Assembly: GCA_964485795.1 (NCBI GenBank) | Contig: CAZAJQ010000004.1 | Location: forward strand, 38,292-87,091 | Direction: 5' to 3' | Origin: an uncultured Gammaproteobacteria bacterium | GTDB lineage: Bacteria; Patescibacteriota; Patescibacteriia; VMEV01; CAZAJQ01 | DNA length: 48,800 nucleotides | In this document: one piece after another, positions 1-48,800 of the stretch | Position numbering within the stretch: position 1 is the stretch's first letter | Layout: the number at the start of each line of letters is the position of its first letter | The notes under the pieces: model-generated | Told to the model about the DNA's origin: nothing | What the model saw: the letters and a program-made list of their open reading frames with translations, nothing else | Database searches by the model: none | Made by a program: the position numbers and the translations under genes

Positions 1-1
1 C

Positions 2-796
2 GCAAAACAGGTGATTACACAAAAACTCCGCGAAGCCGAACGCAACATCATCTTCGAAGAATTCAAGGACAAGGTGAATGAACTCCTTATCGGGACGGTG
101 CAAAGAAAAGAAGGACGCAATTATCTTCTCGACCTGAATCGCGCCATTGCCGTGCTTCCCTATGAAGAGCAGATTCCCACGGAAAGATACCATCCGGGCA
201 CCCGTATCAAAGTCTATGTCCAAAGTGTGAATATGACTCCAAAGGGTCCCGAAATCATCGTTTCCCGAGCTCATCCGCAAATCGTCAAAAAACTTTTCAC
301 CTTTGAGATTCCGGAAGTGAACAGCGGGGTCATCGAAATTATCTCGGTGGCGCGCGAAGCCGGATCGCGCACAAAAATTGCTGTAAAAGCCAATGACCCG
401 TCCATAGATCCTATCGGCTCCTGCGTGGGTCAGCGAGGAAGCCGTATTCAGACGATCATCAATGAACTTGGAGGAGAAAAAGTGGACGTCATCGAATACA
501 GCGATGATATCAAAAAATACCTAATGAACGCTCTCAACCCCGCCAAGGTTCTTTCGATTGATGCGTTTGAAAACGACAAAAGAGCGATCATCCATGTGGC
601 CAAGGATCAGCTTTCTCTCGCCATCGGACGCTCAGGTCAAAATGTCCGCTTAGCTTCAAAACTGACGGGATGGAATATCAATATCGAAGAAGTCGCCCAA
701 ACACCCGAGGCTCAAAAAGAAGATGCCACAATAGCTCCCGTAGAGCCATCTCCATCGGATGAACCCAAAGAAACAGCCGAAGACGCCACTCAATAA
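2..796 (+). CDS. nusA: Transcription termination/antitermination factor NusA (5' end outside window)
   Basis: The frame is open from the window edge (AKQVITQKLREAERNIIFEEF). It has an S1-like segment (GTVQRKEGRNYLLDL), two KH signatures (GSCVGQRGSRIQTI and LAIGRSGQNVRLASKLTGW) and an acidic Pro-rich tail. Confidence 0.9.
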   Translation, partial: AKQVITQKLREAERNIIFEEFKDKVNELLIGTVQRKEGRNYLLDLNRAIAVLPYEEQIPTERYHPGTRIKVYVQSVNMTPKGPEIIVSRAHPQIVKKLFTFEIPEVNSGVIEIISVAREAGSRTKIAVKANDPSIDPIGSCVGQRGSRIQTIINELGGEKVDVIEYSDDIKKYLMNALNPAKVLSIDAFENDKRAIIHVAKDQLSLAIGRSGQNVRLASKLTGWNINIEEVAQTPEAQKEDATIAPVEPSPSDEPKETAEDATQ

Positions 797-822
797 TTTT
801 TCAATCATTATCTTTCAACCCT

Positions 823-1353
823 ATGCATTTTTGGCACGACATTTCCATGGGGGATCATGCCCCAGAAGAACTTACGGTCATCGTCGAGACCCCCAAGGGC
901 TCGCAAAACAAGTACGAGATAGACAAAGAGTCTGGCATTATATCGCTTGATCGCGTCCTGTACGGCGCGAATTTTTTCCCGGGTGACTACGGTTTTGTCC
1001 CTCGCACGCTTTGGGAAGACGGAGACGCACTGGATGCCCTCGTCATGACGCACAATCCCCTTTTCCCCGGATGCAAACTGAGCGTCCGCCCCATCGCCGT
1101 ATTACGCATGATTGACAGCGAGGAAAGCGACGACAAACTCCTTTGCGTTCCGACAAAAGATCCGAGATTTGACCACATGCAGGACATTTCGGACATCGCC
1201 CCTCATTTTTTGAAAGAATTGAAACATTTTTTTGAAACCTACAAGTTGCTTCAAAATAAAAAAGTTGAAGTTGTCGAAATCAATGACAAAAAAGCCGCTC
1301 ATGAAACGATTGCCAAGGGAATACGCATGTACGAAAAAAAATTCTCGAAGTAA
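823..1353 (+). CDS. ppa: Inorganic pyrophosphatase, family I
   Basis: 176 aa. Matches soluble PPase motifs: VIVETPKGSQNKYEID, YGFVPRTLWEDGDALDALV, DDKLLCVPTKDPRF. Confidence 0.9.
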   Translation: MHFWHDISMGDHAPEELTVIVETPKGSQNKYEIDKESGIISLDRVLYGANFFPGDYGFVPRTLWEDGDALDALVMTHNPLFPGCKLSVRPIAVLRMIDSEESDDKLLCVPTKDPRFDHMQDISDIAPHFLKELKHFFETYKLLQNKKVEVVEINDKKAAHETIAKGIRMYEKKFSK

Positions 1354-1387
1354 TCTCGTCCAAACTCCCTCACACTAAAAACCCAAA

Positions 1388-1410
1388 ATCACCCGAACGG
1401 GTGATTTTTC
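1388..1410 (+). terminator. Intrinsic terminator hairpin between convergent ppa and tig
   Basis: Stem ATCACCC, loop GAAC, stem GGGTGAT, followed by TTTTTC. An A-run upstream means it could act on both strands. Confidence 0.6.
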
Positions 1411-1531
1411 ATTGACTCATAGATAACCAAGCGGAATAAAGTTGGATCCGCAACGCTGAGCGATCAGTAAACGCATCTTCTGTACGCGCGACCCAATATT
1501 ATGGCTAAAAAAATTGCGCCCTGAAATAAGC

Positions 1532-2839
1532 TCATGATATTTCCACCTGAATGATTTTTTTGACCAGCCAGTCGGTCACCTTCTGACTCGTCATGATATT
1601 TTTCAAATATTCGCGATATCCGCTATTTTTGGTGTTTTGCATGACGACATCATTCCCGGGATTTCTGGCGACAACGGTATCCAGCTCTTTTTGCAATTCC
1701 TCATCGGATACGACGATACCCTGTTCTTTCGCGATTTTGCGAGTCAGTACGGCCAGTTTCACTCTTTTGTTCGCTTCCGACGCCATTTCGATTTTTAGAT
1801 CATCGATTTTTTTTTTGATATGTTGAAGATAATCTTCAAACTTTGCACCCTGCTGCGCAACGCTTTCCTGCAGCTCGAGAATCATCTTTTGCACTTCATT
1901 GTTGATCAATACATCCGGAACATCGTCAAAAGTCGAATGCGAAAGAAGTCGATCAAACATCTCCTTGACGCTTTCATGATGATGCTGCCTTTCCTGCTCT
2001 TCAAAAAGATTTTTGCGGATGTTTTCTCGCATTTCGGCAACCGTTTTGACGCGCAACATATCCTGCGCAAACGCATCATTGACCTCGGACAATTCGCGTT
2101 TATACACGTCATGAAGCTTCACATGAAATTCACATTTCTTCCCGGCAATGTCTTTGCTGTGATAGTCTTTGGGAAACGACAATTCAAAACTTTTTTCGTT
2201 CCCCGCTTTGAGGCCTATCAAGGCTTCTTCAAAACCAGTAATCATGGTTCTTGAACCTATCACCAAAGGATATTTTTTCTGACTTCCTCCCTCGATGACC
2301 ACCTTGTCATGTAAGACTTCCAGGTCGATGACGACTTTGTCTCCGGCTTTTGCTTCCCGAGCTTCCAATACTTCTTTGGCTCTCATTTGACGAAGGTTTT
2401 CAATGATTTTCTCAATTTCTTTTTCATCCACCACGGTTTTTTTTTGCACAACTGAAAAATCAAAAGATCCTACTTTGACATCGGGGTACAGGGAAACCAC
2501 CGCTTTATAGACAAATTCATTGTTGGGTGCGATTTTTTCTATATGCACTTCCGGAGATCCCACAGAAATGATTTTTTCTTTTTCCAATGCCTGAAAACAG
2601 GTCTTTCCCACAGCAATATCCGCCGCTATTTTCCATACGGTCATCGCTCCATACTGCTGTACCACCCTATCAATCGGCGCTTTCCCGGGACGAAACCCCG
2701 CAATCGGCTTTTCGGTGGACATTTTCAACGCTGCCTTGGACACAAAGGGCCTCATATCATCCACCGTCAGAGTGATCAACATTTCCTTCCTTCCCCGAGG
2801 AAGAGACTGGGTAACAATATTCATATAAGAAAAATTCAA
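1532..2839 (-). CDS. tig: Trigger factor
   Basis: 435 aa. N-terminal ribosome-binding signature GFRPGKAP, a central FKBP-like segment and a long helical C-terminal arm. The start could instead be the Met at 2824. Confidence 0.85.
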   Translation of the reverse strand: MNFSYMNIVTQSLPRGRKEMLITLTVDDMRPFVSKAALKMSTEKPIAGFRPGKAPIDRVVQQYGAMTVWKIAADIAVGKTCFQALEKEKIISVGSPEVHIEKIAPNNEFVYKAVVSLYPDVKVGSFDFSVVQKKTVVDEKEIEKIIENLRQMRAKEVLEAREAKAGDKVVIDLEVLHDKVVIEGGSQKKYPLVIGSRTMITGFEEALIGLKAGNEKSFELSFPKDYHSKDIAGKKCEFHVKLHDVYKRELSEVNDAFAQDMLRVKTVAEMRENIRKNLFEEQERQHHHESVKEMFDRLLSHSTFDDVPDVLINNEVQKMILELQESVAQQGAKFEDYLQHIKKKIDDLKIEMASEANKRVKLAVLTRKIAKEQGIVVSDEELQKELDTVVARNPGNDVVMQNTKNSGYREYLKNIMTSQKVTDWLVKKIIQVEIS

Positions 2840-3025
2840 GGAATGTAAAAAAATGATACCTTTTCAATACAAATACAATTTTTACCATTATCTTCTGTAT
2901 GAAGTGGTTCAAAAATACCGTTTTACAGCGATAAAGTCAATATTTTGATTCGCTTGAGATATCATCAATTCATAAAAAACTTTTTCACTTCTCAGTCCCC
3001 ACCCTTCTCACAGGAATTACACATT

Positions 3026-3046
3026 TTATCCACAGATTGTGGAAAA
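3026..3046. promoter_or_regulatory. Inverted pair of DnaA-box-like sequences
   Basis: TTATCCACA (perfect DnaA box consensus), then GAT, then TGTGGAAAA. The core TCCACA-GAT-TGTGGA is a perfect inverted repeat. It lies in an 880 bp non-coding stretch upstream of tig. Confidence 0.5.
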
Positions 3047-3526
3047 CTAAACAATTATTCAATCTTCCGCAATAAAAAGTTATTCACAGTATATTTTTTT
3101 ATAACACATCTATGAACCATATTAAGGCCAACATAAGCGCTCATTTGATAATCCACAGCCCATACCATTGTACTCTTGATTTTATCGTGGTATACTTTAT
3201 TTAGTTCGTTCTTCACAACATCACTCGTGGAAACATCTACCACCTTTCAGAATAGTGAATACAAAAAAATCAAAATATTTTTGTACTTTTTGTATCTACT
3301 ATTCCTTGCAATAAACACGAAAACGGAAAAATACTTATCGTTTGATATTTGAGCATAAGAGTATTTTACTCGTGCTATGGAATGGTAGACAGCGCTTTAT
3401 GCGCTCCACGCTCTTTTGATTTCTGAATTTCATCATTGTTTTTTCTTTCTTCAGAGAAGAGAGAAAAGCTCGAAATCAGAAATAAAGGGGTGTAGAGCCT
3501 CACTTATTTATTATTTTTTATAAAAG

Positions 3527-3550
3527 GGGGCATCTGCGCCCCGTTTTTTA
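3527..3550 (+). terminator. Putative intrinsic terminator in non-coding region
   Basis: GGGGC, ATCTGC, GCCCC, then GTTTTTTATTTT. No annotated gene lies upstream on the + strand. Confidence 0.45.
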
Positions 3551-3716
3551 TTTTAGGCATGATTTCTTTTATCCAGTGTATCCCATCTTCTCCAAGATGG
3601 TAACCGATTTATTATCTCCCCCGATAGCTTTTGTAACATTTATTTCTATCTACAGCGAAAGATTGATTTTTCTGAATATATTCATTACAATATCCTATAT
3701 TAAATGAATCCCTTCT

Positions 3717-4100
3717 ATGGACAAAGCAATACTCGATCAAATAGTTCAAAAGCTTGAATCGCAAAAAAAGACGCTTGAAAAAGAACTTTCCGCTTTTTCG
3801 ACTCGCAAGAAAGGCAAAAAAGAAGACTATGACGCGCAATTCCCGAATATGGGTGATACGCTGGATGATAACGCCCATGAAGTTGCCGAATACGAGAACA
3901 ATCTCTCGCTGGAGCGCACGCTGGAAAAAAGCCTAGATGATGTGGTCAAAGCTCTCGACAATATCAAAGCCGGCAAATACGGCATGTGCAAATATTGCAA
4001 GAAGCCCATTGATCAGAAAAGACTTCTTGCCAGACCGGAATCCACTTCATGTATAGACTGCAAAAATAAGCTTCAAAGTCGCCCCAAAATAGCGGTCTAA
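3717..4100 (+). CDS. DksA/TraR-family C4 zinc-finger protein
   Basis: 127 aa. A coiled-coil N-terminal half followed by CKYCKKPIDQKRLLARPESTSCIDCK (CxxC-N17-CxxC). Confidence 0.8.
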   Translation: MDKAILDQIVQKLESQKKTLEKELSAFSTRKKGKKEDYDAQFPNMGDTLDDNAHEVAEYENNLSLERTLEKSLDDVVKALDNIKAGKYGMCKYCKKPIDQKRLLARPESTSCIDCKNKLQSRPKIAV

Positions 4101-4106
4101 TGGCTT

Positions 4107-4598
4107 ATGAACGCAAAACAAAAAAAAACTATGATATTGAACATAGTTTTTTTTATTGTATTCTTAAGTCTTTTGGACAGATTTTTGAAAATATATTTTC
4201 TCAAACATCCGGCAATGGTCGTGCCGCTCATGCGTGAAGCCATTTTTCTGAGCTATCGAGAAAACCCCTTTCTGGCTTTGAGCATCCCCTTTCCATTGCC
4301 GATATCCTTGATCTTGAGTTTCATTTTGTTAACTTTTTTGTGCGGCACATGGCTACTGCAGAAAAGAAAAAAAAACATTTCTTTATCGCTGATCGCCTTT
4401 GCCATACTGCTTGGAGCCTTGTCAAATTTTTACGACCGTATTTTCATGGGTTTTGTGATCGATTATATTCATATAAAAACGCCTTTTTTCTACTTTCCCA
4501 TCCTCAATATCAGCGATATGCTCATATCCCTTGGAATTCTTCTCTGGTTGTGCTATGATTTTTGGGATAGAAAATCCCCCGACATGCGATCCGCATGA
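4107..4598 (+). CDS. lspA: Lipoprotein signal peptidase (signal peptidase II)
   Basis: 163 aa, four hydrophobic segments. LspA-like boxes LGALSNFYDRIFMGFVIDYI and ILNISDMLISLG. Confidence 0.75.
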   Translation: MNAKQKKTMILNIVFFIVFLSLLDRFLKIYFLKHPAMVVPLMREAIFLSYRENPFLALSIPFPLPISLILSFILLTFLCGTWLLQKRKKNISLSLIAFAILLGALSNFYDRIFMGFVIDYIHIKTPFFYFPILNISDMLISLGILLWLCYDFWDRKSPDMRSA

Positions 4599-4642
4599 AA
4601 AATACTCAAAGTAGGCATCAAGCCTATTTTTTTATTTTTCTT

Positions 4643-6172
4643 ATGCCCAGCAATGTTTTTTCAGCCGCCATCATCGGTCTGGATTGCGAGATGGTCGAAG
4701 TCGAAGCCGATCTCATCCTGCATGGGAATCCCAGCATGCAAATCGTCGGCCTTCCGGACAAGGCCGTGGAAGAATCCAAGGAACGCATTCGCAGCGCCAT
4801 CAAGAACAGCGGATATTATTGGCCCAGAAAACGGATTGTTATCAATCTTGCACCTGCCGATCTTCGCAAACAGGGACCGTCCTACGATCTTCCCATCGCG
4901 CTGAGCATCCTTGCGACGGATAAACGCATATCGGAAAAATTTTTGCATGATTCTCTTTTCATCGGTGAGCTGGCGCTTGATGGACGTCTCCGAACCGTCC
5001 CTGGCATTCTCTCCATCGCTCTCTTTTGCAAAAAAAACAAAATATCCAATCTCTTTTTACCGAAAGAAAATGCGGCCGAAGCGTCAGTCATTGAAGGTGT
5101 CACCCTCTATGGGATCTCTTCACTTCGTGAACTTTTGGGATTTTTTTTGAACGAGCATCCTATAAAACCCTACGCGAAGAAATATGTTTTCCCCCATCCC
5201 AAGGATGCCACCTCGATCATCTATGACATGGCTCATATCAAGGGGCAGGAACATGCCAAAAGAGCTTTGGAGATCGCGGCATCCGGAGGGCATAATATCC
5301 TCCTATCGGGTCCGCCGGGATCCGGAAAGACTCTTCTTGCCCGAAGCTTGCCGTCCATATTGCCGACCATGTCGCTTGATGAAGCGCTTGAGGTTACCAA
5401 AATCTACAGCGTCGCATCTCTGCTTCCAAGGCACTCCGGTATATCTTCCGAAAGGCCGTTTCGAAGTCCTCATCATACCGCTTCCGCGGTTTCACTGGTG
5501 GGTGGAGGATCATGGCCTCGTCCGGGAGAAGTGTCTTTGGCCCATCGAGGGGTACTCTTTCTCGATGAGCTCCCCGAATTTCCCCGCTCCGTTCTTGAAA
5601 ATCTCCGTCAACCCCTCGAAGACGGCTCCGTGACCATATCCCGCGCACAAAGAAGCATCCAATTCCCCGCAAAGTTCATCCTTGTCGCCGCCATGAACCT
5701 TTGCCCCTGCGGAAACTTCTCCGACCAGGAAAAAGAATGCACATGCAGTGAATTTCAGATACGCGGATATCAAAAAAAAATTTCCGGCCCCCTTCTTGAC
5801 CGGATTGATTTTCATATTGATGTCCCGCGGATTGCTTATGACAAAATCACCTCTCAATTGCGCTCCGATAATTCAACGGCCATACAAAAAAGAGTTGAAT
5901 CCGCAAGAATCTTGCAGCGAAAACGTTTTCAAAAAATGAGAATCTTTACAAACTCCGAGATGAGCAATCACGAAATCAAGACTTTTTGTGAAATTGATGA
6001 ACCTTCTCAAAAAATTCTCAAAATGGCTGTTGAAAAATTCCATTTTTCAGTGCGATCCTTTCAGCGTATTCTCAAAGTCTCTCGTACCATTGCCGATCTC
6101 GAAGGCGAGAATCGTATTTTACTTGACCATATCAGTGAGGCTTTACAGTATCGGCAAAGAGTTGAAAAGTGA
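4643..6172 (+). CDS. comM: YifB/ComM family Mg-chelatase-like ATPase
   Basis: N-terminal Lon-protease-like domain (SAAIIGLDCEMVEVEADL), Walker A GPPGSGKT, Walker B VLFLDELPEF, and a C-terminal ChlI-like domain. The ORF opens at 4595, but the Met at 4643 matches family N-termini. Confidence 0.9.
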   Translation: MPSNVFSAAIIGLDCEMVEVEADLILHGNPSMQIVGLPDKAVEESKERIRSAIKNSGYYWPRKRIVINLAPADLRKQGPSYDLPIALSILATDKRISEKFLHDSLFIGELALDGRLRTVPGILSIALFCKKNKISNLFLPKENAAEASVIEGVTLYGISSLRELLGFFLNEHPIKPYAKKYVFPHPKDATSIIYDMAHIKGQEHAKRALEIAASGGHNILLSGPPGSGKTLLARSLPSILPTMSLDEALEVTKIYSVASLLPRHSGISSERPFRSPHHTASAVSLVGGGSWPRPGEVSLAHRGVLFLDELPEFPRSVLENLRQPLEDGSVTISRAQRSIQFPAKFILVAAMNLCPCGNFSDQEKECTCSEFQIRGYQKKISGPLLDRIDFHIDVPRIAYDKITSQLRSDNSTAIQKRVESARILQRKRFQKMRIFTNSEMSNHEIKTFCEIDEPSQKILKMAVEKFHFSVRSFQRILKVSRTIADLEGENRILLDHISEALQYRQRVEK

Positions 6173-6184
6173 TCATTTACCGTA

Positions 6185-6646
6185 TCATTTTATCTTGCTC
6201 ATGGCAAAATAAAAATGTTCAAAAACCAATGCCAATAGGCCCCATTGTAAAGCCGTAACGAGTTCTATATGCCCTTGGAATTGGATAAGACTTGAGGAAT
6301 AATCCCAAAGCCTTTGGCCGGAAATATACATAATCAATACGCCCGATATATACTCATAAAGCGTCAATACACTCATATAGACGAAAAATCTCAAAAAAAG
6401 AGAATGCGTCCGCATGAAATCATGAAGATATAGGATTATCAAGGCGCCAAAACCGTAAATGGGGCTGAACGGAAACCTCGAAAAACCTCCGCGTACAAAA
6501 TAGCCGGCTTCAAATGTTCTATACAAAGTATCTATGAGCCATCCGAAGACACTCGTGATGACAAAAAGCAGTATCAATCTTTTTTTCATAGATTCATCCT
6601 TTGTTGCATTCATGTTTTTTAACTTTAACCTTATCTTCGCATTCAT
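6185..6646 (-). CDS. Small integral membrane protein, function unknown
   Basis: 153 aa with about 4 hydrophobic helices (LILLFVITSVFGWLIDTLY, IYGFGALIILYL, and others). No catalytic motif recognised. Confidence 0.5.
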   Translation of the reverse strand: MNAKIRLKLKNMNATKDESMKKRLILLFVITSVFGWLIDTLYRTFEAGYFVRGGFSRFPFSPIYGFGALIILYLHDFMRTHSLFLRFFVYMSVLTLYEYISGVLIMYISGQRLWDYSSSLIQFQGHIELVTALQWGLLALVFEHFYFAMSKIK

Positions 6647-6848
6647 TTAACGTTTTTACGAACACTAAAGTTTATTGAACTCGGACGAAATGAATATATT
6701 GACGACATAAAAGGTTTAATAAAAATTCATGGAATATTGGTGTTGTTGTTTTTTTTAAAAAAAATTTTTGCATACTCTATAAATACTCCTATATTCATAG
6801 TACACCATCCTTTCTCTCTGAAAAATAGCCGAATCATTGCAAAAAAAA

Positions 6849-8162
6849 TCATGAATGAACGAGGAGCGGAATTCCAATTCTCTGTCGTATGTTTTCACCT
6901 CGAAACTTCGTTTGATGGCGCCATGAAGACTCCCCACGGCTTCCCTGATGCTGCGCCCCCTTCATTGTAAGAAGGCTTCCACCGAGATGTACGGTATGCT
7001 TCCCGAATTTGGCTGACAAGGCATCGCAGGCATGATACACACGCTGCATGCGCTCGACTTGTACAACCGGGTTAAAAAGGGACATCTGGATATTCCTATT
7101 TTCGCCTATATCGCTGACAATCACTCCCGTGGCGCGATACGAACGATTCTCGGAGAATACTGCTAAAAACATCTCTTCCACAACCGGTAAGAAATCATGA
7201 GGAAAGGCCGAAGCGCGATTGAGCTGCGCAAGCATCTGGAAATATTCAAATTTCTGACTTTTCAAAAAAATCATAATTTTTTTCGCTACCAAGGAATGAC
7301 GGCGCAGTTTGATGCACGCGTTTTCAAGATTTTTGCAAAGTTGTGAAAAGACCAGAGGTTTATATTCGCTTGCAGGGGTAAATGTCTTGGTCTTCGATAT
7401 GGAGGCATAGGAAGTCTTTGGCATGGGGTCCACTTCATAAACCCGCTCTCCTTGCAATTCCTTCCATACTTCTTGATGTGGCTTCGTAAAATGCCTTTGA
7501 ATGAATTCAAAGGGTTTATGTATAAAATCAATGGCTTTATAGATTCCCAAATGCATCATATGTGCGGCGGTATTTTGCCCCACTCCCCAAATGGCATCCA
7601 CCGGTATGTGGGAAAGATGCTGCTCCGCATTTTTTCTGAAAAGCACGGTAAATCCATCGGGTTTCTGAGCCTTTGAGGCCAGTTTTGCAAGACTCTTGGA
7701 TGAAGAAAGCCCCACCGAAACGGTGATACCGAGCTCCTTTTGAATTCCCTCCTTCATCGTTTTTGCAATCGCTTCATAGGATCGGTGAAGTGGTCTTTGC
7801 ATCCCCGTAATATCGCAAAACCCCTCATCAATGCTGTACTCCTCCACCCGCGTCGTAAAACGACGCATGATATCAAACATTCTCTTGGAGTACAGGCTGT
7901 AGGTTTCGTAATTGTTGGGGAGGATAATGGCGTCCGGACAAACGCGTCGCACTTCAAAAAGCCTCATGCCGCGTTTGACTCCCATTGCTTTGGCTTCATA
8001 GCTCAGTGAAGCCGCTATCCCTCGTTCTTTTCCCGTCACAACAGGTTTTCCGCGATATTTTGGACAAAGAGACTGCTCACAGCTTGCAAAAAAAGCGTCT
8101 CCATCAATATGAACAATGGCGTTTTGAAAATGATTGGTGTTCCACATGGTGATAATGCTCAT
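6849..8162 (-). CDS. Y-family translesion DNA polymerase (DinB/UmuC-like)
   Basis: IVHIDGDAFFASCE, YEAKAMGVKRGM, SIDEGFCDITG and IWGVGQNTA are Y-family palm/finger motifs. The Met at 8162 (MSIITMW) was chosen because the longer ORF (to 8255) would overlap the upstream gene. Confidence 0.85.
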   Translation of the reverse strand: MSIITMWNTNHFQNAIVHIDGDAFFASCEQSLCPKYRGKPVVTGKERGIAASLSYEAKAMGVKRGMRLFEVRRVCPDAIILPNNYETYSLYSKRMFDIMRRFTTRVEEYSIDEGFCDITGMQRPLHRSYEAIAKTMKEGIQKELGITVSVGLSSSKSLAKLASKAQKPDGFTVLFRKNAEQHLSHIPVDAIWGVGQNTAAHMMHLGIYKAIDFIHKPFEFIQRHFTKPHQEVWKELQGERVYEVDPMPKTSYASISKTKTFTPASEYKPLVFSQLCKNLENACIKLRRHSLVAKKIMIFLKSQKFEYFQMLAQLNRASAFPHDFLPVVEEMFLAVFSENRSYRATGVIVSDIGENRNIQMSLFNPVVQVERMQRVYHACDALSAKFGKHTVHLGGSLLTMKGAQHQGSRGESSWRHQTKFRGENIRQRIGIPLLVHS

Positions 8163-8172
8163 TGGGAATGGA

Positions 8173-8526
8173 TTAGAAATTTGCGACAATCGTATCAAAA
8201 ATGGAAATGAGCTCCTGGCATTCTCTTTGCAATTGATCTTCGTCTCCGTAAGCATGCTCAGGAACAGCTTTTTGATACATGGAAAGCCAATACTTGGTTT
8301 CTTGCGCTTCTCGTTTGCAGGAAAAAAAACTTTTTTTCAAGTCATGATTCCCCATCACCGCATGCGTCTGCGTATAGTATGCCCCGATATTGGTGGCTGA
8401 CTCTATCAAACGCTTGAGTATATGACTGGTGATGAAATCTTCGCGTACTCCCTGACAGAACTCGATAATATTTTCCCCGAATCTTTGTGTTTTTTCTTCG
8501 ATTTTAATGGCATGGGAATAGGACAT
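8173..8526 (-). CDS. Four-helix-bundle protein (23S rRNA intervening-sequence protein / Avd-like family)
   Basis: 117 aa. KIEEKTQRFGENIIEFC...RLIESATNIGAYY...FFSCKREAQETKYWL matches the pattern I recall for this family. Confidence 0.7.
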   Translation of the reverse strand: MSYSHAIKIEEKTQRFGENIIEFCQGVREDFITSHILKRLIESATNIGAYYTQTHAVMGNHDLKKSFFSCKREAQETKYWLSMYQKAVPEHAYGDEDQLQRECQELISIFDTIVANF

Positions 8527-8603
8527 ATGTGTATTTTGGTTAGAGATGAATGATGATAGTTTTTTTTAGAAAAAAACACGATTTCCTTTTTCTCACAGAC
8601 TGC

Positions 8604-9179
8604 CTAAGCGTACTTACGAATGACGCTGGTGACTATCCCGCCGACTTTCAATTCACTCTGCGGGAAAATATCCGAATATTTTTTATTGGCGGCTCGTAAA
8701 AAAATATTGCCTTTTTCTTTCATATAGTATTTAAGCGTCCAATCCTGATCAACTTCGGCCACGACAATATCTCCATGCTTGGGCTCCTTACCCTTTTCGA
8801 TGATGACCAGATCCCCCTCCATAATCCCGGCTTCCTTCATGGAATCTCCATTCACCTCGAGCATAAAAGATGCCGTGGGATTTTTGATAAGAAATTCATC
8901 CAAACTCAAGGTGTCGACGAGCTCTTCTTCTGCGGCCGATGGAAAACCAGCTTGGACATTGCCAAGCACTTTCAAACCATACAAGTGAGGCGTGGGGAGT
9001 AACTTCCCCGATGCGCTTTTCTTCAAAAATCCGTCTTCAAAAAATTTGGCGAGGTACTTGTGCAATGACCCCTTTGACTTGAGGTTAAAAATATGAAGCA
9101 CCTCATCATAGGTGGGCATATGCTTAAATTTTTTGTAGTAAGCCATGAGTTTTTGCTTTCTCTGTTGGTAAGTATTCAT
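8604..9179 (-). CDS. lexA: LexA-type SOS repressor (winged HTH + S24 peptidase)
   Basis: GNVQAGFPSAAEE (cleavage-region-like), GDSM catalytic Ser motif, VVAEVDQDWTLKYY with the catalytic Lys. Confidence 0.85.
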   Translation of the reverse strand: MNTYQQRKQKLMAYYKKFKHMPTYDEVLHIFNLKSKGSLHKYLAKFFEDGFLKKSASGKLLPTPHLYGLKVLGNVQAGFPSAAEEELVDTLSLDEFLIKNPTASFMLEVNGDSMKEAGIMEGDLVIIEKGKEPKHGDIVVAEVDQDWTLKYYMKEKGNIFLRAANKKYSDIFPQSELKVGGIVTSVIRKYA

Positions 9180-9217
9180 AGTGTTGAAAATAATGTTTGA
9201 TCTATATTTTTAATATA

Positions 9218-9233
9218 GAGAACATTTGTTCTC
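9218..9233. promoter_or_regulatory. Cheo-type LexA box
   Basis: GAGAAC-ATTT-GTTCTC palindrome (GAAC-N4-GTTC core), 39 bp upstream of the lexA start. Confidence 0.7.
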
Positions 9234-9470
9234 TCGTCAAGAGTACAGGTGGGGAAAATTTGGTGTGAAATAAACTCTCACCTGAAAACCAACAGGTGAA
9301 TACTGATACATTCGTTAAACTCCTACTATTTGACTAAAATTCTCCTGAGTAAACTACTGACGTAAAAAAACAAGCTCAAATTTGGAGTAACTGGCAAGAT
9401 AGTGTATATATATTGATGAGTTCGAGAAATGTAAATATTTTTTTCATGCAAAAAATGAAGGAGCACAGAA

Positions 9471-10076
9471 ATGGAAGGGAAACTGATCGCTTTTGAAGGA
9501 ATCGATGGATCAGGTAAATCTACGCTCGTGGCAAGCATCGAGTGTGACCTCAGAAAATTGGGGAAAAAAGTTGAGAAGCTGGCAACTCGCGAGGCTGAAA
9601 ACGCAAAATTGTTTGATTCCGTTCTTAAAAATTATACAATGGAGTCAGATTCACCAGCATATATGTTCTTTTATCAGGCTCTCCATGCTCACAAAGCCGA
9701 TCGCGCAAAAAGGGCACTTGCAGAAGGGAAAATAGTACTCGTCGATCGCTGGGATCTTTCCTTCTTTGTATGGCACGAAAACTTTGGATTTTTAAGCAAA
9801 GAAAATCCTGAATTTCGAGAAGGAATTTCGAGACTCGCTTTTGGTGATTTAAAACCAAATTTATGCATTTATCTCGATATCTCCGCTGGCATCGCGCTCG
9901 ATAGACGACTGTGGAGAGGAGAAAGTTTAGAAAACTTCGAACAAGAAAAATCTCTTTGCGAAAAACTTCTATCCACATACAGAGAATTGGCTAAACGGAA
10001 TCACTGGATTTGCATAAATGCCGATGAAGGTTTTGATCATGTGAGAAAGGTCGTTTTGGAGATGATCGTTGAATAA
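9471..10076 (+). CDS. Thymidylate-kinase-like P-loop kinase (divergent)
   Basis: P-loop FEGIDGSGKST. YQALHAHKAD and DRWDLSFFVWH replace the canonical Tmk DRY..S..AYQ region. Confidence 0.7.
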   Translation: MEGKLIAFEGIDGSGKSTLVASIECDLRKLGKKVEKLATREAENAKLFDSVLKNYTMESDSPAYMFFYQALHAHKADRAKRALAEGKIVLVDRWDLSFFVWHENFGFLSKENPEFREGISRLAFGDLKPNLCIYLDISAGIALDRRLWRGESLENFEQEKSLCEKLLSTYRELAKRNHWICINADEGFDHVRKVVLEMIVE

Positions 10077-10116
10077 AATAACCCGCCTGGACAATTTTTG
10101 CCCGGCGGGAATTTTT

Positions 10117-10575
10117 TTAGATTTCAAAATGTCCCAAATAGCTACTTTCTTCTTGAGAAATTTTTTTTATGCTTTCCCAAATTTTTTGTCTTAGAACTTC
10201 AGGATAGGCTCTCAAATTCCGCAACTCCGACTCGCGAAACCAATGCGCTTCATTGACCGTACCATATGTGTCTTTGTGTCCTTTTGGAAATTCCGTATTC
10301 CCTATTGGTTCTGCGAGCCAAAAATGCTCAAGCCATGTACTATTTTGGGCTTTTATGAAAAGTGTCTGGACAAAAAGGAACTTAGTAACCTTCACTCGAA
10401 GACCCGTTTCTTCCAGCGTTTCTCTTTCGGCGCACTCAATGATAGTCTCATTGCCATAATCCCATCCCCCGCCCGGAGCGCACCACCATTTTTGGGCATG
10501 ATTCCTCACGAGCAGTATTGAATCCTTCGAAAAATCATACGTAACAACTCTACAAAGAACGCGAAGTTGATGCAT
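10117..10575 (-). CDS. NUDIX hydrolase
   Basis: Nudix box GGGWDYGNETIIECAERETLEETGL. Confidence 0.85.
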   Translation of the reverse strand: MHQLRVLCRVVTYDFSKDSILLVRNHAQKWWCAPGGGWDYGNETIIECAERETLEETGLRVKVTKFLFVQTLFIKAQNSTWLEHFWLAEPIGNTEFPKGHKDTYGTVNEAHWFRESELRNLRAYPEVLRQKIWESIKKISQEESSYLGHFEI

Positions 10576-10653
10576 AATTACCTCCTTTTTAAAACCAATA
10601 CATACATTACTATTGCATATAATCTACTACAAATGGTTATGAAAGTAAATTTT

Positions 10654-11430
10654 TTATCGCCGCAACGGTTTTTTTAGGAGCATAAAATAGTCCATACCAA
10701 AATATTTTATCACGGGAAACACGCCAAGCGTCTGTAAGGGATATTGATTAAGAATTCCATAATTTTTATAAAAAAACGGAATCCACGAAAACCATGCATT
10801 GATATAGTCCGCTCCCAATTCCTTCATGATTTTGAATTTGCTTTTCGTACAATCTCTCACTTGAAAGCATGTCAAATAATTTTCATAGCCATTCGTATGA
10901 CCATGAGTCCCCCAGACATCCCAATTCCTATGAAAAAGTTTCTCAAAAAAGAACTTCAAAACAAATGAAAAATTAAAGTGATTTTGAAAACTCAATATGA
11001 CGAATCCTCCTGCTTTTGTAACGCGGTAAATTTCATCAATTACCAGGAAATAATCACGAACATGCTCCAAAGCTTCAGTGCAAACCACGCAATCAAAATT
11101 ATTATCTGCAAATGGAATATTCTCGAGGCTCCCAATATCAAAAGTTAGGTTATCAAAGACATGTTTACTATTATCTTTCTTCGCAAATTCTATTGCCTTT
11201 TGTGACTGATCAAATGCAGCAATATTGGCAAAATATTTGCCCAATGTTTCAATATTATTCCCTATGCCGCATGCTGCATCAAGACATCGAGCATTTTTTT
11301 TAAATTTCAAAGAAGACAAAAAATCATCGATAATATTTTGTTGCCATGGAGCAGAGGTGCTTGAAAAAAGTCCTTCTTTCCGCAACTCACTTTCTATCGC
11401 TCGGTTTTTGGCAGCATCACTTGTCCGCAT
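10654..11430 (-). CDS. Class I SAM-dependent methyltransferase
   Basis: Motif I LDAACGIGNN, motif II-like FDCVVCTEALEHV, post-II GGFVILS. Confidence 0.8.
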   Translation of the reverse strand: MRTSDAAKNRAIESELRKEGLFSSTSAPWQQNIIDDFLSSLKFKKNARCLDAACGIGNNIETLGKYFANIAAFDQSQKAIEFAKKDNSKHVFDNLTFDIGSLENIPFADNNFDCVVCTEALEHVRDYFLVIDEIYRVTKAGGFVILSFQNHFNFSFVLKFFFEKLFHRNWDVWGTHGHTNGYENYLTCFQVRDCTKSKFKIMKELGADYINAWFSWIPFFYKNYGILNQYPLQTLGVFPVIKYFGMDYFMLLKKPLRR

Positions 11431-12707
11431 AAATAAAACCTTATGAGCTTAAATAAGCCATAATAAGGTCCCACAAAATTTAGCATATACAAAATCGGCG
11501 AAAAAAGAAGGCTATTCCACAATATTTGGTTACCTTGGGAAGGATTCAGCTTCCTTGCCCAATACATTCTGAGATCCCTCGATACAAGTACAACGGGAAC
11601 AGACGAGTTGAGCAATAACGAAAAAAGGAACATGACAAGCAACGCAAATGATCCCTGATAAAGTGAAAAAATAATTCCCAAGAGATGTAATAACCCCTTA
11701 TTTAACCATCGAAACGCCTTAAAAAGGCCGTAACAAATATGAATAGCATCGAGCACGTAATTTTTTTTAATTCCACGCAATGACCGAGCATGCAAGAAGT
11801 CAACTATGAATAAGCCACATCCAAAAAACCAAACGCTTGACTGCTTGACATATGTCGGAAAATTTTTTGCCGTCTCGCTGATTCCAAACCCATGCACTAT
11901 TTTCCCTTTGATTTTGAGGAATGAAGCCAATCGACCTAACCGAACGTCCTCAATAAGGTCTGGAAATCCCCCGATCTTTATAAGAAATGCCCCCTTGACC
12001 ATCATTCCATCACCGATACAATATTTGAGCCTGAAAGGGAAAAAAGCATCCATGAACATTGGAATTTCATATGATATGGCAAAAAAAGCTTGCAAAAAAG
12101 TGAAACTTTGCATCAATGGGCTTTTGAGAAGATTAATATTTTTAAACCGTAGGAGGGGTTGCTGGTATATTTCAATATTATTTTCAATGGAATCATTAAA
12201 TCTTCTCAATGTATTGAAATCCGGTTCAGCATCCGCATCCAGCAAGAGGAAAAACGATTCAGACACAATCATATCTCCAATGTTCTTTCGGATTTGATCA
12301 AAGGCAAAATCCAATTGATGAGTTTTAAAGCCCTGATTGCCGGAAAAATGGATCCGATATATTTGAGCTTTTGGAAATCTGTTTTCAACAATAAGATGAT
12401 TTAAAATATCAATGGTATTCGGAGAATTTCCCTCGCAATACTCCTTTTGTGTCGTAATGACATAAATTTTATAGCAATCCTGAGGATAGTTTTGGCACGA
12501 AAGTTTTTCTAATAACTTTTCGAGCATTTTTTCTTCGTGCAATACCGGGACCAATACAGAAATCATGTTATGAACAGTGTTTTCTTTTTTCGGGTTATCA
12601 AACAAGGCGTTATTTTTTATTTTGGTTATAATAAGGATATATTTGGTTAGTTGGTAAATACCATTCAACAACAAAAGGAAAAGGATGACAGTGACCGCGG
12701 TATTCAT
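11394..12707 (-). CDS. Membrane-anchored family 2 glycosyltransferase
   Basis: N-terminal TM helix, then ISVLVPVLHEE...QNYP...YVI, LLLDADAEPD (DxD) and multiple C-terminal TM helices. Architecture resembles synthase-type GT2 enzymes. Confidence 0.75.
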   Translation of the reverse strand: MNTAVTVILFLLLLNGIYQLTKYILIITKIKNNALFDNPKKENTVHNMISVLVPVLHEEKMLEKLLEKLSCQNYPQDCYKIYVITTQKEYCEGNSPNTIDILNHLIVENRFPKAQIYRIHFSGNQGFKTHQLDFAFDQIRKNIGDMIVSESFFLLLDADAEPDFNTLRRFNDSIENNIEIYQQPLLRFKNINLLKSPLMQSFTFLQAFFAISYEIPMFMDAFFPFRLKYCIGDGMMVKGAFLIKIGGFPDLIEDVRLGRLASFLKIKGKIVHGFGISETAKNFPTYVKQSSVWFFGCGLFIVDFLHARSLRGIKKNYVLDAIHICYGLFKAFRWLNKGLLHLLGIIFSLYQGSFALLVMFLFSLLLNSSVPVVLVSRDLRMYWARKLNPSQGNQILWNSLLFSPILYMLNFVGPYYGLFKLIRFYLCGQVMLPKTER

Positions 12708-13321
12708 AATTGCTCATCGATAATTTTACGAATCCTTTCAAATGTCGCTATTTTACTACCTGTTCCATCGATAACATTCCATCCATGAATATGAGCAATA
12801 TTTTTATAATACTCAATACCTGAGCTAAAATATTGAAAATCCATCAGTTCAAGCCCATTGTCATCAATTGCTCGCTCTCGATTTATATAACGTCTGAAAG
12901 CTAATTCAGAGGGAAGATTCAGCGTTATGTGGATATTTGGCTCAAGAGATCGAAATGCTAAATAGTCAAGTCGACTCATGAGTTCTTCATCATTAATGAA
13001 GGTCTTTTGATAAAGATGATGGGCAAAAAATGAATATCGCCATCTATCGGCAATAACGATGCACCCTGCATCTAGCGCGTCACAAACTTCCTGATGTTGA
13101 GCCGCATGAAGGGCTTGAAAAAGAAACATTATGGCATTCTGATCACGCTTGATCCCAGAATCGTTCATGAATGCGGCGGAAAGCTTTCGACGAGATCCTT
13201 CATAAGCGGCACTCACAAAAACATCTCGTCCCTTCTTGTTTTTCAAATATCGAGCAAGCAATGTTGCTTGGGTCGTTTTTCCACTGCCCGCTATTCCCTC
13301 AAAACAAATAAACATAGTCAT
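12704..13321 (-). CDS. Second thymidylate-kinase-like P-loop kinase (paralog of 9471..10076)
   Basis: P-loop FEGIAGSGKTT. FQALHAAQHQ and DRWRYSFFAHH share the same non-canonical substitutions as the first copy. Confidence 0.7.
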   Translation of the reverse strand: MTMFICFEGIAGSGKTTQATLLARYLKNKKGRDVFVSAAYEGSRRKLSAAFMNDSGIKRDQNAIMFLFQALHAAQHQEVCDALDAGCIVIADRWRYSFFAHHLYQKTFINDEELMSRLDYLAFRSLEPNIHITLNLPSELAFRRYINRERAIDDNGLELMDFQYFSSGIEYYKNIAHIHGWNVIDGTGSKIATFERIRKIIDEQL

Positions 13322-13484
13322 TTAAATTGTTCACAATTTTTCTGTTTCGATGCCATTCTATTATTTCTCCAAAAAAAACACAATTGTATAAAAACAATAG
13401 ATTCCAGCCTGCTGAAAATTTTGGGAAAATCCTTTATAATGAAGTTCATTGAATTTTCATTTCACCCTTTTCTGATGCCAGCCT

Positions 13485-13727
13485 ATGAACGCTCAAAATC
13501 TCAAACTTTTTCAATCCGAGCTTCAAAATACAACATTCAAGTATATTGGCGCAGGTTTTGGATTGGTGGCAAGCCTTGCATGGAATGAAGCCATCAAGGC
13601 TTTCATTGATTTTACTTTCCCCTTGGAAAAAAATTCCTTACTTGCAAAATTCATCTATGCGGCCGTCATGACTTTGCTCGTAGTCGTCATGTCGCTTATC
13701 ATCATTCATAAAAAAAAGATGCCATAA
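13485..13727 (+). CDS. Small membrane protein, unknown function
   Basis: 80 aa with two hydrophobic segments (YIGAGFGLVASLAW, AAVMTLLVVVMSLIII). Confidence 0.5.
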   Translation: MNAQNLKLFQSELQNTTFKYIGAGFGLVASLAWNEAIKAFIDFTFPLEKNSLLAKFIYAAVMTLLVVVMSLIIIHKKKMP

Positions 13728-14010
13728 AACAGTGATGATCCTCTCTTTCCCTTCCTATCCTCTTCAGCGTCAATTTTTTTCATAATTTTTCTTTGAAAGC
13801 CCTATTCTTTTCCCCTATGTGCCTCAACGGAACCCTTCTTTCCGCGACATTCAAAAAAAGCTGCAGTGACACTTCCAAAAAGTTTCACATTTTCCAAAAA
13901 AAATCCCCTTATTCCCTTCCCCTTCCCATCATCCGCGTGCATGGGAAAAAAGGCTTTGGCGCCGTAACAATGGCTCCGGCGTGATAACGGCAAAATGTTT
14001 GAACTCAAAA

Positions 14011-14028
14011 GCGGGTTTTAAAACCCGC
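14011..14028 (-). terminator. Hairpin terminator downstream of tRNA-Arg
   Basis: GCGGGTTTT/AAAACCCGC perfect palindrome, flanked by T-runs on both strands. Confidence 0.6.
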
Positions 14029-14038
14029 TTTTTCTTTT

Positions 14039-14110
14039 TGTCCTCGGAGGGAATCGAACCCCCATCAAAGGCTTAGGACGCCTCTGTTCTATCCATTGAA
14101 CTACGAGGAC
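14039..14110 (-). tRNA. tRNA-Arg (anticodon CCT)
   Basis: The reverse complement folds as a cloverleaf: acceptor GTCCTCG/CGAGGAC, D arm GTTC-AATGGATA-GAAC, anticodon arm GAGGC-GTCCTAA-GCCTT, T arm GGGGG-TTCGATT-CCCTC. No CCA is encoded. Confidence 0.85.
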
Positions 14111-14401
14111 ACACCGTACATGTGCCAAACATTTAAAACGAAACATCCTCCCCTGCGCACTTGAACCAATGTGCTAAATACCATTAAAACTTCTTGTAAA
14201 GATTCTCAACGTTACAAACGATATCCTGATACTGACAAACAATACGCCAAAAATCAATATTTCAAACTCTTCAACACTCTCCTGAACAACTCGTTTCCCA
14301 ATGAATATGATGAATCCCCTCTGATTCTTTGACATTTCAAGAAGGTATCCCCTAAAATGGGAGGTACTTTTCATTTGGACAAGATTTTAACCCTTTATCG
14401 T

Positions 14402-14860
14402 ATGTTTAAACAATTCAAAAACGATATGTCCACCACATCTTATGATGCCCCATCTTCCGCCGAGCAAACTATCATCGGTGCGTCAGTCAAAGTCGAGGGA
14501 GAATTCGAAAGCCAAGGAGATATCATCGTCGAGGGTGTTCTCAACGGTTCTCTGAAAACAAAACAGTATCTGCAAATCGGCTCCAATGCGAAAATTACGG
14601 CCAATATATTCGCGCAATCCGCACAGATAGCCGGCAACGTCAAAGGCAATATTCATGTCAATGACACCCTCAAGCTGCTCAGTACGGCTCATATCCTCGG
14701 CGATGTACAAACTTCCAAGCTCATTATCGAGGAAGGAGCAATATTCAACGGCAAATGCTCCATGGGGCAAGGAACAAACTCTCAAATGTCTTTTTCTTCG
14801 ACCGCTTCAAATGAGACACCTGAAACGGATGCCTCGGATGCTTCCGCCGATGAAGCATAA
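14402..14860 (+). CDS. Bactofilin-family polymer-forming protein
   Basis: Beta-helical repeats typical of bactofilin (IIGASVKVEGEFESQGDIIVEGVLNGSL...AQIAGNVKGNIHVNDTLKLLSTAHILGDV) and a disordered acidic tail. The ORF opens at 14357. Confidence 0.8.
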   Translation: MFKQFKNDMSTTSYDAPSSAEQTIIGASVKVEGEFESQGDIIVEGVLNGSLKTKQYLQIGSNAKITANIFAQSAQIAGNVKGNIHVNDTLKLLSTAHILGDVQTSKLIIEEGAIFNGKCSMGQGTNSQMSFSSTASNETPETDASDASADEA

Positions 14861-14917
14861 TGTTTCATTTCGAACTCTCTCGGTAGATCTCAAGCCGTAT
14901 CCAAAGTTTTTTTCGCT

Positions 14918-15664
14918 ATGTATTCGTATATATACGACAGTTTTTTGCAGGATAAAAAATATCAAAAGCCCCTTATCCAGCTTGAAAATCGGCTTACGGA
15001 TCTGGGACTTTTGGGCAACTCGCGAAAACTCACCATTCTTGATGACATCAAAAAGGTCATAGCGGAAGAATTGCAAAATAATATTCATACCTTGGTGGCC
15101 GTGGGTTCGGATCGACTGGTTTCCGTCATGATCGACATCCTCGCCCAGCACAAAATTTGCATGGGTATTATTCCCTTTGGAGAAAAAACCGCCATCGCTG
15201 AAATGCTTCACATCCCTCCGGGTATCGCTGCCGCCGAGAATTTGGCGCGACGACATATCAAAAAAATTCATCTCGGTAAAATCAATGATCATTATTTCAT
15301 ACGCGTCATCGCGGCGTCGGATTCAAAAATCAAAATCGTCTATCAAGAAAAGTTTTCCGTGTCTCCGATCATGGACAGCAATATCTATGTTTTTAACAAT
15401 TACCTGCATTTTGATGAAAACATGGATGATTATTCGCTTACCACGGTCGTGGAGCCGAAATCCAAACGAAAGTTGCTCAACCTCTTTCGAAAAGAAAATT
15501 TCGGACCCGAATACACCACTTTTATGCCTTCAAAAACCATGAAAATAACCAATTCCGGAAGCTCAAAACTTATGGTGGATGGGCAAAAAGTGGTCAAAAC
15601 ACCGGCCATCGTGGAGGGAAATGCCAGTTCCCTGAAAATCATCGTCGGAAAGGCGATCAATTAG
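14918..15664 (+). CDS. DAG-kinase/YegS-like lipid kinase family protein
   Basis: 248 aa. LVAVGSDRLVSVMIDIL...GIIPFGEKTAIA resembles the DAGK catalytic domain, with a degenerate GGDG motif. Confidence 0.55.
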   Translation: MYSYIYDSFLQDKKYQKPLIQLENRLTDLGLLGNSRKLTILDDIKKVIAEELQNNIHTLVAVGSDRLVSVMIDILAQHKICMGIIPFGEKTAIAEMLHIPPGIAAAENLARRHIKKIHLGKINDHYFIRVIAASDSKIKIVYQEKFSVSPIMDSNIYVFNNYLHFDENMDDYSLTTVVEPKSKRKLLNLFRKENFGPEYTTFMPSKTMKITNSGSSKLMVDGQKVVKTPAIVEGNASSLKIIVGKAIN

Positions 15665-15743
15665 TTTTTTTACTAAAGACATTCTCCCCCCATTCTCAAA
15701 CGCTCCCGAGCTTCTTGCAAATCCTTGAAAAGACAGCCATCGC

Positions 15744-16532
15744 TTAAGACGCAATATCAATAATGTCTACGGGGGTAACAATATCCGCTGCACCCGGTTT
15801 TGGAGGTTTTGGAAGCGCTCGAAAGGTCATGTATTGCTGGACGATACTGAAAATCGTCGTTACCAGCCAATACAGTGAAAGCCCTGAAGGAAGGCTGATA
15901 CCGATGAATACGGTCAAAGCCGGCATCATATAGAGCATCTGCTTATTCATCATGGCGGCCATATTTTCATCTTGAGCGCCTTTCTCTTTTGCAACCTCCA
16001 GTGGAGGTTTTTTTGTCGAAAGCATTCTGGTCTGGAAAAACTGCGCTATCCCCGCCAATACGGGAAGAACATAGCTCTTTTGCGAAAGATCGATGATCCC
16101 CAAAGACAGCGGTGATATGCTTCCGGGGTTATGAATGAAAGGATAGAGGACATCGAGGTTTTGCGACTGCAACCCTTGCTGAAACACATGGTATACCGCG
16201 ATAAAGATAGGAAGCTGGATAAGCACCGGCAAACACGATGAAAACGGATTCACCTTTTCACTCCGATACAGCTCCATGATGGCCTTGGTCTGCTCTTCCG
16301 GCTTGGGGTATTTCTTCTTTATGACTTCAATCTTGGGCTGCAGCTCCGAAAGCGCCTTCTGGGAAGCGAGCATTTTTTTTGAAAGAGGGTAAATCGCAAA
16401 ACGTATCAAAAGAGTAACCATGATAATCGCGACTCCGATATCATGCCCGGGAATGATATTGTAAAAAAACACGAGGATATTGAATAAAGGCTCATAAAGA
16501 AAGGTATTGTATATCCAGATCATAAATATCAT
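15744..16532 (-). CDS. yidC: Membrane protein insertase YidC (short Gram-positive type)
   Basis: GVAIIMVTLLIRFAIYPL, MELYRSEKVNPFSSCLPVLIQLPIFIAVY and SGLSLYWLVTTIFSIVQQ. Conserved position next to yidD-rnpA-rpmH. Confidence 0.9.
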   Translation of the reverse strand: MIFMIWIYNTFLYEPLFNILVFFYNIIPGHDIGVAIIMVTLLIRFAIYPLSKKMLASQKALSELQPKIEVIKKKYPKPEEQTKAIMELYRSEKVNPFSSCLPVLIQLPIFIAVYHVFQQGLQSQNLDVLYPFIHNPGSISPLSLGIIDLSQKSYVLPVLAGIAQFFQTRMLSTKKPPLEVAKEKGAQDENMAAMMNKQMLYMMPALTVFIGISLPSGLSLYWLVTTIFSIVQQYMTFRALPKPPKPGAADIVTPVDIIDIAS

Positions 16533-16594
16533 GACATAAAAAGGGAGTATGGTTCTTTTTGAAAACCGTCCTCTTTTGTCTTGTTTAAAAAAAA

Positions 16595-16837
16595 TTATTC
16601 GGGGTCAAATCCGCCTTTGTTCCACGGATTGCATCGCAAGAGTCGCCAAAAGGCCTTCATACTCCCTCGTGCCACGCCATAACGGCCTATGGATCGAGCG
16701 GCGTATTCCGAACATGTGGGGTAAAAACGACAAAAACCATGCGGATAAAATATCTGAAACCATCCATGATCCGGGGAAAGTGTTCTCTGATAAGCCTCAA
16801 TCATGGCAAGAAATATGCTTTTATGAAATTCTTTCAT
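16595..16837 (-). CDS. yidD: Membrane protein insertion efficiency factor YidD
   Basis: YQRTLSP...[11 protein letters not shown] signature. Confidence 0.9.
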
Positions 16838-17186
16838 GTTTTTCGCGATAAAGCCCGGCTTTTTTGAGCAAAAAATCGAGTTCTTTTCGTATCTCCCCGT
16901 ATATTTTTCCGATAATCACGCTTTTCGCGACAAATACCACATCATACCCGGAAACAATGGATGGAATCTCTTTTCTCAATATCTCGCGTATTCTTCGTTT
17001 TATAAGATTTCTCTTGGTGGCCTTCTTGGAAACTTTATTGGAAACTACAATACCAAATCGCGAGTATGATAAGGTATTCTGAATTTTCGTCAAATGAAGA
17101 CTCAGCGAAAAAAAGGGCTTACCGCCCTTTTTAAAAACTCTGTCAAAATCGCTTTTTTTTGTCAGACGATAGTTCCTTGGAAGCAT
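16821..17186 (-). CDS. rnpA: RNase P protein component
   Basis: [20 protein letters not shown]...[14 protein letters not shown]. The Met at 17186 lies 4 nt after the rpmH stop. Confidence 0.85.
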
Positions 17187-17190
17187 GAAA

Positions 17191-17328
17191 TTATGGTGTG
17201 AGACGTTTTCTGCCTTTTGCTCTTCGACGTCGCAGGACATTTTTCCCTCCCGGTTTTCTCATCCGAGCGCGAAAGCCATGAACACGTTTCCTCTTTTTTA
17301 CCTTGGGCTGATAAGTTCTTTTCGGCAT
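17191..17328 (-). CDS. rpmH: 50S ribosomal protein L34 (below the ORF-track length cut-off)
   Basis: Manual translation of the reverse strand gives [45 protein letters not shown], then a stop. Confidence 0.9.
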
Positions 17329-17426
17329 ATCAAATACGACAGATAATAAACTCTTTATTAATTTAGAGTATAAAATACTTCGCTTCTATTGTAAAGTCTT
17401 TGCATTACCAACTTTCTTTCCACAAG

Positions 17427-17435
17427 TTATTCACA
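17427..17435. promoter_or_regulatory. DnaA box upstream of dnaA
   Basis: TTATTCACA fits the TTATNCACA consensus. It lies in the rpmH-dnaA divergent promoter region. Confidence 0.5.
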
Positions 17436-17530
17436 TCTTTTCCAAAGTCTGATATATTTATCTCAAAATTTTCTTGTGTTATACTCCCACATCATTTCAC
17501 CTTCCTTCTTTTCTCATAAACTTTACTCCT

Positions 17531-18889
17531 ATGACGAACGAACAACTCTGGCAAGCGGTTTTGGGAGAATTGGAAGTGAGCATCAGTCGTGCAAACTTCA
17601 TCACATGGTTCAAAGGTACCTCTATCTCTGATAGAAACTCGGAAAAAGTCATCATCTGCGTTCCAAATTCCTTCACGCATGATTGGCTCAAAGGCAAATA
17701 TTATTCACCAATCATCAAAGCCTTGCGAACCATCACCGGAGATCCCATCCGTGAGCTTATCTTCAAGATGCAGGCGAAAGACGAATCTGAATCATCTCCG
17801 TCGCAAGCCTTTCATCCCACGTTCACGGCTTCAAACGCGTCCTCTTCGTCAAACACGGGATTCAATCCAAAATACACGTTTCAAAATTTCATCGTCGGCA
17901 AGGGCAATGAGTTGGCTCATGCGGCCTGTATTGCCGTGAGCAACAAACCCGGGCAAATATACAATCCCCTTTTCATCTATGGGCCCTCCGGACTTGGTAA
18001 AACGCATCTGATCCAAGCCACGGGGCAAAAAATAAAGGAAACTTTTCAGCTCTCAAAACTTCTTTACGTATCTTCCGAAGAATTCACGAATGAATATATT
18101 CACGGCATTCGAACCGGAGCCACCAAAAGCTTTCAGGACAAGTATCGCAATATCGATGTGCTTCTTGTCGATGATATCCAATTCATCGAGGGTAAAACCG
18201 AAACGCAGGAAGCCTTTTTCCATACCTTCAATACCCTCCATCAAGCCAATAAGCAAATCGTCCTCACCTCCGATCGTCCTCCAAAAGCCATTGTCACGAT
18301 TGAAAAACGCCTTTTGACACGATTTGAGTGGGGTATGATCGCCGATGTCGGGAATCCTGATTTTGAAACTCGCGTCGCTATCCTCAATTCCAAATGTCAG
18401 GAAAAAAATATCGAAATCGATGATAAAATCATTCATTTTATCGCAAACGTGGTTAATAATAATATTCGTGAATTGGAAGGCGCTCTCAACCGCATTATTG
18501 CCGATTCGCAAATACGCAATATTCCTCCTACTATTGATGGATCCAGAAAACTTCTTGCCTCCATCATCAGTAATTCCCAAACAAAATCAATTTCCCCGAA
18601 GCAAATCCTCCATGCCGTATCCGAATATTTTTCGATATCAAAAGACGATATCATGGGAAAAAGCAGAAAAAAAGAATTGGTGGTTCCTCGACAAATCACC
18701 ATGTTTCTCATGCGATCCGAGCTGAACTGCTCCTATCCTTTGATCGGCCTCGAGCTGGGAGGAAAAGATCATACCACCGCTATGCATTCTTGCGAGAAGA
18801 TCGAAAAAGAAGTCGAGGAAAATGAAAAGCTCCGTCAAGATATCCTCTCTTTGCGAGAGCGTCTTTACAGCGCGGTAAAACGACAATGA
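17531..18889 (+). CDS. dnaA: Chromosomal replication initiator DnaA
   Basis: MTNEQLWQAVLGELE N-terminus, Walker A GPSGLGKTHL, Walker B LLVDDIQF, sensor NIRELEGAL, and a C-terminal DNA-binding domain (VPRQITMFLMRSELNCSYPLIGLELGGKDHTTAMH). Confidence 0.95.
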   Translation: MTNEQLWQAVLGELEVSISRANFITWFKGTSISDRNSEKVIICVPNSFTHDWLKGKYYSPIIKALRTITGDPIRELIFKMQAKDESESSPSQAFHPTFTASNASSSSNTGFNPKYTFQNFIVGKGNELAHAACIAVSNKPGQIYNPLFIYGPSGLGKTHLIQATGQKIKETFQLSKLLYVSSEEFTNEYIHGIRTGATKSFQDKYRNIDVLLVDDIQFIEGKTETQEAFFHTFNTLHQANKQIVLTSDRPPKAIVTIEKRLLTRFEWGMIADVGNPDFETRVAILNSKCQEKNIEIDDKIIHFIANVVNNNIRELEGALNRIIADSQIRNIPPTIDGSRKLLASIISNSQTKSISPKQILHAVSEYFSISKDDIMGKSRKKELVVPRQITMFLMRSELNCSYPLIGLELGGKDHTTAMHSCEKIEKEVEENEKLRQDILSLRERLYSAVKRQ

Positions 18890-19336
18890 TTCTGGCTCTT
18901 TTTCCCCCTTCATTGCACACATCATTTTCCTCATACCCACGCAGTATAAGCTCCGGAAAACCATTCTCAAAAGCTTTTGCTTCTATCCCTGTATATCAAC
19001 CTCATCTCTCCTCGAGATAGGGTAATATACAGGGATATTTTCTGTGTATAATCTGTGAGAAACCCTTGTTTTTTCTGTGTATATGAATGTTCATATTTTG
19101 GGAATTCTTTGTGTATAGAGAGAGTCACTTTTCTCTTCTCCCAGTCATCCACACCTTATCTTCACTTTTCCCACAGAGCGGTTGTGAATAAAAAAATGAC
19201 TCATCCTCTGGATTTCATTGCCCCTTTTCACTTTTCCACATTATCCACACCCCTTATTGTTATTATTATATTTATATATAAAATAAGAACATAATAAGAA
19301 AGAACAAGGAGTAAAGCATCCACTTAAACACAATAT
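18890..19336. other. Candidate oriC (DnaA-box cluster plus AT-rich unwinding element)
   Basis: Consensus TTATNCACA boxes at 19043-19051 (rc), 19183-19191 (rc) and 19241-19249. One-mismatch boxes at 19076-19084, 19110-19118, 19145-19153 and 19232-19240. AT-rich tract TTATTGTTATTATTATATTTATATATAAAATAAG at about 19254-19290. Confidence 0.75.
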
Positions 19337-20452
19337 ATGAAAATTATTTGCATACAAGAAAATTTATTAAAAGCACTCTCTGCCGTAAATCATATCGCAA
19401 CAAAAAACTCCACATTGCCGATTTTGAACAACGTGAATATCCATGCGGAAGAAAGAGGCATACAATTTTCAACGACCAATCTTGAAATTGGTGTGCATTA
19501 CTGGATTCGCGGGAAAATAGAGACCAAGGGGGCGTTTACCGTCAATGCAAAACTTCTTTCCGATTATGTTTCGCTGCTGCCAAAAGAAAATATAGAAATA
19601 GAACTCTCGGACAATGAATTGCATCTCAAAACATCAAAAGCGAAAACAAAGCTCAAAGGAGAGGTTTCCGACAATTTTCCAATCATTCCGTCCGTGGAAA
19701 AAAAAGACGGCATTGCGATCAATAAGAGTGTTTTCAGTAAAGCCATCAATAAAGTCATATTTGCGGCGTCAAACAATAAAATACGACCGGAGCTCAACGG
19801 AATATATTTTCAAATACATGGAAATAAACTCACATTGGCAGCCACAGATAGTTACCGCTTATCGGAAACCGTCCTGACTTTGTCAAAATCAATGCCGGAA
19901 ATGCAGCAAACGGTGATCATTCCGACTTCGACATTGCAGGAAGTCATGAGGATTTTCGGAAATGAAAATGATGACCGTGATATTGAGGTGTTTATAAATG
20001 ACAATCAAATACTTTTTTCCACGGAAAATATTGAAATCATTTCTCGTGTCATTGCCGGCCAATACCCCGACTATAAGCAGATTATCCCCACCGAGTTTAA
20101 AACGCGCATTATGGTCAATAAGGATGAATTCATGAATGCCATCAAAAGAGCGGCGCTTTTTAGTTCTTTTGAAAACAACGATGTGATCATAAAAGCGTTT
20201 CCCGGTAAAAAAATTTTTGAAGTGTATTCGGTCAGCGCTCCAATCGGAGAAAATATCACCGAGGTGGAAACGCAGAGCATTGAAGGCGATGAAAACGAGA
20301 TCACTTTCAATCATCGTTATATCCTTTCCGGAATGAATGTTATGGACGGCAATGTGGTGGATTTTCGCCTCGTGGATAAAAATATTCCGGGAGTGATGCG
20401 CGAAAATGACAATGATGGTTTTCTTTATATCATTATGCCCATCAAAGCGTAG
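19337..20452 (+). CDS. dnaN: DNA polymerase III beta sliding clamp
   Basis: 371 aa immediately downstream of dnaA/oriC. LPILNNVNIHAEE, ELNGIYFQIHGNKLTLAATDSYRLSE and QYPDYKQIIP. Confidence 0.9.
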   Translation: MKIICIQENLLKALSAVNHIATKNSTLPILNNVNIHAEERGIQFSTTNLEIGVHYWIRGKIETKGAFTVNAKLLSDYVSLLPKENIEIELSDNELHLKTSKAKTKLKGEVSDNFPIIPSVEKKDGIAINKSVFSKAINKVIFAASNNKIRPELNGIYFQIHGNKLTLAATDSYRLSETVLTLSKSMPEMQQTVIIPTSTLQEVMRIFGNENDDRDIEVFINDNQILFSTENIEIISRVIAGQYPDYKQIIPTEFKTRIMVNKDEFMNAIKRAALFSSFENNDVIIKAFPGKKIFEVYSVSAPIGENITEVETQSIEGDENEITFNHRYILSGMNVMDGNVVDFRLVDKNIPGVMRENDNDGFLYIIMPIKA

Positions 20453-20476
20453 AAAAGAGATAAAATGAAAAAAAGG

Positions 20477-20502
20477 AGAGGTTGATAATCACCTCTTTTT
20501 TT
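20477..20502 (+). terminator. Intrinsic terminator after dnaN
   Basis: AGAGGT, TGATAATC, ACCTCT, followed by TTTTTTT. Confidence 0.6.
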
Positions 20503-20558
20503 ATTGGCGAAAAAATATATGCGAAAGAGTCGAGAAAAAGGTTTAATTTTTATAGGCC

Positions 20559-21122
20559 TTATTCGGAAACAGGAGCCGAAAGCGGATGCAAATCTTTTTG
20601 CATATCCATATCTTCAAATTCAACGCCAAGAAAATCGGCGACGGATTTTCCGAGACGCATTTCCTTGACGGGGTAGATTTTTATGAAAAAAGAAGCCGCG
20701 CGATATTTGTTTGGAGAAAACGGCAGTTCCTTTCCATCAAAAAAGACAAAAAAAAGTCGATCAACGAATATCGGGTTTGAAACCGGAGACGAAGGATTGA
20801 TGGAGTAACGCTTCAGGCGAATTTTATGGATCGTTGACAAGGGATAGTCTCGAAAAGAATAAGACAAGAGGCTTTTTTGGATACATGAAAGGGTTGTACG
20901 TTCCTTATCCATGCGAAGGAGGCTGGTTTTGGAGTTCAGCAAAAGGTAGAGCGCCGCGGCAAGGAGGAAAGTGACGACTGTAAATAAAACAATGTCTTGC
21001 TGAAATGTGCGATCAAAAAGAAGCAAGGAAAAGATCATGAAAAAAATGAAACAAAGTATTTGGAATATGCGTTGATCTTCTTTGAGAATCATCAAGGATG
21101 GATTGGAGACGATGATCTTCAT
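20559..21122 (-). CDS. Hypothetical membrane protein
   Basis: 187 aa with two N-terminal hydrophobic helices and then a soluble domain. No motif recognised. Confidence 0.45.
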   Translation of the reverse strand: MKIIVSNPSLMILKEDQRIFQILCFIFFMIFSLLLFDRTFQQDIVLFTVVTFLLAAALYLLLNSKTSLLRMDKERTTLSCIQKSLLSYSFRDYPLSTIHKIRLKRYSINPSSPVSNPIFVDRLFFVFFDGKELPFSPNKYRAASFFIKIYPVKEMRLGKSVADFLGVEFEDMDMQKDLHPLSAPVSE

Positions 21123-21374
21123 AGATGAAAATAGTGAGAAAAGAGATTGTGGAAAACAATTGGATAACTCGTGAAAAAAGAGCGGTGATAACTTCTTTTT
21201 ATGCTAGGATAAAGGATTTTTTTATTTTACGGGATATTGTTTGAGGAACCCTCTCTGTGGATATCCTTATCTCGTGCATCAAAGATAGGCAATAAAATCG
21301 ATGCGAAAATATCATATCAAAAGAAGATTTTTCGTTTTTCCGCGGATGTTGCGGTTTGAATGGAGTGTCAAATG

Positions 21375-24332
21375 TCACGGAATGATTTCAATGACCAATG
21401 GATCGGAAACAACGGATGTGAAATCACCTTGAACCGTTGCATTGAGAGTATAGGTTCCTGGAAGGGATGGGGTGGTCCAAGGTATGAAGACGTCAACGAC
21501 CGGAGGAGTAAAGAGCGTGCCTATCAAATTTTGACCGTTTGGCCCGGAGGAATCAATACTCACCAGCTTTACATTATCCCGAGTGGAAAGCTTTGCATGA
21601 AGCGTTATGGGAAATTGACTCATTGAAATAGATTGTCCGGATGTCGGAGAAATCCACTGAATCGAGAGCGGAACATTTTCCTTTCGATAGTTGATAAGCA
21701 CCTGATTTTGCACGGAGTTTTTGAGAACGTCGGTAACCCTTACTTTCAGAGTATGAAACCCGATTAGGTTTTCGGAAAGCGGATAAGAGAGGTCATAGGG
21801 AGCGACCGTTGTGGTGGTTATATGCGTATCGTCAAGAAAGTATTTCACGGATTCGATACTTTGGGTGGAAAGGATTTGAATGTGAGCGGAGAGTGTGGAG
21901 CTTGTGATCACTTCTTGGTCAAAGGGAGAAAGGATGATCACCGCGGGTTGATTTTCTCGGGTATGAACATCGTCAAATTCGGTCGGGATCGGAATATTAT
22001 AAAAAACGCAGGGAGCCGTGTCGGCGGAAACAAGATTGAATTCGTTGACCACCGTTTGCTTTGCAGTACATTGTTCATTGTTTTTTGCTATCCATTTTTG
22101 CAAGCTTTCCTCCCAGAATTTGTACATGAAATCTGCCTTTACGGGATCTTTGGGATATTCGCCGCGCGGGGAATCTTTGTAAACGTAATGAAGGATGTTG
22201 TGCGCTTCTTTGTAAATCACTTTTTTGCGCGTTGAATCGGGAGTGAATTCCGTCGCCAGTTTTCCGGATATCGTGTCTATCACGATTTCTTTTTCTTCAG
22301 CTTCTTTTCCGGCCAAGACGGGTTTTGTGGCGCCGTGAGGTGCGGGTGCTATAAAAGATTCGATCGCTTTTCCTTCGAGTGCCTTGCGCATGAATTCGTT
22401 CCACATCGGAGCCGCCGTTTTGCTGCTGTCCGCGCCAAACTGCATGGCGGTATTGTCATTGTTTCCCACCCATACGCCGGCGACAAGGCTCGGAGTGTAT
22501 CCGATGGTCCATCCGTCGCGATAGCTGTTTGTCGTACCCGTTTTTACCGCTACGGGGCGATTGCCCAGCTGCAAAGCGCTGTTGCGACCGAATATGTAGG
22601 CGCGCGACTCATTGTCCGAAAGGACATTGCTGACCGTGCGTGCGATGTTTTTGTCGATCACCTGTTTTTGCTCGGGGATTTTTTCTTCAAGCACTTTGCC
22701 GCTGCTGTTGGTGATGCGCAAGATGGCGGTTTTTTTTGACTGTACGCCGTCATTGGCGAATACTCCGAATGCGGCCACGTGCTCGATGAGCTGAACCTCT
22801 CCTCCTCCGAGCACCAAAGCAAGGCCAAAGCGGCTCCGATCTTTAAATGACGTATATCCGAGTTTTTCCGCAAAGTCCAAAGCGTAGGTGACTCCCGCGA
22901 GATACAGCGTTTTTACCGCCGGTATATTGAGTGAACCTTGAAGAGCCTTGCGCATGCTCACGGGTCCATGTTCTTTGAGATTGTAATTTCTGGGATGATA
23001 CATCTGAGATTGCGTCGGAAAATCCGTTTCCACGTCGTAGAGAATCGTGTCGGGGGTATAGCCTTTTTCAAATGCGGCCGCATATACGACAGGTTTGATG
23101 GAAGACCCGGGTTGACGCAGGCTCAAAGTGACATTCACATTGCCGTCGTTTTCCGTATCAAAATAGTCTTTTGATCCCACCATGGTGAGAACCTCCCCGG
23201 TTTTGGGATCCATGGCGAGTAAGGCCGCGTTGGTGGCATTGAGCTTGAGATTTCTCTCAGCACCGGCCGCCACAATCTCTTCCGCCATTTTTTGCAAAGG
23301 ATAATCCAGCGTGGTGATCACTTCGAGGCCTCCTTGCTCAACGAGCTTCTCACCGTATTTTTCCGACAAGAGTTCACGGATATAAAAGACAAAATGCGGC
23401 GCCAAGATATTTTCTTTTTTCTCGGAAAAAACGATTGTTTCGGTTTTCGCCTGATCAATGGATTCTTTGGAAACGAATCCTTGTTCGGCCATCAGGTCGA
23501 GGACGAGATCGGATCGCGAGAGGAGCAGATCTTTTCGAGATCCATAGGGAGAATAATAGGTGGGGCGCTGGATGATGGCCGCCAAAACGGCCGATTCGCG
23601 CAGTGAAATGTCTTTTGCGGATTTATTGAAATAAAGATTTGAAGCGGCTTCGATCCCATAGGCGGTGGCTCCGTACGGGATTTCATTGAGATACATCTGG
23701 AGGATCTGTTCTTTTGAAAACTTTCGTTCGATTTGGATGGTAAGGATCCACTCTTTGAGCTTTCGCGTAATCGTCCTCTCCGGAGTCAAAATGGCGTTTT
23801 TTACCAATTGCTGGGTCAGTGTCGACGCTCCGGAGAGGTCAATGTCGCGTTTGAAAAATTTTGTCATCACATAGCTGTAGAGGGCTTTGACGATGCGACG
23901 ATACGAAAGGCCTCCATGTTCATAAAAATCCCTGTCTTCCAATGCTACAACGGCTTTTTGCGCATGATCCGGAATATCTTCGAGCTTGATGAGCGTTCGT
24001 TGTTTATCGCCGTGAATTTCATAGAGCAAAATTTTTCCCGTTCGGTCGTAAATTTTGGTGCTTTGGGCGATTTGACGGTCAATGAGTTTGTCGGGCTCGG
24101 GAAGATTTCGCGAGACATAGGCCAATGCGCCGATAAGCGTAATGCCTCCGAAAATGGCGAGAAAAAAAGTAAAGACGATGCCGATGATAAATATTTTTTT
24201 CAGGCGTTTGAAAGTTATGACGCGTTTCGCGATATTCGCCGTTTTGTGCAATACAAACTTGGCGAGTTCCACGACGGGATTTTTTTGACGGGGTGAGGTT
24301 CTTAGCATTTTTTTATAATAGGGAGCTGACAT
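21375..24332 (-). CDS. Bifunctional class A penicillin-binding protein (GT51 transglycosylase + transpeptidase) with a C-terminal beta-rich extension
   Basis: GT51 motifs ALEDRDFYEHGG, GASTLTQQLVKN, RKLKEW. Transpeptidase motifs SSIK (SxxK), SLN (SxN), KTGTT. The last 200 aa or so look like two Ig-like repeats. Confidence 0.9.
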   Translation of the reverse strand: MSAPYYKKMLRTSPRQKNPVVELAKFVLHKTANIAKRVITFKRLKKIFIIGIVFTFFLAIFGGITLIGALAYVSRNLPEPDKLIDRQIAQSTKIYDRTGKILLYEIHGDKQRTLIKLEDIPDHAQKAVVALEDRDFYEHGGLSYRRIVKALYSYVMTKFFKRDIDLSGASTLTQQLVKNAILTPERTITRKLKEWILTIQIERKFSKEQILQMYLNEIPYGATAYGIEAASNLYFNKSAKDISLRESAVLAAIIQRPTYYSPYGSRKDLLLSRSDLVLDLMAEQGFVSKESIDQAKTETIVFSEKKENILAPHFVFYIRELLSEKYGEKLVEQGGLEVITTLDYPLQKMAEEIVAAGAERNLKLNATNAALLAMDPKTGEVLTMVGSKDYFDTENDGNVNVTLSLRQPGSSIKPVVYAAAFEKGYTPDTILYDVETDFPTQSQMYHPRNYNLKEHGPVSMRKALQGSLNIPAVKTLYLAGVTYALDFAEKLGYTSFKDRSRFGLALVLGGGEVQLIEHVAAFGVFANDGVQSKKTAILRITNSSGKVLEEKIPEQKQVIDKNIARTVSNVLSDNESRAYIFGRNSALQLGNRPVAVKTGTTNSYRDGWTIGYTPSLVAGVWVGNNDNTAMQFGADSSKTAAPMWNEFMRKALEGKAIESFIAPAPHGATKPVLAGKEAEEKEIVIDTISGKLATEFTPDSTRKKVIYKEAHNILHYVYKDSPRGEYPKDPVKADFMYKFWEESLQKWIAKNNEQCTAKQTVVNEFNLVSADTAPCVFYNIPIPTEFDDVHTRENQPAVIILSPFDQEVITSSTLSAHIQILSTQSIESVKYFLDDTHITTTTVAPYDLSYPLSENLIGFHTLKVRVTDVLKNSVQNQVLINYRKENVPLSIQWISPTSGQSISMSQFPITLHAKLSTRDNVKLVSIDSSGPNGQNLIGTLFTPPVVDVFIPWTTPSLPGTYTLNATVQGDFTSVVSDPLVIEIIP

Positions 24333-24461
24333 GCAATATTTTTTTTAAAAAAAGACCTTTTACCATACGAAAAAACGAAAAAACAGTCAATTTTTATCTT
24401 ATTGTAGCCTTTTTATTCATAGAGAATCAAGAATCATGAAAGGATTATCGATCGTATCAGC

Positions 24462-24484
24462 AAAAAAAGCCGAATACGGCTTTT
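24462..24484 (-). terminator. Hairpin terminator after the glycosidase-like gene
   Basis: AAAAAAAGCCG-AATA-CGGCTTTT. A symmetric A/T flank makes it potentially bidirectional. Confidence 0.55.
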
Positions 24485-24520
24485 GCTTTTTTGCGAGGTA
24501 TTCGTTTGTATATCGGAATA

Positions 24521-25747
24521 TTATGAAAGAAACGGTTTTAATGCGCCATCTCCAAGAATGATGTCATAAGCGATGAGAAACATGGCGGCATTTTGCGTAG
24601 AGCCGATATTCCCCATGGGTTTTCCAGAAGTGCCGTGGGCATATTCATGCCATGCGAAGCCTCCCGCTTGATTGGCCGACGCGATGCTTTCCAAGAGATT
24701 TTTCGCACGCGCATAATCCCCTTTTTTGTTTTTTTGCATCGCGTACCATGCGCCGGCGCTTGGCCATGCTCCTCCGTTGAATTTTTGCCAAGGGTAATTT
24801 TCTCCATCCATGATATCGTTCCACTCTTTTTCACCCGGATAGATGGTGGGATACAGGGTAATGATGGGAAAAGGGTCGGTAATATTCGCATGATGAAAAA
24901 AATCCTCGATGAGAGCCGTTTTCCTCTTCTCCGCGATGTCAAAGAGCATGACAAGAATATTGGCCAAAACATCGCAGCGGCGTCCGTATTTTTTGCCGGC
25001 AAAGTAGCTCGCATAATAAGGAAGACCGACCAAATCGGCGTTCATGGCTTCCATATCCGCGAGGCAAGAGGAATTGTTTTTGAAGAGAGGATCTTTTTCG
25101 GGAATGAAATTATGATCCGAGGTTTTTCGTTTATGAATCCAGAAAATCGAATTGATTGCGTTTTTGATGTCTTTTGAAAACTTTTTCAATGAGCTGTCAT
25201 GGTCAGCGTATTCCGCGTATTGCGTGACGGCTTTATACCAGAGGGCGTTGGAATACAGATTCCATCCTTGGCAGGAAAGGTTATTGTTCCATACGCTGCA
25301 AATTCCCTGCTCCAAAAGAGAGGAATGAGTTTTTTGAAAAAGAAAACGAAAGGCGCCGTGAATTTTTTCTTCGACTTCGCTTTGAAATTTTTTTTCTTCC
25401 GTGAAGGAAGAAAAAATAACCGCCGAGATAAGCCACCATAAGGTGCTTTCAACGCGCGTGGGAAAGAAAAACTCCGGCTTATTTTTTTTCAAAGCGTCCG
25501 GAATTTGTCCAAAGGTGTTTTGATGTTTGCCAAACGCAAGAAGCGTTTTTTTTGCATGTTCGATGAGTTTTGCATTTTCGACGGTCAAGAGTGAAAGCGC
25601 CGCCAAGCAATTGTCCGCGCATATCAGCGTCCGGTTCACGTCCGATACGGGCAGATCCGAATAAGACGAAGAAAACCCCGTGTTCTGAATATTATCCTGC
25701 AAGCATTTCAAAGATTTTTTATGGCATTGGGACAGAATATCGGGCAT
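24521..25747 (-). CDS. Six-hairpin (alpha/alpha)6 glycosidase-like protein (amylo-alpha-1,6-glucosidase / GDE_C-like)
   Basis: Helix-rich with Trp-rich repeats (STLWWLISAV, ALWYKAV, NGGAWPSAGAWYA). The start is ambiguous: the ORF opens at 25870, but that would overlap ruvC by 40 nt. Other in-frame Met codons are at 25807 and 25747. Confidence 0.55.
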   Translation of the reverse strand: MPDILSQCHKKSLKCLQDNIQNTGFSSSYSDLPVSDVNRTLICADNCLAALSLLTVENAKLIEHAKKTLLAFGKHQNTFGQIPDALKKNKPEFFFPTRVESTLWWLISAVIFSSFTEEKKFQSEVEEKIHGAFRFLFQKTHSSLLEQGICSVWNNNLSCQGWNLYSNALWYKAVTQYAEYADHDSSLKKFSKDIKNAINSIFWIHKRKTSDHNFIPEKDPLFKNNSSCLADMEAMNADLVGLPYYASYFAGKKYGRRCDVLANILVMLFDIAEKRKTALIEDFFHHANITDPFPIITLYPTIYPGEKEWNDIMDGENYPWQKFNGGAWPSAGAWYAMQKNKKGDYARAKNLLESIASANQAGGFAWHEYAHGTSGKPMGNIGSTQNAAMFLIAYDIILGDGALKPFLS

Positions 25748-25830
25748 ACTTTGTTTTGATATTTTGAAAGCGAGGAAAGCTTCTCGTGATGGAAATAAGT
25801 ATAGCATGAGTGAGGAGAGACAGGAGTCCG

Positions 25831-26328
25831 TCAGACCCTTGCCGGCGGTTGACTGTTTTGGCTGCAGCAAAGGGCGATGGCGAGGGCGTCGGCGGCATCG
25901 TCGGGTTTTGGGATTTCCGAAAGACCGAGTATCAGCTTCACCATGTTTTGCACCTGCCTTTTATCGGCTTTCCCGTAAGAAGTTATCGCGGATTTCACTT
26001 GCAGCGGGGTGTATTCGAAGAGCGGGATGTTTTTTTTCGCTCCGCAAAGCAATATGACTCCCCGGGCATGCCCCACGGAGAGCGCGGTTTTGACATTGTT
26101 GCAGAAGAAAAGCTGTTCCACGGCGAGCTTGTGCGGCGTATGGGTGTCTATGAGTGAAAGAAGCGCTTCATATATCTGGAAAAGACGTTTTTCCAAAGAC
26201 ATTCCCGCCGGGGTGAAAATGCATCCGTGCGCAATATGCTCGCGTCGCATTCCCGAGTTTACAATGACTCCATAGCCGGTTCTTCCGACTCCGGGGTCGA
26301 TGCCAAGAATAATCGTTCCTTGCGACAC
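25831..26328 (-). CDS. ruvC: Crossover junction endodeoxyribonuclease RuvC
   Basis: IILGIDPGVGRTGYGVI, LAVEQLFF, GKADKRQV and DAADALAIALC catalytic acidic-residue motifs. Confidence 0.9.
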   Translation of the reverse strand: MSQGTIILGIDPGVGRTGYGVIVNSGMRREHIAHGCIFTPAGMSLEKRLFQIYEALLSLIDTHTPHKLAVEQLFFCNNVKTALSVGHARGVILLCGAKKNIPLFEYTPLQVKSAITSYGKADKRQVQNMVKLILGLSEIPKPDDAADALAIALCCSQNSQPPARV

Positions 26329-26431
26329 AAAGTTAGCATTATCACAAGCGTAACGCCGTTTTCGGTTTTTCCCTTGCGCGACGTGACACAGGCGGCAGCC
26401 TTCACGTTACATGGAGATACGACAATACCGC

Positions 26432-27163
26432 TCATTGCTCGAGAAGGGAAAGATTTGTATACCATTCATTGACGTCTTGGCAATCTTCCAAAGCGTCAAA
26501 AAGTCCTTCCAGATTTTTTTTTGATGACTCGGAAACCGATGAAATTCCCTCTTTTGGAACAAAATTTATGCTGGCGTATTCGATGGCGATCTTATTTTTT
26601 TCGAGGAATTCTTTGATTTTTTGAAAATTTTCCGGAGCTGATATGATGATGCAGTCAACGGTTCCATGAATCAGCTCTTCGCATCCCAGATCGATGAGTG
26701 AAAGCTCAAGGGATTCCAAAGTTTTCGCATAGGTTGCCAAAGGCACTCGGATAACAACCTTGCGATGAAAAAGCCACATCACTTTTGCGTCGGAGCGAAA
26801 ACCAAATTGCGAAAGAATGCGTTTTATTTCGGCCGCGGATCGATTTTTATTGTCCGTGAGCGCCTCGATGATTATGGCGATTCCGTCGGAATGCATGCCT
26901 TCATAGATCACCTCATCGAGGTGTAGCCCCTCCTTTGACTCCCCGGTTCCTCTTTTCAAGGCTTTCTCGATATTATCCTTGGGGAGATTGTTCTTTCTTG
27001 CGGTTTCCAAAGCGAGTCGGAGTTTGAAATTCGATTCCGGATCTTTTCCCTCTTTTGCAGCCAAAGAAATGTTGCGGGCAAGCTTGGTGAAAAGAATGGC
27101 CTTTTTTTTGTCCGCAAGACCCTTGGCATGTTTGATGGTGCGCCACTTTGAATGTCCCGACAT
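26432..27163 (-). CDS. YebC/PmpR family DNA-binding regulator
   Basis: MSGHSKWRTIKHAKGLADKKKAILFTKLARNISLAAKEGKDPESNFKLRLALETARKNNLPKDNIEKALKRG. Confidence 0.9.
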   Translation of the reverse strand: MSGHSKWRTIKHAKGLADKKKAILFTKLARNISLAAKEGKDPESNFKLRLALETARKNNLPKDNIEKALKRGTGESKEGLHLDEVIYEGMHSDGIAIIIEALTDNKNRSAAEIKRILSQFGFRSDAKVMWLFHRKVVIRVPLATYAKTLESLELSLIDLGCEELIHGTVDCIIISAPENFQKIKEFLEKNKIAIEYASINFVPKEGISSVSESSKKNLEGLFDALEDCQDVNEWYTNLSLLEQ

Positions 27164-27174
27164 ATGATTACGGT

Positions 27175-28728
27175 ATGAAAATAAAATGTAAAACGCTTAT
27201 TGAAGGTATGGGTGTTTTGGTTTTTGCATTGACGTATTTCGGTTTCTTGCAGCGGTATTCCGGCATCGCCGATCCGGATGCATGGTATCATGCGAAATTC
27301 GCGGCGCTTATGTCCCAACAGGGCATCATCAGGGAATTTCCCTACTTACCTTTTACCTACTTTACCGAACGTTTTGCCGATCATCATTTTCTCTACCATG
27401 TCGCGCTTATCCCTTTTGTGAAAGTTTTACCGCCCATCATGGGATTGAAACTTGCGACGGCTCTCTTCGGGGCACTCTTCGTTGCGTTTTTCTACGGACT
27501 TCTCAAGCAAAGTCGCGTGGCGCATCCGATGATCGCGACCGCATTGCTTCTTGCCAGCTCCCCTTTTGTTTTTCGCATCATGCTTGGAAAAGCCAATGTC
27601 ATGTCCCTATTCATCCTCTTCGCCGCGGTGAATGCCATGCTTCACCGCCGTCCCATACTTTTGGCCACATTGTCCGCATTGGCCGTGCTTTCCCACGGTT
27701 CATTCCCCATACTTTTTATTTGTATAGGAATTTATTGCTTTTCGCAATGGATTATGGATGTTTTTCGCAAGGATTTCGCCGCCGTCCCGTTTCCCGTGCT
27801 CCGTGCGGCATGGAAGGTTGCGAAAAAAAACGTTTCTTTGCTGATCGCCGTTTTCGGAGGCATTGCGGCAGGAATGATAGTGAATCCGTATTTCCCTCGG
27901 AATGTGGCATTTTACTATGAACAGGTGATCGAAATCGCGCTTATCAATTATAAAAACGTCATTTCCGTTGGCGGAGAATGGTATCCGTACCCCTTTTTTG
28001 ACTTTATCGGTGGTGCGGCTTTTGCGTTTATGGCCTTGGGAGCGGCATTGTATTTTCTCATGATCCGAAAAGAAAAAAATACGCTCCATGAAATGACGCT
28101 TTTTTTTATCATGCTTTTTTTCTTTTTTCTCACCTTGCGAAGTCAGAGAAATGTCGAGTATTTCATCCCGTTTGCCGTATGGTTTTCATTTTTGATCATT
28201 CCCCCGTTCCCCGCGACATGGAAGATAAAAAATATGAAAAAGTTTTTTATTGCTGCAAAACCCATGATTCGAAGCATCATGATCTATGGTGTCGTCGCAG
28301 CCCCGTTTTTGGCGTTTTATAATATGCGCGCCGTTTTCATATCCATGCAAGGGCATGACCTTTCACGATTTCAAAAAAGCGCGGAATGGATGGCGCGCTA
28401 TTCCAAAGCCGGTGACATTGTCTTTCACAGCAGCTGGGATGAATTTCCCATCCTTTTTTATTTTAATTCCACCAATTTTTACATTTCCGGCCTTGACCCC
28501 ACTTTTTTTTATCGGAAAGACGCAGCGCTCTATCAAAAATACATTGATATCACCTTGGGAAAAGAAACCCAAGAGGTGGTTCAAACCGTCAAAGAGATAT
28601 TTCACAGCCGATATGTTTTTGTCCAGAAAAAAGATCATGAGGCCATGAGCAGGCTTTTTCGCAATGATTTTCGATTCACCTTGGCCTATGAAGATGAAGA
28701 AGCCGAGGTCTATCTGGTTCCGCGGTGA
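27175..28728 (+). CDS. Polytopic membrane protein, GT-C-fold glycosyltransferase-like (ArnT/PMT-like)
   Basis: More than 10 hydrophobic helices, then a C-terminal soluble domain of about 130 aa. There is an early D/E-containing loop (GIADPDAWYHAKF). The family call rests on architecture only. The table ORF starts at a TTG (27148) that overlaps the yebC start. Confidence 0.5.
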   Translation: MKIKCKTLIEGMGVLVFALTYFGFLQRYSGIADPDAWYHAKFAALMSQQGIIREFPYLPFTYFTERFADHHFLYHVALIPFVKVLPPIMGLKLATALFGALFVAFFYGLLKQSRVAHPMIATALLLASSPFVFRIMLGKANVMSLFILFAAVNAMLHRRPILLATLSALAVLSHGSFPILFICIGIYCFSQWIMDVFRKDFAAVPFPVLRAAWKVAKKNVSLLIAVFGGIAAGMIVNPYFPRNVAFYYEQVIEIALINYKNVISVGGEWYPYPFFDFIGGAAFAFMALGAALYFLMIRKEKNTLHEMTLFFIMLFFFFLTLRSQRNVEYFIPFAVWFSFLIIPPFPATWKIKNMKKFFIAAKPMIRSIMIYGVVAAPFLAFYNMRAVFISMQGHDLSRFQKSAEWMARYSKAGDIVFHSSWDEFPILFYFNSTNFYISGLDPTFFYRKDAALYQKYIDITLGKETQEVVQTVKEIFHSRYVFVQKKDHEAMSRLFRNDFRFTLAYEDEEAEVYLVPR

Positions 28729-28885
28729 AGCAAAATCGAGTGAGTCGGCATCGGCGGTTTCATGGATTGAAAAGAGCGGATGTGTTCTTTTGAGCGAAGG
28801 CGTTTCATGATATAATACAAAATATTTAAGAGAACACTTTAGGATTTTTTCATTACCATCTTTATTATTTTCCGTTGCACGAAGT

Positions 28886-29752
28886 ATGAAAAACAGTTCC
28901 ATCAAAAAAGCCGTTATCGCCGTGGCCGGATTTGGCACGCGATTTCTTCCCGCCACCAAGGCGCAGCCAAAGGAAATGCTCACCCTCATCGATAAGCCCG
29001 TGATCCAGTACATCGTCGAAGAGGCCGTGGCCGCGGGTATAGAGATGATCGTCTTTGTCACGAGTCAGAACAAGCGCGCCATTGAGGATCATTTTGACAA
29101 GAGTTTTGAGCTCGAATATCTTCTGAAAAAAAAGAAAAAACTCGACGTTCTCGAGCAGATTCAGAAAATTCATTCCATGGCCGAGTTTGTGTATATTCGT
29201 CAAAAAAGTCCGCGCGGATGGGGGGACGCGATTTTGCTTACCGAAAAGATTATCGGCGATGAACCGTTCGCCTATTTATCGGGAGACGATGTTTTTCTCA
29301 GCAAAGAACCCGCCATAGGACAGCTGATGGACGTGTATGAGCGCTATCATGACGGAGTGCTGGGTGTTACTCGAGTTTCAAAGGAAGACACGTCAAAATA
29401 CGGAGTTATCGGCGGTACGGAGATCGGAGAAGGCGTCTATGAGGTCAATGAATTCATAGAGAAGCCCGGTCCCAAGCATGCGCCTTCGACGCTTGCCAGC
29501 GTGGCGAGGTATATCTTCACTCCGGATATTTTCGGAGCTTTGAAGAAGACCAAGCTCGTTGGCGGAGAGCTGGTCGGCGCCGACGCCATCCGCAATCTGC
29601 TCAAGACAAAACCGTTTTATGCGAAGGAGTATGAGGGAAAGTACTACGATTGCGGCAATAAACTCGGTTTTTTGCAGGCGACCGTTGACTTTGCTTTGCA
29701 AAGCGAGTTCAAAAAAGAATTTTTGGATTTTTTGAAAGAAAAGGTTCGATAA
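28886..29752 (+). CDS. galU: UTP--glucose-1-phosphate uridylyltransferase
   Basis: KAVIAVAGFGTRFLPATKAQPKEMLTLIDKPVIQYIVEEAVAAGIE and YIFTPDIF. Confidence 0.9.
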   Translation: MKNSSIKKAVIAVAGFGTRFLPATKAQPKEMLTLIDKPVIQYIVEEAVAAGIEMIVFVTSQNKRAIEDHFDKSFELEYLLKKKKKLDVLEQIQKIHSMAEFVYIRQKSPRGWGDAILLTEKIIGDEPFAYLSGDDVFLSKEPAIGQLMDVYERYHDGVLGVTRVSKEDTSKYGVIGGTEIGEGVYEVNEFIEKPGPKHAPSTLASVARYIFTPDIFGALKKTKLVGGELVGADAIRNLLKTKPFYAKEYEGKYYDCGNKLGFLQATVDFALQSEFKKEFLDFLKEKVR

Positions 29753-29882
29753 AAAACACGATTCAAGCTCGTTATCTTTTTTGCGCTCCATGTATCTGGA
29801 GACGATGCACATGAAGCGACGGCTTCTTCTCGTCTCAAGCGGAGGAATTCCAAAAAAGAAATTTTAAAAATACAAAGAACCT

Positions 29883-31313
29883 ATGCGGTGTTTCATCCGA
29901 AAAATACTCTTTTTCTCACTCATGTTTGTCGTATTATCCGCGCAAGCGTGCGGGAAAAGCGCGCCCCCCGCTTCCACGGGTGGAAAAAGCGCCGAGCAGC
30001 GTATACAGCCCTTGGTGCTCAATTATTGGAGAGTATTTGATGAAAAGGACGATTTTGACGAGATATTGGAAGAGTACCGAGCTTCATTTCCGCATATTGA
30101 AATCCGATATCGCAAGCTTCGTTTCGAGGAATATGAGCAGGAATTATTGGACGCTTTGGCCGAGGATCGCGGACCGGACGTGTTTTCGATACACAATACA
30201 TGGATGCGGGGGTACAAAAACAAGTTACTTCCCATGCCGTCTTCGGTGATCATGCCTTTCCAGAAAATCATCGGTACCCTGCAAAAAGAGATCGTGACCG
30301 AGCTTACGACCATCCCCTCGATCAATCTGCGAACCCTCAAGGATCGCTATGTGGACGTGGTGTATGACGACGTGGTCATGACGGATGTCGTGAAAAAAGA
30401 CAATCGGGAAACAGCCCAAAACAACATATACGGACTTCCTTTGAGCGTGGATTCATTGGCGCTTTTCTATAATCGTGATTTGCTCAATAACGCCGGTATC
30501 GCGAATCCCGCGACCACATGGCAAGAATTTCAGGATCATGTAAAAAAGATGAGCCGAGTGGATCGTCAAAACAATATTCTTCTCTCCGGCGCGGCGCTGG
30601 GCACCAGTGAAAATATTCCGAGAAGTACGGATATCCTCTCTTTGGTCATGATGCAAAACGGCACACAGATGACCAATGACGACGGATACGCAACGTTTCA
30701 CCTTATCCCGGAGAATCTTCGCGAACGAGAGGTGGCACCCGGAGTGGAAGCGTTGCTTTTTTACACGGATTTTGCGAACCCCACCAAGGTCGTCTACACG
30801 TGGAACAAAGATCAGAAAAACGCTTTGGACGCCTTTATCGAAGGCAATGTTGCGTACTTTTTCGGATACTCTTACAATATTGAGACCGTCAAAGCTCGGG
30901 CTCCGAAGCTGAATTTTGACATCGCCTCCATACCGCAGATACCGGAAAATCCGGTGATGAATTATGCGAATTATTGGGTGGAGACCGTTTCAAAAAAAAC
31001 CAGGTACCCGGATGAGGCATGGCATTTTGTGCAATTTCTCGCCAAGCCGGAAAATGTCGAAAAATATTTGAAACGCAGCGGAAAGCCCACGGGGCACAAG
31101 GCTTTGATCGACAAACAAAAAGACGATTTGGTCGTCGGTGTCTTCGCCAATCAAGTGCTCACCGCAAAGAGCTGGTACAAGGGAGTTGACGCCGCGGCCG
31201 CCGAGACGATCCTTCGCATGATGATCGATCAGGTTTTATTGGGCAATCGCGAAATCAATGATATCATCAATACGGCCGCGTCCCAGATCAACCAGACGAT
31301 CGGCGGACAATAG
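29883..31313 (+). CDS. Extracellular solute-binding protein (ABC-type family 1), probable lipoprotein, no cognate permease/ATPase in window
   Basis: Signal peptide ending VLSAQAC-GKS (Cys for lipidation). Length of 476 aa and motifs such as DVFSIHNTWM and YGLPLSVDSLALFYNRDLL are typical of sugar-type SBPs. Confidence 0.75.
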   Translation: MRCFIRKILFFSLMFVVLSAQACGKSAPPASTGGKSAEQRIQPLVLNYWRVFDEKDDFDEILEEYRASFPHIEIRYRKLRFEEYEQELLDALAEDRGPDVFSIHNTWMRGYKNKLLPMPSSVIMPFQKIIGTLQKEIVTELTTIPSINLRTLKDRYVDVVYDDVVMTDVVKKDNRETAQNNIYGLPLSVDSLALFYNRDLLNNAGIANPATTWQEFQDHVKKMSRVDRQNNILLSGAALGTSENIPRSTDILSLVMMQNGTQMTNDDGYATFHLIPENLREREVAPGVEALLFYTDFANPTKVVYTWNKDQKNALDAFIEGNVAYFFGYSYNIETVKARAPKLNFDIASIPQIPENPVMNYANYWVETVSKKTRYPDEAWHFVQFLAKPENVEKYLKRSGKPTGHKALIDKQKDDLVVGVFANQVLTAKSWYKGVDAAAAETILRMMIDQVLLGNREINDIINTAASQINQTIGGQ

Positions 31314-32006
31314 ATGTTTTTTCGGTGTATGAAGCGAAATATCAAAAAACTTTTTTTTGCATGGACGGCATTAGTTTTTCTGCTTCCGCTGCAAACTTCG
31401 GCGCAGGAAGGGCTTTTGCAGCAGGCGCTCGGGAGAGATTCGGCATGCCTTGTCAGTGGCTCATGTTCGGTATGCGACGCTTTGCGGGTGATCATCAAGA
31501 TCGCCGAATGGCTTACCGGTCTTTCGGCGCTTCTCGTGATGGTGGTGCTTATCTATGGAGCGTTCTTACTCATCACCTCGAGCGGTGAATCCGATAAAAT
31601 CGGCGACGGGAAAAACGCCATCAAGGCGGCCGTCATCGGCTTGGTGATCGTGATGATCGCGTGGCCGGCGGTGCATCTTTTGATACTTGTGATGGTGGGA
31701 GAGTCAAACGATGATCTCGGGAAAAAACTTAAAACCGGCTGGTATAACTCTCTCAATGCAGAATGCGAGAAGATTGAAAAAACTTCTCAAGGAACATCAC
31801 AGCAAGTCGCGTCAGGACCGGGATGCTGTCAATGGCAACATACGGTTGGTGACGTTACTCAATTTGAAGCCTGCGCCGAATATGATGATCAAAGTAAATG
31901 CCTCTCGCGCAGCGGAAAATCGCTTCCGTGGTTCACGGGGAAAAAATGTATTTCTCCGGGATCGGCGCGCGAAGCTTTCGGGGGAAAAGAAGGAGCTTGC
32001 CAATAG
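31314..32006 (+). CDS. VirB2/TrbC-like pilin paralog P1, with Cys-rich C-terminal extension
   Basis: Signal peptide ending TSAQ, core LIYGAFLLITSSGESDKIGDGKNAIKAAVIGLVIV, then an extra domain of about 95 aa containing 8 Cys. The ATG directly abuts the SBP stop (TAG-ATG). Confidence 0.65.
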   Translation: MFFRCMKRNIKKLFFAWTALVFLLPLQTSAQEGLLQQALGRDSACLVSGSCSVCDALRVIIKIAEWLTGLSALLVMVVLIYGAFLLITSSGESDKIGDGKNAIKAAVIGLVIVMIAWPAVHLLILVMVGESNDDLGKKLKTGWYNSLNAECEKIEKTSQGTSQQVASGPGCCQWQHTVGDVTQFEACAEYDDQSKCLSRSGKSLPWFTGKKCISPGSAREAFGGKEGACQ

Positions 32007-32061
32007 GCAAGACTGAAGAGCGCATGGCCATTCATGGGTGCCTCGTTTCAATCGTCAGCAT

Positions 32062-32445
32062 ATGATACAAAGATTTACGATCATAATATTTGCGTTAATG
32101 TCTTTTTCCGCTGTGCCGGTTTTTGCGCAAGATAAGATAAAAGTAGAAATTAAACCCGTTAAAGGGTTTGAAGCTTTTGAAAGAATTGAAACCGGAGAAG
32201 CGGTCATCACCGAAGTGGCGGTCAGGGTGGTGTCATTTATCATGGCTTTTTCGGGAGTTATCGCCATGGTTTTTGTGATTTACGGAGGCTGGCTGATTTT
32301 GCTTTCCGGAGGGAGCGAAGAAAAGATCAGCGGCGGGAAAAAAATCCTCACATGGGCGGTGATAGGACTCGCCGTGATATTCACAAGCTATGTGGTTATG
32401 AATTTTGTCGTGAATACGATTCAAAAGGGCATCACGGGAAGCTAA
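32062..32445 (+). CDS. VirB2/TrbC-like pilin paralog P2
   Basis: Signal peptide ending VFAQ. Core VIYGGWLILLSGGSEEKISGGKKILTWAVIGLAVIF. The table ORF starts at a GTG (32038). Confidence 0.7.
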   Translation: MIQRFTIIIFALMSFSAVPVFAQDKIKVEIKPVKGFEAFERIETGEAVITEVAVRVVSFIMAFSGVIAMVFVIYGGWLILLSGGSEEKISGGKKILTWAVIGLAVIFTSYVVMNFVVNTIQKGITGS

Positions 32446-32464
32446 AGACGGATGCGGTAATCAT

Positions 32465-32815
32465 ATGAAAAAAAACATTGCAATCATGCTGAGCGTTTCC
32501 ATGGCTTTGACGATGATCGGGGCGATGCTTTTGATGCCTGAAACATCGCTCGCGCAAAAGACTTTGCCAAATCCTCTTGGAGTGACCAATGTGACGGATT
32601 TTATCGTCAGGATCGTAAAATTTTCCTTGCAGATAATCGCCGTCCTGGGATTTTTGTTTTTTGTCATCGGCGGTTTTCAGCTTTTGACATCCGCGGGTAA
32701 CGATGAAAAGGTCAGTCAGGGAAAATCCACGCTGTTTTGGGCCATCGTCGGTATGGCATTAGCGCTTACAAGCTATGTGATGATTGATTTTGTCGTCGGC
32801 GCGTTTTCGAAATAA
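32465..32815 (+). CDS. VirB2/TrbC-like pilin paralog P3
   Basis: Signal peptide ending SLAQ. Core VIGGFQLLTSAGNDEKVSQGKSTLFWAIVGMALAL. Confidence 0.7.
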   Translation: MKKNIAIMLSVSMALTMIGAMLLMPETSLAQKTLPNPLGVTNVTDFIVRIVKFSLQIIAVLGFLFFVIGGFQLLTSAGNDEKVSQGKSTLFWAIVGMALALTSYVMIDFVVGAFSK

Positions 32816-32942
32816 ACGAGGGAGGGATGTTCACATGTGTTTTTTGAGAAATGCGCGAAAAAAAGTATAATGAAGGTGGAAAAATAACCGAGCTTTTTTG
32901 AGGGTTTCCTTAGAAAGGCTTCCACGAAGGGGGGTGAAAGAC

Positions 32943-33353
32943 ATGACATCAGTACAAACATTTTCAAACAAAAAAGTATTGGCAGGCATCATGAGTTTGC
33001 TTTTGGTAGCATTTATGGCGGTTCCGTTTTTCGTCGGAGCGCAGTCGGATCAGTTTGGCCTTGAATTCGGCAAAAACACAGGGCTTGGAACACGGGATCC
33101 TCGCGAGACGGTAGCCCTCGTCATCCGCATCATCATGGGATTTTTGGGCACCATCGCGATCGTGATCATCCTGCTCGGCGGATTCAAGTGGATGACCGCC
33201 GGAGGAAACGATGAAAAAGTGACGGAAGCGAGAAAATTGATCACGGCCGGCATTATCGGCTTGATCATCATTTTGTCCGCTTATGCGATTACGAATTTCG
33301 TCATCACTCAGCTTATGACGGCCACGAACGCCGGAAGAGCTCCGGGATTATAA
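32943..33353 (+). CDS. VirB2/TrbC-like pilin paralog P4
   Basis: GGGGGTG RBS 6 nt before the ATG at 32943. Signal peptide ending VGAQ. Core LLGGFKWMTAGGNDEKVTEARKLITAGIIGLIII. Confidence 0.75.
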   Translation: MTSVQTFSNKKVLAGIMSLLLVAFMAVPFFVGAQSDQFGLEFGKNTGLGTRDPRETVALVIRIIMGFLGTIAIVIILLGGFKWMTAGGNDEKVTEARKLITAGIIGLIIILSAYAITNFVITQLMTATNAGRAPGL

Positions 33354-33468
33354 TGAGGTTATGACTGCCCTGTTCGTTTTTTCGCAAAAAAAAATGATCG
33401 GGGCAGTCCCTCGAGGTTTTGGGGTGATGAATCGCCCCAAGGCTTTGAGCGAGAATCATTAATTTTCA

Positions 33469-33861
33469 ATGATCGCACCGACTATGAAAACAGCATTTCG
33501 GAAAAGCGCTTTTATCGCCTTTTTTTGTTGTTTGAGTTTTTTTGGAAGTGCCACTGTGAATGCGCAGGTGAATGTTTCGGAGCAATTGAATGTGGCGAAG
33601 ACGAAATTAAACATTACTACGTCAAGAACCCCGGAAGAAGTCGTGGGAAGCGTCATCCGCGGCGTTCTGGGATTGGTGGGAATTATCGCATTTGCGTTTT
33701 TCGTCTATGCCGGGATCCTCTGGCTGACGTCGGGCGGTGAAGAGGGAAAGATATCGGCGGCCAAAAACATCCTCAGCGCTGCGGTGATAGGGCTGATTAT
33801 CATCTTCACGGCATACGCTTTGACGAGCTTTGTCATCGACGCCCTGGTGAAAGCGACGTAA
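33469..33861 (+). CDS. VirB2/TrbC-like pilin paralog P5
   Basis: Signal peptide ending VNAQ. Core VYAGILWLTSGGEEGKISAAKNILSAAVIGLIII. Alternative start at 33484. Confidence 0.75.
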   Translation: MIAPTMKTAFRKSAFIAFFCCLSFFGSATVNAQVNVSEQLNVAKTKLNITTSRTPEEVVGSVIRGVLGLVGIIAFAFFVYAGILWLTSGGEEGKISAAKNILSAAVIGLIIIFTAYALTSFVIDALVKAT

Positions 33862-33878
33862 ATGCGGAAAATCAATCT

Positions 33879-34268
33879 ATGAAATATTTTCTTCTCAGCG
33901 GAGCATTGACGGTGATGATGACATCATTTTTTTGCGTTCTCTCACCGGTGCTTGCGCAAGGCGATTTGGGAAGTGAGGTTAAAGATAAGCTCGCAACCGG
34001 CGGGCAATCTTCCCTCCTCAAAAGCGACCGAGCTTTGAGCACCATCGTCGGCGGGATTATCAATGCGTTTTTGGCGATTGTCGGTGCGGTTTCGCTGTAC
34101 TTGTTTGTCTGGGGAGGCTTTGAGCTCCTGATGGGAGGCGGCAATGAAGAAAAGGTGTCGGCCGGCAAAGCCAAGATCAAAAACAGCGTGATCGGCCTCA
34201 TCATCGTGATCGCGGCTTATGCCATCGTGAAGTTTATCGCCGAATTTGTGCCGGCGCTTTTGAAGTGA
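33879..34268 (+). CDS. VirB2/TrbC-like pilin paralog P6
   Basis: Signal peptide ending VLAQ. Core VWGGFELLMGGGNEEKVSAGKAKIKNSVIGLIIV. Confidence 0.75.
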   Translation: MKYFLLSGALTVMMTSFFCVLSPVLAQGDLGSEVKDKLATGGQSSLLKSDRALSTIVGGIINAFLAIVGAVSLYLFVWGGFELLMGGGNEEKVSAGKAKIKNSVIGLIIVIAAYAIVKFIAEFVPALLK

Positions 34269-34273
34269 GGAGT

Positions 34274-34660
34274 ATGAAAAAATTGATAGCCAGCTTGGGA
34301 ATGATCGCCGGAGGAATAAGCATCCCTCTTTTTTCGATATTGGCTCAACCGCAGGAGGCCGAGAAAAAGCTGGAAGCATTCTCGCGGGATGTTGGAATTG
34401 GTCAAGGCGTTGGCGGACTGGATTATCAAGCCGGATCCATCATTAACTCCGTCCTCAGTCTTGTCGGTCTCATTTTTCTTATCGTCGTCATCTATGCCGG
34501 ATTTCAGTGGCAGACGGCCGGCGGGAATGAAGAAAAGGCACAGGCATCGCTCAAAATGTTCATTTCCGCGATTTTGGGTTTGGTCATTGTTCTGGGGGCG
34601 TATATTTTCGTGAATTCGCTTTTGGGCGGCTTGATCGGCGCGGTGACGGGTACGCCGTAA
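34274..34660 (+). CDS. VirB2/TrbC-like pilin paralog P7
   Basis: GAGGAG RBS. Signal peptide ending ILAQ. Core IYAGFQWQTAGGNEEKAQASLKMFISAILGLVIV. Confidence 0.75.
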   Translation: MKKLIASLGMIAGGISIPLFSILAQPQEAEKKLEAFSRDVGIGQGVGGLDYQAGSIINSVLSLVGLIFLIVVIYAGFQWQTAGGNEEKAQASLKMFISAILGLVIVLGAYIFVNSLLGGLIGAVTGTP

Positions 34661-34679
34661 AGGAGATCCTCGATAAATA

Positions 34680-34965
34680 GCGCTATCGTTGGGGCAGACC
34701 TCTGTGTCTGCCCCAACGATAGCGCCGTTGAGTGTGTGTAACCCCAATTCGCCAAGACGACCCCGAGTCTGTCACGCCTCTGTTGAGTGTCTGCAGTGAC
34801 CACGCCGTTGAGTTTTGCCACCCCCGTCGAATTTTGCCGGGACAATACGCCCCTGAATGTCGGAACGCCGCCGCCGCTGGTCAGCCGCGAACCGTTTTCT
34901 CTCCACCGTTCGTCGAGGCGTGGTGTGCTGTTGGGGGAGATACATAGGTCTCCCCCAACAGCACA
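34680..34965. repeat. Non-coding insert bounded by two related long hairpins (H1 34680-34725, H2 34924-34965)
   Basis: H1 has a perfect 20 bp stem: GCGCTATCGTTGGGGCAGAC, loop CTCTGT, GTCTGCCCCAACGATAGCGC. H2 has a 17 bp stem: TGTGCTGTTGGGGGAGA, loop TACATAGG, TCTCCCCCAACAGCACA. Both stems share GTTGGGG-AGA. Their apices are near reverse complements of each other, so the hairpins are in inverted orientation. Three GCC(G/TCT)TTGAGT direct repeats lie between them. Confidence 0.7.
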
Positions 34966-34986
34966 TCGTTTTACTCTCTCCTATCT

Positions 34987-35364
34987 ATGCATCGACTTTC
35001 CCGTATCACCACAATTTTATTCTCCGCGATTTTCATTTTTGCCATGCCTTTTTCGATATTGGCGCAGGATAACTTAAAATCACAGGTATTGGATCCGCTT
35101 GGACAAACAACAGATGCCGCTGGCTATGATCGCGCAATTTCCATCACCGCGGCCATCGGGAATCTCACCAAGGCTTTTTTGGCGGTATTCGGTGCGTATT
35201 TTTTGTTTCGAACCGTGTATGCCGGGTATCTTTGGTTCATGGCAAAGGGCAATGAGGAGCAGGTGCAGCAAGCCAAGGAAATTCTCAAAGGCGCGGTCTT
35301 TGGCGTCATCGTTGCGTCCATGGCGGGTGTGATCATCGCTCTTGTGACGAATCTTGTGGCGTGA
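34987..35364 (+). CDS. VirB2/TrbC-like pilin paralog P8
   Basis: Signal peptide ending ILAQ. Core VYAGYLWFMAKGNEEQVQQAKEILKGAVFGVIV. Confidence 0.75.
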   Translation: MHRLSRITTILFSAIFIFAMPFSILAQDNLKSQVLDPLGQTTDAAGYDRAISITAAIGNLTKAFLAVFGAYFLFRTVYAGYLWFMAKGNEEQVQQAKEILKGAVFGVIVASMAGVIIALVTNLVA

Positions 35365-35516
35365 CCCCCTTCGATAGGCTCATGCTTCGGCAGGCTCAGC
35401 ATGACACAGGGGTCGACGCGGGACATGGGGGTGTGATCATCGTTCTGGTTACAAATTTTGTGGTGTGACCCCCTTCGGCACGCTCAGGGTGACAGGGGGC
35501 GTCGCAGGACATGGGG
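35327..35516 (+). repeat. Direct duplication (104 bp unit, then an 86 bp unit) that includes the last 38 nt of P8
   Basis: Unit 1 (35327-35430) and unit 2 (35431-35516) both read GTGTGATCATCG.TCT.GT.AC.AAT.TTGTGG.GTGACCCCCTTCG...GCTCAG..TGACA..GGG..CG.CG.GGACATGGGG. Unit 2 keeps an in-frame GVIIVLVTNFVV-stop, compared with GVIIALVTNLVA-stop in P8. Confidence 0.75.
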
Positions 35517-35560
35517 CTCCCCGCGCGTACCTTGTTCAACCCTCCTTGTCATTGTTTCCT

Positions 35561-35599
35561 TCCCTTGTCTCCCTTCGACAAGCTCAGGGTGACAAGGGA
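35561..35599. repeat. Copy of the dispersed CCTTCGRCARGCTCAGGGTGACA motif, in a hairpin context
   Basis: TCCCTTGTC, T-CCCTTCGACAAGCTCAGGGT, GACAAGGGA (9 bp stem). The same motif is at 35385-35410 and 35471-35498, and in all four repeats of the parS island. Confidence 0.7.
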
Positions 35600-35663
35600 A
35601 GGACGCGGTACTAGGGGTGTTACAGGTAGAGGGTCAAATTTGATAAAGGTGTAATTTTTTTTC

Positions 35664-36080
35664 ATGAAACCGGTTCGATTTATTATTTCAGCCGTCGTAT
35701 TGGGAGTGCTGGTGACTCCCTTGCTTTTGTTTGCGCAAGGGGAGGCTCCAAAGGGTGTGAATCAGGTCAGAAAAGGGTTGAATGAGGCGCTGGAAAAGGC
35801 CGAGATACCGGGCAAGAGCACATTGGCGGAAACAACGGCGAATCGTGGAGAAGAGTTGGCGAGCATCATGGGGACGATCATCAATATTGCCGTCGGAATT
35901 TTGGGTGCGGTCACTTTTCTTTTCATACTCTATGCCGGCTACCTCTGGTTCACCGCCAAAGGCAATGATGAACAGGTGGTCAAGGCCAAGGATATCTTTG
36001 CAGACGCGGTGATCGGACTCGTATTGATACTGGTTTCAGGCTTTTTGGCATCCTTGGTTTTGAGAATATTCACGAGGTAG
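35664..36080 (+). CDS. VirB2/TrbC-like pilin paralog P9
   Basis: Signal peptide ending LFAQ. Core LYAGYLWFTAKGNDEQVVKAKDIFADAVIGLVLI. Confidence 0.75.
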   Translation: MKPVRFIISAVVLGVLVTPLLLFAQGEAPKGVNQVRKGLNEALEKAEIPGKSTLAETTANRGEELASIMGTIINIAVGILGAVTFLFILYAGYLWFTAKGNDEQVVKAKDIFADAVIGLVLILVSGFLASLVLRIFTR

Positions 36081-36109
36081 CGAGCAAGGCGTTACGAGTA
36101 TGTCACACA

Positions 36110-36147
36110 GGATAGACCTATGTAGCGATAAACACATAGGTTTATCC
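36110..36147. repeat. Intergenic hairpin H3
   Basis: GGATAGACCTATGT, loop AGCGATAAAC, ACATAGGTTTATCC (14 bp stem with one G-T pair). It contains the CTATGT/ACATAG hexamers that form the loops of the other hairpins. Confidence 0.6.
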
Positions 36148-36184
36148 CTACAGAGGTTTATTTCTGCGGATTACGTTAAACGTT

Positions 36185-37468
36185 ATGTCTCCAAAAAAAA
36201 TCATTCCCTGTACGCTTATCGGAATCACCCTCGTGATGCCTTTTTTCGCGTCGGCGCAGATCATCAATAAAGATACGGGAAGAGCGGCGGAGAGGCTTTT
36301 GAACAAGGGATTGGAAAAAGCGGAGCTTGCCACCGGGTCGAATATTGAGTTTGCAAAGCGTATCGGCAATGTCATCAATCTCGCCATCGGCATTTTCGGC
36401 GTTGTTTTGCTCGGACTGCTGATATACGCGGGGTATCTCTGGACCAATGCGCGGGGCAATGAAGAGGAGGTAACGCAAGCGAAGAATATCATCAAAGAAG
36501 CGGTAATAGGGTTGTTTTTGGTTTTCATTGCTGGTGGACTGGCCACGGCTACCACAAGCTTTTTAGGCACGGAAACACTCAGCAACAAAGTGTTTCTTGA
36601 TCAGCTGGAGCTAGAATCGCAAGTGAGTAGAATTTCTGGCTTGAAGTTTGAGGATTTCGTGTATCTCCAGACAACGGCCGCTCGAATTATCAATTTCGTT
36701 CTCGGCTTACTCGGAGTGATCGCCCTTTGTCTTTTCATCTATGCCGGCTATCTTTGGCTCTCGGCCGGAGGCAATGAAGAAAAGGTTTCGACGGCAAAAA
36801 GCCTCTTATCGCAGACCATCACCGGCTTTCTCGTGGTTTTCGTATCCGCGACCTTGATCAATATCGTCCTGCAAATGGGACCGATCCAAGAAAAAGTTGC
36901 CGGCCTGGCTATTGTCGCCAAAGAAGTGGGGCTCGATGTCGGCACCATCGAAAGCGCTTTTGTCCAGTTTGGACGAGTGCTCAATTTCATCCTCGGGCTT
37001 ATCGGGGTGATTATCCTCGTTCTCTATATCTATGCCGGGTATCTTTGGGCTTCGGCGGGGGGCAATGAAGAAAAGGTGGGGCAGGCGAAAAAGATTTTTG
37101 CGGAAACGATTTTGGCGACATTCTTTATTTTCGTTACGGGAATTATTGTTTCTATAGCACTGAACACTTCAAAGATTAAGCAAGAATTGGCAGTCACGGG
37201 ATTGGATATTGTCAAGATTGAGACTGACTTACAAACCGGAGATATTATTTATGCAGGTGCTCGAGTCGGAAGTGTTCTGAATTTTCTTGTCGGCATGCTT
37301 GGCCTAGTAGCCTTTGTCCTTATCCTCTACTCCGGCTATCTCTGGGCTACGGCCGCAGGAAATGAAGAGCAGGTTACCAAAGCGAGGAGAATTTTGATAG
37401 AATCCGTAGGAGGGATGACTTTGGTGTTTTTGACGGGGTATATCGTGAATATCGTGTTGCAGCTGTGA
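36185..37468 (+). CDS. Four-domain concatenated VirB2/TrbC-like pilin P10 (predicted signal peptide + 8 TM)
   Basis: Signal peptide ending ASAQ. Four complete helix-loop-helix units with loops YAGYLWTNARGNEEEV (nt 36425), YAGYLWLSAGGNEEKV (36740), YAGYLWASAGGNEEKV (37031) and YSGYLWATAAGNEEQV (37328), joined by linkers of about 35-45 aa. Confidence 0.75.
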   Translation: MSPKKIIPCTLIGITLVMPFFASAQIINKDTGRAAERLLNKGLEKAELATGSNIEFAKRIGNVINLAIGIFGVVLLGLLIYAGYLWTNARGNEEEVTQAKNIIKEAVIGLFLVFIAGGLATATTSFLGTETLSNKVFLDQLELESQVSRISGLKFEDFVYLQTTAARIINFVLGLLGVIALCLFIYAGYLWLSAGGNEEKVSTAKSLLSQTITGFLVVFVSATLINIVLQMGPIQEKVAGLAIVAKEVGLDVGTIESAFVQFGRVLNFILGLIGVIILVLYIYAGYLWASAGGNEEKVGQAKKIFAETILATFFIFVTGIIVSIALNTSKIKQELAVTGLDIVKIETDLQTGDIIYAGARVGSVLNFLVGMLGLVAFVLILYSGYLWATAAGNEEQVTKARRILIESVGGMTLVFLTGYIVNIVLQL

Positions 37469-37602
37469 GAAGGTAAGTGAAATTTGGCATACAAGCAAAT
37501 ACACTTTTTGAGCGATACGTTCTTGGGTTACTAGCTGCAGGCTAGTTTTGAAGAGTGTCAGGTAGCGATTATTGGAAAAAAAATCAAGAGCATGCACTTT
37601 AT

Positions 37603-37983
37603 ATGAAAAAAATAATTGCCATTTTTTTTACCGCATTCCTTGTTTTCACTCCCCTATTCGCTTCGGCGCAGCTGCTCAAAAAAGGAGAAGAGCAGCAGAC
37701 CAAGGAAGCGTTTGAAGCGGTGACGGGCGAGATCGGTCTTGCTACCGGCAATGAAGTGATGCTGGGGAGGACGATTTCGCAGATCATCAATTTTGCGCTC
37801 GGGCTTTTGGGCGTGGTGATGCTTGTCATCACCATCTACGGCGGATATCTGTGGTTTTCCGCCGCCGGCAATGACGAACAGGTTTCGAAAGCGAAAAGTG
37901 TCATGACGCAAGCGGTTATCGGGCTTGCGATTATTTTTTTGGCGGCCCTGATCATTAATGTTGTGCTGAATGCGGGAAGGTAG
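37603..37983 (+). CDS. VirB2/TrbC-like pilin paralog P11
   Basis: MKKIIAIFF start. Signal peptide ending ASAQ. Core IYGGYLWFSAAGNDEQVSKAKSVMTQAVIGLAII. The table ORF opens at 37555. Confidence 0.75.
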   Translation: MKKIIAIFFTAFLVFTPLFASAQLLKKGEEQQTKEAFEAVTGEIGLATGNEVMLGRTISQIINFALGLLGVVMLVITIYGGYLWFSAAGNDEQVSKAKSVMTQAVIGLAIIFLAALIINVVLNAGR

Positions 37984-38040
37984 TCGCAGGTATATTTTCC
38001 AAGCGAAAGGAAAAATTCCCGTTAATTTTTTTTCCACCGT

Positions 38041-38721
38041 ATGAAGAATATTTTCTTGGCAATTTTCCTCGCAATGATATTTGCCTTATCCCCCGTCGTT
38101 GCTTTCGCTCAGCTGAAGTCGGCCAATACGAATCGCATCCAGCAGGAGCTGAGTCAAGTGACGGGATTGCCTTCCGGAGGCACGAATCCGGCGACGGCAT
38201 TGGGAGGGACGCTCGGAAATATCGTTACCGTTTTTTTCAGCCTGCTCGGCACCGTGGCCTTGGGCTATATCCTCTATGCCGGATATCTCTGGTTTTCCGC
38301 GGCCGGCAATGAGGAGCAGGTGGATGCGGCCAAGAAAACATTGTACCGAGCCGTGATGGGTTTGCTCGTGATCATGCTGTCGTATGCGATAATTACGGTG
38401 GTTCTGAACGTCTTTGGAAAAGGGCCGGGGTCGGAGGAGGCGGCGAGGCAGAGAGAGGAAGAAGAGCTGCAGAAAAATCTGGAAAAAGATTTTCCAGTGT
38501 CAGCCGAGCCTTCAGATGTTGAAAAAGCGAAAGCGGAAATCGCGCAGATAATGAAAGAGATTCAGCAAATCGATGAAAGCATTGTTGATTATGAACGACT
38601 CAGAGATACTGCAGTAACCCCTTTGTTTGCAGAACGTTGGCAAAATGAAATCAATCAATTACAGCAAAAGAAGGAGGCTTTAATGGAAAGAGCAGTCGTT
38701 TTATACGGAAAATTACCATAA
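38041..38721 (+). CDS. VirB2/TrbC-like pilin paralog P12, with charged coiled-coil C-terminal extension
   Basis: Signal peptide ending AFAQ. Core LYAGYLWFSAAGNEEQVDAAKKTLYRAVMGLLVI. Then about 95 aa rich in E/K/Q (EEAARQREEEELQKNLEK...NEINQLQQKKEALMERA). Confidence 0.75.
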   Translation: MKNIFLAIFLAMIFALSPVVAFAQLKSANTNRIQQELSQVTGLPSGGTNPATALGGTLGNIVTVFFSLLGTVALGYILYAGYLWFSAAGNEEQVDAAKKTLYRAVMGLLVIMLSYAIITVVLNVFGKGPGSEEAARQREEEELQKNLEKDFPVSAEPSDVEKAKAEIAQIMKEIQQIDESIVDYERLRDTAVTPLFAERWQNEINQLQQKKEALMERAVVLYGKLP

Positions 38722-38765
38722 GAAATTATAAAGATGTAACCTTTGCATTAAGGATAAAGGGGTCT

Positions 38766-39269
38766 ATGAAATATTTACGGGCAATCTCTTTTACGATAAT
38801 ATTTTTATTTGGTATTGGGTATATTGGGACATTACAAGCGCATGCCCAAGGCGGCGCCGTGTTTGATGCGTTCGGGAAAAAAGCGGGGCTGGAACGCACG
38901 GTACGGGTGCCATTGCAGGTTCGCATCGCGGAAATCATAGCCATGTTGCTGAATTTCGTCGGCATGATCGCGATCATTGTCATCCTCTACGGCGGATTCG
39001 TCTACATGACTTCTCAAGGTGAAGATGAAAAAATCAACCAATCCAAGCAAATCATCAAAAACGGGATATTGGGAATCCTTGTCGTCATGATGTCCTATGG
39101 AATCGCACAATTCACCATCAACTCCATACGTTTCGGCTCGGGCGATCAATGCTCCCCCGGTCAGGTGGCGCAAGACAGCCTCGCGAATTTTCTGACGCTC
39201 GGACTGTATCGCGCCCCCTGCATGGAAAGAGATATCCCGATAGAGTATTTTTTCAATTCAGAAACGTAG
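38766..39269 (+). CDS. VirB2/TrbC-like pilin paralog P13, with short Cys-containing C-terminal extension
   Basis: Signal peptide ending AHAQ. Core LYGGFVYMTSQGEDEKINQSKQIIKNGILGILVV. Tail of about 50 aa with 2 Cys. Confidence 0.7.
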   Translation: MKYLRAISFTIIFLFGIGYIGTLQAHAQGGAVFDAFGKKAGLERTVRVPLQVRIAEIIAMLLNFVGMIAIIVILYGGFVYMTSQGEDEKINQSKQIIKNGILGILVVMMSYGIAQFTINSIRFGSGDQCSPGQVAQDSLANFLTLGLYRAPCMERDIPIEYFFNSET

Positions 39270-39321
39270 CGAGATGCTTCTGGGGATAGTTGCCCTCATC
39301 GGCTGTGATATAATCAATAGT

Positions 39322-39705
39322 ATGAAACGAATTTCATCCGGCATATTGTTTTTCTTCATCATTTTGAGCTCATTTCTTTTCACCCGCTCCCACTCAATGG
39401 CGGCCGCCGATCTGGGACAGCTTCTCAATAACGCCGCGGTCGCCTATGATACGAGTGCAGGTGCGGCGGATCCCCTTGCCATCGTGGGTATGGTCATCGT
39501 CACCTTGCTGGGTTTTCTCGGCATAGCGGCGGCCGGTTACATGATCTACGGAGGATATATATGGCTCATGGCGCGAGGCAATGAAGAGGAGGTGAAGCGA
39601 GGGAAAAAAATCATCTGGAATGCGACGGTGGGTATGGTCATCATCCTCTCGGCATACGCTTTATCAAATTTCATCTTGAGCGGCATACAAACTGCCACAC
39701 AATAA
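39322..39705 (+). CDS. VirB2/TrbC-like pilin paralog P14
   Basis: MKRISSGILFF start. Core IYGGYIWLMARGNEEEVKRGKKIIWNATVGMVII. The table ORF opens at 39274. Confidence 0.75.
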   Translation: MKRISSGILFFFIILSSFLFTRSHSMAAADLGQLLNNAAVAYDTSAGAADPLAIVGMVIVTLLGFLGIAAAGYMIYGGYIWLMARGNEEEVKRGKKIIWNATVGMVIILSAYALSNFILSGIQTATQ

Positions 39706-39714
39706 TACATCACT

Positions 39715-40098
39715 ATGAAAAAGATCTTTTCTTTTTTAATCGCATCAAGCATTGCGGTTATGAGTTTTTCAATATCAGTAGCGCCGGTCGGAGCCGTTGA
39801 GCTTTTGGAAAATTTGAATAAAGCAGCAAATGCGTCGTTTGAAACGACAAAAAACGACCCCATTGAAATCGTCTCTACGGTCATCAATACTTTGCTGGCG
39901 TTTCTCGGGATCGGCGCCACGGCACTGGTCATTTACGGCGGGTTCATCTGGCTTACGGCGCGAGGCAATGAAGAAGAAGTGAAAAAAGGTCAGACCATCA
40001 TACGCAATGCCATCATCGGGCTCATCATCATCATGAGTGCCTACGCTCTCGCGAATTTCATCATCACAAATCTTTCCACTGCCACGGGAGTGAAATAG
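39715..40098 (+). CDS. VirB2/TrbC-like pilin paralog P15
   Basis: Core IYGGFIWLTARGNEEEVKKGQTIIRNAIIGLIII. Signal peptide ends VGAV rather than AQ. Confidence 0.75.
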   Translation: MKKIFSFLIASSIAVMSFSISVAPVGAVELLENLNKAANASFETTKNDPIEIVSTVINTLLAFLGIGATALVIYGGFIWLTARGNEEEVKKGQTIIRNAIIGLIIIMSAYALANFIITNLSTATGVK

Positions 40099-40187
40099 GT
40101 TTCGCCTCGCGCGCTCTGAAGGCTTTGCATAAGACACCGCGTCCGATATTCTCATCACCGAGAGTCCTCGCGATGAATCTCTTCACT

Positions 40188-40577
40188 ATGAAAAAAATAT
40201 TTTTGTGCATGTTTGTTGTATTATCGACTTTCGTTTCTTTTCACTCCACCCCCGCCTTTGCCGCCGTGGATATCTCTTCGGAGCTGAAAAAGGCGGCCGC
40301 CGAATCGTATAGCGAGCCAAGGGGTGGAGCCATCGATATCGTGGGGCGAGTTATCGGAGGGCTGTTCGGATTTCTCGGCATCGGCGCCGCGGCACTCATG
40401 ATTTACGGCGGATACGTATGGTTTGGAGCGCAGGGAAACGAGGAGCAGGTAAAAAAGGCCAAGGATATCATCCGTGACGCTTTTATCGGGCTTATCATCC
40501 TTACGAGCGCTTATGCGTTGACGAGGTTTGTGATCGATCAGGTGCAGAAAAGAATCATCAATCAACAGACGAAGTAA
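40188..40577 (+). CDS. VirB2/TrbC-like pilin paralog P16
   Basis: MKKIFLCMF start (alternatives at 40173 and 40125). Core IYGGYVWFGAQGNEEQVKKAKDIIRDAFIGLIIL. Confidence 0.75.
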   Translation: MKKIFLCMFVVLSTFVSFHSTPAFAAVDISSELKKAAAESYSEPRGGAIDIVGRVIGGLFGFLGIGAAALMIYGGYVWFGAQGNEEQVKKAKDIIRDAFIGLIILTSAYALTRFVIDQVQKRIINQQTK

Positions 40578-40674
40578 AGAGATCGACGCTGAAGAAAAGT
40601 CATTATTTTTCATTCAGAGCCAGATTCTTTTTCATGGGTGTCGTGGTGAGAATAGCAGGCTCTCAGTACGAGTT

Positions 40675-41061
40675 TTAAAGGGATTCAGGGAAATTCATGA
40701 TTTCATGGAAGGAGAGGCGGTAAGAACTCGGAGTGACGATTTGCACGGAAGCGATGACATACATGCAGGCAAGAGAGTCGGTTTCAAATTCGCTCATAAA
40801 GTATGATGCCACAAGCATCATGTTTTTTATTTTGCGGCTGGTGACTGCTTCATAGGGTTTGCCGTAGGCATGTCCGGAACGAGTTTTGACTTCGATGAAA
40901 TAGAGACATTGTTCAAACGACGCGATGATATCGATTTCTTTCCTCTGAAAACGAAAGTTACGTTTTACAATGATGAACCCTCGTTTGCGAAGATACTCGC
41001 AAACGAGGGTTTCTCCATGTCTCCCCTGTTCATGGTTATCGGCAAATTCGTGGACAAACAT
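40675..41061 (-). CDS. YraN-family (UPF0102) endonuclease-like protein
   Basis: GRHGETLVCEYLRKRGFIIVKRNFRFQRKEIDIIA...LYFIEVKTR matches the PD-(D/E)xK-like YraN pattern. The Met at 41061 was chosen to avoid overlapping the upstream gene. Confidence 0.75.
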   Translation of the reverse strand: MFVHEFADNHEQGRHGETLVCEYLRKRGFIIVKRNFRFQRKEIDIIASFEQCLYFIEVKTRSGHAYGKPYEAVTSRKIKNMMLVASYFMSEFETDSLACMYVIASVQIVTPSSYRLSFHEIMNFPESL

Positions 41062-41113
41062 AAAAGCAGGCTTTCGCCTACTGATATGAGAAAAATATTG
41101 GACAATGATGATG

Positions 41114-41518
41114 TTAACGCTTCCCCTTTGTTTTTGGGAGATACTTTTCAAACGTATCCATATCCGTGATATGCACCGGATCGGCTGGGAAATATTTGAA
41201 AAAATATCGAATCAAATATATCCCCCAGACGATCATGCCCAAGCCAAGAAGCAAATACCAGAGTCGAATGCCAAAAAACGGAACCCTTTGCCATCCGAAA
41301 AAAACGAGAACAAGACCCATGATGCCGACCGTCAGAAGAAAATGGGATTTTCTTCTGAAAAAAGGTCGATACCATGATACGACCCGGTATTGCAAAAGCA
41401 GCTTGAGAACAAGCCCCGAAACACTCAACATCGCAAAAATGATGAAGCCTATCATCACCCCTTGATCAGAAAGAGCTTTTTCCGCCGTCCAATACGAAAA
41501 TGTGGTAAATCTTCCCAT
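41114..41518 (-). CDS. Hypothetical membrane protein
   Basis: 134 aa with three hydrophobic helices. No recognised motif. Confidence 0.45.
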   Translation of the reverse strand: MGRFTTFSYWTAEKALSDQGVMIGFIIFAMLSVSGLVLKLLLQYRVVSWYRPFFRRKSHFLLTVGIMGLVLVFFGWQRVPFFGIRLWYLLLGLGMIVWGIYLIRYFFKYFPADPVHITDMDTFEKYLPKTKGKR

Positions 41519-41689
41519 ATATCCTCTCTATTGGAGTTATTCTAGGTTTTTGAAAAAATCCCGTCAAGCGACCCGATTGAACTATCAAAAGGTAATATAA
41601 ATGACTCCCATGTTTAGAAAATATCCCCTTTTTACGGAGGATGAGTGACGAACCTCAGTTTGTAGCCACCGGCTCATCAAAAAGTATAA

Positions 41690-41980
41690 TCATGCTTTCT
41701 TGTATCTCAATCCATGAATATCCTGAAGAAATTCAAGTGTAGCTTGAACTGATGAGTTATCAGTATTTTTAAGGACAACGCGATCTCCATACTTACGAAT
41801 GAGAGGCGTTAAAAATTCATCTCCCCATGAAGGTGCGAAGCTCATCACGTTCAAGAAATCGATTTCAATGGGTTCATTTTCCACCAGCGTCGCAAAACTT
41901 GGCTGCATGGCAAGGTATGATTCTCTTCCAAGTTGTCTGGATGTCAAAATATTTCCAAATTTTTTTAATTCAATAATCAT
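41690..41980 (-). CDS. STAS-like DUF4325-type protein
   Basis: 96 aa. LTSRQLGRESY...IEIDFLNVMSFAPSWGDEFL matches the pattern I recall for DUF4325. A 4-nt ATGA overlap couples it to the upstream GHKL gene. Confidence 0.6.
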   Translation of the reverse strand: MIIELKKFGNILTSRQLGRESYLAMQPSFATLVENEPIEIDFLNVMSFAPSWGDEFLTPLIRKYGDRVVLKNTDNSSVQATLEFLQDIHGLRYKKA

Positions 41981-42726
41981 ATTCTCCCGTCAAAATTAAT
42001 GAGGGCGATACACCCTGGAATTTTTTTTTCACTTATTTTTATTTGTAATGAATCACTCTTCTTGCTATTCAAGTTGAGGACGGCGTTTCCGGATTGAAAG
42101 TGCAATCTCATATTTTTACTCCCGACAACACTTCTCACATACTTTAAACCATTACCGCGATTTTCGGGAGCCCTGCCGGAGAGTACTTCTGAAAATGCCG
42201 TTTTCAGAGCTTCAGCGTCGCTTTGAAGTTCTGGCTTTACCTGTCGAAGCGTTTGTAAAATTCCACGGCCGCGATCTGCCAGAACAATGCTTCTTTGTTC
42301 AATCTTATAAGCAAAAAAAACGCCTGCAATATCCGGCCAGTTTCCGATATTGTGATCGAATGAATTATTTCCTATTTCTCCAGCGATAGCAATGAGCAGT
42401 GGAGACATTTCTTGCAATGCAGGAACGTTCGACAGTTGAGAGCCAAATGCTGAAAGTCGCGCGTTGAATATCGAAGCATCCGGACAAAAATAATCATTCA
42501 ATGGTTCAAATGCACTTTGAGATGAACTCCATCGCATCGCATATGCAAAGAGATCGATCGATCGTAAATAACTTTCCAAATCTGATATGCTGTACATCCG
42601 ATGCTTCATTGTCCCGTGTGCGCGCGGAAGCGGCGGAATTTTTTTTGTTCGATCCCAACGACGCAAAGTGTCGACGGAGACACCAAGCATTTTTGCCGCA
42701 AGCCCGATGGTCAGTGCTTTATCCAT
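41977..42726 (-). CDS. MerR/excisionase-type HTH fused to a GHKL (HATPase_c-like) ATP-binding domain
   Basis: N-terminus LTIGLAAKMLGVSVDTLRRWDR. C-terminal N-box-like EIGNNSFDHN, G1-like DRGRGI, G2-like NRGNGLKYV. Confidence 0.65.
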   Translation of the reverse strand: MDKALTIGLAAKMLGVSVDTLRRWDRTKKIPPLPRAHGTMKHRMYSISDLESYLRSIDLFAYAMRWSSSQSAFEPLNDYFCPDASIFNARLSAFGSQLSNVPALQEMSPLLIAIAGEIGNNSFDHNIGNWPDIAGVFFAYKIEQRSIVLADRGRGILQTLRQVKPELQSDAEALKTAFSEVLSGRAPENRGNGLKYVRSVVGSKNMRLHFQSGNAVLNLNSKKSDSLQIKISEKKIPGCIALINFDGRI

Positions 42727-42886
42727 AATTTATGAGTATAGGCTGATTAAATCACATTCCATGAATCTGTGCAAATTGCGTCTACAAAAAAACATAATTG
42801 GCTAAGAAATAATAAAATAAGGAATACGGATTATCTTGTATCTATGTAAAATGAAAGAATCCTTGAGCTCAAGGATTCATTTTATC

Positions 42887-43435
42887 TTATTTCGTGAAAA
42901 TCATTCCAAAGTGGTATGGTCCTGCGTCAAATTCCTTGTGCAATATCAGATTCAGCTCGAGGATGAAGCTTTTCACTTTTTCCGAGTCAATGCGATCTAT
43001 TTCTTTCGGACCAAAAGGCGTTCCCGAAATTTTCCAGTCGATGATCAAAAGTTTTCCTCCGGGTTTGATGAGTCGGATGGCTTCTCGGATAACATTTTCC
43101 AGCGGTTTCGTCTGAAAAAGCACATTGATGAGCATCGCTATGTCCAGGGTATCATTTGCGATTTTCGTGGCGCCGTAAATCTCGAGATTGGTCCATACGG
43201 TTTCGATGTTGATGAAGCCGTCGACACGAGCGCGGTTTTCGACGGTTTCAAGGACGCTTTTGAGGATATCGGCCGCAAAAACTTTACCGCTATCCCCCAC
43301 CCGCTTGGCCGCGGGAAACACAAAGTGTCCCGCCGTGCCGCATCCGAGGTCGGCGACAAGCATACCCTGTTTGATATCAAGCTCATCCATGATTTTCTCG
43401 GCGCCGATAAGCTGATTCCCTCCGGAAAGATGCAT
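42887..43435 (-). CDS. Class I SAM-dependent methyltransferase (small, single domain)
   Basis: VADLGCGTAGH motif I, VFAADI, IKPGGKLLIIDW. Confidence 0.75.
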   Translation of the reverse strand: MHLSGGNQLIGAEKIMDELDIKQGMLVADLGCGTAGHFVFPAAKRVGDSGKVFAADILKSVLETVENRARVDGFINIETVWTNLEIYGATKIANDTLDIAMLINVLFQTKPLENVIREAIRLIKPGGKLLIIDWKISGTPFGPKEIDRIDSEKVKSFILELNLILHKEFDAGPYHFGMIFTK

Positions 43436-43495
43436 ATTTTTTTCGATAGAATCGTAAACAAGAGAGTTCCCTTTGATGTCATTGTAATGAATCTT

Positions 43496-44431
43496 TCACT
43501 TCCAATCAATCATGATTGCCGGCTTGCCGGATTTTTCTTGCAAATATTTATACGTTTCCAGCGCGGCTTTGGCCCCCTCTCCAGCGGAAATCACCACCTG
43601 CTTATAGGGGATATTCGTGACATCTCCGCAGGCGAACACACCTTCACGCGACGTGCGGCATCGGGTGTCAATCTGAATTTCCCCTTTTTCCGTAAGCTGT
43701 ACAAAATTTGATAAAAATTTTGTAGCCGTAGAAAAACCTATTTTTTCAAAAACATAATCGCAGAGAATCTCCTTTTCCTTATTGTCTGAAGAGATAATGA
43801 GCTTCTCAAGGGTTTTTTCCCCGCGCATGCCTAAAACGGTGGTATCATAGTGAATCTCAATATTTTTTTGCTTCCACACTTTTTCAATGAGAACGGCTTC
43901 CGCAGAGAAACTTGTTTTCCTGTGGATGAGATGAACCTGCTTGGCGTGCATGGAGACAAAAAGAGCCGCTGCAAGTGCCGAATTCCCGCCGCCTACGACG
44001 ATAGTCACCGTTCCCTTGATCCGGCGTTCCAAGGGTTGCGGGTCATGAAACACGGAAATGCCGAAAAACTTTTTTTCTCCGGGCACCTCGAGGCTTTTGG
44101 GGGTGAGGCCAAATGAAAAAATTATAGATTTTGCATCAAATAAGCCGATACTCGTATTCACCGAATGGACACCCTTTGATTTTTCAAGAATGGAGAGGAT
44201 TTCCGCGCATACGATCTTCCCTCCATACTTGATCGATTGATCTCGCATGTTCTCTATGAGGTTTGGGCCGGATATGATCGGAATCCCGGGATAATTTTCA
44301 ATGCGATCCGTGGTGGAGGTTTGCCCTCCGATGTCCTTGGTGATGATAAGGGTGGAGAGGTGGCGTCGCCCGGTAAAAATGCTTGCCGTAAGTCCCGCCG
44401 CTCCTGCGCCGATGATGATAACGTCGTACAT
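43496..44431 (-). CDS. Thioredoxin-reductase-like FAD/NAD(P) oxidoreductase lacking the redox-active CxxC
   Basis: GxGxxG (IIIGAGAAGLTA), second Rossmann motif VVGGGNSALAAALF, ACGDV near the C-terminus. The position of the canonical C-A-T-C-D-G reads GISVFHDPQP. Confidence 0.8.
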   Translation of the reverse strand: MYDVIIIGAGAAGLTASIFTGRRHLSTLIITKDIGGQTSTTDRIENYPGIPIISGPNLIENMRDQSIKYGGKIVCAEILSILEKSKGVHSVNTSIGLFDAKSIIFSFGLTPKSLEVPGEKKFFGISVFHDPQPLERRIKGTVTIVVGGGNSALAAALFVSMHAKQVHLIHRKTSFSAEAVLIEKVWKQKNIEIHYDTTVLGMRGEKTLEKLIISSDNKEKEILCDYVFEKIGFSTATKFLSNFVQLTEKGEIQIDTRCRTSREGVFACGDVTNIPYKQVVISAGEGAKAALETYKYLQEKSGKPAIMIDWK

Positions 44432-44644
44432 AGAGATATTTATAGAGTCAGTATAGCCTTATTTGTCAGGAACTTGAAGAAGTAAGGAGGGATGGATTTT
44501 TTTGATGTGATTATTAAGAAAATTATAGAATATTAAATTCAAAATAAAACAATTCCTATGGCATGTTTCGCGTGAATAGTGATTTAATATCTTGCGTATT
44601 CCATAAAATTAACAAGAATTTATAAAAAATTTCACTGCATGAAA

Positions 44645-44660
44645 TGTTTCACGTGAAACA
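44645..44660. promoter_or_regulatory. parS site 1
   Basis: TGTTTCACGTGAAACA is a perfect match to the 16-bp ParB-binding palindrome consensus TGTTNCACGTGAAACA. Confidence 0.8.
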
Positions 44661-44907
44661 TTTTGACGGGGGGGGGTGCTGACGAGTCCTGTCTTCCTTC
44701 GGCAGGCTCAGGGTGACAGGAGGGGCGTGTAAGAGGAGAAATAAACAGGGAGGAAGTGGAGGGAGGAACACATAGGTTCCTCCCTCCACTTCCTAGGGTG
44801 TCAGCCCTCATGCTCGGAGTTAATGATGTTTTTGTGCAAGACATGATGTTGATAGCGATGCTAACGGCGGGTTGTAACCCGCCGTTAGCCGTGGAGTAGG
44901 CATGAAA
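44661..44907 (+). repeat. parS-associated structured repeat E1
   Basis: TTTTGACG + G9 run, then TGCTGACGAGTCCTGTCTTCCTTCGGCAGGCTCAGGGTGACAGGAG. Perfect 18 bp hairpin at 44752-44793 (GGAAGTGGAGGGAGGAAC, ACATAG, GTTCCTCCCTCCACTTCC). Extra 14 bp palindrome at 44860-44889 (GCTAACGGCGGGTT-GT-AACCCGCCGTTAGC). Confidence 0.8.
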
Positions 44908-44923
44908 TGTTTCACGTGAAACA
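44908..44923. promoter_or_regulatory. parS site 2
   Basis: TGTTTCACGTGAAACA, perfect. The extended flank GCATGAAA...TTTT is identical to that of site 1. Confidence 0.8.
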
Positions 44924-45065
44924 TTTTACGAGGGGGGTGCTGACGGGTTCTGTCTTCCTTCGACAGGCTCACCCTTCGGCAGGCTCAGGGTGACAGGGGG
45001 GACGTGTAAGGGAAAGGGATAAATGGGTAGGAATGAACCTCTGTGTTCATCCCTTCCTCCAAGAA
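44924..45065 (+). repeat. parS-associated structured repeat E2 (shorter variant)
   Basis: TTTTACGAGGGGGGTGCTGACGGGTTCTGTCTTCCTTCGACAGGCTCA, then a duplicated CCCTTCGGCAGGCTCAGGGTGACAGGGGGG, then GACGTGTAAGGGAAAGGGATAAATGGGTAGGAATGAAC-CTCTGT-GTTCATCCC. Confidence 0.75.
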
Positions 45066-45081
45066 TGTTTCACGTGAAACA
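45066..45081. promoter_or_regulatory. parS site 3
   Basis: TGTTTCACGTGAAACA, perfect. Confidence 0.8.
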
Positions 45082-45164
45082 TTTTTACGATTGATTCATT
45101 TGATTAGATTGGTATACTGGAAATAGGAATTCATAGAGAGTTGTTGTTTAGGGGAGGCAAAGTC

Positions 45165-45560
45165 ATGAGTGAATATCTGAATGTTCCTATTAAAATCACG
45201 GTGAAAAGGGTTGAAGATGGATGGTTTGATGGCTATATTGACATCATGAGGAGGAGATTTCAATTTCATGTGGGATTGGCTCTTTCAGCGGAGGCATTTT
45301 TGCAGGCGCATTTTTTAAATCAATGCACCGAGCATTTCATGTATGAGCATAGTTGTATTGTTTTCCATGATGAGACTATCAATGATCATGCAATTGTAAA
45401 AGATGTGCTTTTTCAGATCATTCTTCCGACGGTATTATGGTATGCATATAATATTGACGGATATGATGCAGGTATAGCGAATCTTATCTATTATGATGAT
45501 GAGAGAGAATGTGAAGTCACTGCAAAAGATTTTCAAACCCTTGCCAAGGCCCTTTTATAA
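45165..45560 (+). CDS. Hypothetical soluble protein embedded between parS sites
   Basis: GGGGAGG RBS 7 nt before the ATG. 131 aa with no recognisable motif. Followed by a clean terminator. Confidence 0.55.
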   Translation: MSEYLNVPIKITVKRVEDGWFDGYIDIMRRRFQFHVGLALSAEAFLQAHFLNQCTEHFMYEHSCIVFHDETINDHAIVKDVLFQIILPTVLWYAYNIDGYDAGIANLIYYDDERECEVTAKDFQTLAKALL

Positions 45561-45562
45561 AA

Positions 45563-45586
45563 AACCTGATGAAGTCAGGTTTTTTT
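45563..45586 (+). terminator. Intrinsic terminator
   Basis: AACCTGA, TGAAG, TCAGGTT, followed by TTTTT. It runs directly into parS site 4. Confidence 0.7.
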
Positions 45587-45601
45587 GTTTCACGTGAAAC
45601 A
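45586..45601. promoter_or_regulatory. parS site 4
   Basis: TGTTTCACGTGAAACA, perfect. Confidence 0.8.
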
Positions 45602-45776
45602 TTTTGACGGGGTATTGTTGACGGGTACTGCTCATCCTTCGGCATGCTCAGGATGACAGGGGGGCGGGGACGTGTAAGGGAGGGATAAACAAGATGGATG
45701 GGTAAGGAGGAACACACAAGTTCCTCCCTACCCATCCATCCTTCCTTCCCTATGTGTTCATCCCTACTTCCAGAAA
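45602..45776 (+). repeat. parS-associated structured repeat E3
   Basis: TTTTGACGGGG...CATCCTTCGGCATGCTCAGGATGACAGGGGGGCGGGGACGTGTAAGGGAGGGATAAACAAG. Hairpin at 45696-45737 (GGATGGGTAAGGAGGAAC, ACACAA, GTTCCTCCCTACCCATCC). Tail CCTTCCTTCCCTATGTGTTCATCCCTAC. Confidence 0.8.
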
Positions 45777-45792
45777 TGTTTCACGTGAAACA
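45777..45792. promoter_or_regulatory. parS site 5
   Basis: TGTTTCACGTGAAACA, perfect. Confidence 0.8.
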
Positions 45793-45900
45793 TTTCGTAA
45801 ATTAAAAGGGAGCTTCTCTATTGGATGCTCCCATGGACCAGAATGAAAAGTTTTTGACGTTACTTCTTCTCATGACGAAGGTGCGCTTCTCTCATTTTCA

Positions 45901-46266
45901 TCAGGAGAACATTTTCCCCAGACGGTAGAGAAGGGTCTGCCTTTCCAACCCCTTGAGAAGAAATTTCGCACCGATTTGCTTTGCTTGAGCGCGTAAACTA
46001 TCCTCGTTTGAGGCCGAATAAAGACAGATGAGGATGCCTTTCCCCTTAAGAGTATCGGAGTAAATACTTGCGATATCGTTTCCCTTCATACCCGGCATAT
46101 TGAGATCGATCAGGAGCAGATCAAAGGCGCTTTGCTTCGCAAAAATGAGCTTATTCGCTTCCGCCATATTTTCCACCCATGAAATCACATAATCAGTACC
46201 CGCAAGTTGATATACCAGGAGCTCATAGGAGTCCCGTGAGTCGTCGATCAGTAAAATACGTTTCAT
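45901..46266 (-). CDS. Single-domain response regulator (CheY-like receiver, no output domain)
   Basis: MKRILLIDDSRDSYELL...DLLLIDLNMPGMKGNDI...ICLYSAS...KGL contains the DD, phospho-acceptor D, S/T and K positions of receiver domains. The ORF opens at 46344, inside parS site 6. Confidence 0.8.
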   Translation of the reverse strand: MKRILLIDDSRDSYELLVYQLAGTDYVISWVENMAEANKLIFAKQSAFDLLLIDLNMPGMKGNDIASIYSDTLKGKGILICLYSASNEDSLRAQAKQIGAKFLLKGLERQTLLYRLGKMFS

Positions 46267-46343
46267 AAAACTTCCTCCTGAAAATAACGCGAATAGTTCC
46301 CACATGGAATTGTAGGTTTTTTTATAAAAAAAGCAAAGAGTCA

Positions 46344-46359
46344 TGTTTCACATGAAACA
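46344..46359. promoter_or_regulatory. parS site 6 (one mismatch)
   Basis: TGTTTCACATGAAACA. The central CACGTG is changed to CACATG. Confidence 0.6.
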
Positions 46360-46540
46360 TTTTGATGTGGGACGTGCAGGTGACGGGTCCTGTCTTCCTT
46401 CGACAGGCTCAGGATGACAGGGGGGCGGGGACGTGTAAGGGAGGGATAAACAAGAAGGATGGGTAGGGAGGAACATACAAGTTCCTTCCTACCCATCCAT
46501 CCATCCTTCCTTCCCTATGTGTTCATCCCTACCTTCTTCC
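46360..46540 (+). repeat. parS-associated structured repeat E4 (no closing parS)
   Basis: TTTTGATGTGGG...GGGTCCTGTCTTCCTTCGACAGGCTCAGGATGACAGGGGGGCGGGGACGTGTAAGGGAGGGATAAACAAG. Hairpin at 46457-46498 (GGATGGGTAGGGAGGAAC, ATACAA, GTTCCTTCCTACCCATCC). The tail matches E3. Confidence 0.8.
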
Positions 46541-46823
46541 ATAAAGTTAAGAGGACGTTAAAGTGGATATACTGTGGAAAAGTAGCACACTAGAATGTTT
46601 TTTTATACTTTAGTCAAATTTATCACTTTCATATCATGATGCATCAAATATCCATTTCATCGTCGATCATGATATTCTGCACTTTTCAGGGAGATAGTTT
46701 TTTTGGCTTATTGAAAGCAATTTTTTTGAGTACACCAGCATTGTTTCGAAGCGTGAAACGATGTCGCTTGGAGAAGGAATGGCATGATTTTGAAGGATAT
46801 TTATTTTCGGTTTTAAAATTCAT

Positions 46824-46850
46824 TTATCCACAGGTCTTGTGGATGGATAA
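46824..46850. promoter_or_regulatory. Inverted DnaA-box-like pair
   Basis: TTATCCACA, GGTCT, TGTGGATGGATAA. The TCCACA-N5-TGTGGA inverted repeat resembles the pair at 3026-3046. Confidence 0.4.
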
Positions 46851-46930
46851 TTCAGAGGGATGGTTATTTTATGAAAAAAAATCGCGGGAAGCGATTTTTT
46901 TTAAAAAACGGATGGTTCGTGGAGACTTCC

Positions 46931-48202
46931 TCACTTCGTATAGAGAAGCGGGTTTTTTCTGGTTCCATTGATGACAACCTCGAAGTGAAGATGCGACCCG
47001 GTGGACCATCCCGTGGATCCCATGCGGCAGATGGTCTCTCCTCGGGAAACTTCTTGACCGACATTGACGTAGAGTTCACTGCAATGAGCATATCTGGTTT
47101 GCATACCGTTGCCGTGATCAATGACGATATGAAGTCCATAGCCCGTTCCCCAGCCGGAACGCGTTATTTTTCCGGCCTCCGCGGCGAAGATCGGAGAGGT
47201 GAAGTCGCCGTCGATATCGAGTCCGGTATGACGCCAGTTGAAATACTGTGTGATCACACGACCGGGAGTGGGCCAAAGAAGGACGGAATCGCTTCTTTCC
47301 GTGGAACGGGGAGGCACGAGAACTTTTTTGATTTTCGCGACCTTGCTTTCCGGCGCGGTGAGCGATGGAGCCGGCTTGCGACCCCGTGGAATGATGAGTG
47401 TGTCTCCGGCGATAAGGTCATCGCTGGAAAAAAGGTTATTGAAGCTCAGGACATCCTCCTCCTGTGCATCGTATTTTTCAGAGATGCCTTTGATTGTATC
47501 GCCCTTCTGCACTTTATGCGACACACCGGTTACCGGAAGAATACGGAGTTTTTGACCCAGTTTTATGACGCTTTGGTAGGAGAGATTATTTTCCCACAGC
47601 AACGTATTGGTCGTGACTCCAAAGGTTGCGGCTATGCTGCTGACCGTGTCTCCGGTTTGAACGGTATAAATTTCGATTTTTTTTCTTTCCGTTTGCGCGG
47701 TATCGGTGGCGAGAATTTCCGGTTTTACGACGGCACCTCCTTGTGTGATGGCTGGTGTTCCTTCTGGCGTTTGAAATTGTACGGGTTCCAAAGATGGCAA
47801 AGTTGATACTCCCGACGTTTGTGAAAGCAGCTGCTGCGTTTGTTCCGGAAGACGGTTGGAAGCGAATTCCTCGATCTCGACGTTTTCATTGAGATAGATG
47901 AATATCATGCTTTTTTTTCCTATCTCGCTGTTTCCTTTCGCTTGAATGCTGTCGGCCATAATAATGATCGCTAGGAACACAATGGTAATGTGAACGAGTG
48001 ATTTTGAATGAAATGGGATAAGGATTTTATTTTTTGCCGGCGCAAAAATTTTATAAATCGGTTTGCGGAATGCGAGATACAATTTATAAATATAGAAAAT
48101 TATTTTTCGAAGAAAAAAACGATAGACAAGTCGAAGAGGGGAGATGATGATTTTTGAAAATATCCATACAAAAATATCCAGCGCTTTTTTAAAAAGACGC
48201 AA
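46931..48202 (-). CDS. Membrane-anchored LysM-domain M23 metallopeptidase
   Basis: N-terminal TM helix. Two LysM repeats (YTVQTGDTVSSIAATFGVTTNTLLWENNL and HKVQKGDTIKGISEKYDAQEEDVLSFNNL). M23 motifs HTGLDIDG and GSTGWSTGSHLHFEV. The table start is a TTG. Confidence 0.9.
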   Translation of the reverse strand: MRLFKKALDIFVWIFSKIIISPLRLVYRFFLRKIIFYIYKLYLAFRKPIYKIFAPAKNKILIPFHSKSLVHITIVFLAIIIMADSIQAKGNSEIGKKSMIFIYLNENVEIEEFASNRLPEQTQQLLSQTSGVSTLPSLEPVQFQTPEGTPAITQGGAVVKPEILATDTAQTERKKIEIYTVQTGDTVSSIAATFGVTTNTLLWENNLSYQSVIKLGQKLRILPVTGVSHKVQKGDTIKGISEKYDAQEEDVLSFNNLFSSDDLIAGDTLIIPRGRKPAPSLTAPESKVAKIKKVLVPPRSTERSDSVLLWPTPGRVITQYFNWRHTGLDIDGDFTSPIFAAEAGKITRSGWGTGYGLHIVIDHGNGMQTRYAHCSELYVNVGQEVSRGETICRMGSTGWSTGSHLHFEVVINGTRKNPLLYTK

Positions 48203-48460
48203 GAGTATGGCGAGAAATCGAATGGAGAATTTTTTTACAAAAAAAATATGGATTTGCTCAAAAATTAAAAAAGGGGATCATTTCCCCAGTAACCGTAACG
48301 TTTTCGCGAGGAGCAGTCAATGATCCGTAAATGTCAGAAATTGATTTTTTTCGCTTATTTCATTACACTTTCGAACATGAATCGCGCAATCGTTTACTGA
48401 AAGGTTTGGAAACGCTATTCTGGGAAAGATGGCGCAATTGCGATTTATTTTTTTTAAGTC

Positions 48461-48532
48461 GGTCACGTAGCCAAGCGGTAAGGCAGCGGTTTGCAAAACC
48501 GTTATTCGTGGGTTCGATCCCCACCGTGACCT
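48461..48532 (+). tRNA. tRNA-Cys (anticodon GCA)
   Basis: Acceptor GGTCACG/CGTGACC, anticodon arm GCGGT-TTGCAAA-ACCGT, T arm GTGGG-TTCGATC-CCCAC. Confidence 0.85.
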
Positions 48533-48562
48533 TACATACATTATCATCTTGATCGGTTACCT

Positions 48563-48800
48563 ATGGATCACTCATATTACTCGCCGAAAAACATTGAAAA
48601 TAAATGGCAAGATTTTTGGGAACAAGAGAAGATTTTTCATTTTGACGAGAAGTCGGGAAAAGAAAAAAAATACATACTCGACATGTTCCCGTATCCATCG
48701 GCGGCAGGTCTTCATGTCGGGCATCCGGAGGGCTACACGGGGACGGATATCCTTTCGCGATCTTTACATATGGATGGGTGGGATGGTTTGCACCCGCTGG
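48563..48800 (+). CDS. leuS: Leucine--tRNA ligase (N-terminal fragment, continues past the window)
   Basis: MDHSYYSPKNIENKWQDFWEQEKIF...YILDMFPYPSAAGLHVGHPEGYTGTDI (HIGH-region signature of LeuRS). Confidence 0.9.
   Translation, partial: MDHSYYSPKNIENKWQDFWEQEKIFHFDEKSGKEKKYILDMFPYPSAAGLHVGHPEGYTGTDILSRSLHMDGWDGLHPL

Follow-up and report, generated by a model that had tools for sequence, protein, structure and literature searches.

Organization of the pilin gene array

In the 48.8-kb stretch of DNA analysed here (the window), the ORF listing places 16 intact ORFs, all on the + strand, in 31314-40577. A Pfam search assigned 16/16 of these genes to PF18895 (T4SS_pilin) at 27.9-96.2 bits, above the gathering cutoff of 26.6, and since P10 (ORF10, 36185-37468) holds four domains, the array carries 19 pilin domains. 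All of the proteins follow one plan, in which an N-terminal hydrophobic signal-like segment is followed, in each domain, by two hydrophobic helices around a conserved loop with the consensus [YWIL]-[GAS]-[GA]-x-x-x-x-x-[ASGKM]-x-G-[NSE]-[DES]-[EDG]-[KQEG]-[VIA]. The signal peptide ends in A-Q in 13 of the 16 proteins and in A-A or A-V in P14-P16. These results bear out an earlier note, made from the sequence alone, that had described 16 tandem same-strand paralogs with 19 domain copies, signal peptides ending in A-Q in 13 of the genes and two helices joined by a conserved loop, and had suggested a search for PF18895. The array is chromosomal, about 12 kb from dnaA and on the leading strand. 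Its features are as follows.

29883..31313, +, SBP_bac_1 family solute-binding lipoprotein gene (Pfam SBP_bac_1/SBP_bac_8); stop codon abuts the P1 start
31314..32006, +, P1, array head subunit, pilin domain (PF18895, 40 bits) with a 98-aa Cys-rich C-terminal extension
32038..32445, +, P2 pilin (PF18895, 31.2 bits); true start probably downstream of the GTG
32465..32815, +, P3 pilin (PF18895, 34.2 bits)
32898..33353, +, P4 pilin (PF18895, 37.2 bits); probable start ATG at 32943
33469..33861, +, P5 pilin, ancient type (PF18895, 40.4 bits; orthologs in 9 loci)
33879..34268, +, P6 pilin, ancient type (PF18895, 44.9 bits; orthologs in 20 loci)
34265..34660, +, P7 pilin, ancient type, 4-nt overlap with P6 (PF18895, 28 bits; orthologs in 38 loci)
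34680..34968, no strand, P7-P8 intergenic region with two GC-rich hairpins of 20-bp stem (34680-34725 and 34921-34968)
34987..35364, +, P8 pilin, opens the P8-P12 expansion block in the identity matrix (PF18895, 30.3 bits)
35325..35620, no strand, partial tandem re-duplication of the P8 3' end and its hairpin, period about 100 nt (repeat families D1, D3 and D4)
35664..36080, +, P9 pilin, expansion block (PF18895, 38.1 bits)
36185..37468, +, P10, four fused pilin domains, 427 aa, single signal peptide (PF18895, 96.2 bits, 4 stretches)
37555..37983, +, P11 pilin, expansion block (PF18895, 44.2 bits); probable start ATG at 37603
38041..38721, +, P12, pilin domain (PF18895, 33.3 bits) with a 96-aa charged, Cys-free C-terminal extension
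38766..39269, +, P13 pilin, ancient type, short C-terminal extension with 2 Cys (PF18895, 31.3 bits; orthologs in 11 loci)
39274..39705, +, P14 pilin, P14-P16 expansion block (PF18895, 28.9 bits); probable start ATG at 39322
39715..40098, +, P15 pilin (PF18895, 36 bits; AF2 pLDDT 83.4)
40125..40577, +, P16 pilin, final array gene (PF18895, 27.9 bits); probable start ATG at 40188

Several members depart from the simple plan. The C-terminal extension of P1 contains 7 Cys, and that of P12 looks like a coiled coil. The AF2 model of P10 shows four helical hairpins (pLDDT 66.6, pTM 0.39), and domains b-d of this protein have their nearest sequences among the paralogs within the window; the AF2 helices of P15 span residues 2-19, 27-43, 49-81 and 86-124. 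The second hairpin between P7 and P8 (34921-34968) is followed by a T-run, and the two hairpins are likely to act as a terminator or processing site that would divide the array into transcription units. The re-duplicated stretch at 35325-35620 is a footprint of the duplication process; the gap there holds no detectable pilin domain.

Divergence of the array genes

Within the array, mean pilin identity is 30%, with a maximum of 61% in the identity matrix of the domains, the value found for P14 and P15 across the domain. The earlier note held that subfamilies follow physical order. The blocks P8-P12 and P14-P16 are indeed real, but the overall correlation is modest (Mantel rho -0.26, p~0.005), and the nearest array member of both P4 and P6 is P15. 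A conserved DNA core of about 45 nt was likewise recovered only in part: the pattern TATGCCGGNTATCTNTGG is exact in 4/19 domains, but the mean identity of the core is only 60%, and the longest exact DNA word common to any two domains is 18 nt. Gene conversion, which the earlier note suggested such a core could support, is not supported: a GENECONV-style global permutation test gave p = 0.08 with the top runs sitting on the constrained motif, and third codon positions were saturated even between the closest pairs.

All 16 genes and all 19 domains are under purifying selection, with codon positions 1-2 being 59-82% identical and position 3 being 40-46% identical. No degraded pilin copies were found in the gaps of the array. 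The array is GC-richer than the rest of the window (48.5% vs 42.8%); the earlier note had, by eye, set it above the 9-13 kb and 41-44 kb regions. However, a meaningful anomaly is not supported: adjacent housekeeping genes are equal to it (SBP 48.6%, NTP-transferase 48.3%, PBP 47.5%), and the GC outliers in the window are low-GC islands.

Relationship to VirB2/TrbC and other pilin families

The earlier note recognised in the array proteins the architecture of TrbC/VirB2 pilins and of the Pfam T4SS_pilin family, and this family assignment is correct. In its favour are the PF18895 matches of all 16 genes, the architecture and the A-Q junction; alignment showed that A-x-A-Q is invariant in authentic VirB2/TrbC proteins, in the position that corresponds to the A-Q signal peptide end of the array. 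In addition, PF18895 and PF04956 (TrbC/VirB2) are both present in some multi-domain homologs. However, the PF04956 search of the array proteins gave no score above threshold, the best sub-threshold match being P3 (22.3 bits, E 1.5e-4, cutoff 27.9), and hhalign aligned the array family colinearly with authentic VirB2/TrbC at E 0.0011 and a probability of only 20%. The helical hairpin is confident in the AF2 model of P15 (pLDDT 88-96), but the best Foldseek match was ATP synthase subunit c, with VirB2/TraA pilin absent from the top 50; among solved structures, the pilin profile found no significant match. Homology of the array pilins to classical VirB2 is weak.

Compared with classical TrbC/VirB2 (PF04956; Agrobacterium VirB2, MPF_T plasmids), the array proteins are alike in the A-Q signal peptide, the two hydrophobic helices with a short loop and the small size. 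They differ in the loop, which in the array is acidic (GNEE[KQE]V) and has 7 more residues as aligned by hhalign, whereas that of authentic VirB2/TrbC is short and basic; the array organism is a monoderm, unlike the classical case; and virB1 and virB3 flank virB2 in every plasmid checked, while the array has neither of them adjacent. NF045849, the pilin-like conjugal transfer protein of Mycoplasma ICEs (the Mbov_0395 family), independently matched 6/6 pilins tested at 25-50 bits, although its cutoff was passed only by the four-domain P10 via its summed score. The Mbov_0395 family resembles the array proteins in these sequence matches, in its helical-hairpin domain of 80 residues and in its monoderm host, but its gene is single-copy in ICEs.

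Conservation of the array and its neighbourhood in relatives

The nearest relatives that were found are members of class ABY1 (Falkow-, Magasanik- and Kerfeldbacteria); their arrays routinely comprise 8-13 pilin genes and share the layout of NTP-transferase, SBP lipoprotein and array. Multi-domain pilins are common, with as many as 16 domains per protein. Six types (P1, P4, P5, P6, P7 and P13) have positional orthologs in distant genomes and are ancient subunit types. Orthologs of P1 outscored its best within-window paralog at 14 loci. P4 is the best conserved among relatives (identity up to 68%; 30 loci outscore its best paralog) and is a candidate core or major subunit. P8-P12 and P14-P16 are lineage-specific expansions. 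The array is built from a conserved core set and two local expansions.

Of the related loci, 28 extend far enough upstream to be compared; in 15 of these an SBP homolog directly precedes the array in the same orientation, and in 6 more it lies within the array or beside an inverted array head. The array thus has a conserved operon partner in the SBP lipoprotein gene, all of whose orthologs carry the lipobox Cys. NTP-transferase and PNPase are among the syntenic housekeeping genes near relatives' arrays, and neither an ABC permease or ATPase nor a T4SS component is found among the recurrent neighbours.

In agreement with the earlier note, which saw no such gene, VirB4, VirB6 and VirD4 have no Pfam match anywhere in the window. 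This absence is expected and not anomalous, because the recurrent array neighbours of relatives also lack T4SS components and VirB4 lies elsewhere in the genome of at least one array-bearing ABY1 relative, which is listed as VirB4-positive. The T4SS loci of class ABY1 are located elsewhere on the chromosome, away from the array.

Comparison with published arrays

In Patescibacteria, 441 VirB2-like arrays of 2-11 genes each have been catalogued, with a within-array identity of 25% on average and 54% at most, and a pilin gene lies near virB4 in 1135/1948 assemblies (PMC12102498). Ca. Southlakia epibionticum ML1 has a 6-gene pilin array that is essential and lies inside a T4SS cluster (Wang 2023), and the 'Sec-secreted array' of TM7x is a further example. 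The array described here shares with these the PF18895 family, tandem same-strand order, low within-array identity (here 30% on average and 61% at most), a chromosomal location and proximity to the replication origin; apart from its unusual length, it is typical of a feature already described for ultrasmall Patescibacteria (CPR). The scale stressed by the earlier note is therefore unusual in that 16 genes (19 domains) exceed the published maximum of 11, but not in kind. Also new are the SBP lipoprotein as conserved operon partner at the head and the division into ancient conserved types and lineage-specific expansions; these and the four-domain fusion set the array apart from the published ones, as does, in comparison with Southlakia, the lack of an adjacent virB4. 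An analogy to VirB2 paralogs in Bartonella and Anaplasma has also been raised (PMC12102498). Both cases involve tandem amplification and divergence of a pilin gene in a host-associated bacterium, but Bartonella and Anaplasma are diderms in which the paralogs are virulence-associated T4SS pilin genes (PMC12102498), whereas the present array has far more copies, lacks machinery beside it and gives no evidence that its copies recombine.

Interpretation of the array

We consider it probable that the array comprises Patescibacteria-type VirB2-like T4SS pilin genes (PF18895) that build a heteropolymeric surface filament via a VirB4-type T4SS; such a filament, already proposed in the earlier note, is still the most plausible reading. 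Points against it are the lack of T4SS machinery in the window, the low PF04956 and hhalign scores, the profile and fold searches without a pilin match and the longer, more acidic loop; the literature found also describes no visualised pilus of PF18895 proteins. The pilins would be exported by Sec, cleaved at A|Q and inserted with both termini outside the cell; an external C-terminus is suggested by the Cys-rich C-terminal extensions on 61/355 pilin ORFs. Their extraction and polymerisation into a filament that may serve contact with a host cell would then fall to a VirB4-type T4SS whose genes lie at another place in the genome. The ancient, positionally conserved set probably has fixed, distinct roles, with P4 as the putative core subunit, and the Cys-rich, presumably extracellular modules on P1 and many relatives' subunits resemble adhesins or tip pieces. 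In the two expansions (P8-P12 with the four-domain P10, and P14-P16), variation lies mostly in the exposed N-terminal segment. The sugar-SBP family lipoprotein, which would be co-transcribed at the array head, is probably a partner of the array at the cell surface.

That partnership also admits a reading without type IV secretion, in which the lipoprotein and the two-helix proteins form a surface or membrane assembly of their own, such as a mixed-subunit pore, conduit or lattice capturing host-derived sugars, which would work without VirB4 in this lineage. The tie between SBP gene and array in 21/28 loci, even with an inverted head, fits this reading, as do the lipoprotein nature of every SBP ortholog, recurrent neighbours that include no ABC permease, ATPase or T4SS gene, and a best fold match to a membrane-ring hairpin. 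We nevertheless regard it as unlikely: conserved neighbourhood alone is weak evidence because NTP-transferase and PNPase are equally syntenic, an SBP-pilin interaction has no direct evidence, VirB4 is present in an array-bearing ABY1 relative, and Saccharimonadia carry the PF18895 family within an essential T4SS cluster. The Southlakia array and the frequent proximity of pilin genes to virB4 (PMC12102498) also make it improbable that these are generic small two-TM membrane proteins, with 'T4SS_pilin' a mere family name and a role outside type IV secretion. The window without T4SS genes, the lack of a significant structural match by sequence or fold, and the low hhalign and PF04956 scores would agree with that idea; against it, PF18895 agrees with the conjugation-linked NF045849 and the weak TrbC signals, and the A-Q end is common to VirB2.

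The earlier note also raised a reservoir for antigenic or host-range variation; in such a reading the array would be a cassette bank switched by gene conversion via the conserved DNA core. Many divergent copies, variable N-terminal segments, a common loop-coding motif and the Bartonella/Anaplasma analogy speak for it, but it is largely refuted, and we judge it improbable, given the short common words, the divergent core, the permutation test and the saturated third positions. Moreover, there are no silent cassettes, because all copies are complete and each has a start and a signal peptide of its own, and six types keep positional orthologs in distant genomes. A decaying pseudogene array left by a lost T4SS would account for the machinery not being nearby, yet it can hardly be reconciled with 16/16 intact ORFs with signal peptides, gaps free of degraded copies, ortholog conservation throughout the clade and a strong purifying-selection signature; gene intactness and the selection pattern refute it.

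Sixteen intact pilin-like genes form the array

The array and the elements within it lie as follows.

29883-31313, + strand: solute-binding lipoprotein gene (SBP) at the array head
31314-40577, + strand: 16 successive ORFs (P1-P16 in array order)
34680-34725: GC-rich hairpin with a perfect 20-bp stem
34921-34968: GC-rich hairpin with a 20-bp stem, followed by a T-run
35325-35620: about three copies, with a period of ~100 nt, of the final 40 nt of P8 together with a hairpin motif (CCCTTCGxCAxGCTCAGGGTGACA)
36185-37468, + strand: P10 (ORF10, 427 aa), with four domains (P10a-d)

All 16 genes exceeded the Pfam gathering score for PF18895 (T4SS_pilin; 27.9-96.2 bits, cutoff 26.6), and the four domains of P10 bring the total to 19. 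By using a hydropathy scan and a motif search, we found the same protein plan throughout: a signal-like hydrophobic segment at the N-terminus and a variable segment precede two helices, and between these helices lies a conserved loop with G-N-E-E-[KQE]-V at its centre. The signal peptide ended in A-Q in 13 of the 16 genes and in A-A or A-V in P14-P16. An AlphaFold2 model of P15, with the paralogs as the alignment, gave a confident helical hairpin (helices 49-81 and 86-124, pLDDT 88-96) with a short helix (27-43) ahead of it. The hairpins in the P10 model were confident as well, but its pTM was 0.39, and the packing between its domains is therefore uninterpretable. These results bear out the description in the earlier note, namely 16 same-strand genes with 19 domains, a signal peptide followed by helix-loop-helix, the A-Q end in 13 genes and the PF18895 family that it had named. 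The two hairpins lie at either end of the 326 nt that separate P7 from P8 and are probably terminator or processing sites that split the array into transcription units.

Quinonero-Coronel et al. (2025; PMC12102498) found VirB2-like pilins in 1,948 Patescibacteria assemblies. Their survey lists 441 arrays, each of 2-11 genes, in which identity averages 25% and reaches at most 54%, and it places T4SS genes frequently close to dnaA. Like those arrays, the present one consists of divergent tandem paralogs: domain identity averaged 30%, with a maximum of 61% (P14/P15) and a minimum of 14%. It differs from them in size, as its 16 genes (19 domains) exceed the 11 of the largest published array. The phenomenon is thus already described and the locus is a new, unusually large case of it, to which we add the modest details of a core-versus-expansion structure and an SBP partner.

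The link to VirB2/TrbC is weak when compared directly

None of the array proteins reached the cutoff of 27.9 bits for PF04956 (TrbC/VirB2), the best being P3 (22.3 bits, E 1.5e-4) and P7 (17.3 bits). When a profile of the 19 domains was aligned by hhalign with nine authentic VirB2/TrbC proteins, 65 colinear columns were obtained with a probability of 20.3% and an E-value of 0.0011. The domain profile matched no solved structure among the PDB sequences (best E 0.26), and a Foldseek search of the PDB with the P15 model gave 0 hits at E<=1e-3; a two-helix hairpin is too simple a fold for such a search to discriminate, and we take the outcome as uninformative, not as negative. The top Foldseek hit was ATP synthase subunit c (E 0.3), and the top 50 contained generic helical hairpins and no conjugative pilin (VirB2 or TraA). 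At the level of direct comparison, the VirB2 link is weak.

The support for it is indirect. A-x-A-Q is invariant in the nine authentic proteins, and a putative propilin-type A-Q end is seen in most of the array. The family NF045849 (Mbov_0395 pilin-like conjugal transfer protein of Mycoplasma ICEs) was hit by P10 at 50.1 bits summed over its domains (cutoff 40), while the single-domain copies scored 25.5-32 bits, under that cutoff; moreover, some homologs bear both PF18895 and PF04956. Pilins in other Patescibacteria classes are genomically associated with virB4, and in Ca. Southlakia epibionticum they form part of the T4SS cluster, and epibiotic growth requires them. The VirB2/TrbC-like assignment proposed earlier stood with respect to PF18895 and to the A-Q end shared with VirB2, but not with respect to PF04956. 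We file the genes as members of PF18895 and not of the TrbC/VirB2 family, and regard their products as VirB2-like in function and probably distantly homologous to VirB2.

The array is embedded in ordinary chromosome around the replication origin

Searching Pfam identified the genes surrounding the array as follows.

Before the array: nusA, ppa, tig, lspA, Y-family polymerase, lexA, yidC, rnpA
17474-18889, + strand: dnaA
Also: dnaN, class A PBP, ruvC, yebC, NTP-transferase, solute-binding protein
27148-28728: polytopic membrane protein (526 aa)
Past the array: UPF0102 nuclease-like gene, MerR regulator, thioredoxin reductase, M23/LysM peptidase

These are genes of an ordinary chromosome around its replication origin. 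By contrast, virB2 was flanked by virB1 and virB3 in every plasmid checked, whereas the array is flanked by housekeeping genes. The earlier note had seen no VirB4/VirB6/VirD4-type gene in the 48.8 kb, and we likewise detected none of these families within the window; its view that this absence is unusual did not hold, as shown below by the relatives. The array has a GC content of 48.5%, equal to that of the neighbouring housekeeping genes, and the outliers of the window are low-GC islands. We therefore do not regard the array as GC-anomalous and reject horizontal transfer deduced from GC. The 27148-28728 ORF is the sole large ORF near the array that lacks a Pfam hit; its product resembles GT-C or ArnT-type enzymes. 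A TrbJ identity for it was rejected as noise (18 bits; cutoff 164).

Related loci reveal a conserved core and two expansions

A genome scan with P10 returned 44 loci, most of which belong to MAGs of Magasanik-, Falkow- and Kerfeldbacteria (class ABY1) and none to the same species. Pilin ORFs were counted with an HMM of the 19 window domains, and contig ends cut many of the arrays. Many of these loci had 8-13 pilin ORFs, and the 16 of the window were the highest in the sample. The scale that had been called unusual is real, and the count also lies above the published maximum, but in kind the array does not stand apart from the others. Its surroundings were kept in the relatives: an NTP-transferase gene, the SBP gene and the array, often with an NYN-domain gene and PNPase next. 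No T4SS component occurred among the recurrent neighbours of their arrays. An ORF of ~747 aa downstream of these arrays was suspected to be VirB4 and proved to be PNPase. Since Magasanikbacteria GW2011_GWA2_37_8, the source of one array-bearing locus (L011), is listed as VirB4-positive (Table S1 of PMC12102498), missing adjacent machinery is the rule in this lineage and no anomaly. For class ABY1, the T4SS loci described sit beside comF, recG and radA, at a different chromosomal location.

For P1, P4, P5, P6, P7 and P13, orthologs elsewhere outscored every paralog within the window; those of P4 beat the best paralog in 30 loci (identity up to 68%) and those of P7 in 38 loci. The nearest sequences of P10b-d, P11, P12 and P14-P16 were their own array neighbours. 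This split indicates an ancient, positionally conserved set of subunits plus two lineage-specific tandem expansions, and it favours a defined heteropolymer over a cassette bank. The repeat at 35325-35620 is either a partial tandem duplication scar, as a footprint of the expansion process, or a small REP-like element. The subfamily blocks P8-P12 and P14-P16 that had been thought to track gene order are real, but the correlation of similarity with physical order was only modest (Mantel rho -0.26, p about 0.005).

A solute-binding lipoprotein accompanies the array

The SBP gene abuts P1, its stop codon being followed immediately by the ATG of P1. Of the 28 related loci with enough upstream sequence, 15 had an SBP homolog immediately upstream of the array, three further ones had it inside the array, and three others, in which the array head was inverted, had it beside the Cys-rich head pilin. 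The lipobox cysteine was present in all SBP orthologs. No ABC permease or ATPase was found among the recurrent array neighbours in the relatives, and no mention of a link between an SBP and a pilin array was found in the searchable literature.

Beyond the window, the gene for a sugar-family SBP lipoprotein was a near-constant array partner in the ABY1 relatives (L009, L013-L018, L020, L021, L025-L031, L033, L035-L038 and L041).

The copies are old genes under purifying selection

The earlier note had proposed that a conserved DNA core could support gene conversion and, as one of several possible roles, that the array might be a reservoir for antigenic or host-range variation. The tandem copies do share a loop motif, but the core had a mean identity of only 60%, and the longest exact word common to any two domains was 18 nt. 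A GENECONV-style permutation test was globally non-significant (p = 0.08), with its longest matching runs on the selectively constrained loop. Even in the closest pairs, identity was 40-46% at third codon positions and 59-82% at the first two, which shows that the duplicates are old, under purifying selection and not homogenised. Silent truncated cassettes of the pilE/pilS type and a single expression locus were absent, all 16 copies being full-length with a start codon and a signal peptide. We therefore reject a conversion system of this type and consider the reservoir largely refuted and very improbable. The array as a row of mostly decaying pseudogenes fares worst and is refuted: besides the intact copies and the selection pattern, no decayed copies were found when the 300-nt intergenic gaps were searched. 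All 16 genes of the locus are intact, under selection and in the same orientation, and each encodes a helical-hairpin protein with a signal peptide. The loci L001 and L002 were 100% identical to the window and thus gave no strain-variation signal.

Proposed role of the array

We infer that the pilins would be exported by Sec, cleaved at A|Q and inserted into the membrane with both termini outside. A VirB4-type T4SS encoded elsewhere would then extract and polymerise them into a heteropolymeric surface filament for host contact, in which core subunits would hold fixed roles and the expansions would bring variation into the N-terminal segment that is exposed. The SBP lipoprotein would be active at that surface too. 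C-terminal extensions of >40 aa were present on 61 of 355 pilin ORFs, most of them Cys-rich, and together with the Big_5 fusions described below they fit a C-terminus-outside topology with displayed modules.

That the SBP and the pilins form an envelope module independent of the T4SS is unlikely; the abutting genes and the lack of adjacent T4SS genes sit with it, and the VirB4-positive relative sits with the filament. A more elaborate proposal, which we hold to be speculative and rather improbable, is that the ABY1 array and its co-transcribed sugar-SBP lipoprotein constitute a dedicated surface organelle (heteropolymeric filament or conduit) beyond a T4SS accessory: about six ancient types would occupy fixed structural positions, Cys-rich or Ig-like modules would attach to the host, the SBP would capture host-derived substrates, and the expansions, including fused poly-pilins, would tune host range. 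That the array proteins are not pilins at all is very unlikely; the Foldseek results are compatible with it, and PF18895 and the A-Q end speak for the filament of VirB2-like pilins.

The locus leaves the overall picture of Patescibacteria T4SS/pilin arrays unchanged and offers three handles: extreme copy number, a clean core/expansion split and a conserved SBP lipoprotein partner with a possible role at the host interface. The Patescibacteria T4SS and its pilin arrays proved essential in the only species in which this was examined; to our knowledge, no pilus and no substrate of the system has been reported.

Further observations in the window and the family

In the origin neighbourhood (16821-20452), rnpA and yidC on the - strand precede the + strand genes dnaA and dnaN, and the cumulative GC skew reaches its minimum at ~19-20 kb. 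The array belongs to the leading strand, at a distance of about 12 kb from dnaA. At 6849-9179, a gene for a Y-family (IMS) polymerase adjoins one for a LexA-like S24 peptidase; in this reduced genome the pair forms a mutagenesis cassette of the SOS type. The low-GC island at 9000-13400 (34-38% GC; overall, about 44%) may have been acquired horizontally as a cluster for nucleotide or sugar modification, and it has the following content.

9471-10076, + strand: thymidylate-kinase-like gene
12704-13321, - strand: thymidylate-kinase-like gene
Also within the island: NUDIX hydrolase, SAM methyltransferase, GT2-like glycosyltransferase

A protein of the 27148-28728 type was found again near pilin arrays in four related loci (L012, L019, L030 and L031).

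The PF18895-type family comprised 88,392 clusters at 50% identity (E<=1e-3), with proteins of up to 16 domains; multi-domain pilins are thus common, and the four-domain P10 is not exceptional. Poly-pilins with 8-16 tandem PF18895 domains (P0040, P0068, P0104, P0069, P0033 and L043 458-3697) found no mention in the literature examined. Fusions of an Ig-like Big_5 domain (PF13205) to a PF18895 pilin were recurrent (homologs P0011-P0029, 308-747 aa), mainly in Magasanikbacteria, and by their domain make-up are candidate pilus-displayed adhesins. In two Magasanikbacteria loci (L037 2647-4653 and L041 91-1926), type IV pilin-like genes lay just upstream of the NTP-transferase, SBP and array block. 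These genes carry the N_methyl motif, one of them with CarboxypepD_reg domains, so that two different pilus gene sets are juxtaposed.

Follow-up and report, generated by a model that had tools for sequence, protein, structure and literature searches.

How clusters of parS sites close to chromosomal origins arise and grow is listed as open in the ParABS field (PMC7333895). The question is raised by a locus of a groundwater bacterium belonging to a deep-branching Patescibacteria (CPR) lineage, in which six copies of the 16-bp parS palindrome stand in a 1.7-kb island together with four copies of a repeat (E1–E4) and two small genes. We asked what this island is and how it may have come about, using the 48.8-kb stretch of the 87,091-nt contig that holds it (48,800 nucleotides, hereafter the window).

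parS sites and the chromosomal origin

Rescanning of the window gave five perfect copies of TGTTTCACGTGAAACA and a sixth site, TGTTTCACATGAAACA, with one mismatch, a central G-to-A change (G9A), at the very positions that the original prediction had given (Table 1). The palindrome fits TGTTNCACGTGAAACA, and the 16-mer is the exact chromosomal (ParB/Spo0J) parS consensus, as had also been proposed. Its occurrence was strongly non-random: six matches were observed in the 48.8-kb window against 0.05 expected, and none of 100 shuffles reached six. No parS was found in the remaining 47 kb at up to two mismatches, and allowing up to three gave only one extra, unrelated match (10706); therefore, all parS sites of the window are confined to the 1.7-kb island. 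A scatter of the 16-mer at similar density, which would have spoken against the proposal, was not observed within the window. Other parS contexts were present in the same metagenomes, their assignment to the genome of the island being not possible.

Two further palindromes were noticed by eye. On the left side of parS1, at a distance of ∼65 nt, is a degenerate parS-like sequence that the scan at up to three mismatches missed; it may be a decayed parS site. To the right of E4, a split palindrome retains both parS half-sites intact with a centre that is 3 nt longer, and may be a relic parS site.

The window covers the chromosomal origin region, as indicated by the gene order yidC-rnpA-dnaA-dnaN. 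The five DnaA boxes clustered between dnaA and dnaN probably represent oriC, and the cumulative GC-skew minimum was found at ∼20 kb. The island lies 25–27 kb to the right of the DnaA-box cluster and the GC-skew minimum, in agreement with the distance of ∼25 kb originally estimated.

Contigs from four independent groundwater-metagenome runs matched the region with zero differences and broke only within the E repeats. Because these assemblies were identical, an assembly artefact was ruled out. The summed contig depth at parS was ∼100–125 compared with a baseline of ∼17, which was consistent with six copies. The Logan contigs of the source organism were at most 4 kb long.

Table 1. Positions of the features of the island and of the origin in the window. 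The degenerate site, the GC-rich perfect hairpin and the split palindrome were read from the sequence.
Feature	Position	Strand	Description
dnaA	17474–18889
DnaA-box cluster	19043..19249	.	five boxes in the dnaA-dnaN spacer; probable oriC
dnaN	19337–20452
Degenerate parS-like site	44564..44579	.	TGTTTCGCGTGAATAG; four mismatches
parS1	44645..44660	.	perfect TGTTTCACGTGAAACA; palindrome extends to AAATGTTTCACGTGAAACATTT; E1 left end; 214 nt upstream of trxB start
E1 body	44661..44800	+	spacer TTTTGACGG..., hairpin A (CCTGTC...GACAGG, 44688–44720, including the pan-phylum motif at 44696–44720), G-rich stretch, hairpin B (44751–44794, perfect 19-bp stem)
GC-rich perfect hairpin	44860..44889	.	GCTAACGGCGGGTT-GT-AACCCGCCGTTAGC; within the extra segment separating E1 from parS2
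parS2	44908..44923	.	perfect; E2 left end
E2 body	44924..45065	+	short variant; core motif 44973–44997, with a 16-nt partial duplication at 44957–44972; GGGGACGTGTAAGGGA at 44998–45013; short hairpin 45030–45052 in place of long hairpin B
parS3	45066..45081	.	perfect; preceded by E right junction ...GTGTTCATCCCTTCCTCCAAGAA
ORF131	45165..45560	+	131-aa ORFan, bracketed by parS3 and parS4
parS4	45586..45601	.	perfect; E3 left end
E3 body	45602..45776	+	core motif 45636–45660; GGGGACGTGTAAGGGA at 45666–45681; hairpin B arms 45693–45713 and 45720–45740; predicted fold reaching ∼45 bp (roughly 45664–45769)
parS5	45777..45792	.	perfect; preceded by E right junction ...GTGTTCATCCCTACTTCCAGAAA
Response-regulator receiver gene	45901..46266	-	stand-alone; 121 aa with one CheY/CpdR-like domain; between parS5 and parS6
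parS6	46344..46359	.	TGTTTCACATGAAACA (G9A); E4 left end
E4 body	46360..46534	+	core motif 46397–46421; GGGGACGTGTAAGGGA at 46427–46442; hairpin B arms 46454–46474 and 46481–46501
Split palindrome	46742..46759	.	TGTTTC-GAAGC-GTGAAAC

The E repeats and their duplication with parS

Every parS adjoins a G-rich, hairpin-forming repeat, and the sequence bore out the arrangement described before, namely parS1-E1-parS2-E2-parS3, a gene on the plus strand, parS4-E3-parS5, a gene on the minus strand, and parS6-E4. The four E copies all lie inside 1.9 kb and no further copy was found elsewhere in the 48.8-kb window. The contig depth at the centre of E3 was ∼1–1.5 times the baseline; E is therefore no dispersed repeat of high copy number. 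Its G+C content of 52–58% is above that of the surrounding DNA (∼41–46%).

The copies share a left junction, parS followed by TTTTGACGG or TTTTACGAGG, and E2 and E3 share a right junction, GTGTTCATCCCT..TCCA.GAA followed by parS, indicating that parS was duplicated along with E. The left flank GCATGAAA is common to parS1 and parS2, the right flank of parS3 (TTTTTACGA) resembles the start of E, and no recognisable parS was found at the right end of E4. The identity of E4 with E3 is 91% across the full aligned body, rising to 93% in a comparison of 118 nt. From these junctions and identities, it is fair to read the sites as amplified through duplication of a unit that carries parS, as originally suggested.

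The E bodies have diverged by 9–29%, yet parS is nearly perfect. Deviation from the column majority was found at 12.5% of the positions in the E bodies, but at only 1 of 96 in parS (binomial P = 4e-5), which points to maintenance of the parS sequence by selection (or gene conversion). That parS is conserved far better than the repeat carrying it fits a functional ParB site.

The same units could also be regarded as a selfish MITE/REP-like repeat, parS-E(-parS), whose palindromic ends happen to coincide with parS and whose copies are due to propagation of the element rather than to use by the cell. E2 and E3 are indeed flanked by identical 20–22-nt palindromes resembling terminal inverted repeats, the units are spread over three consecutive intergenic regions, all in one orientation, and a REP-like hairpin in E is also present in many phyla and at other places in the window. 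We consider this very unlikely, given that reading of the sequence showed neither target-site duplications nor direct repeats on either side of units E2 and E3, that the window holds no dispersed copy of E beyond the island and the depth at the E3 centre was nearly single-copy, that the pan-phylum hairpin occurs without parS at 119 other loci and at 35368–35600, and that the conservation of parS is far above that of E.

The hairpin itself deserves description. E includes a short hairpin, GTCA-N3-TGAGCCTGTCGAA-N3', which recurs across many phyla with a nearly invariant loop and GTCA and is absent from Rfam; in Fibrella rubiginis it was present at no fewer than 17 loci. A literature search with its sequence strings returned unrelated primers and sequences only. 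No parS was found at any of 119 other genome loci with the core motif, and parS followed by N{25,55} and the core gave no match in metagenome contigs. The hairpin might be a structured element shared across phyla that has so far escaped description, with a role as RNA or single-stranded DNA.

REP/BIME elements are intergenic imperfect palindromes that follow a conserved tetranucleotide (GTAG in classical REPs), and they are species-specific. The E spacer resembles them in being an intergenic, imperfect palindrome after a tetranucleotide (GTCA) that occurs in tandem or inverted groups, and its hairpin is likewise biased to the 3' ends of genes. In contrast to classical REPs, the loop and GTCA of the E hairpin are near-invariant over many phyla, and its linkage to parS is unique to the island.

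As for other identities of E, coding sequence was rejected because the copies differ by 5- and 16-nt indels and a hairpin deletion, which break every frame. TIGR-Tas systems are dual-repeat arrays with ∼36-nt units beside a Nop-domain tas gene (PMC12045711); E was rejected as a TIGR array, having 140–190-nt units, no spacer-repeat periodicity and no Nop-domain tas gene in the Pfam scans. Neither E nor the hairpin matched Rfam, only tRNAs reaching a gathering score in the window, and at E-values up to 10 the long palindrome gave solely generic microRNA-hairpin matches. No RNA run holding E or the island region was found.

With respect to growth of the cluster, a parS-E unit of ∼175–260 nt was probably duplicated or converted locally. 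Within this unit, E is a structured G-rich spacer that contains the short cross-phylum hairpin motif and then the long palindrome. A bolder proposal, which we regard as rather doubtful, is that parS-E is a self-amplifying centromere cassette with a structured spacer built around a pan-bacterial REP-like hairpin. The spacer would then promote local duplication, conversion or transposition, taking parS into neighbouring intergenic regions. If true, such a cassette would provide a concrete mechanism for the origin and growth of origin-proximal parS clusters.

Compact parS clusters in other bacteria

The original prediction had regarded the compact packing of six sites as atypical. Myxococcus xanthus carries 22 parS sites in ∼3 kb, 4 kb from parA and ∼35 kb from oriC (Iniesta 2014, PMC3899335), which is likewise a compact array of consensus-like 16-bp sites a few tens of kb from oriC. 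The densities are of the same order, with one site per ∼140 bp in Myxococcus and one per ∼290 bp in the island. Myxococcus differs in having more sites and the consensus TGTTCCACGTGGAACG, and its array is next to parAB and was bound by ParB in EMSA, whereas the island has no parAB in the window. Unlike in Myxococcus, two genes and a structured repeat are interspersed among the sites of the island.

In Caulobacter crescentus, the five strongest parS sites lie within 5 kb, ∼8 kb from ori (Tran et al. 2018, PMC5815017), and close spacing has been proposed to compensate for limited spreading of ∼2 kb per site (PMC5815017). Several close origin-proximal sites jointly forming one ParB loading zone would be common to Caulobacter and, by inference, the island. 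In Caulobacter, the sites are located within genes that are essential or of high fitness cost, and they differ from one another in both sequence and affinity; in contrast, those of the island are all intergenic and five of the six are perfect.

Scanning of metagenomes for pairs of perfect parS sites 121–181 nt apart gave at least 120 loci, 19 of which had six or more sites in 1.7 kb. The densest array had 15 perfect parS in 1 kb (L135, upstream of dnaA), and 7–8 sites were found just past gyrA in two others (L145 and L233); at least three dense arrays belong to dnaA/dnaN/gyrBA origin regions. In another locus (L154), parS was carried in 90-nt repeat units that were 91% identical. These arrays resemble the island in having the same 16-mer, origin-linked and non-coding, often on repeated spacers of 60–170 nt and often with no adjacent parB. 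They differ in their AT-rich simple spacers; none of those inspected had a G-rich long-hairpin spacer like E or interleaved genes. Compact parS clusters are therefore already known and common, the density of the island is not unusual, and the premise of atypical packing fails.

Function of the island and competing explanations

No gene for ParA, ParB, SMC or ScpAB was found in the 48.8-kb window of the 87,091-nt contig. Pfam scans of ∼50 ORFs (nearly all non-nested ORFs of at least 110 aa) gave nothing, and neither did a phmmer search of the six-frame translation of the window for ParB with a Spo0J sequence, in line with the absence of parAB that had been noted. Look-ups of DnaA, the response regulator and the peptidase as a route towards ParB returned no record. 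Absence of a nearby parB is common, a ParB-like ORF being present within the fetched stretch at only 54 of the 120 close-pair loci.

Taking the consensus, the conservation and the position together, the island is probably a compact chromosomal centromere, with six putative ParB nucleation sites arranged around two small genes. Its most likely function would be that of a ParB nucleation and loading centre. According to established ParABS biology, CTP-bound ParB dimers would bind each 16-bp palindrome and close to form sliding clamps, which would spread across the neighbouring few kb. Six close loading sites would raise the local rate of ParB loading and give one dense partition complex, which would be segregated by ParA (if present) and would load SMC condensin beside the origin.

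The placement of the sites relative to the genes may also bear on regulation. ORF131 has a Shine-Dalgarno sequence, a promoter-like site (45091–45118) and a terminator made of a hairpin and a T-run (45561–45587). parS3 ends 9 nt before the -35 element of this promoter-like site, parS4 overlaps the T-run, parS5 lies just downstream of a terminator-like hairpin of the response-regulator gene, and parS6 is 78 nt upstream of the start codon of that gene. Since the likely promoters of ORF131 and the response-regulator gene begin shortly after parS3 and parS6, respectively, ParB binding may affect the expression of both genes. The palindromes might even serve as operators for another DNA-binding protein (a Noc/KorB-type ParB paralogue or other dimeric regulator) controlling trxB, ORF131 and the response regulator, with no centromere involved, which would agree with the promoter-proximal positions of parS3 and parS6, the intergenic location of all six sites and the lack of ParB in the window. 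This seems quite unlikely to us: the sequence agrees exactly with the pan-bacterial consensus for chromosomal parS and is no variant of it, parS4 and parS5 also lie downstream of genes, and clustering near the origin matches known centromeres.

The two interleaved genes might also be cargo. No homologue of ORF131 was found in 5.8 billion proteins, and it matched neither Pfam nor NCBIfam; its single-sequence AlphaFold2 model had a pLDDT of 41.7 and was not usable. The best TrxB homologue was 47–48% identical. Consequently, there was no close relative and no orthologous region for a synteny comparison. Plasmid centromeres are typically repeat arrays; sopC of F, for example, is made up of twelve 43-bp repeats that each include an inverted repeat. 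The island resembles such centromeres in its tandemly amplified units with one palindromic ParB-family site each. These features, the lack of ORF131 homologues and the elevated G+C content of E would agree with the view that a plasmid or prophage once integrated here and left its centromere behind, with ORF131 and the response regulator as cargo. We judge this extremely unlikely. Plasmid centromeres have their own sequences beside partition genes, whereas the island has the chromosomal consensus at a position compatible with the permissive origin zone; genes for an integrase, replication or partition were not found nearby, and no similarity was detected among 72,556 plasmids and 50,697 phages.

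Much of what the island would represent, as a probable ParB-type centromere, is otherwise expected biology, since other bacteria are known to have the exact consensus, to carry it close to the origin and to cluster it compactly, and metagenomes often contain arrays of higher density. A search of the open literature found nothing on chromosome segregation in Patescibacteria, and the reading favoured here would place a canonical ParB-type centromere in a deep-branching lineage of this group. The island would also be a clean example of parS multiplied together with its carrier repeat while apparently under selection, and is in this respect relevant to the reasons for the clustering of parS sites.

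Six parS sites in the origin region

The 16-mer TGTTTCACGTGAAACA was found without mismatch at 44645, 44908, 45066, 45586 and 45777 of the window (parS1 to parS5), and a sixth site at 46344 (parS6) reads TGTTTCACATGAAACA. With up to two mismatches there were six matches against 0.05 expected, and six was reached in none of 100 dinucleotide-preserving shuffles, which bore out the original prediction of six ParB-site palindromes, five of them perfect. The palindrome was longer than 16 bp in all copies, about 18–22 bp, as (A)ATGTTTCACGTGAAACAT(TT). Only one further match appeared in the 48.8-kb window at three mismatches (10706), and it was unrelated to parS; all parS sites of the window thus fall in the 1.7-kb island. 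Two parS-like relics were also observed, on either side of the island (see table).

In four independent groundwater-metagenome runs, Logan contigs covered the island region without differences and broke solely within repeats, and one contig of 2,549 nt spanned the stretch from trxB to E3. As the four runs gave identical contigs, an assembly artefact was excluded. In the same metagenomes (runs X1–X4, compared with 44600–45800 of the window), at least eight parS contexts absent from the window were seen, belonging to the source genome or to other community members; some of the contigs had two parS at a spacing of no more than a few tens of bases (inserts of 7 to ∼35 letters).

The window covers the origin region of a chromosome. 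Its gene order, the five DnaA boxes in the dnaA–dnaN spacer and the turn of the cumulative GC skew at ∼20 kb placed the island 25–27 kb from the probable oriC, in agreement with the ∼25 kb originally proposed. At a distance of 16 kb from dnaA, the AT-rich spacer that separates a dksA-like gene from a trigger-factor gene carries a second DnaA-box-like cluster (3026–3157; four 9-mers, one perfect). Because it lies away from the skew turn, this cluster is probably not oriC; it may titrate DnaA or have a regulatory role. Some 300 nt beyond the right end of E4, a perfect DnaA box TTATCCACA stands opposite an imperfect inverted copy TTATCCACAGGTCTTGTGGATGGATAA, 5 nt apart (46824–46846), and an additional one-mismatch box lies 250 nt upstream of this pair (46573–46581).

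The source organism belongs to the Patescibacteria (CPR), within which it branches deeply. The window carries 14 successive plus-strand T4SS_pilin (PF18895) paralogues (31314–40577), one with four domain copies (36185–37468), and such a large array is typical of CPR bacteria. The best homologues of TrxB outside the source organism were just 47–48% identical, and the named ones were nearly all from Patescibacteria. Elsewhere in the window, a LexA-like S24 peptidase gene (8604–9179) adjoins a Y-family polymerase gene (6849–8255), with a possible small ORF between them (8173–8526); the segment 6849–9179 looks like an SOS mutagenesis-type cassette. Two thymidylate-kinase-family genes (9471–10076 and 12704–13321) lie less than 3 kb apart on opposite strands.

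Coordinates of features in the window and of parS arrays in metagenome loci (locus coordinates)
Feature	Position	Strand	Remarks
yidC	15744–16532		
rnpA	16821–17240		
dnaA	17474–18889		
DnaA boxes	19043–19249		n = 5, dnaA–dnaN spacer
dnaN	19337–20452		
Hairpin motif copies	35368–35600		three or four, without parS, between pilin genes
trxB	43496–44431	-	
parS-like relic	44564–44579		TGTTTCGCGTGAATAG, four mismatches
Hairpin motif in E1	44696–44720		
Hairpin motif in E2	44973–44997		
ORF131	45165–45560	+	exactly between two parS sites
Hairpin motif in E3	45636–45660		
Response-regulator receiver gene	45901–46266	-	stand-alone
Hairpin motif in E4	46397–46421		
parS-like relic	46742–46759		split palindrome TGTTTC-GAAGC-GTGAAAC, half-sites intact, centre 3 nt too long
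LysM-M23 peptidase gene	46931–48202	-	
Locus L135	1044–2027		15 perfect parS in 1 kb, just upstream of dnaA
Locus L145	1749–2705		dense perfect-parS array just past gyrA, dnaA...gyrBA cluster; 7–8 sites
Locus L233	11456–12957		dense perfect-parS array just past gyrA, dnaA...gyrBA cluster; 7–8 sites
Locus L154	3352–4029		very dense perfect-parS array
Locus L244	27–194		five parS, exact 38-nt period

The repeat that carries parS

The island has the order trxB, parS1-E1-X-parS2-E2-parS3, ORF131, parS4-E3-parS5, response-regulator gene, parS6-E4, LysM-M23 peptidase gene, in which E1–E4 are copies of a G-rich hairpin-forming repeat and X is an extra segment. The E bodies share one orientation, and each starts directly after a parS. 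The body opens with a short spacer (TTTTGACGG or TTTTACGAGG); hairpin A, formed around CCTTCGRCAKGCTCAGGRTGACAGG, comes next, then a G-rich stretch that includes GGGGACGTGTAAGGGA, hairpin B (a long palindrome with a core of 19–21 bp) and the right end CCTnTGTGTTCATCCCT. The predicted fold of hairpin B reached ∼45 bp in E3 and E4, and E2 has a short replacement hairpin instead. On either strand, the predicted folds of E1, E3 and E4 were much more stable than those of shuffled sequences (z = –5.5 to –7.7); in the same test, that of E2 was not. Because indels between copies disrupt all reading frames, E is non-coding, and no matching family was found in Rfam.

The junctions showed that parS and E were, at least in part, duplicated together, as the original prediction had proposed for the growth of the cluster. 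All four units have the left junction (parS plus a TTTTGACGG-like spacer) in common, E2 and E3 the right junction (GTGTTCATCCCT..TCCA.GAA plus parS), and parS1 and parS2 the left flank GCATGAAA. Right after parS3 stands TTTTTACGA, the initial bases of an E, as if a parS-E unit had been truncated there. E3 and E4 were 91% identical overall (93% across 118 nt), and the remaining E pairs 71–80%. In the simplest history, a parS-E unit would have been copied locally several times, by duplication or conversion, after which the copies diverged, acquired indels and in some cases lost the E body.

An alternative is a selfish repeat whose ends resemble parS. Target-site duplications were absent from the unit flanks, no further E copy was found in the rest of the window, and in Logan contigs the depth of the E3 centre was roughly single-copy and that of parS roughly six-fold; hence E is not a mobile repeat scattered at high copy number. 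This explanation fails on both copy number and target duplication, and it leaves unexplained why parS is better conserved than E. Among aligned positions of the E bodies, 12.5% differed from the column majority, and the 96 positions of the six parS sites held one change against about twelve expected at that rate (binomial P = 4e-5). Changes in parS so far below the E rate imply that selection, or selection-biased conversion, holds parS at consensus while its carrier drifts.

The 25-nt core of hairpin A gave at least 119 matching stretches in one-genome-per-species contigs (L003–L121), from Bacteroidota, Eremiobacterota, Chloroflexota, Nitrospirota/Nitrospinota, Acidobacteriota, Verrucomicrobiota, Peribacteria and others. 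Just 27–44 nt were in common with E, and the flanks were unrelated. On the minus strand the motif reads GTCA-N3-TGAGCCTGTCGAA-N3'. In 143 unique instances anchored on the loop alone, the three stem pairs were Watson-Crick in 89–97% and covaried, each position showing two to four types of pair, and pairing largely collapsed when the 3' partner was slid by one position. GTCA was retained in 124 of the 143, the loop was nearly invariant too, and the stem was lengthened to GTCA:TGAC in ∼37%. The copies were mostly intergenic, frequently in tandem or inverted groups, with a bias towards positions downstream of a co-directional gene (142/193) and upstream of an opposite-strand gene (133/194). None of the 119 listed core loci had a parS. 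The hairpin is thus a general REP-like intergenic element that is incidentally part of E; it does not account for parS, whose association with it is specific to the island. It looks REP-like yet is conserved across phyla. Rfam had no entry for it, and its sequence strings turned up nowhere in the literature that could be searched, although it may carry an existing name. This pan-phylum hairpin is a lead separate from the parS cluster and worth its own study.

Comparison with other parS clusters

The island had been regarded as exceptionally packed, but this was not borne out. In Myxococcus xanthus, 22 parS are clustered within 3 kb, ∼35 kb from oriC (PMC3899335), and the strongest five parS of Caulobacter lie inside 5 kb (PMC5815017). 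Scanning public metagenome contigs for perfect parS pairs 121–181 nt apart yielded at least 120 loci; 19 of the 120 listed had at least six parS within 1.7 kb (one mismatch allowed), the top counts being 15, 14 and 10. Three loci examined among those with at least seven sites (L135, L145 and L233) were dnaA/dnaN or dnaA...gyrBA origin regions. As in the island, parS of L154 and L145 lies on repeated units, of ∼125–170 nt. These dense arrays appear to be uncharacterised compact centromeres, and the parS density of the island is not unusual. Since compact clusters are both known and found in metagenomes, the premise that chromosomes scatter parS across tens to hundreds of kb stands as one known pattern, not as the general rule.

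No ParA, ParB, SMC or ScpAB domain was found among the ORFs examined in the window (48.8 kb of the 87,091-nt contig), and phmmer with a Spo0J sequence gave no match in its six-frame translation. The query was valid because, in other loci, it detected ParB-like ORFs at E = 1e-55. The window thus lacks parAB, as first noted. A ParB-like ORF was present in the fetched stretch of just 54 of the 120 listed loci (at least 120 exist), so clusters without adjoining parAB are common.

Predicted function of the island

Given the conservation of parS, its exact pan-bacterial consensus and its origin-proximal position, ParB nucleation is the best-supported predicted function. By established ParABS biology, ParB would close as a CTP-dependent clamp, slide across a few kb, interact with ParA and load SMC (PMC7333895). 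In Caulobacter, tight parS spacing was suggested to offset short spreading of ∼2 kb per site, a rationale that would hold for the island too (PMC5815017).

Two sites, parS3 and parS6, closely precede likely promoters: 9 nt separate the end of parS3 from the –35 in a promoter-like site of ORF131, and the response-regulator gene starts 78 nt downstream of parS6. An influence of ParB on the expression of these genes is possible but speculative. That the palindromes are operators of some other regulator is unlikely, in view of the exact consensus and of sites downstream of genes. ORF131, a 131-aa ORFan gene, has good expression signals; no homologue was found among 5.8 billion proteins, Pfam and NCBIfam gave no match, and structure prediction was not confident. 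Such a gene beside a G+C-rich repeat could point to a relic plasmid or phage centromere, but gene content and plasmid and phage databases gave this no support. A 249-aa protein (41977–42726) encoded ∼2 kb left of the island has an N-terminal MerR/excisionase-type HTH, and its C-terminal two-thirds are without an assigned domain.

The island is thus best described as a putative ParB-type centromere cluster, probably grown by duplication of a parS-carrying unit, and the original prediction was right in kind. Its interest is modest and lies in the lineage and in the visible amplification of parS along with the structured repeat that carries it.
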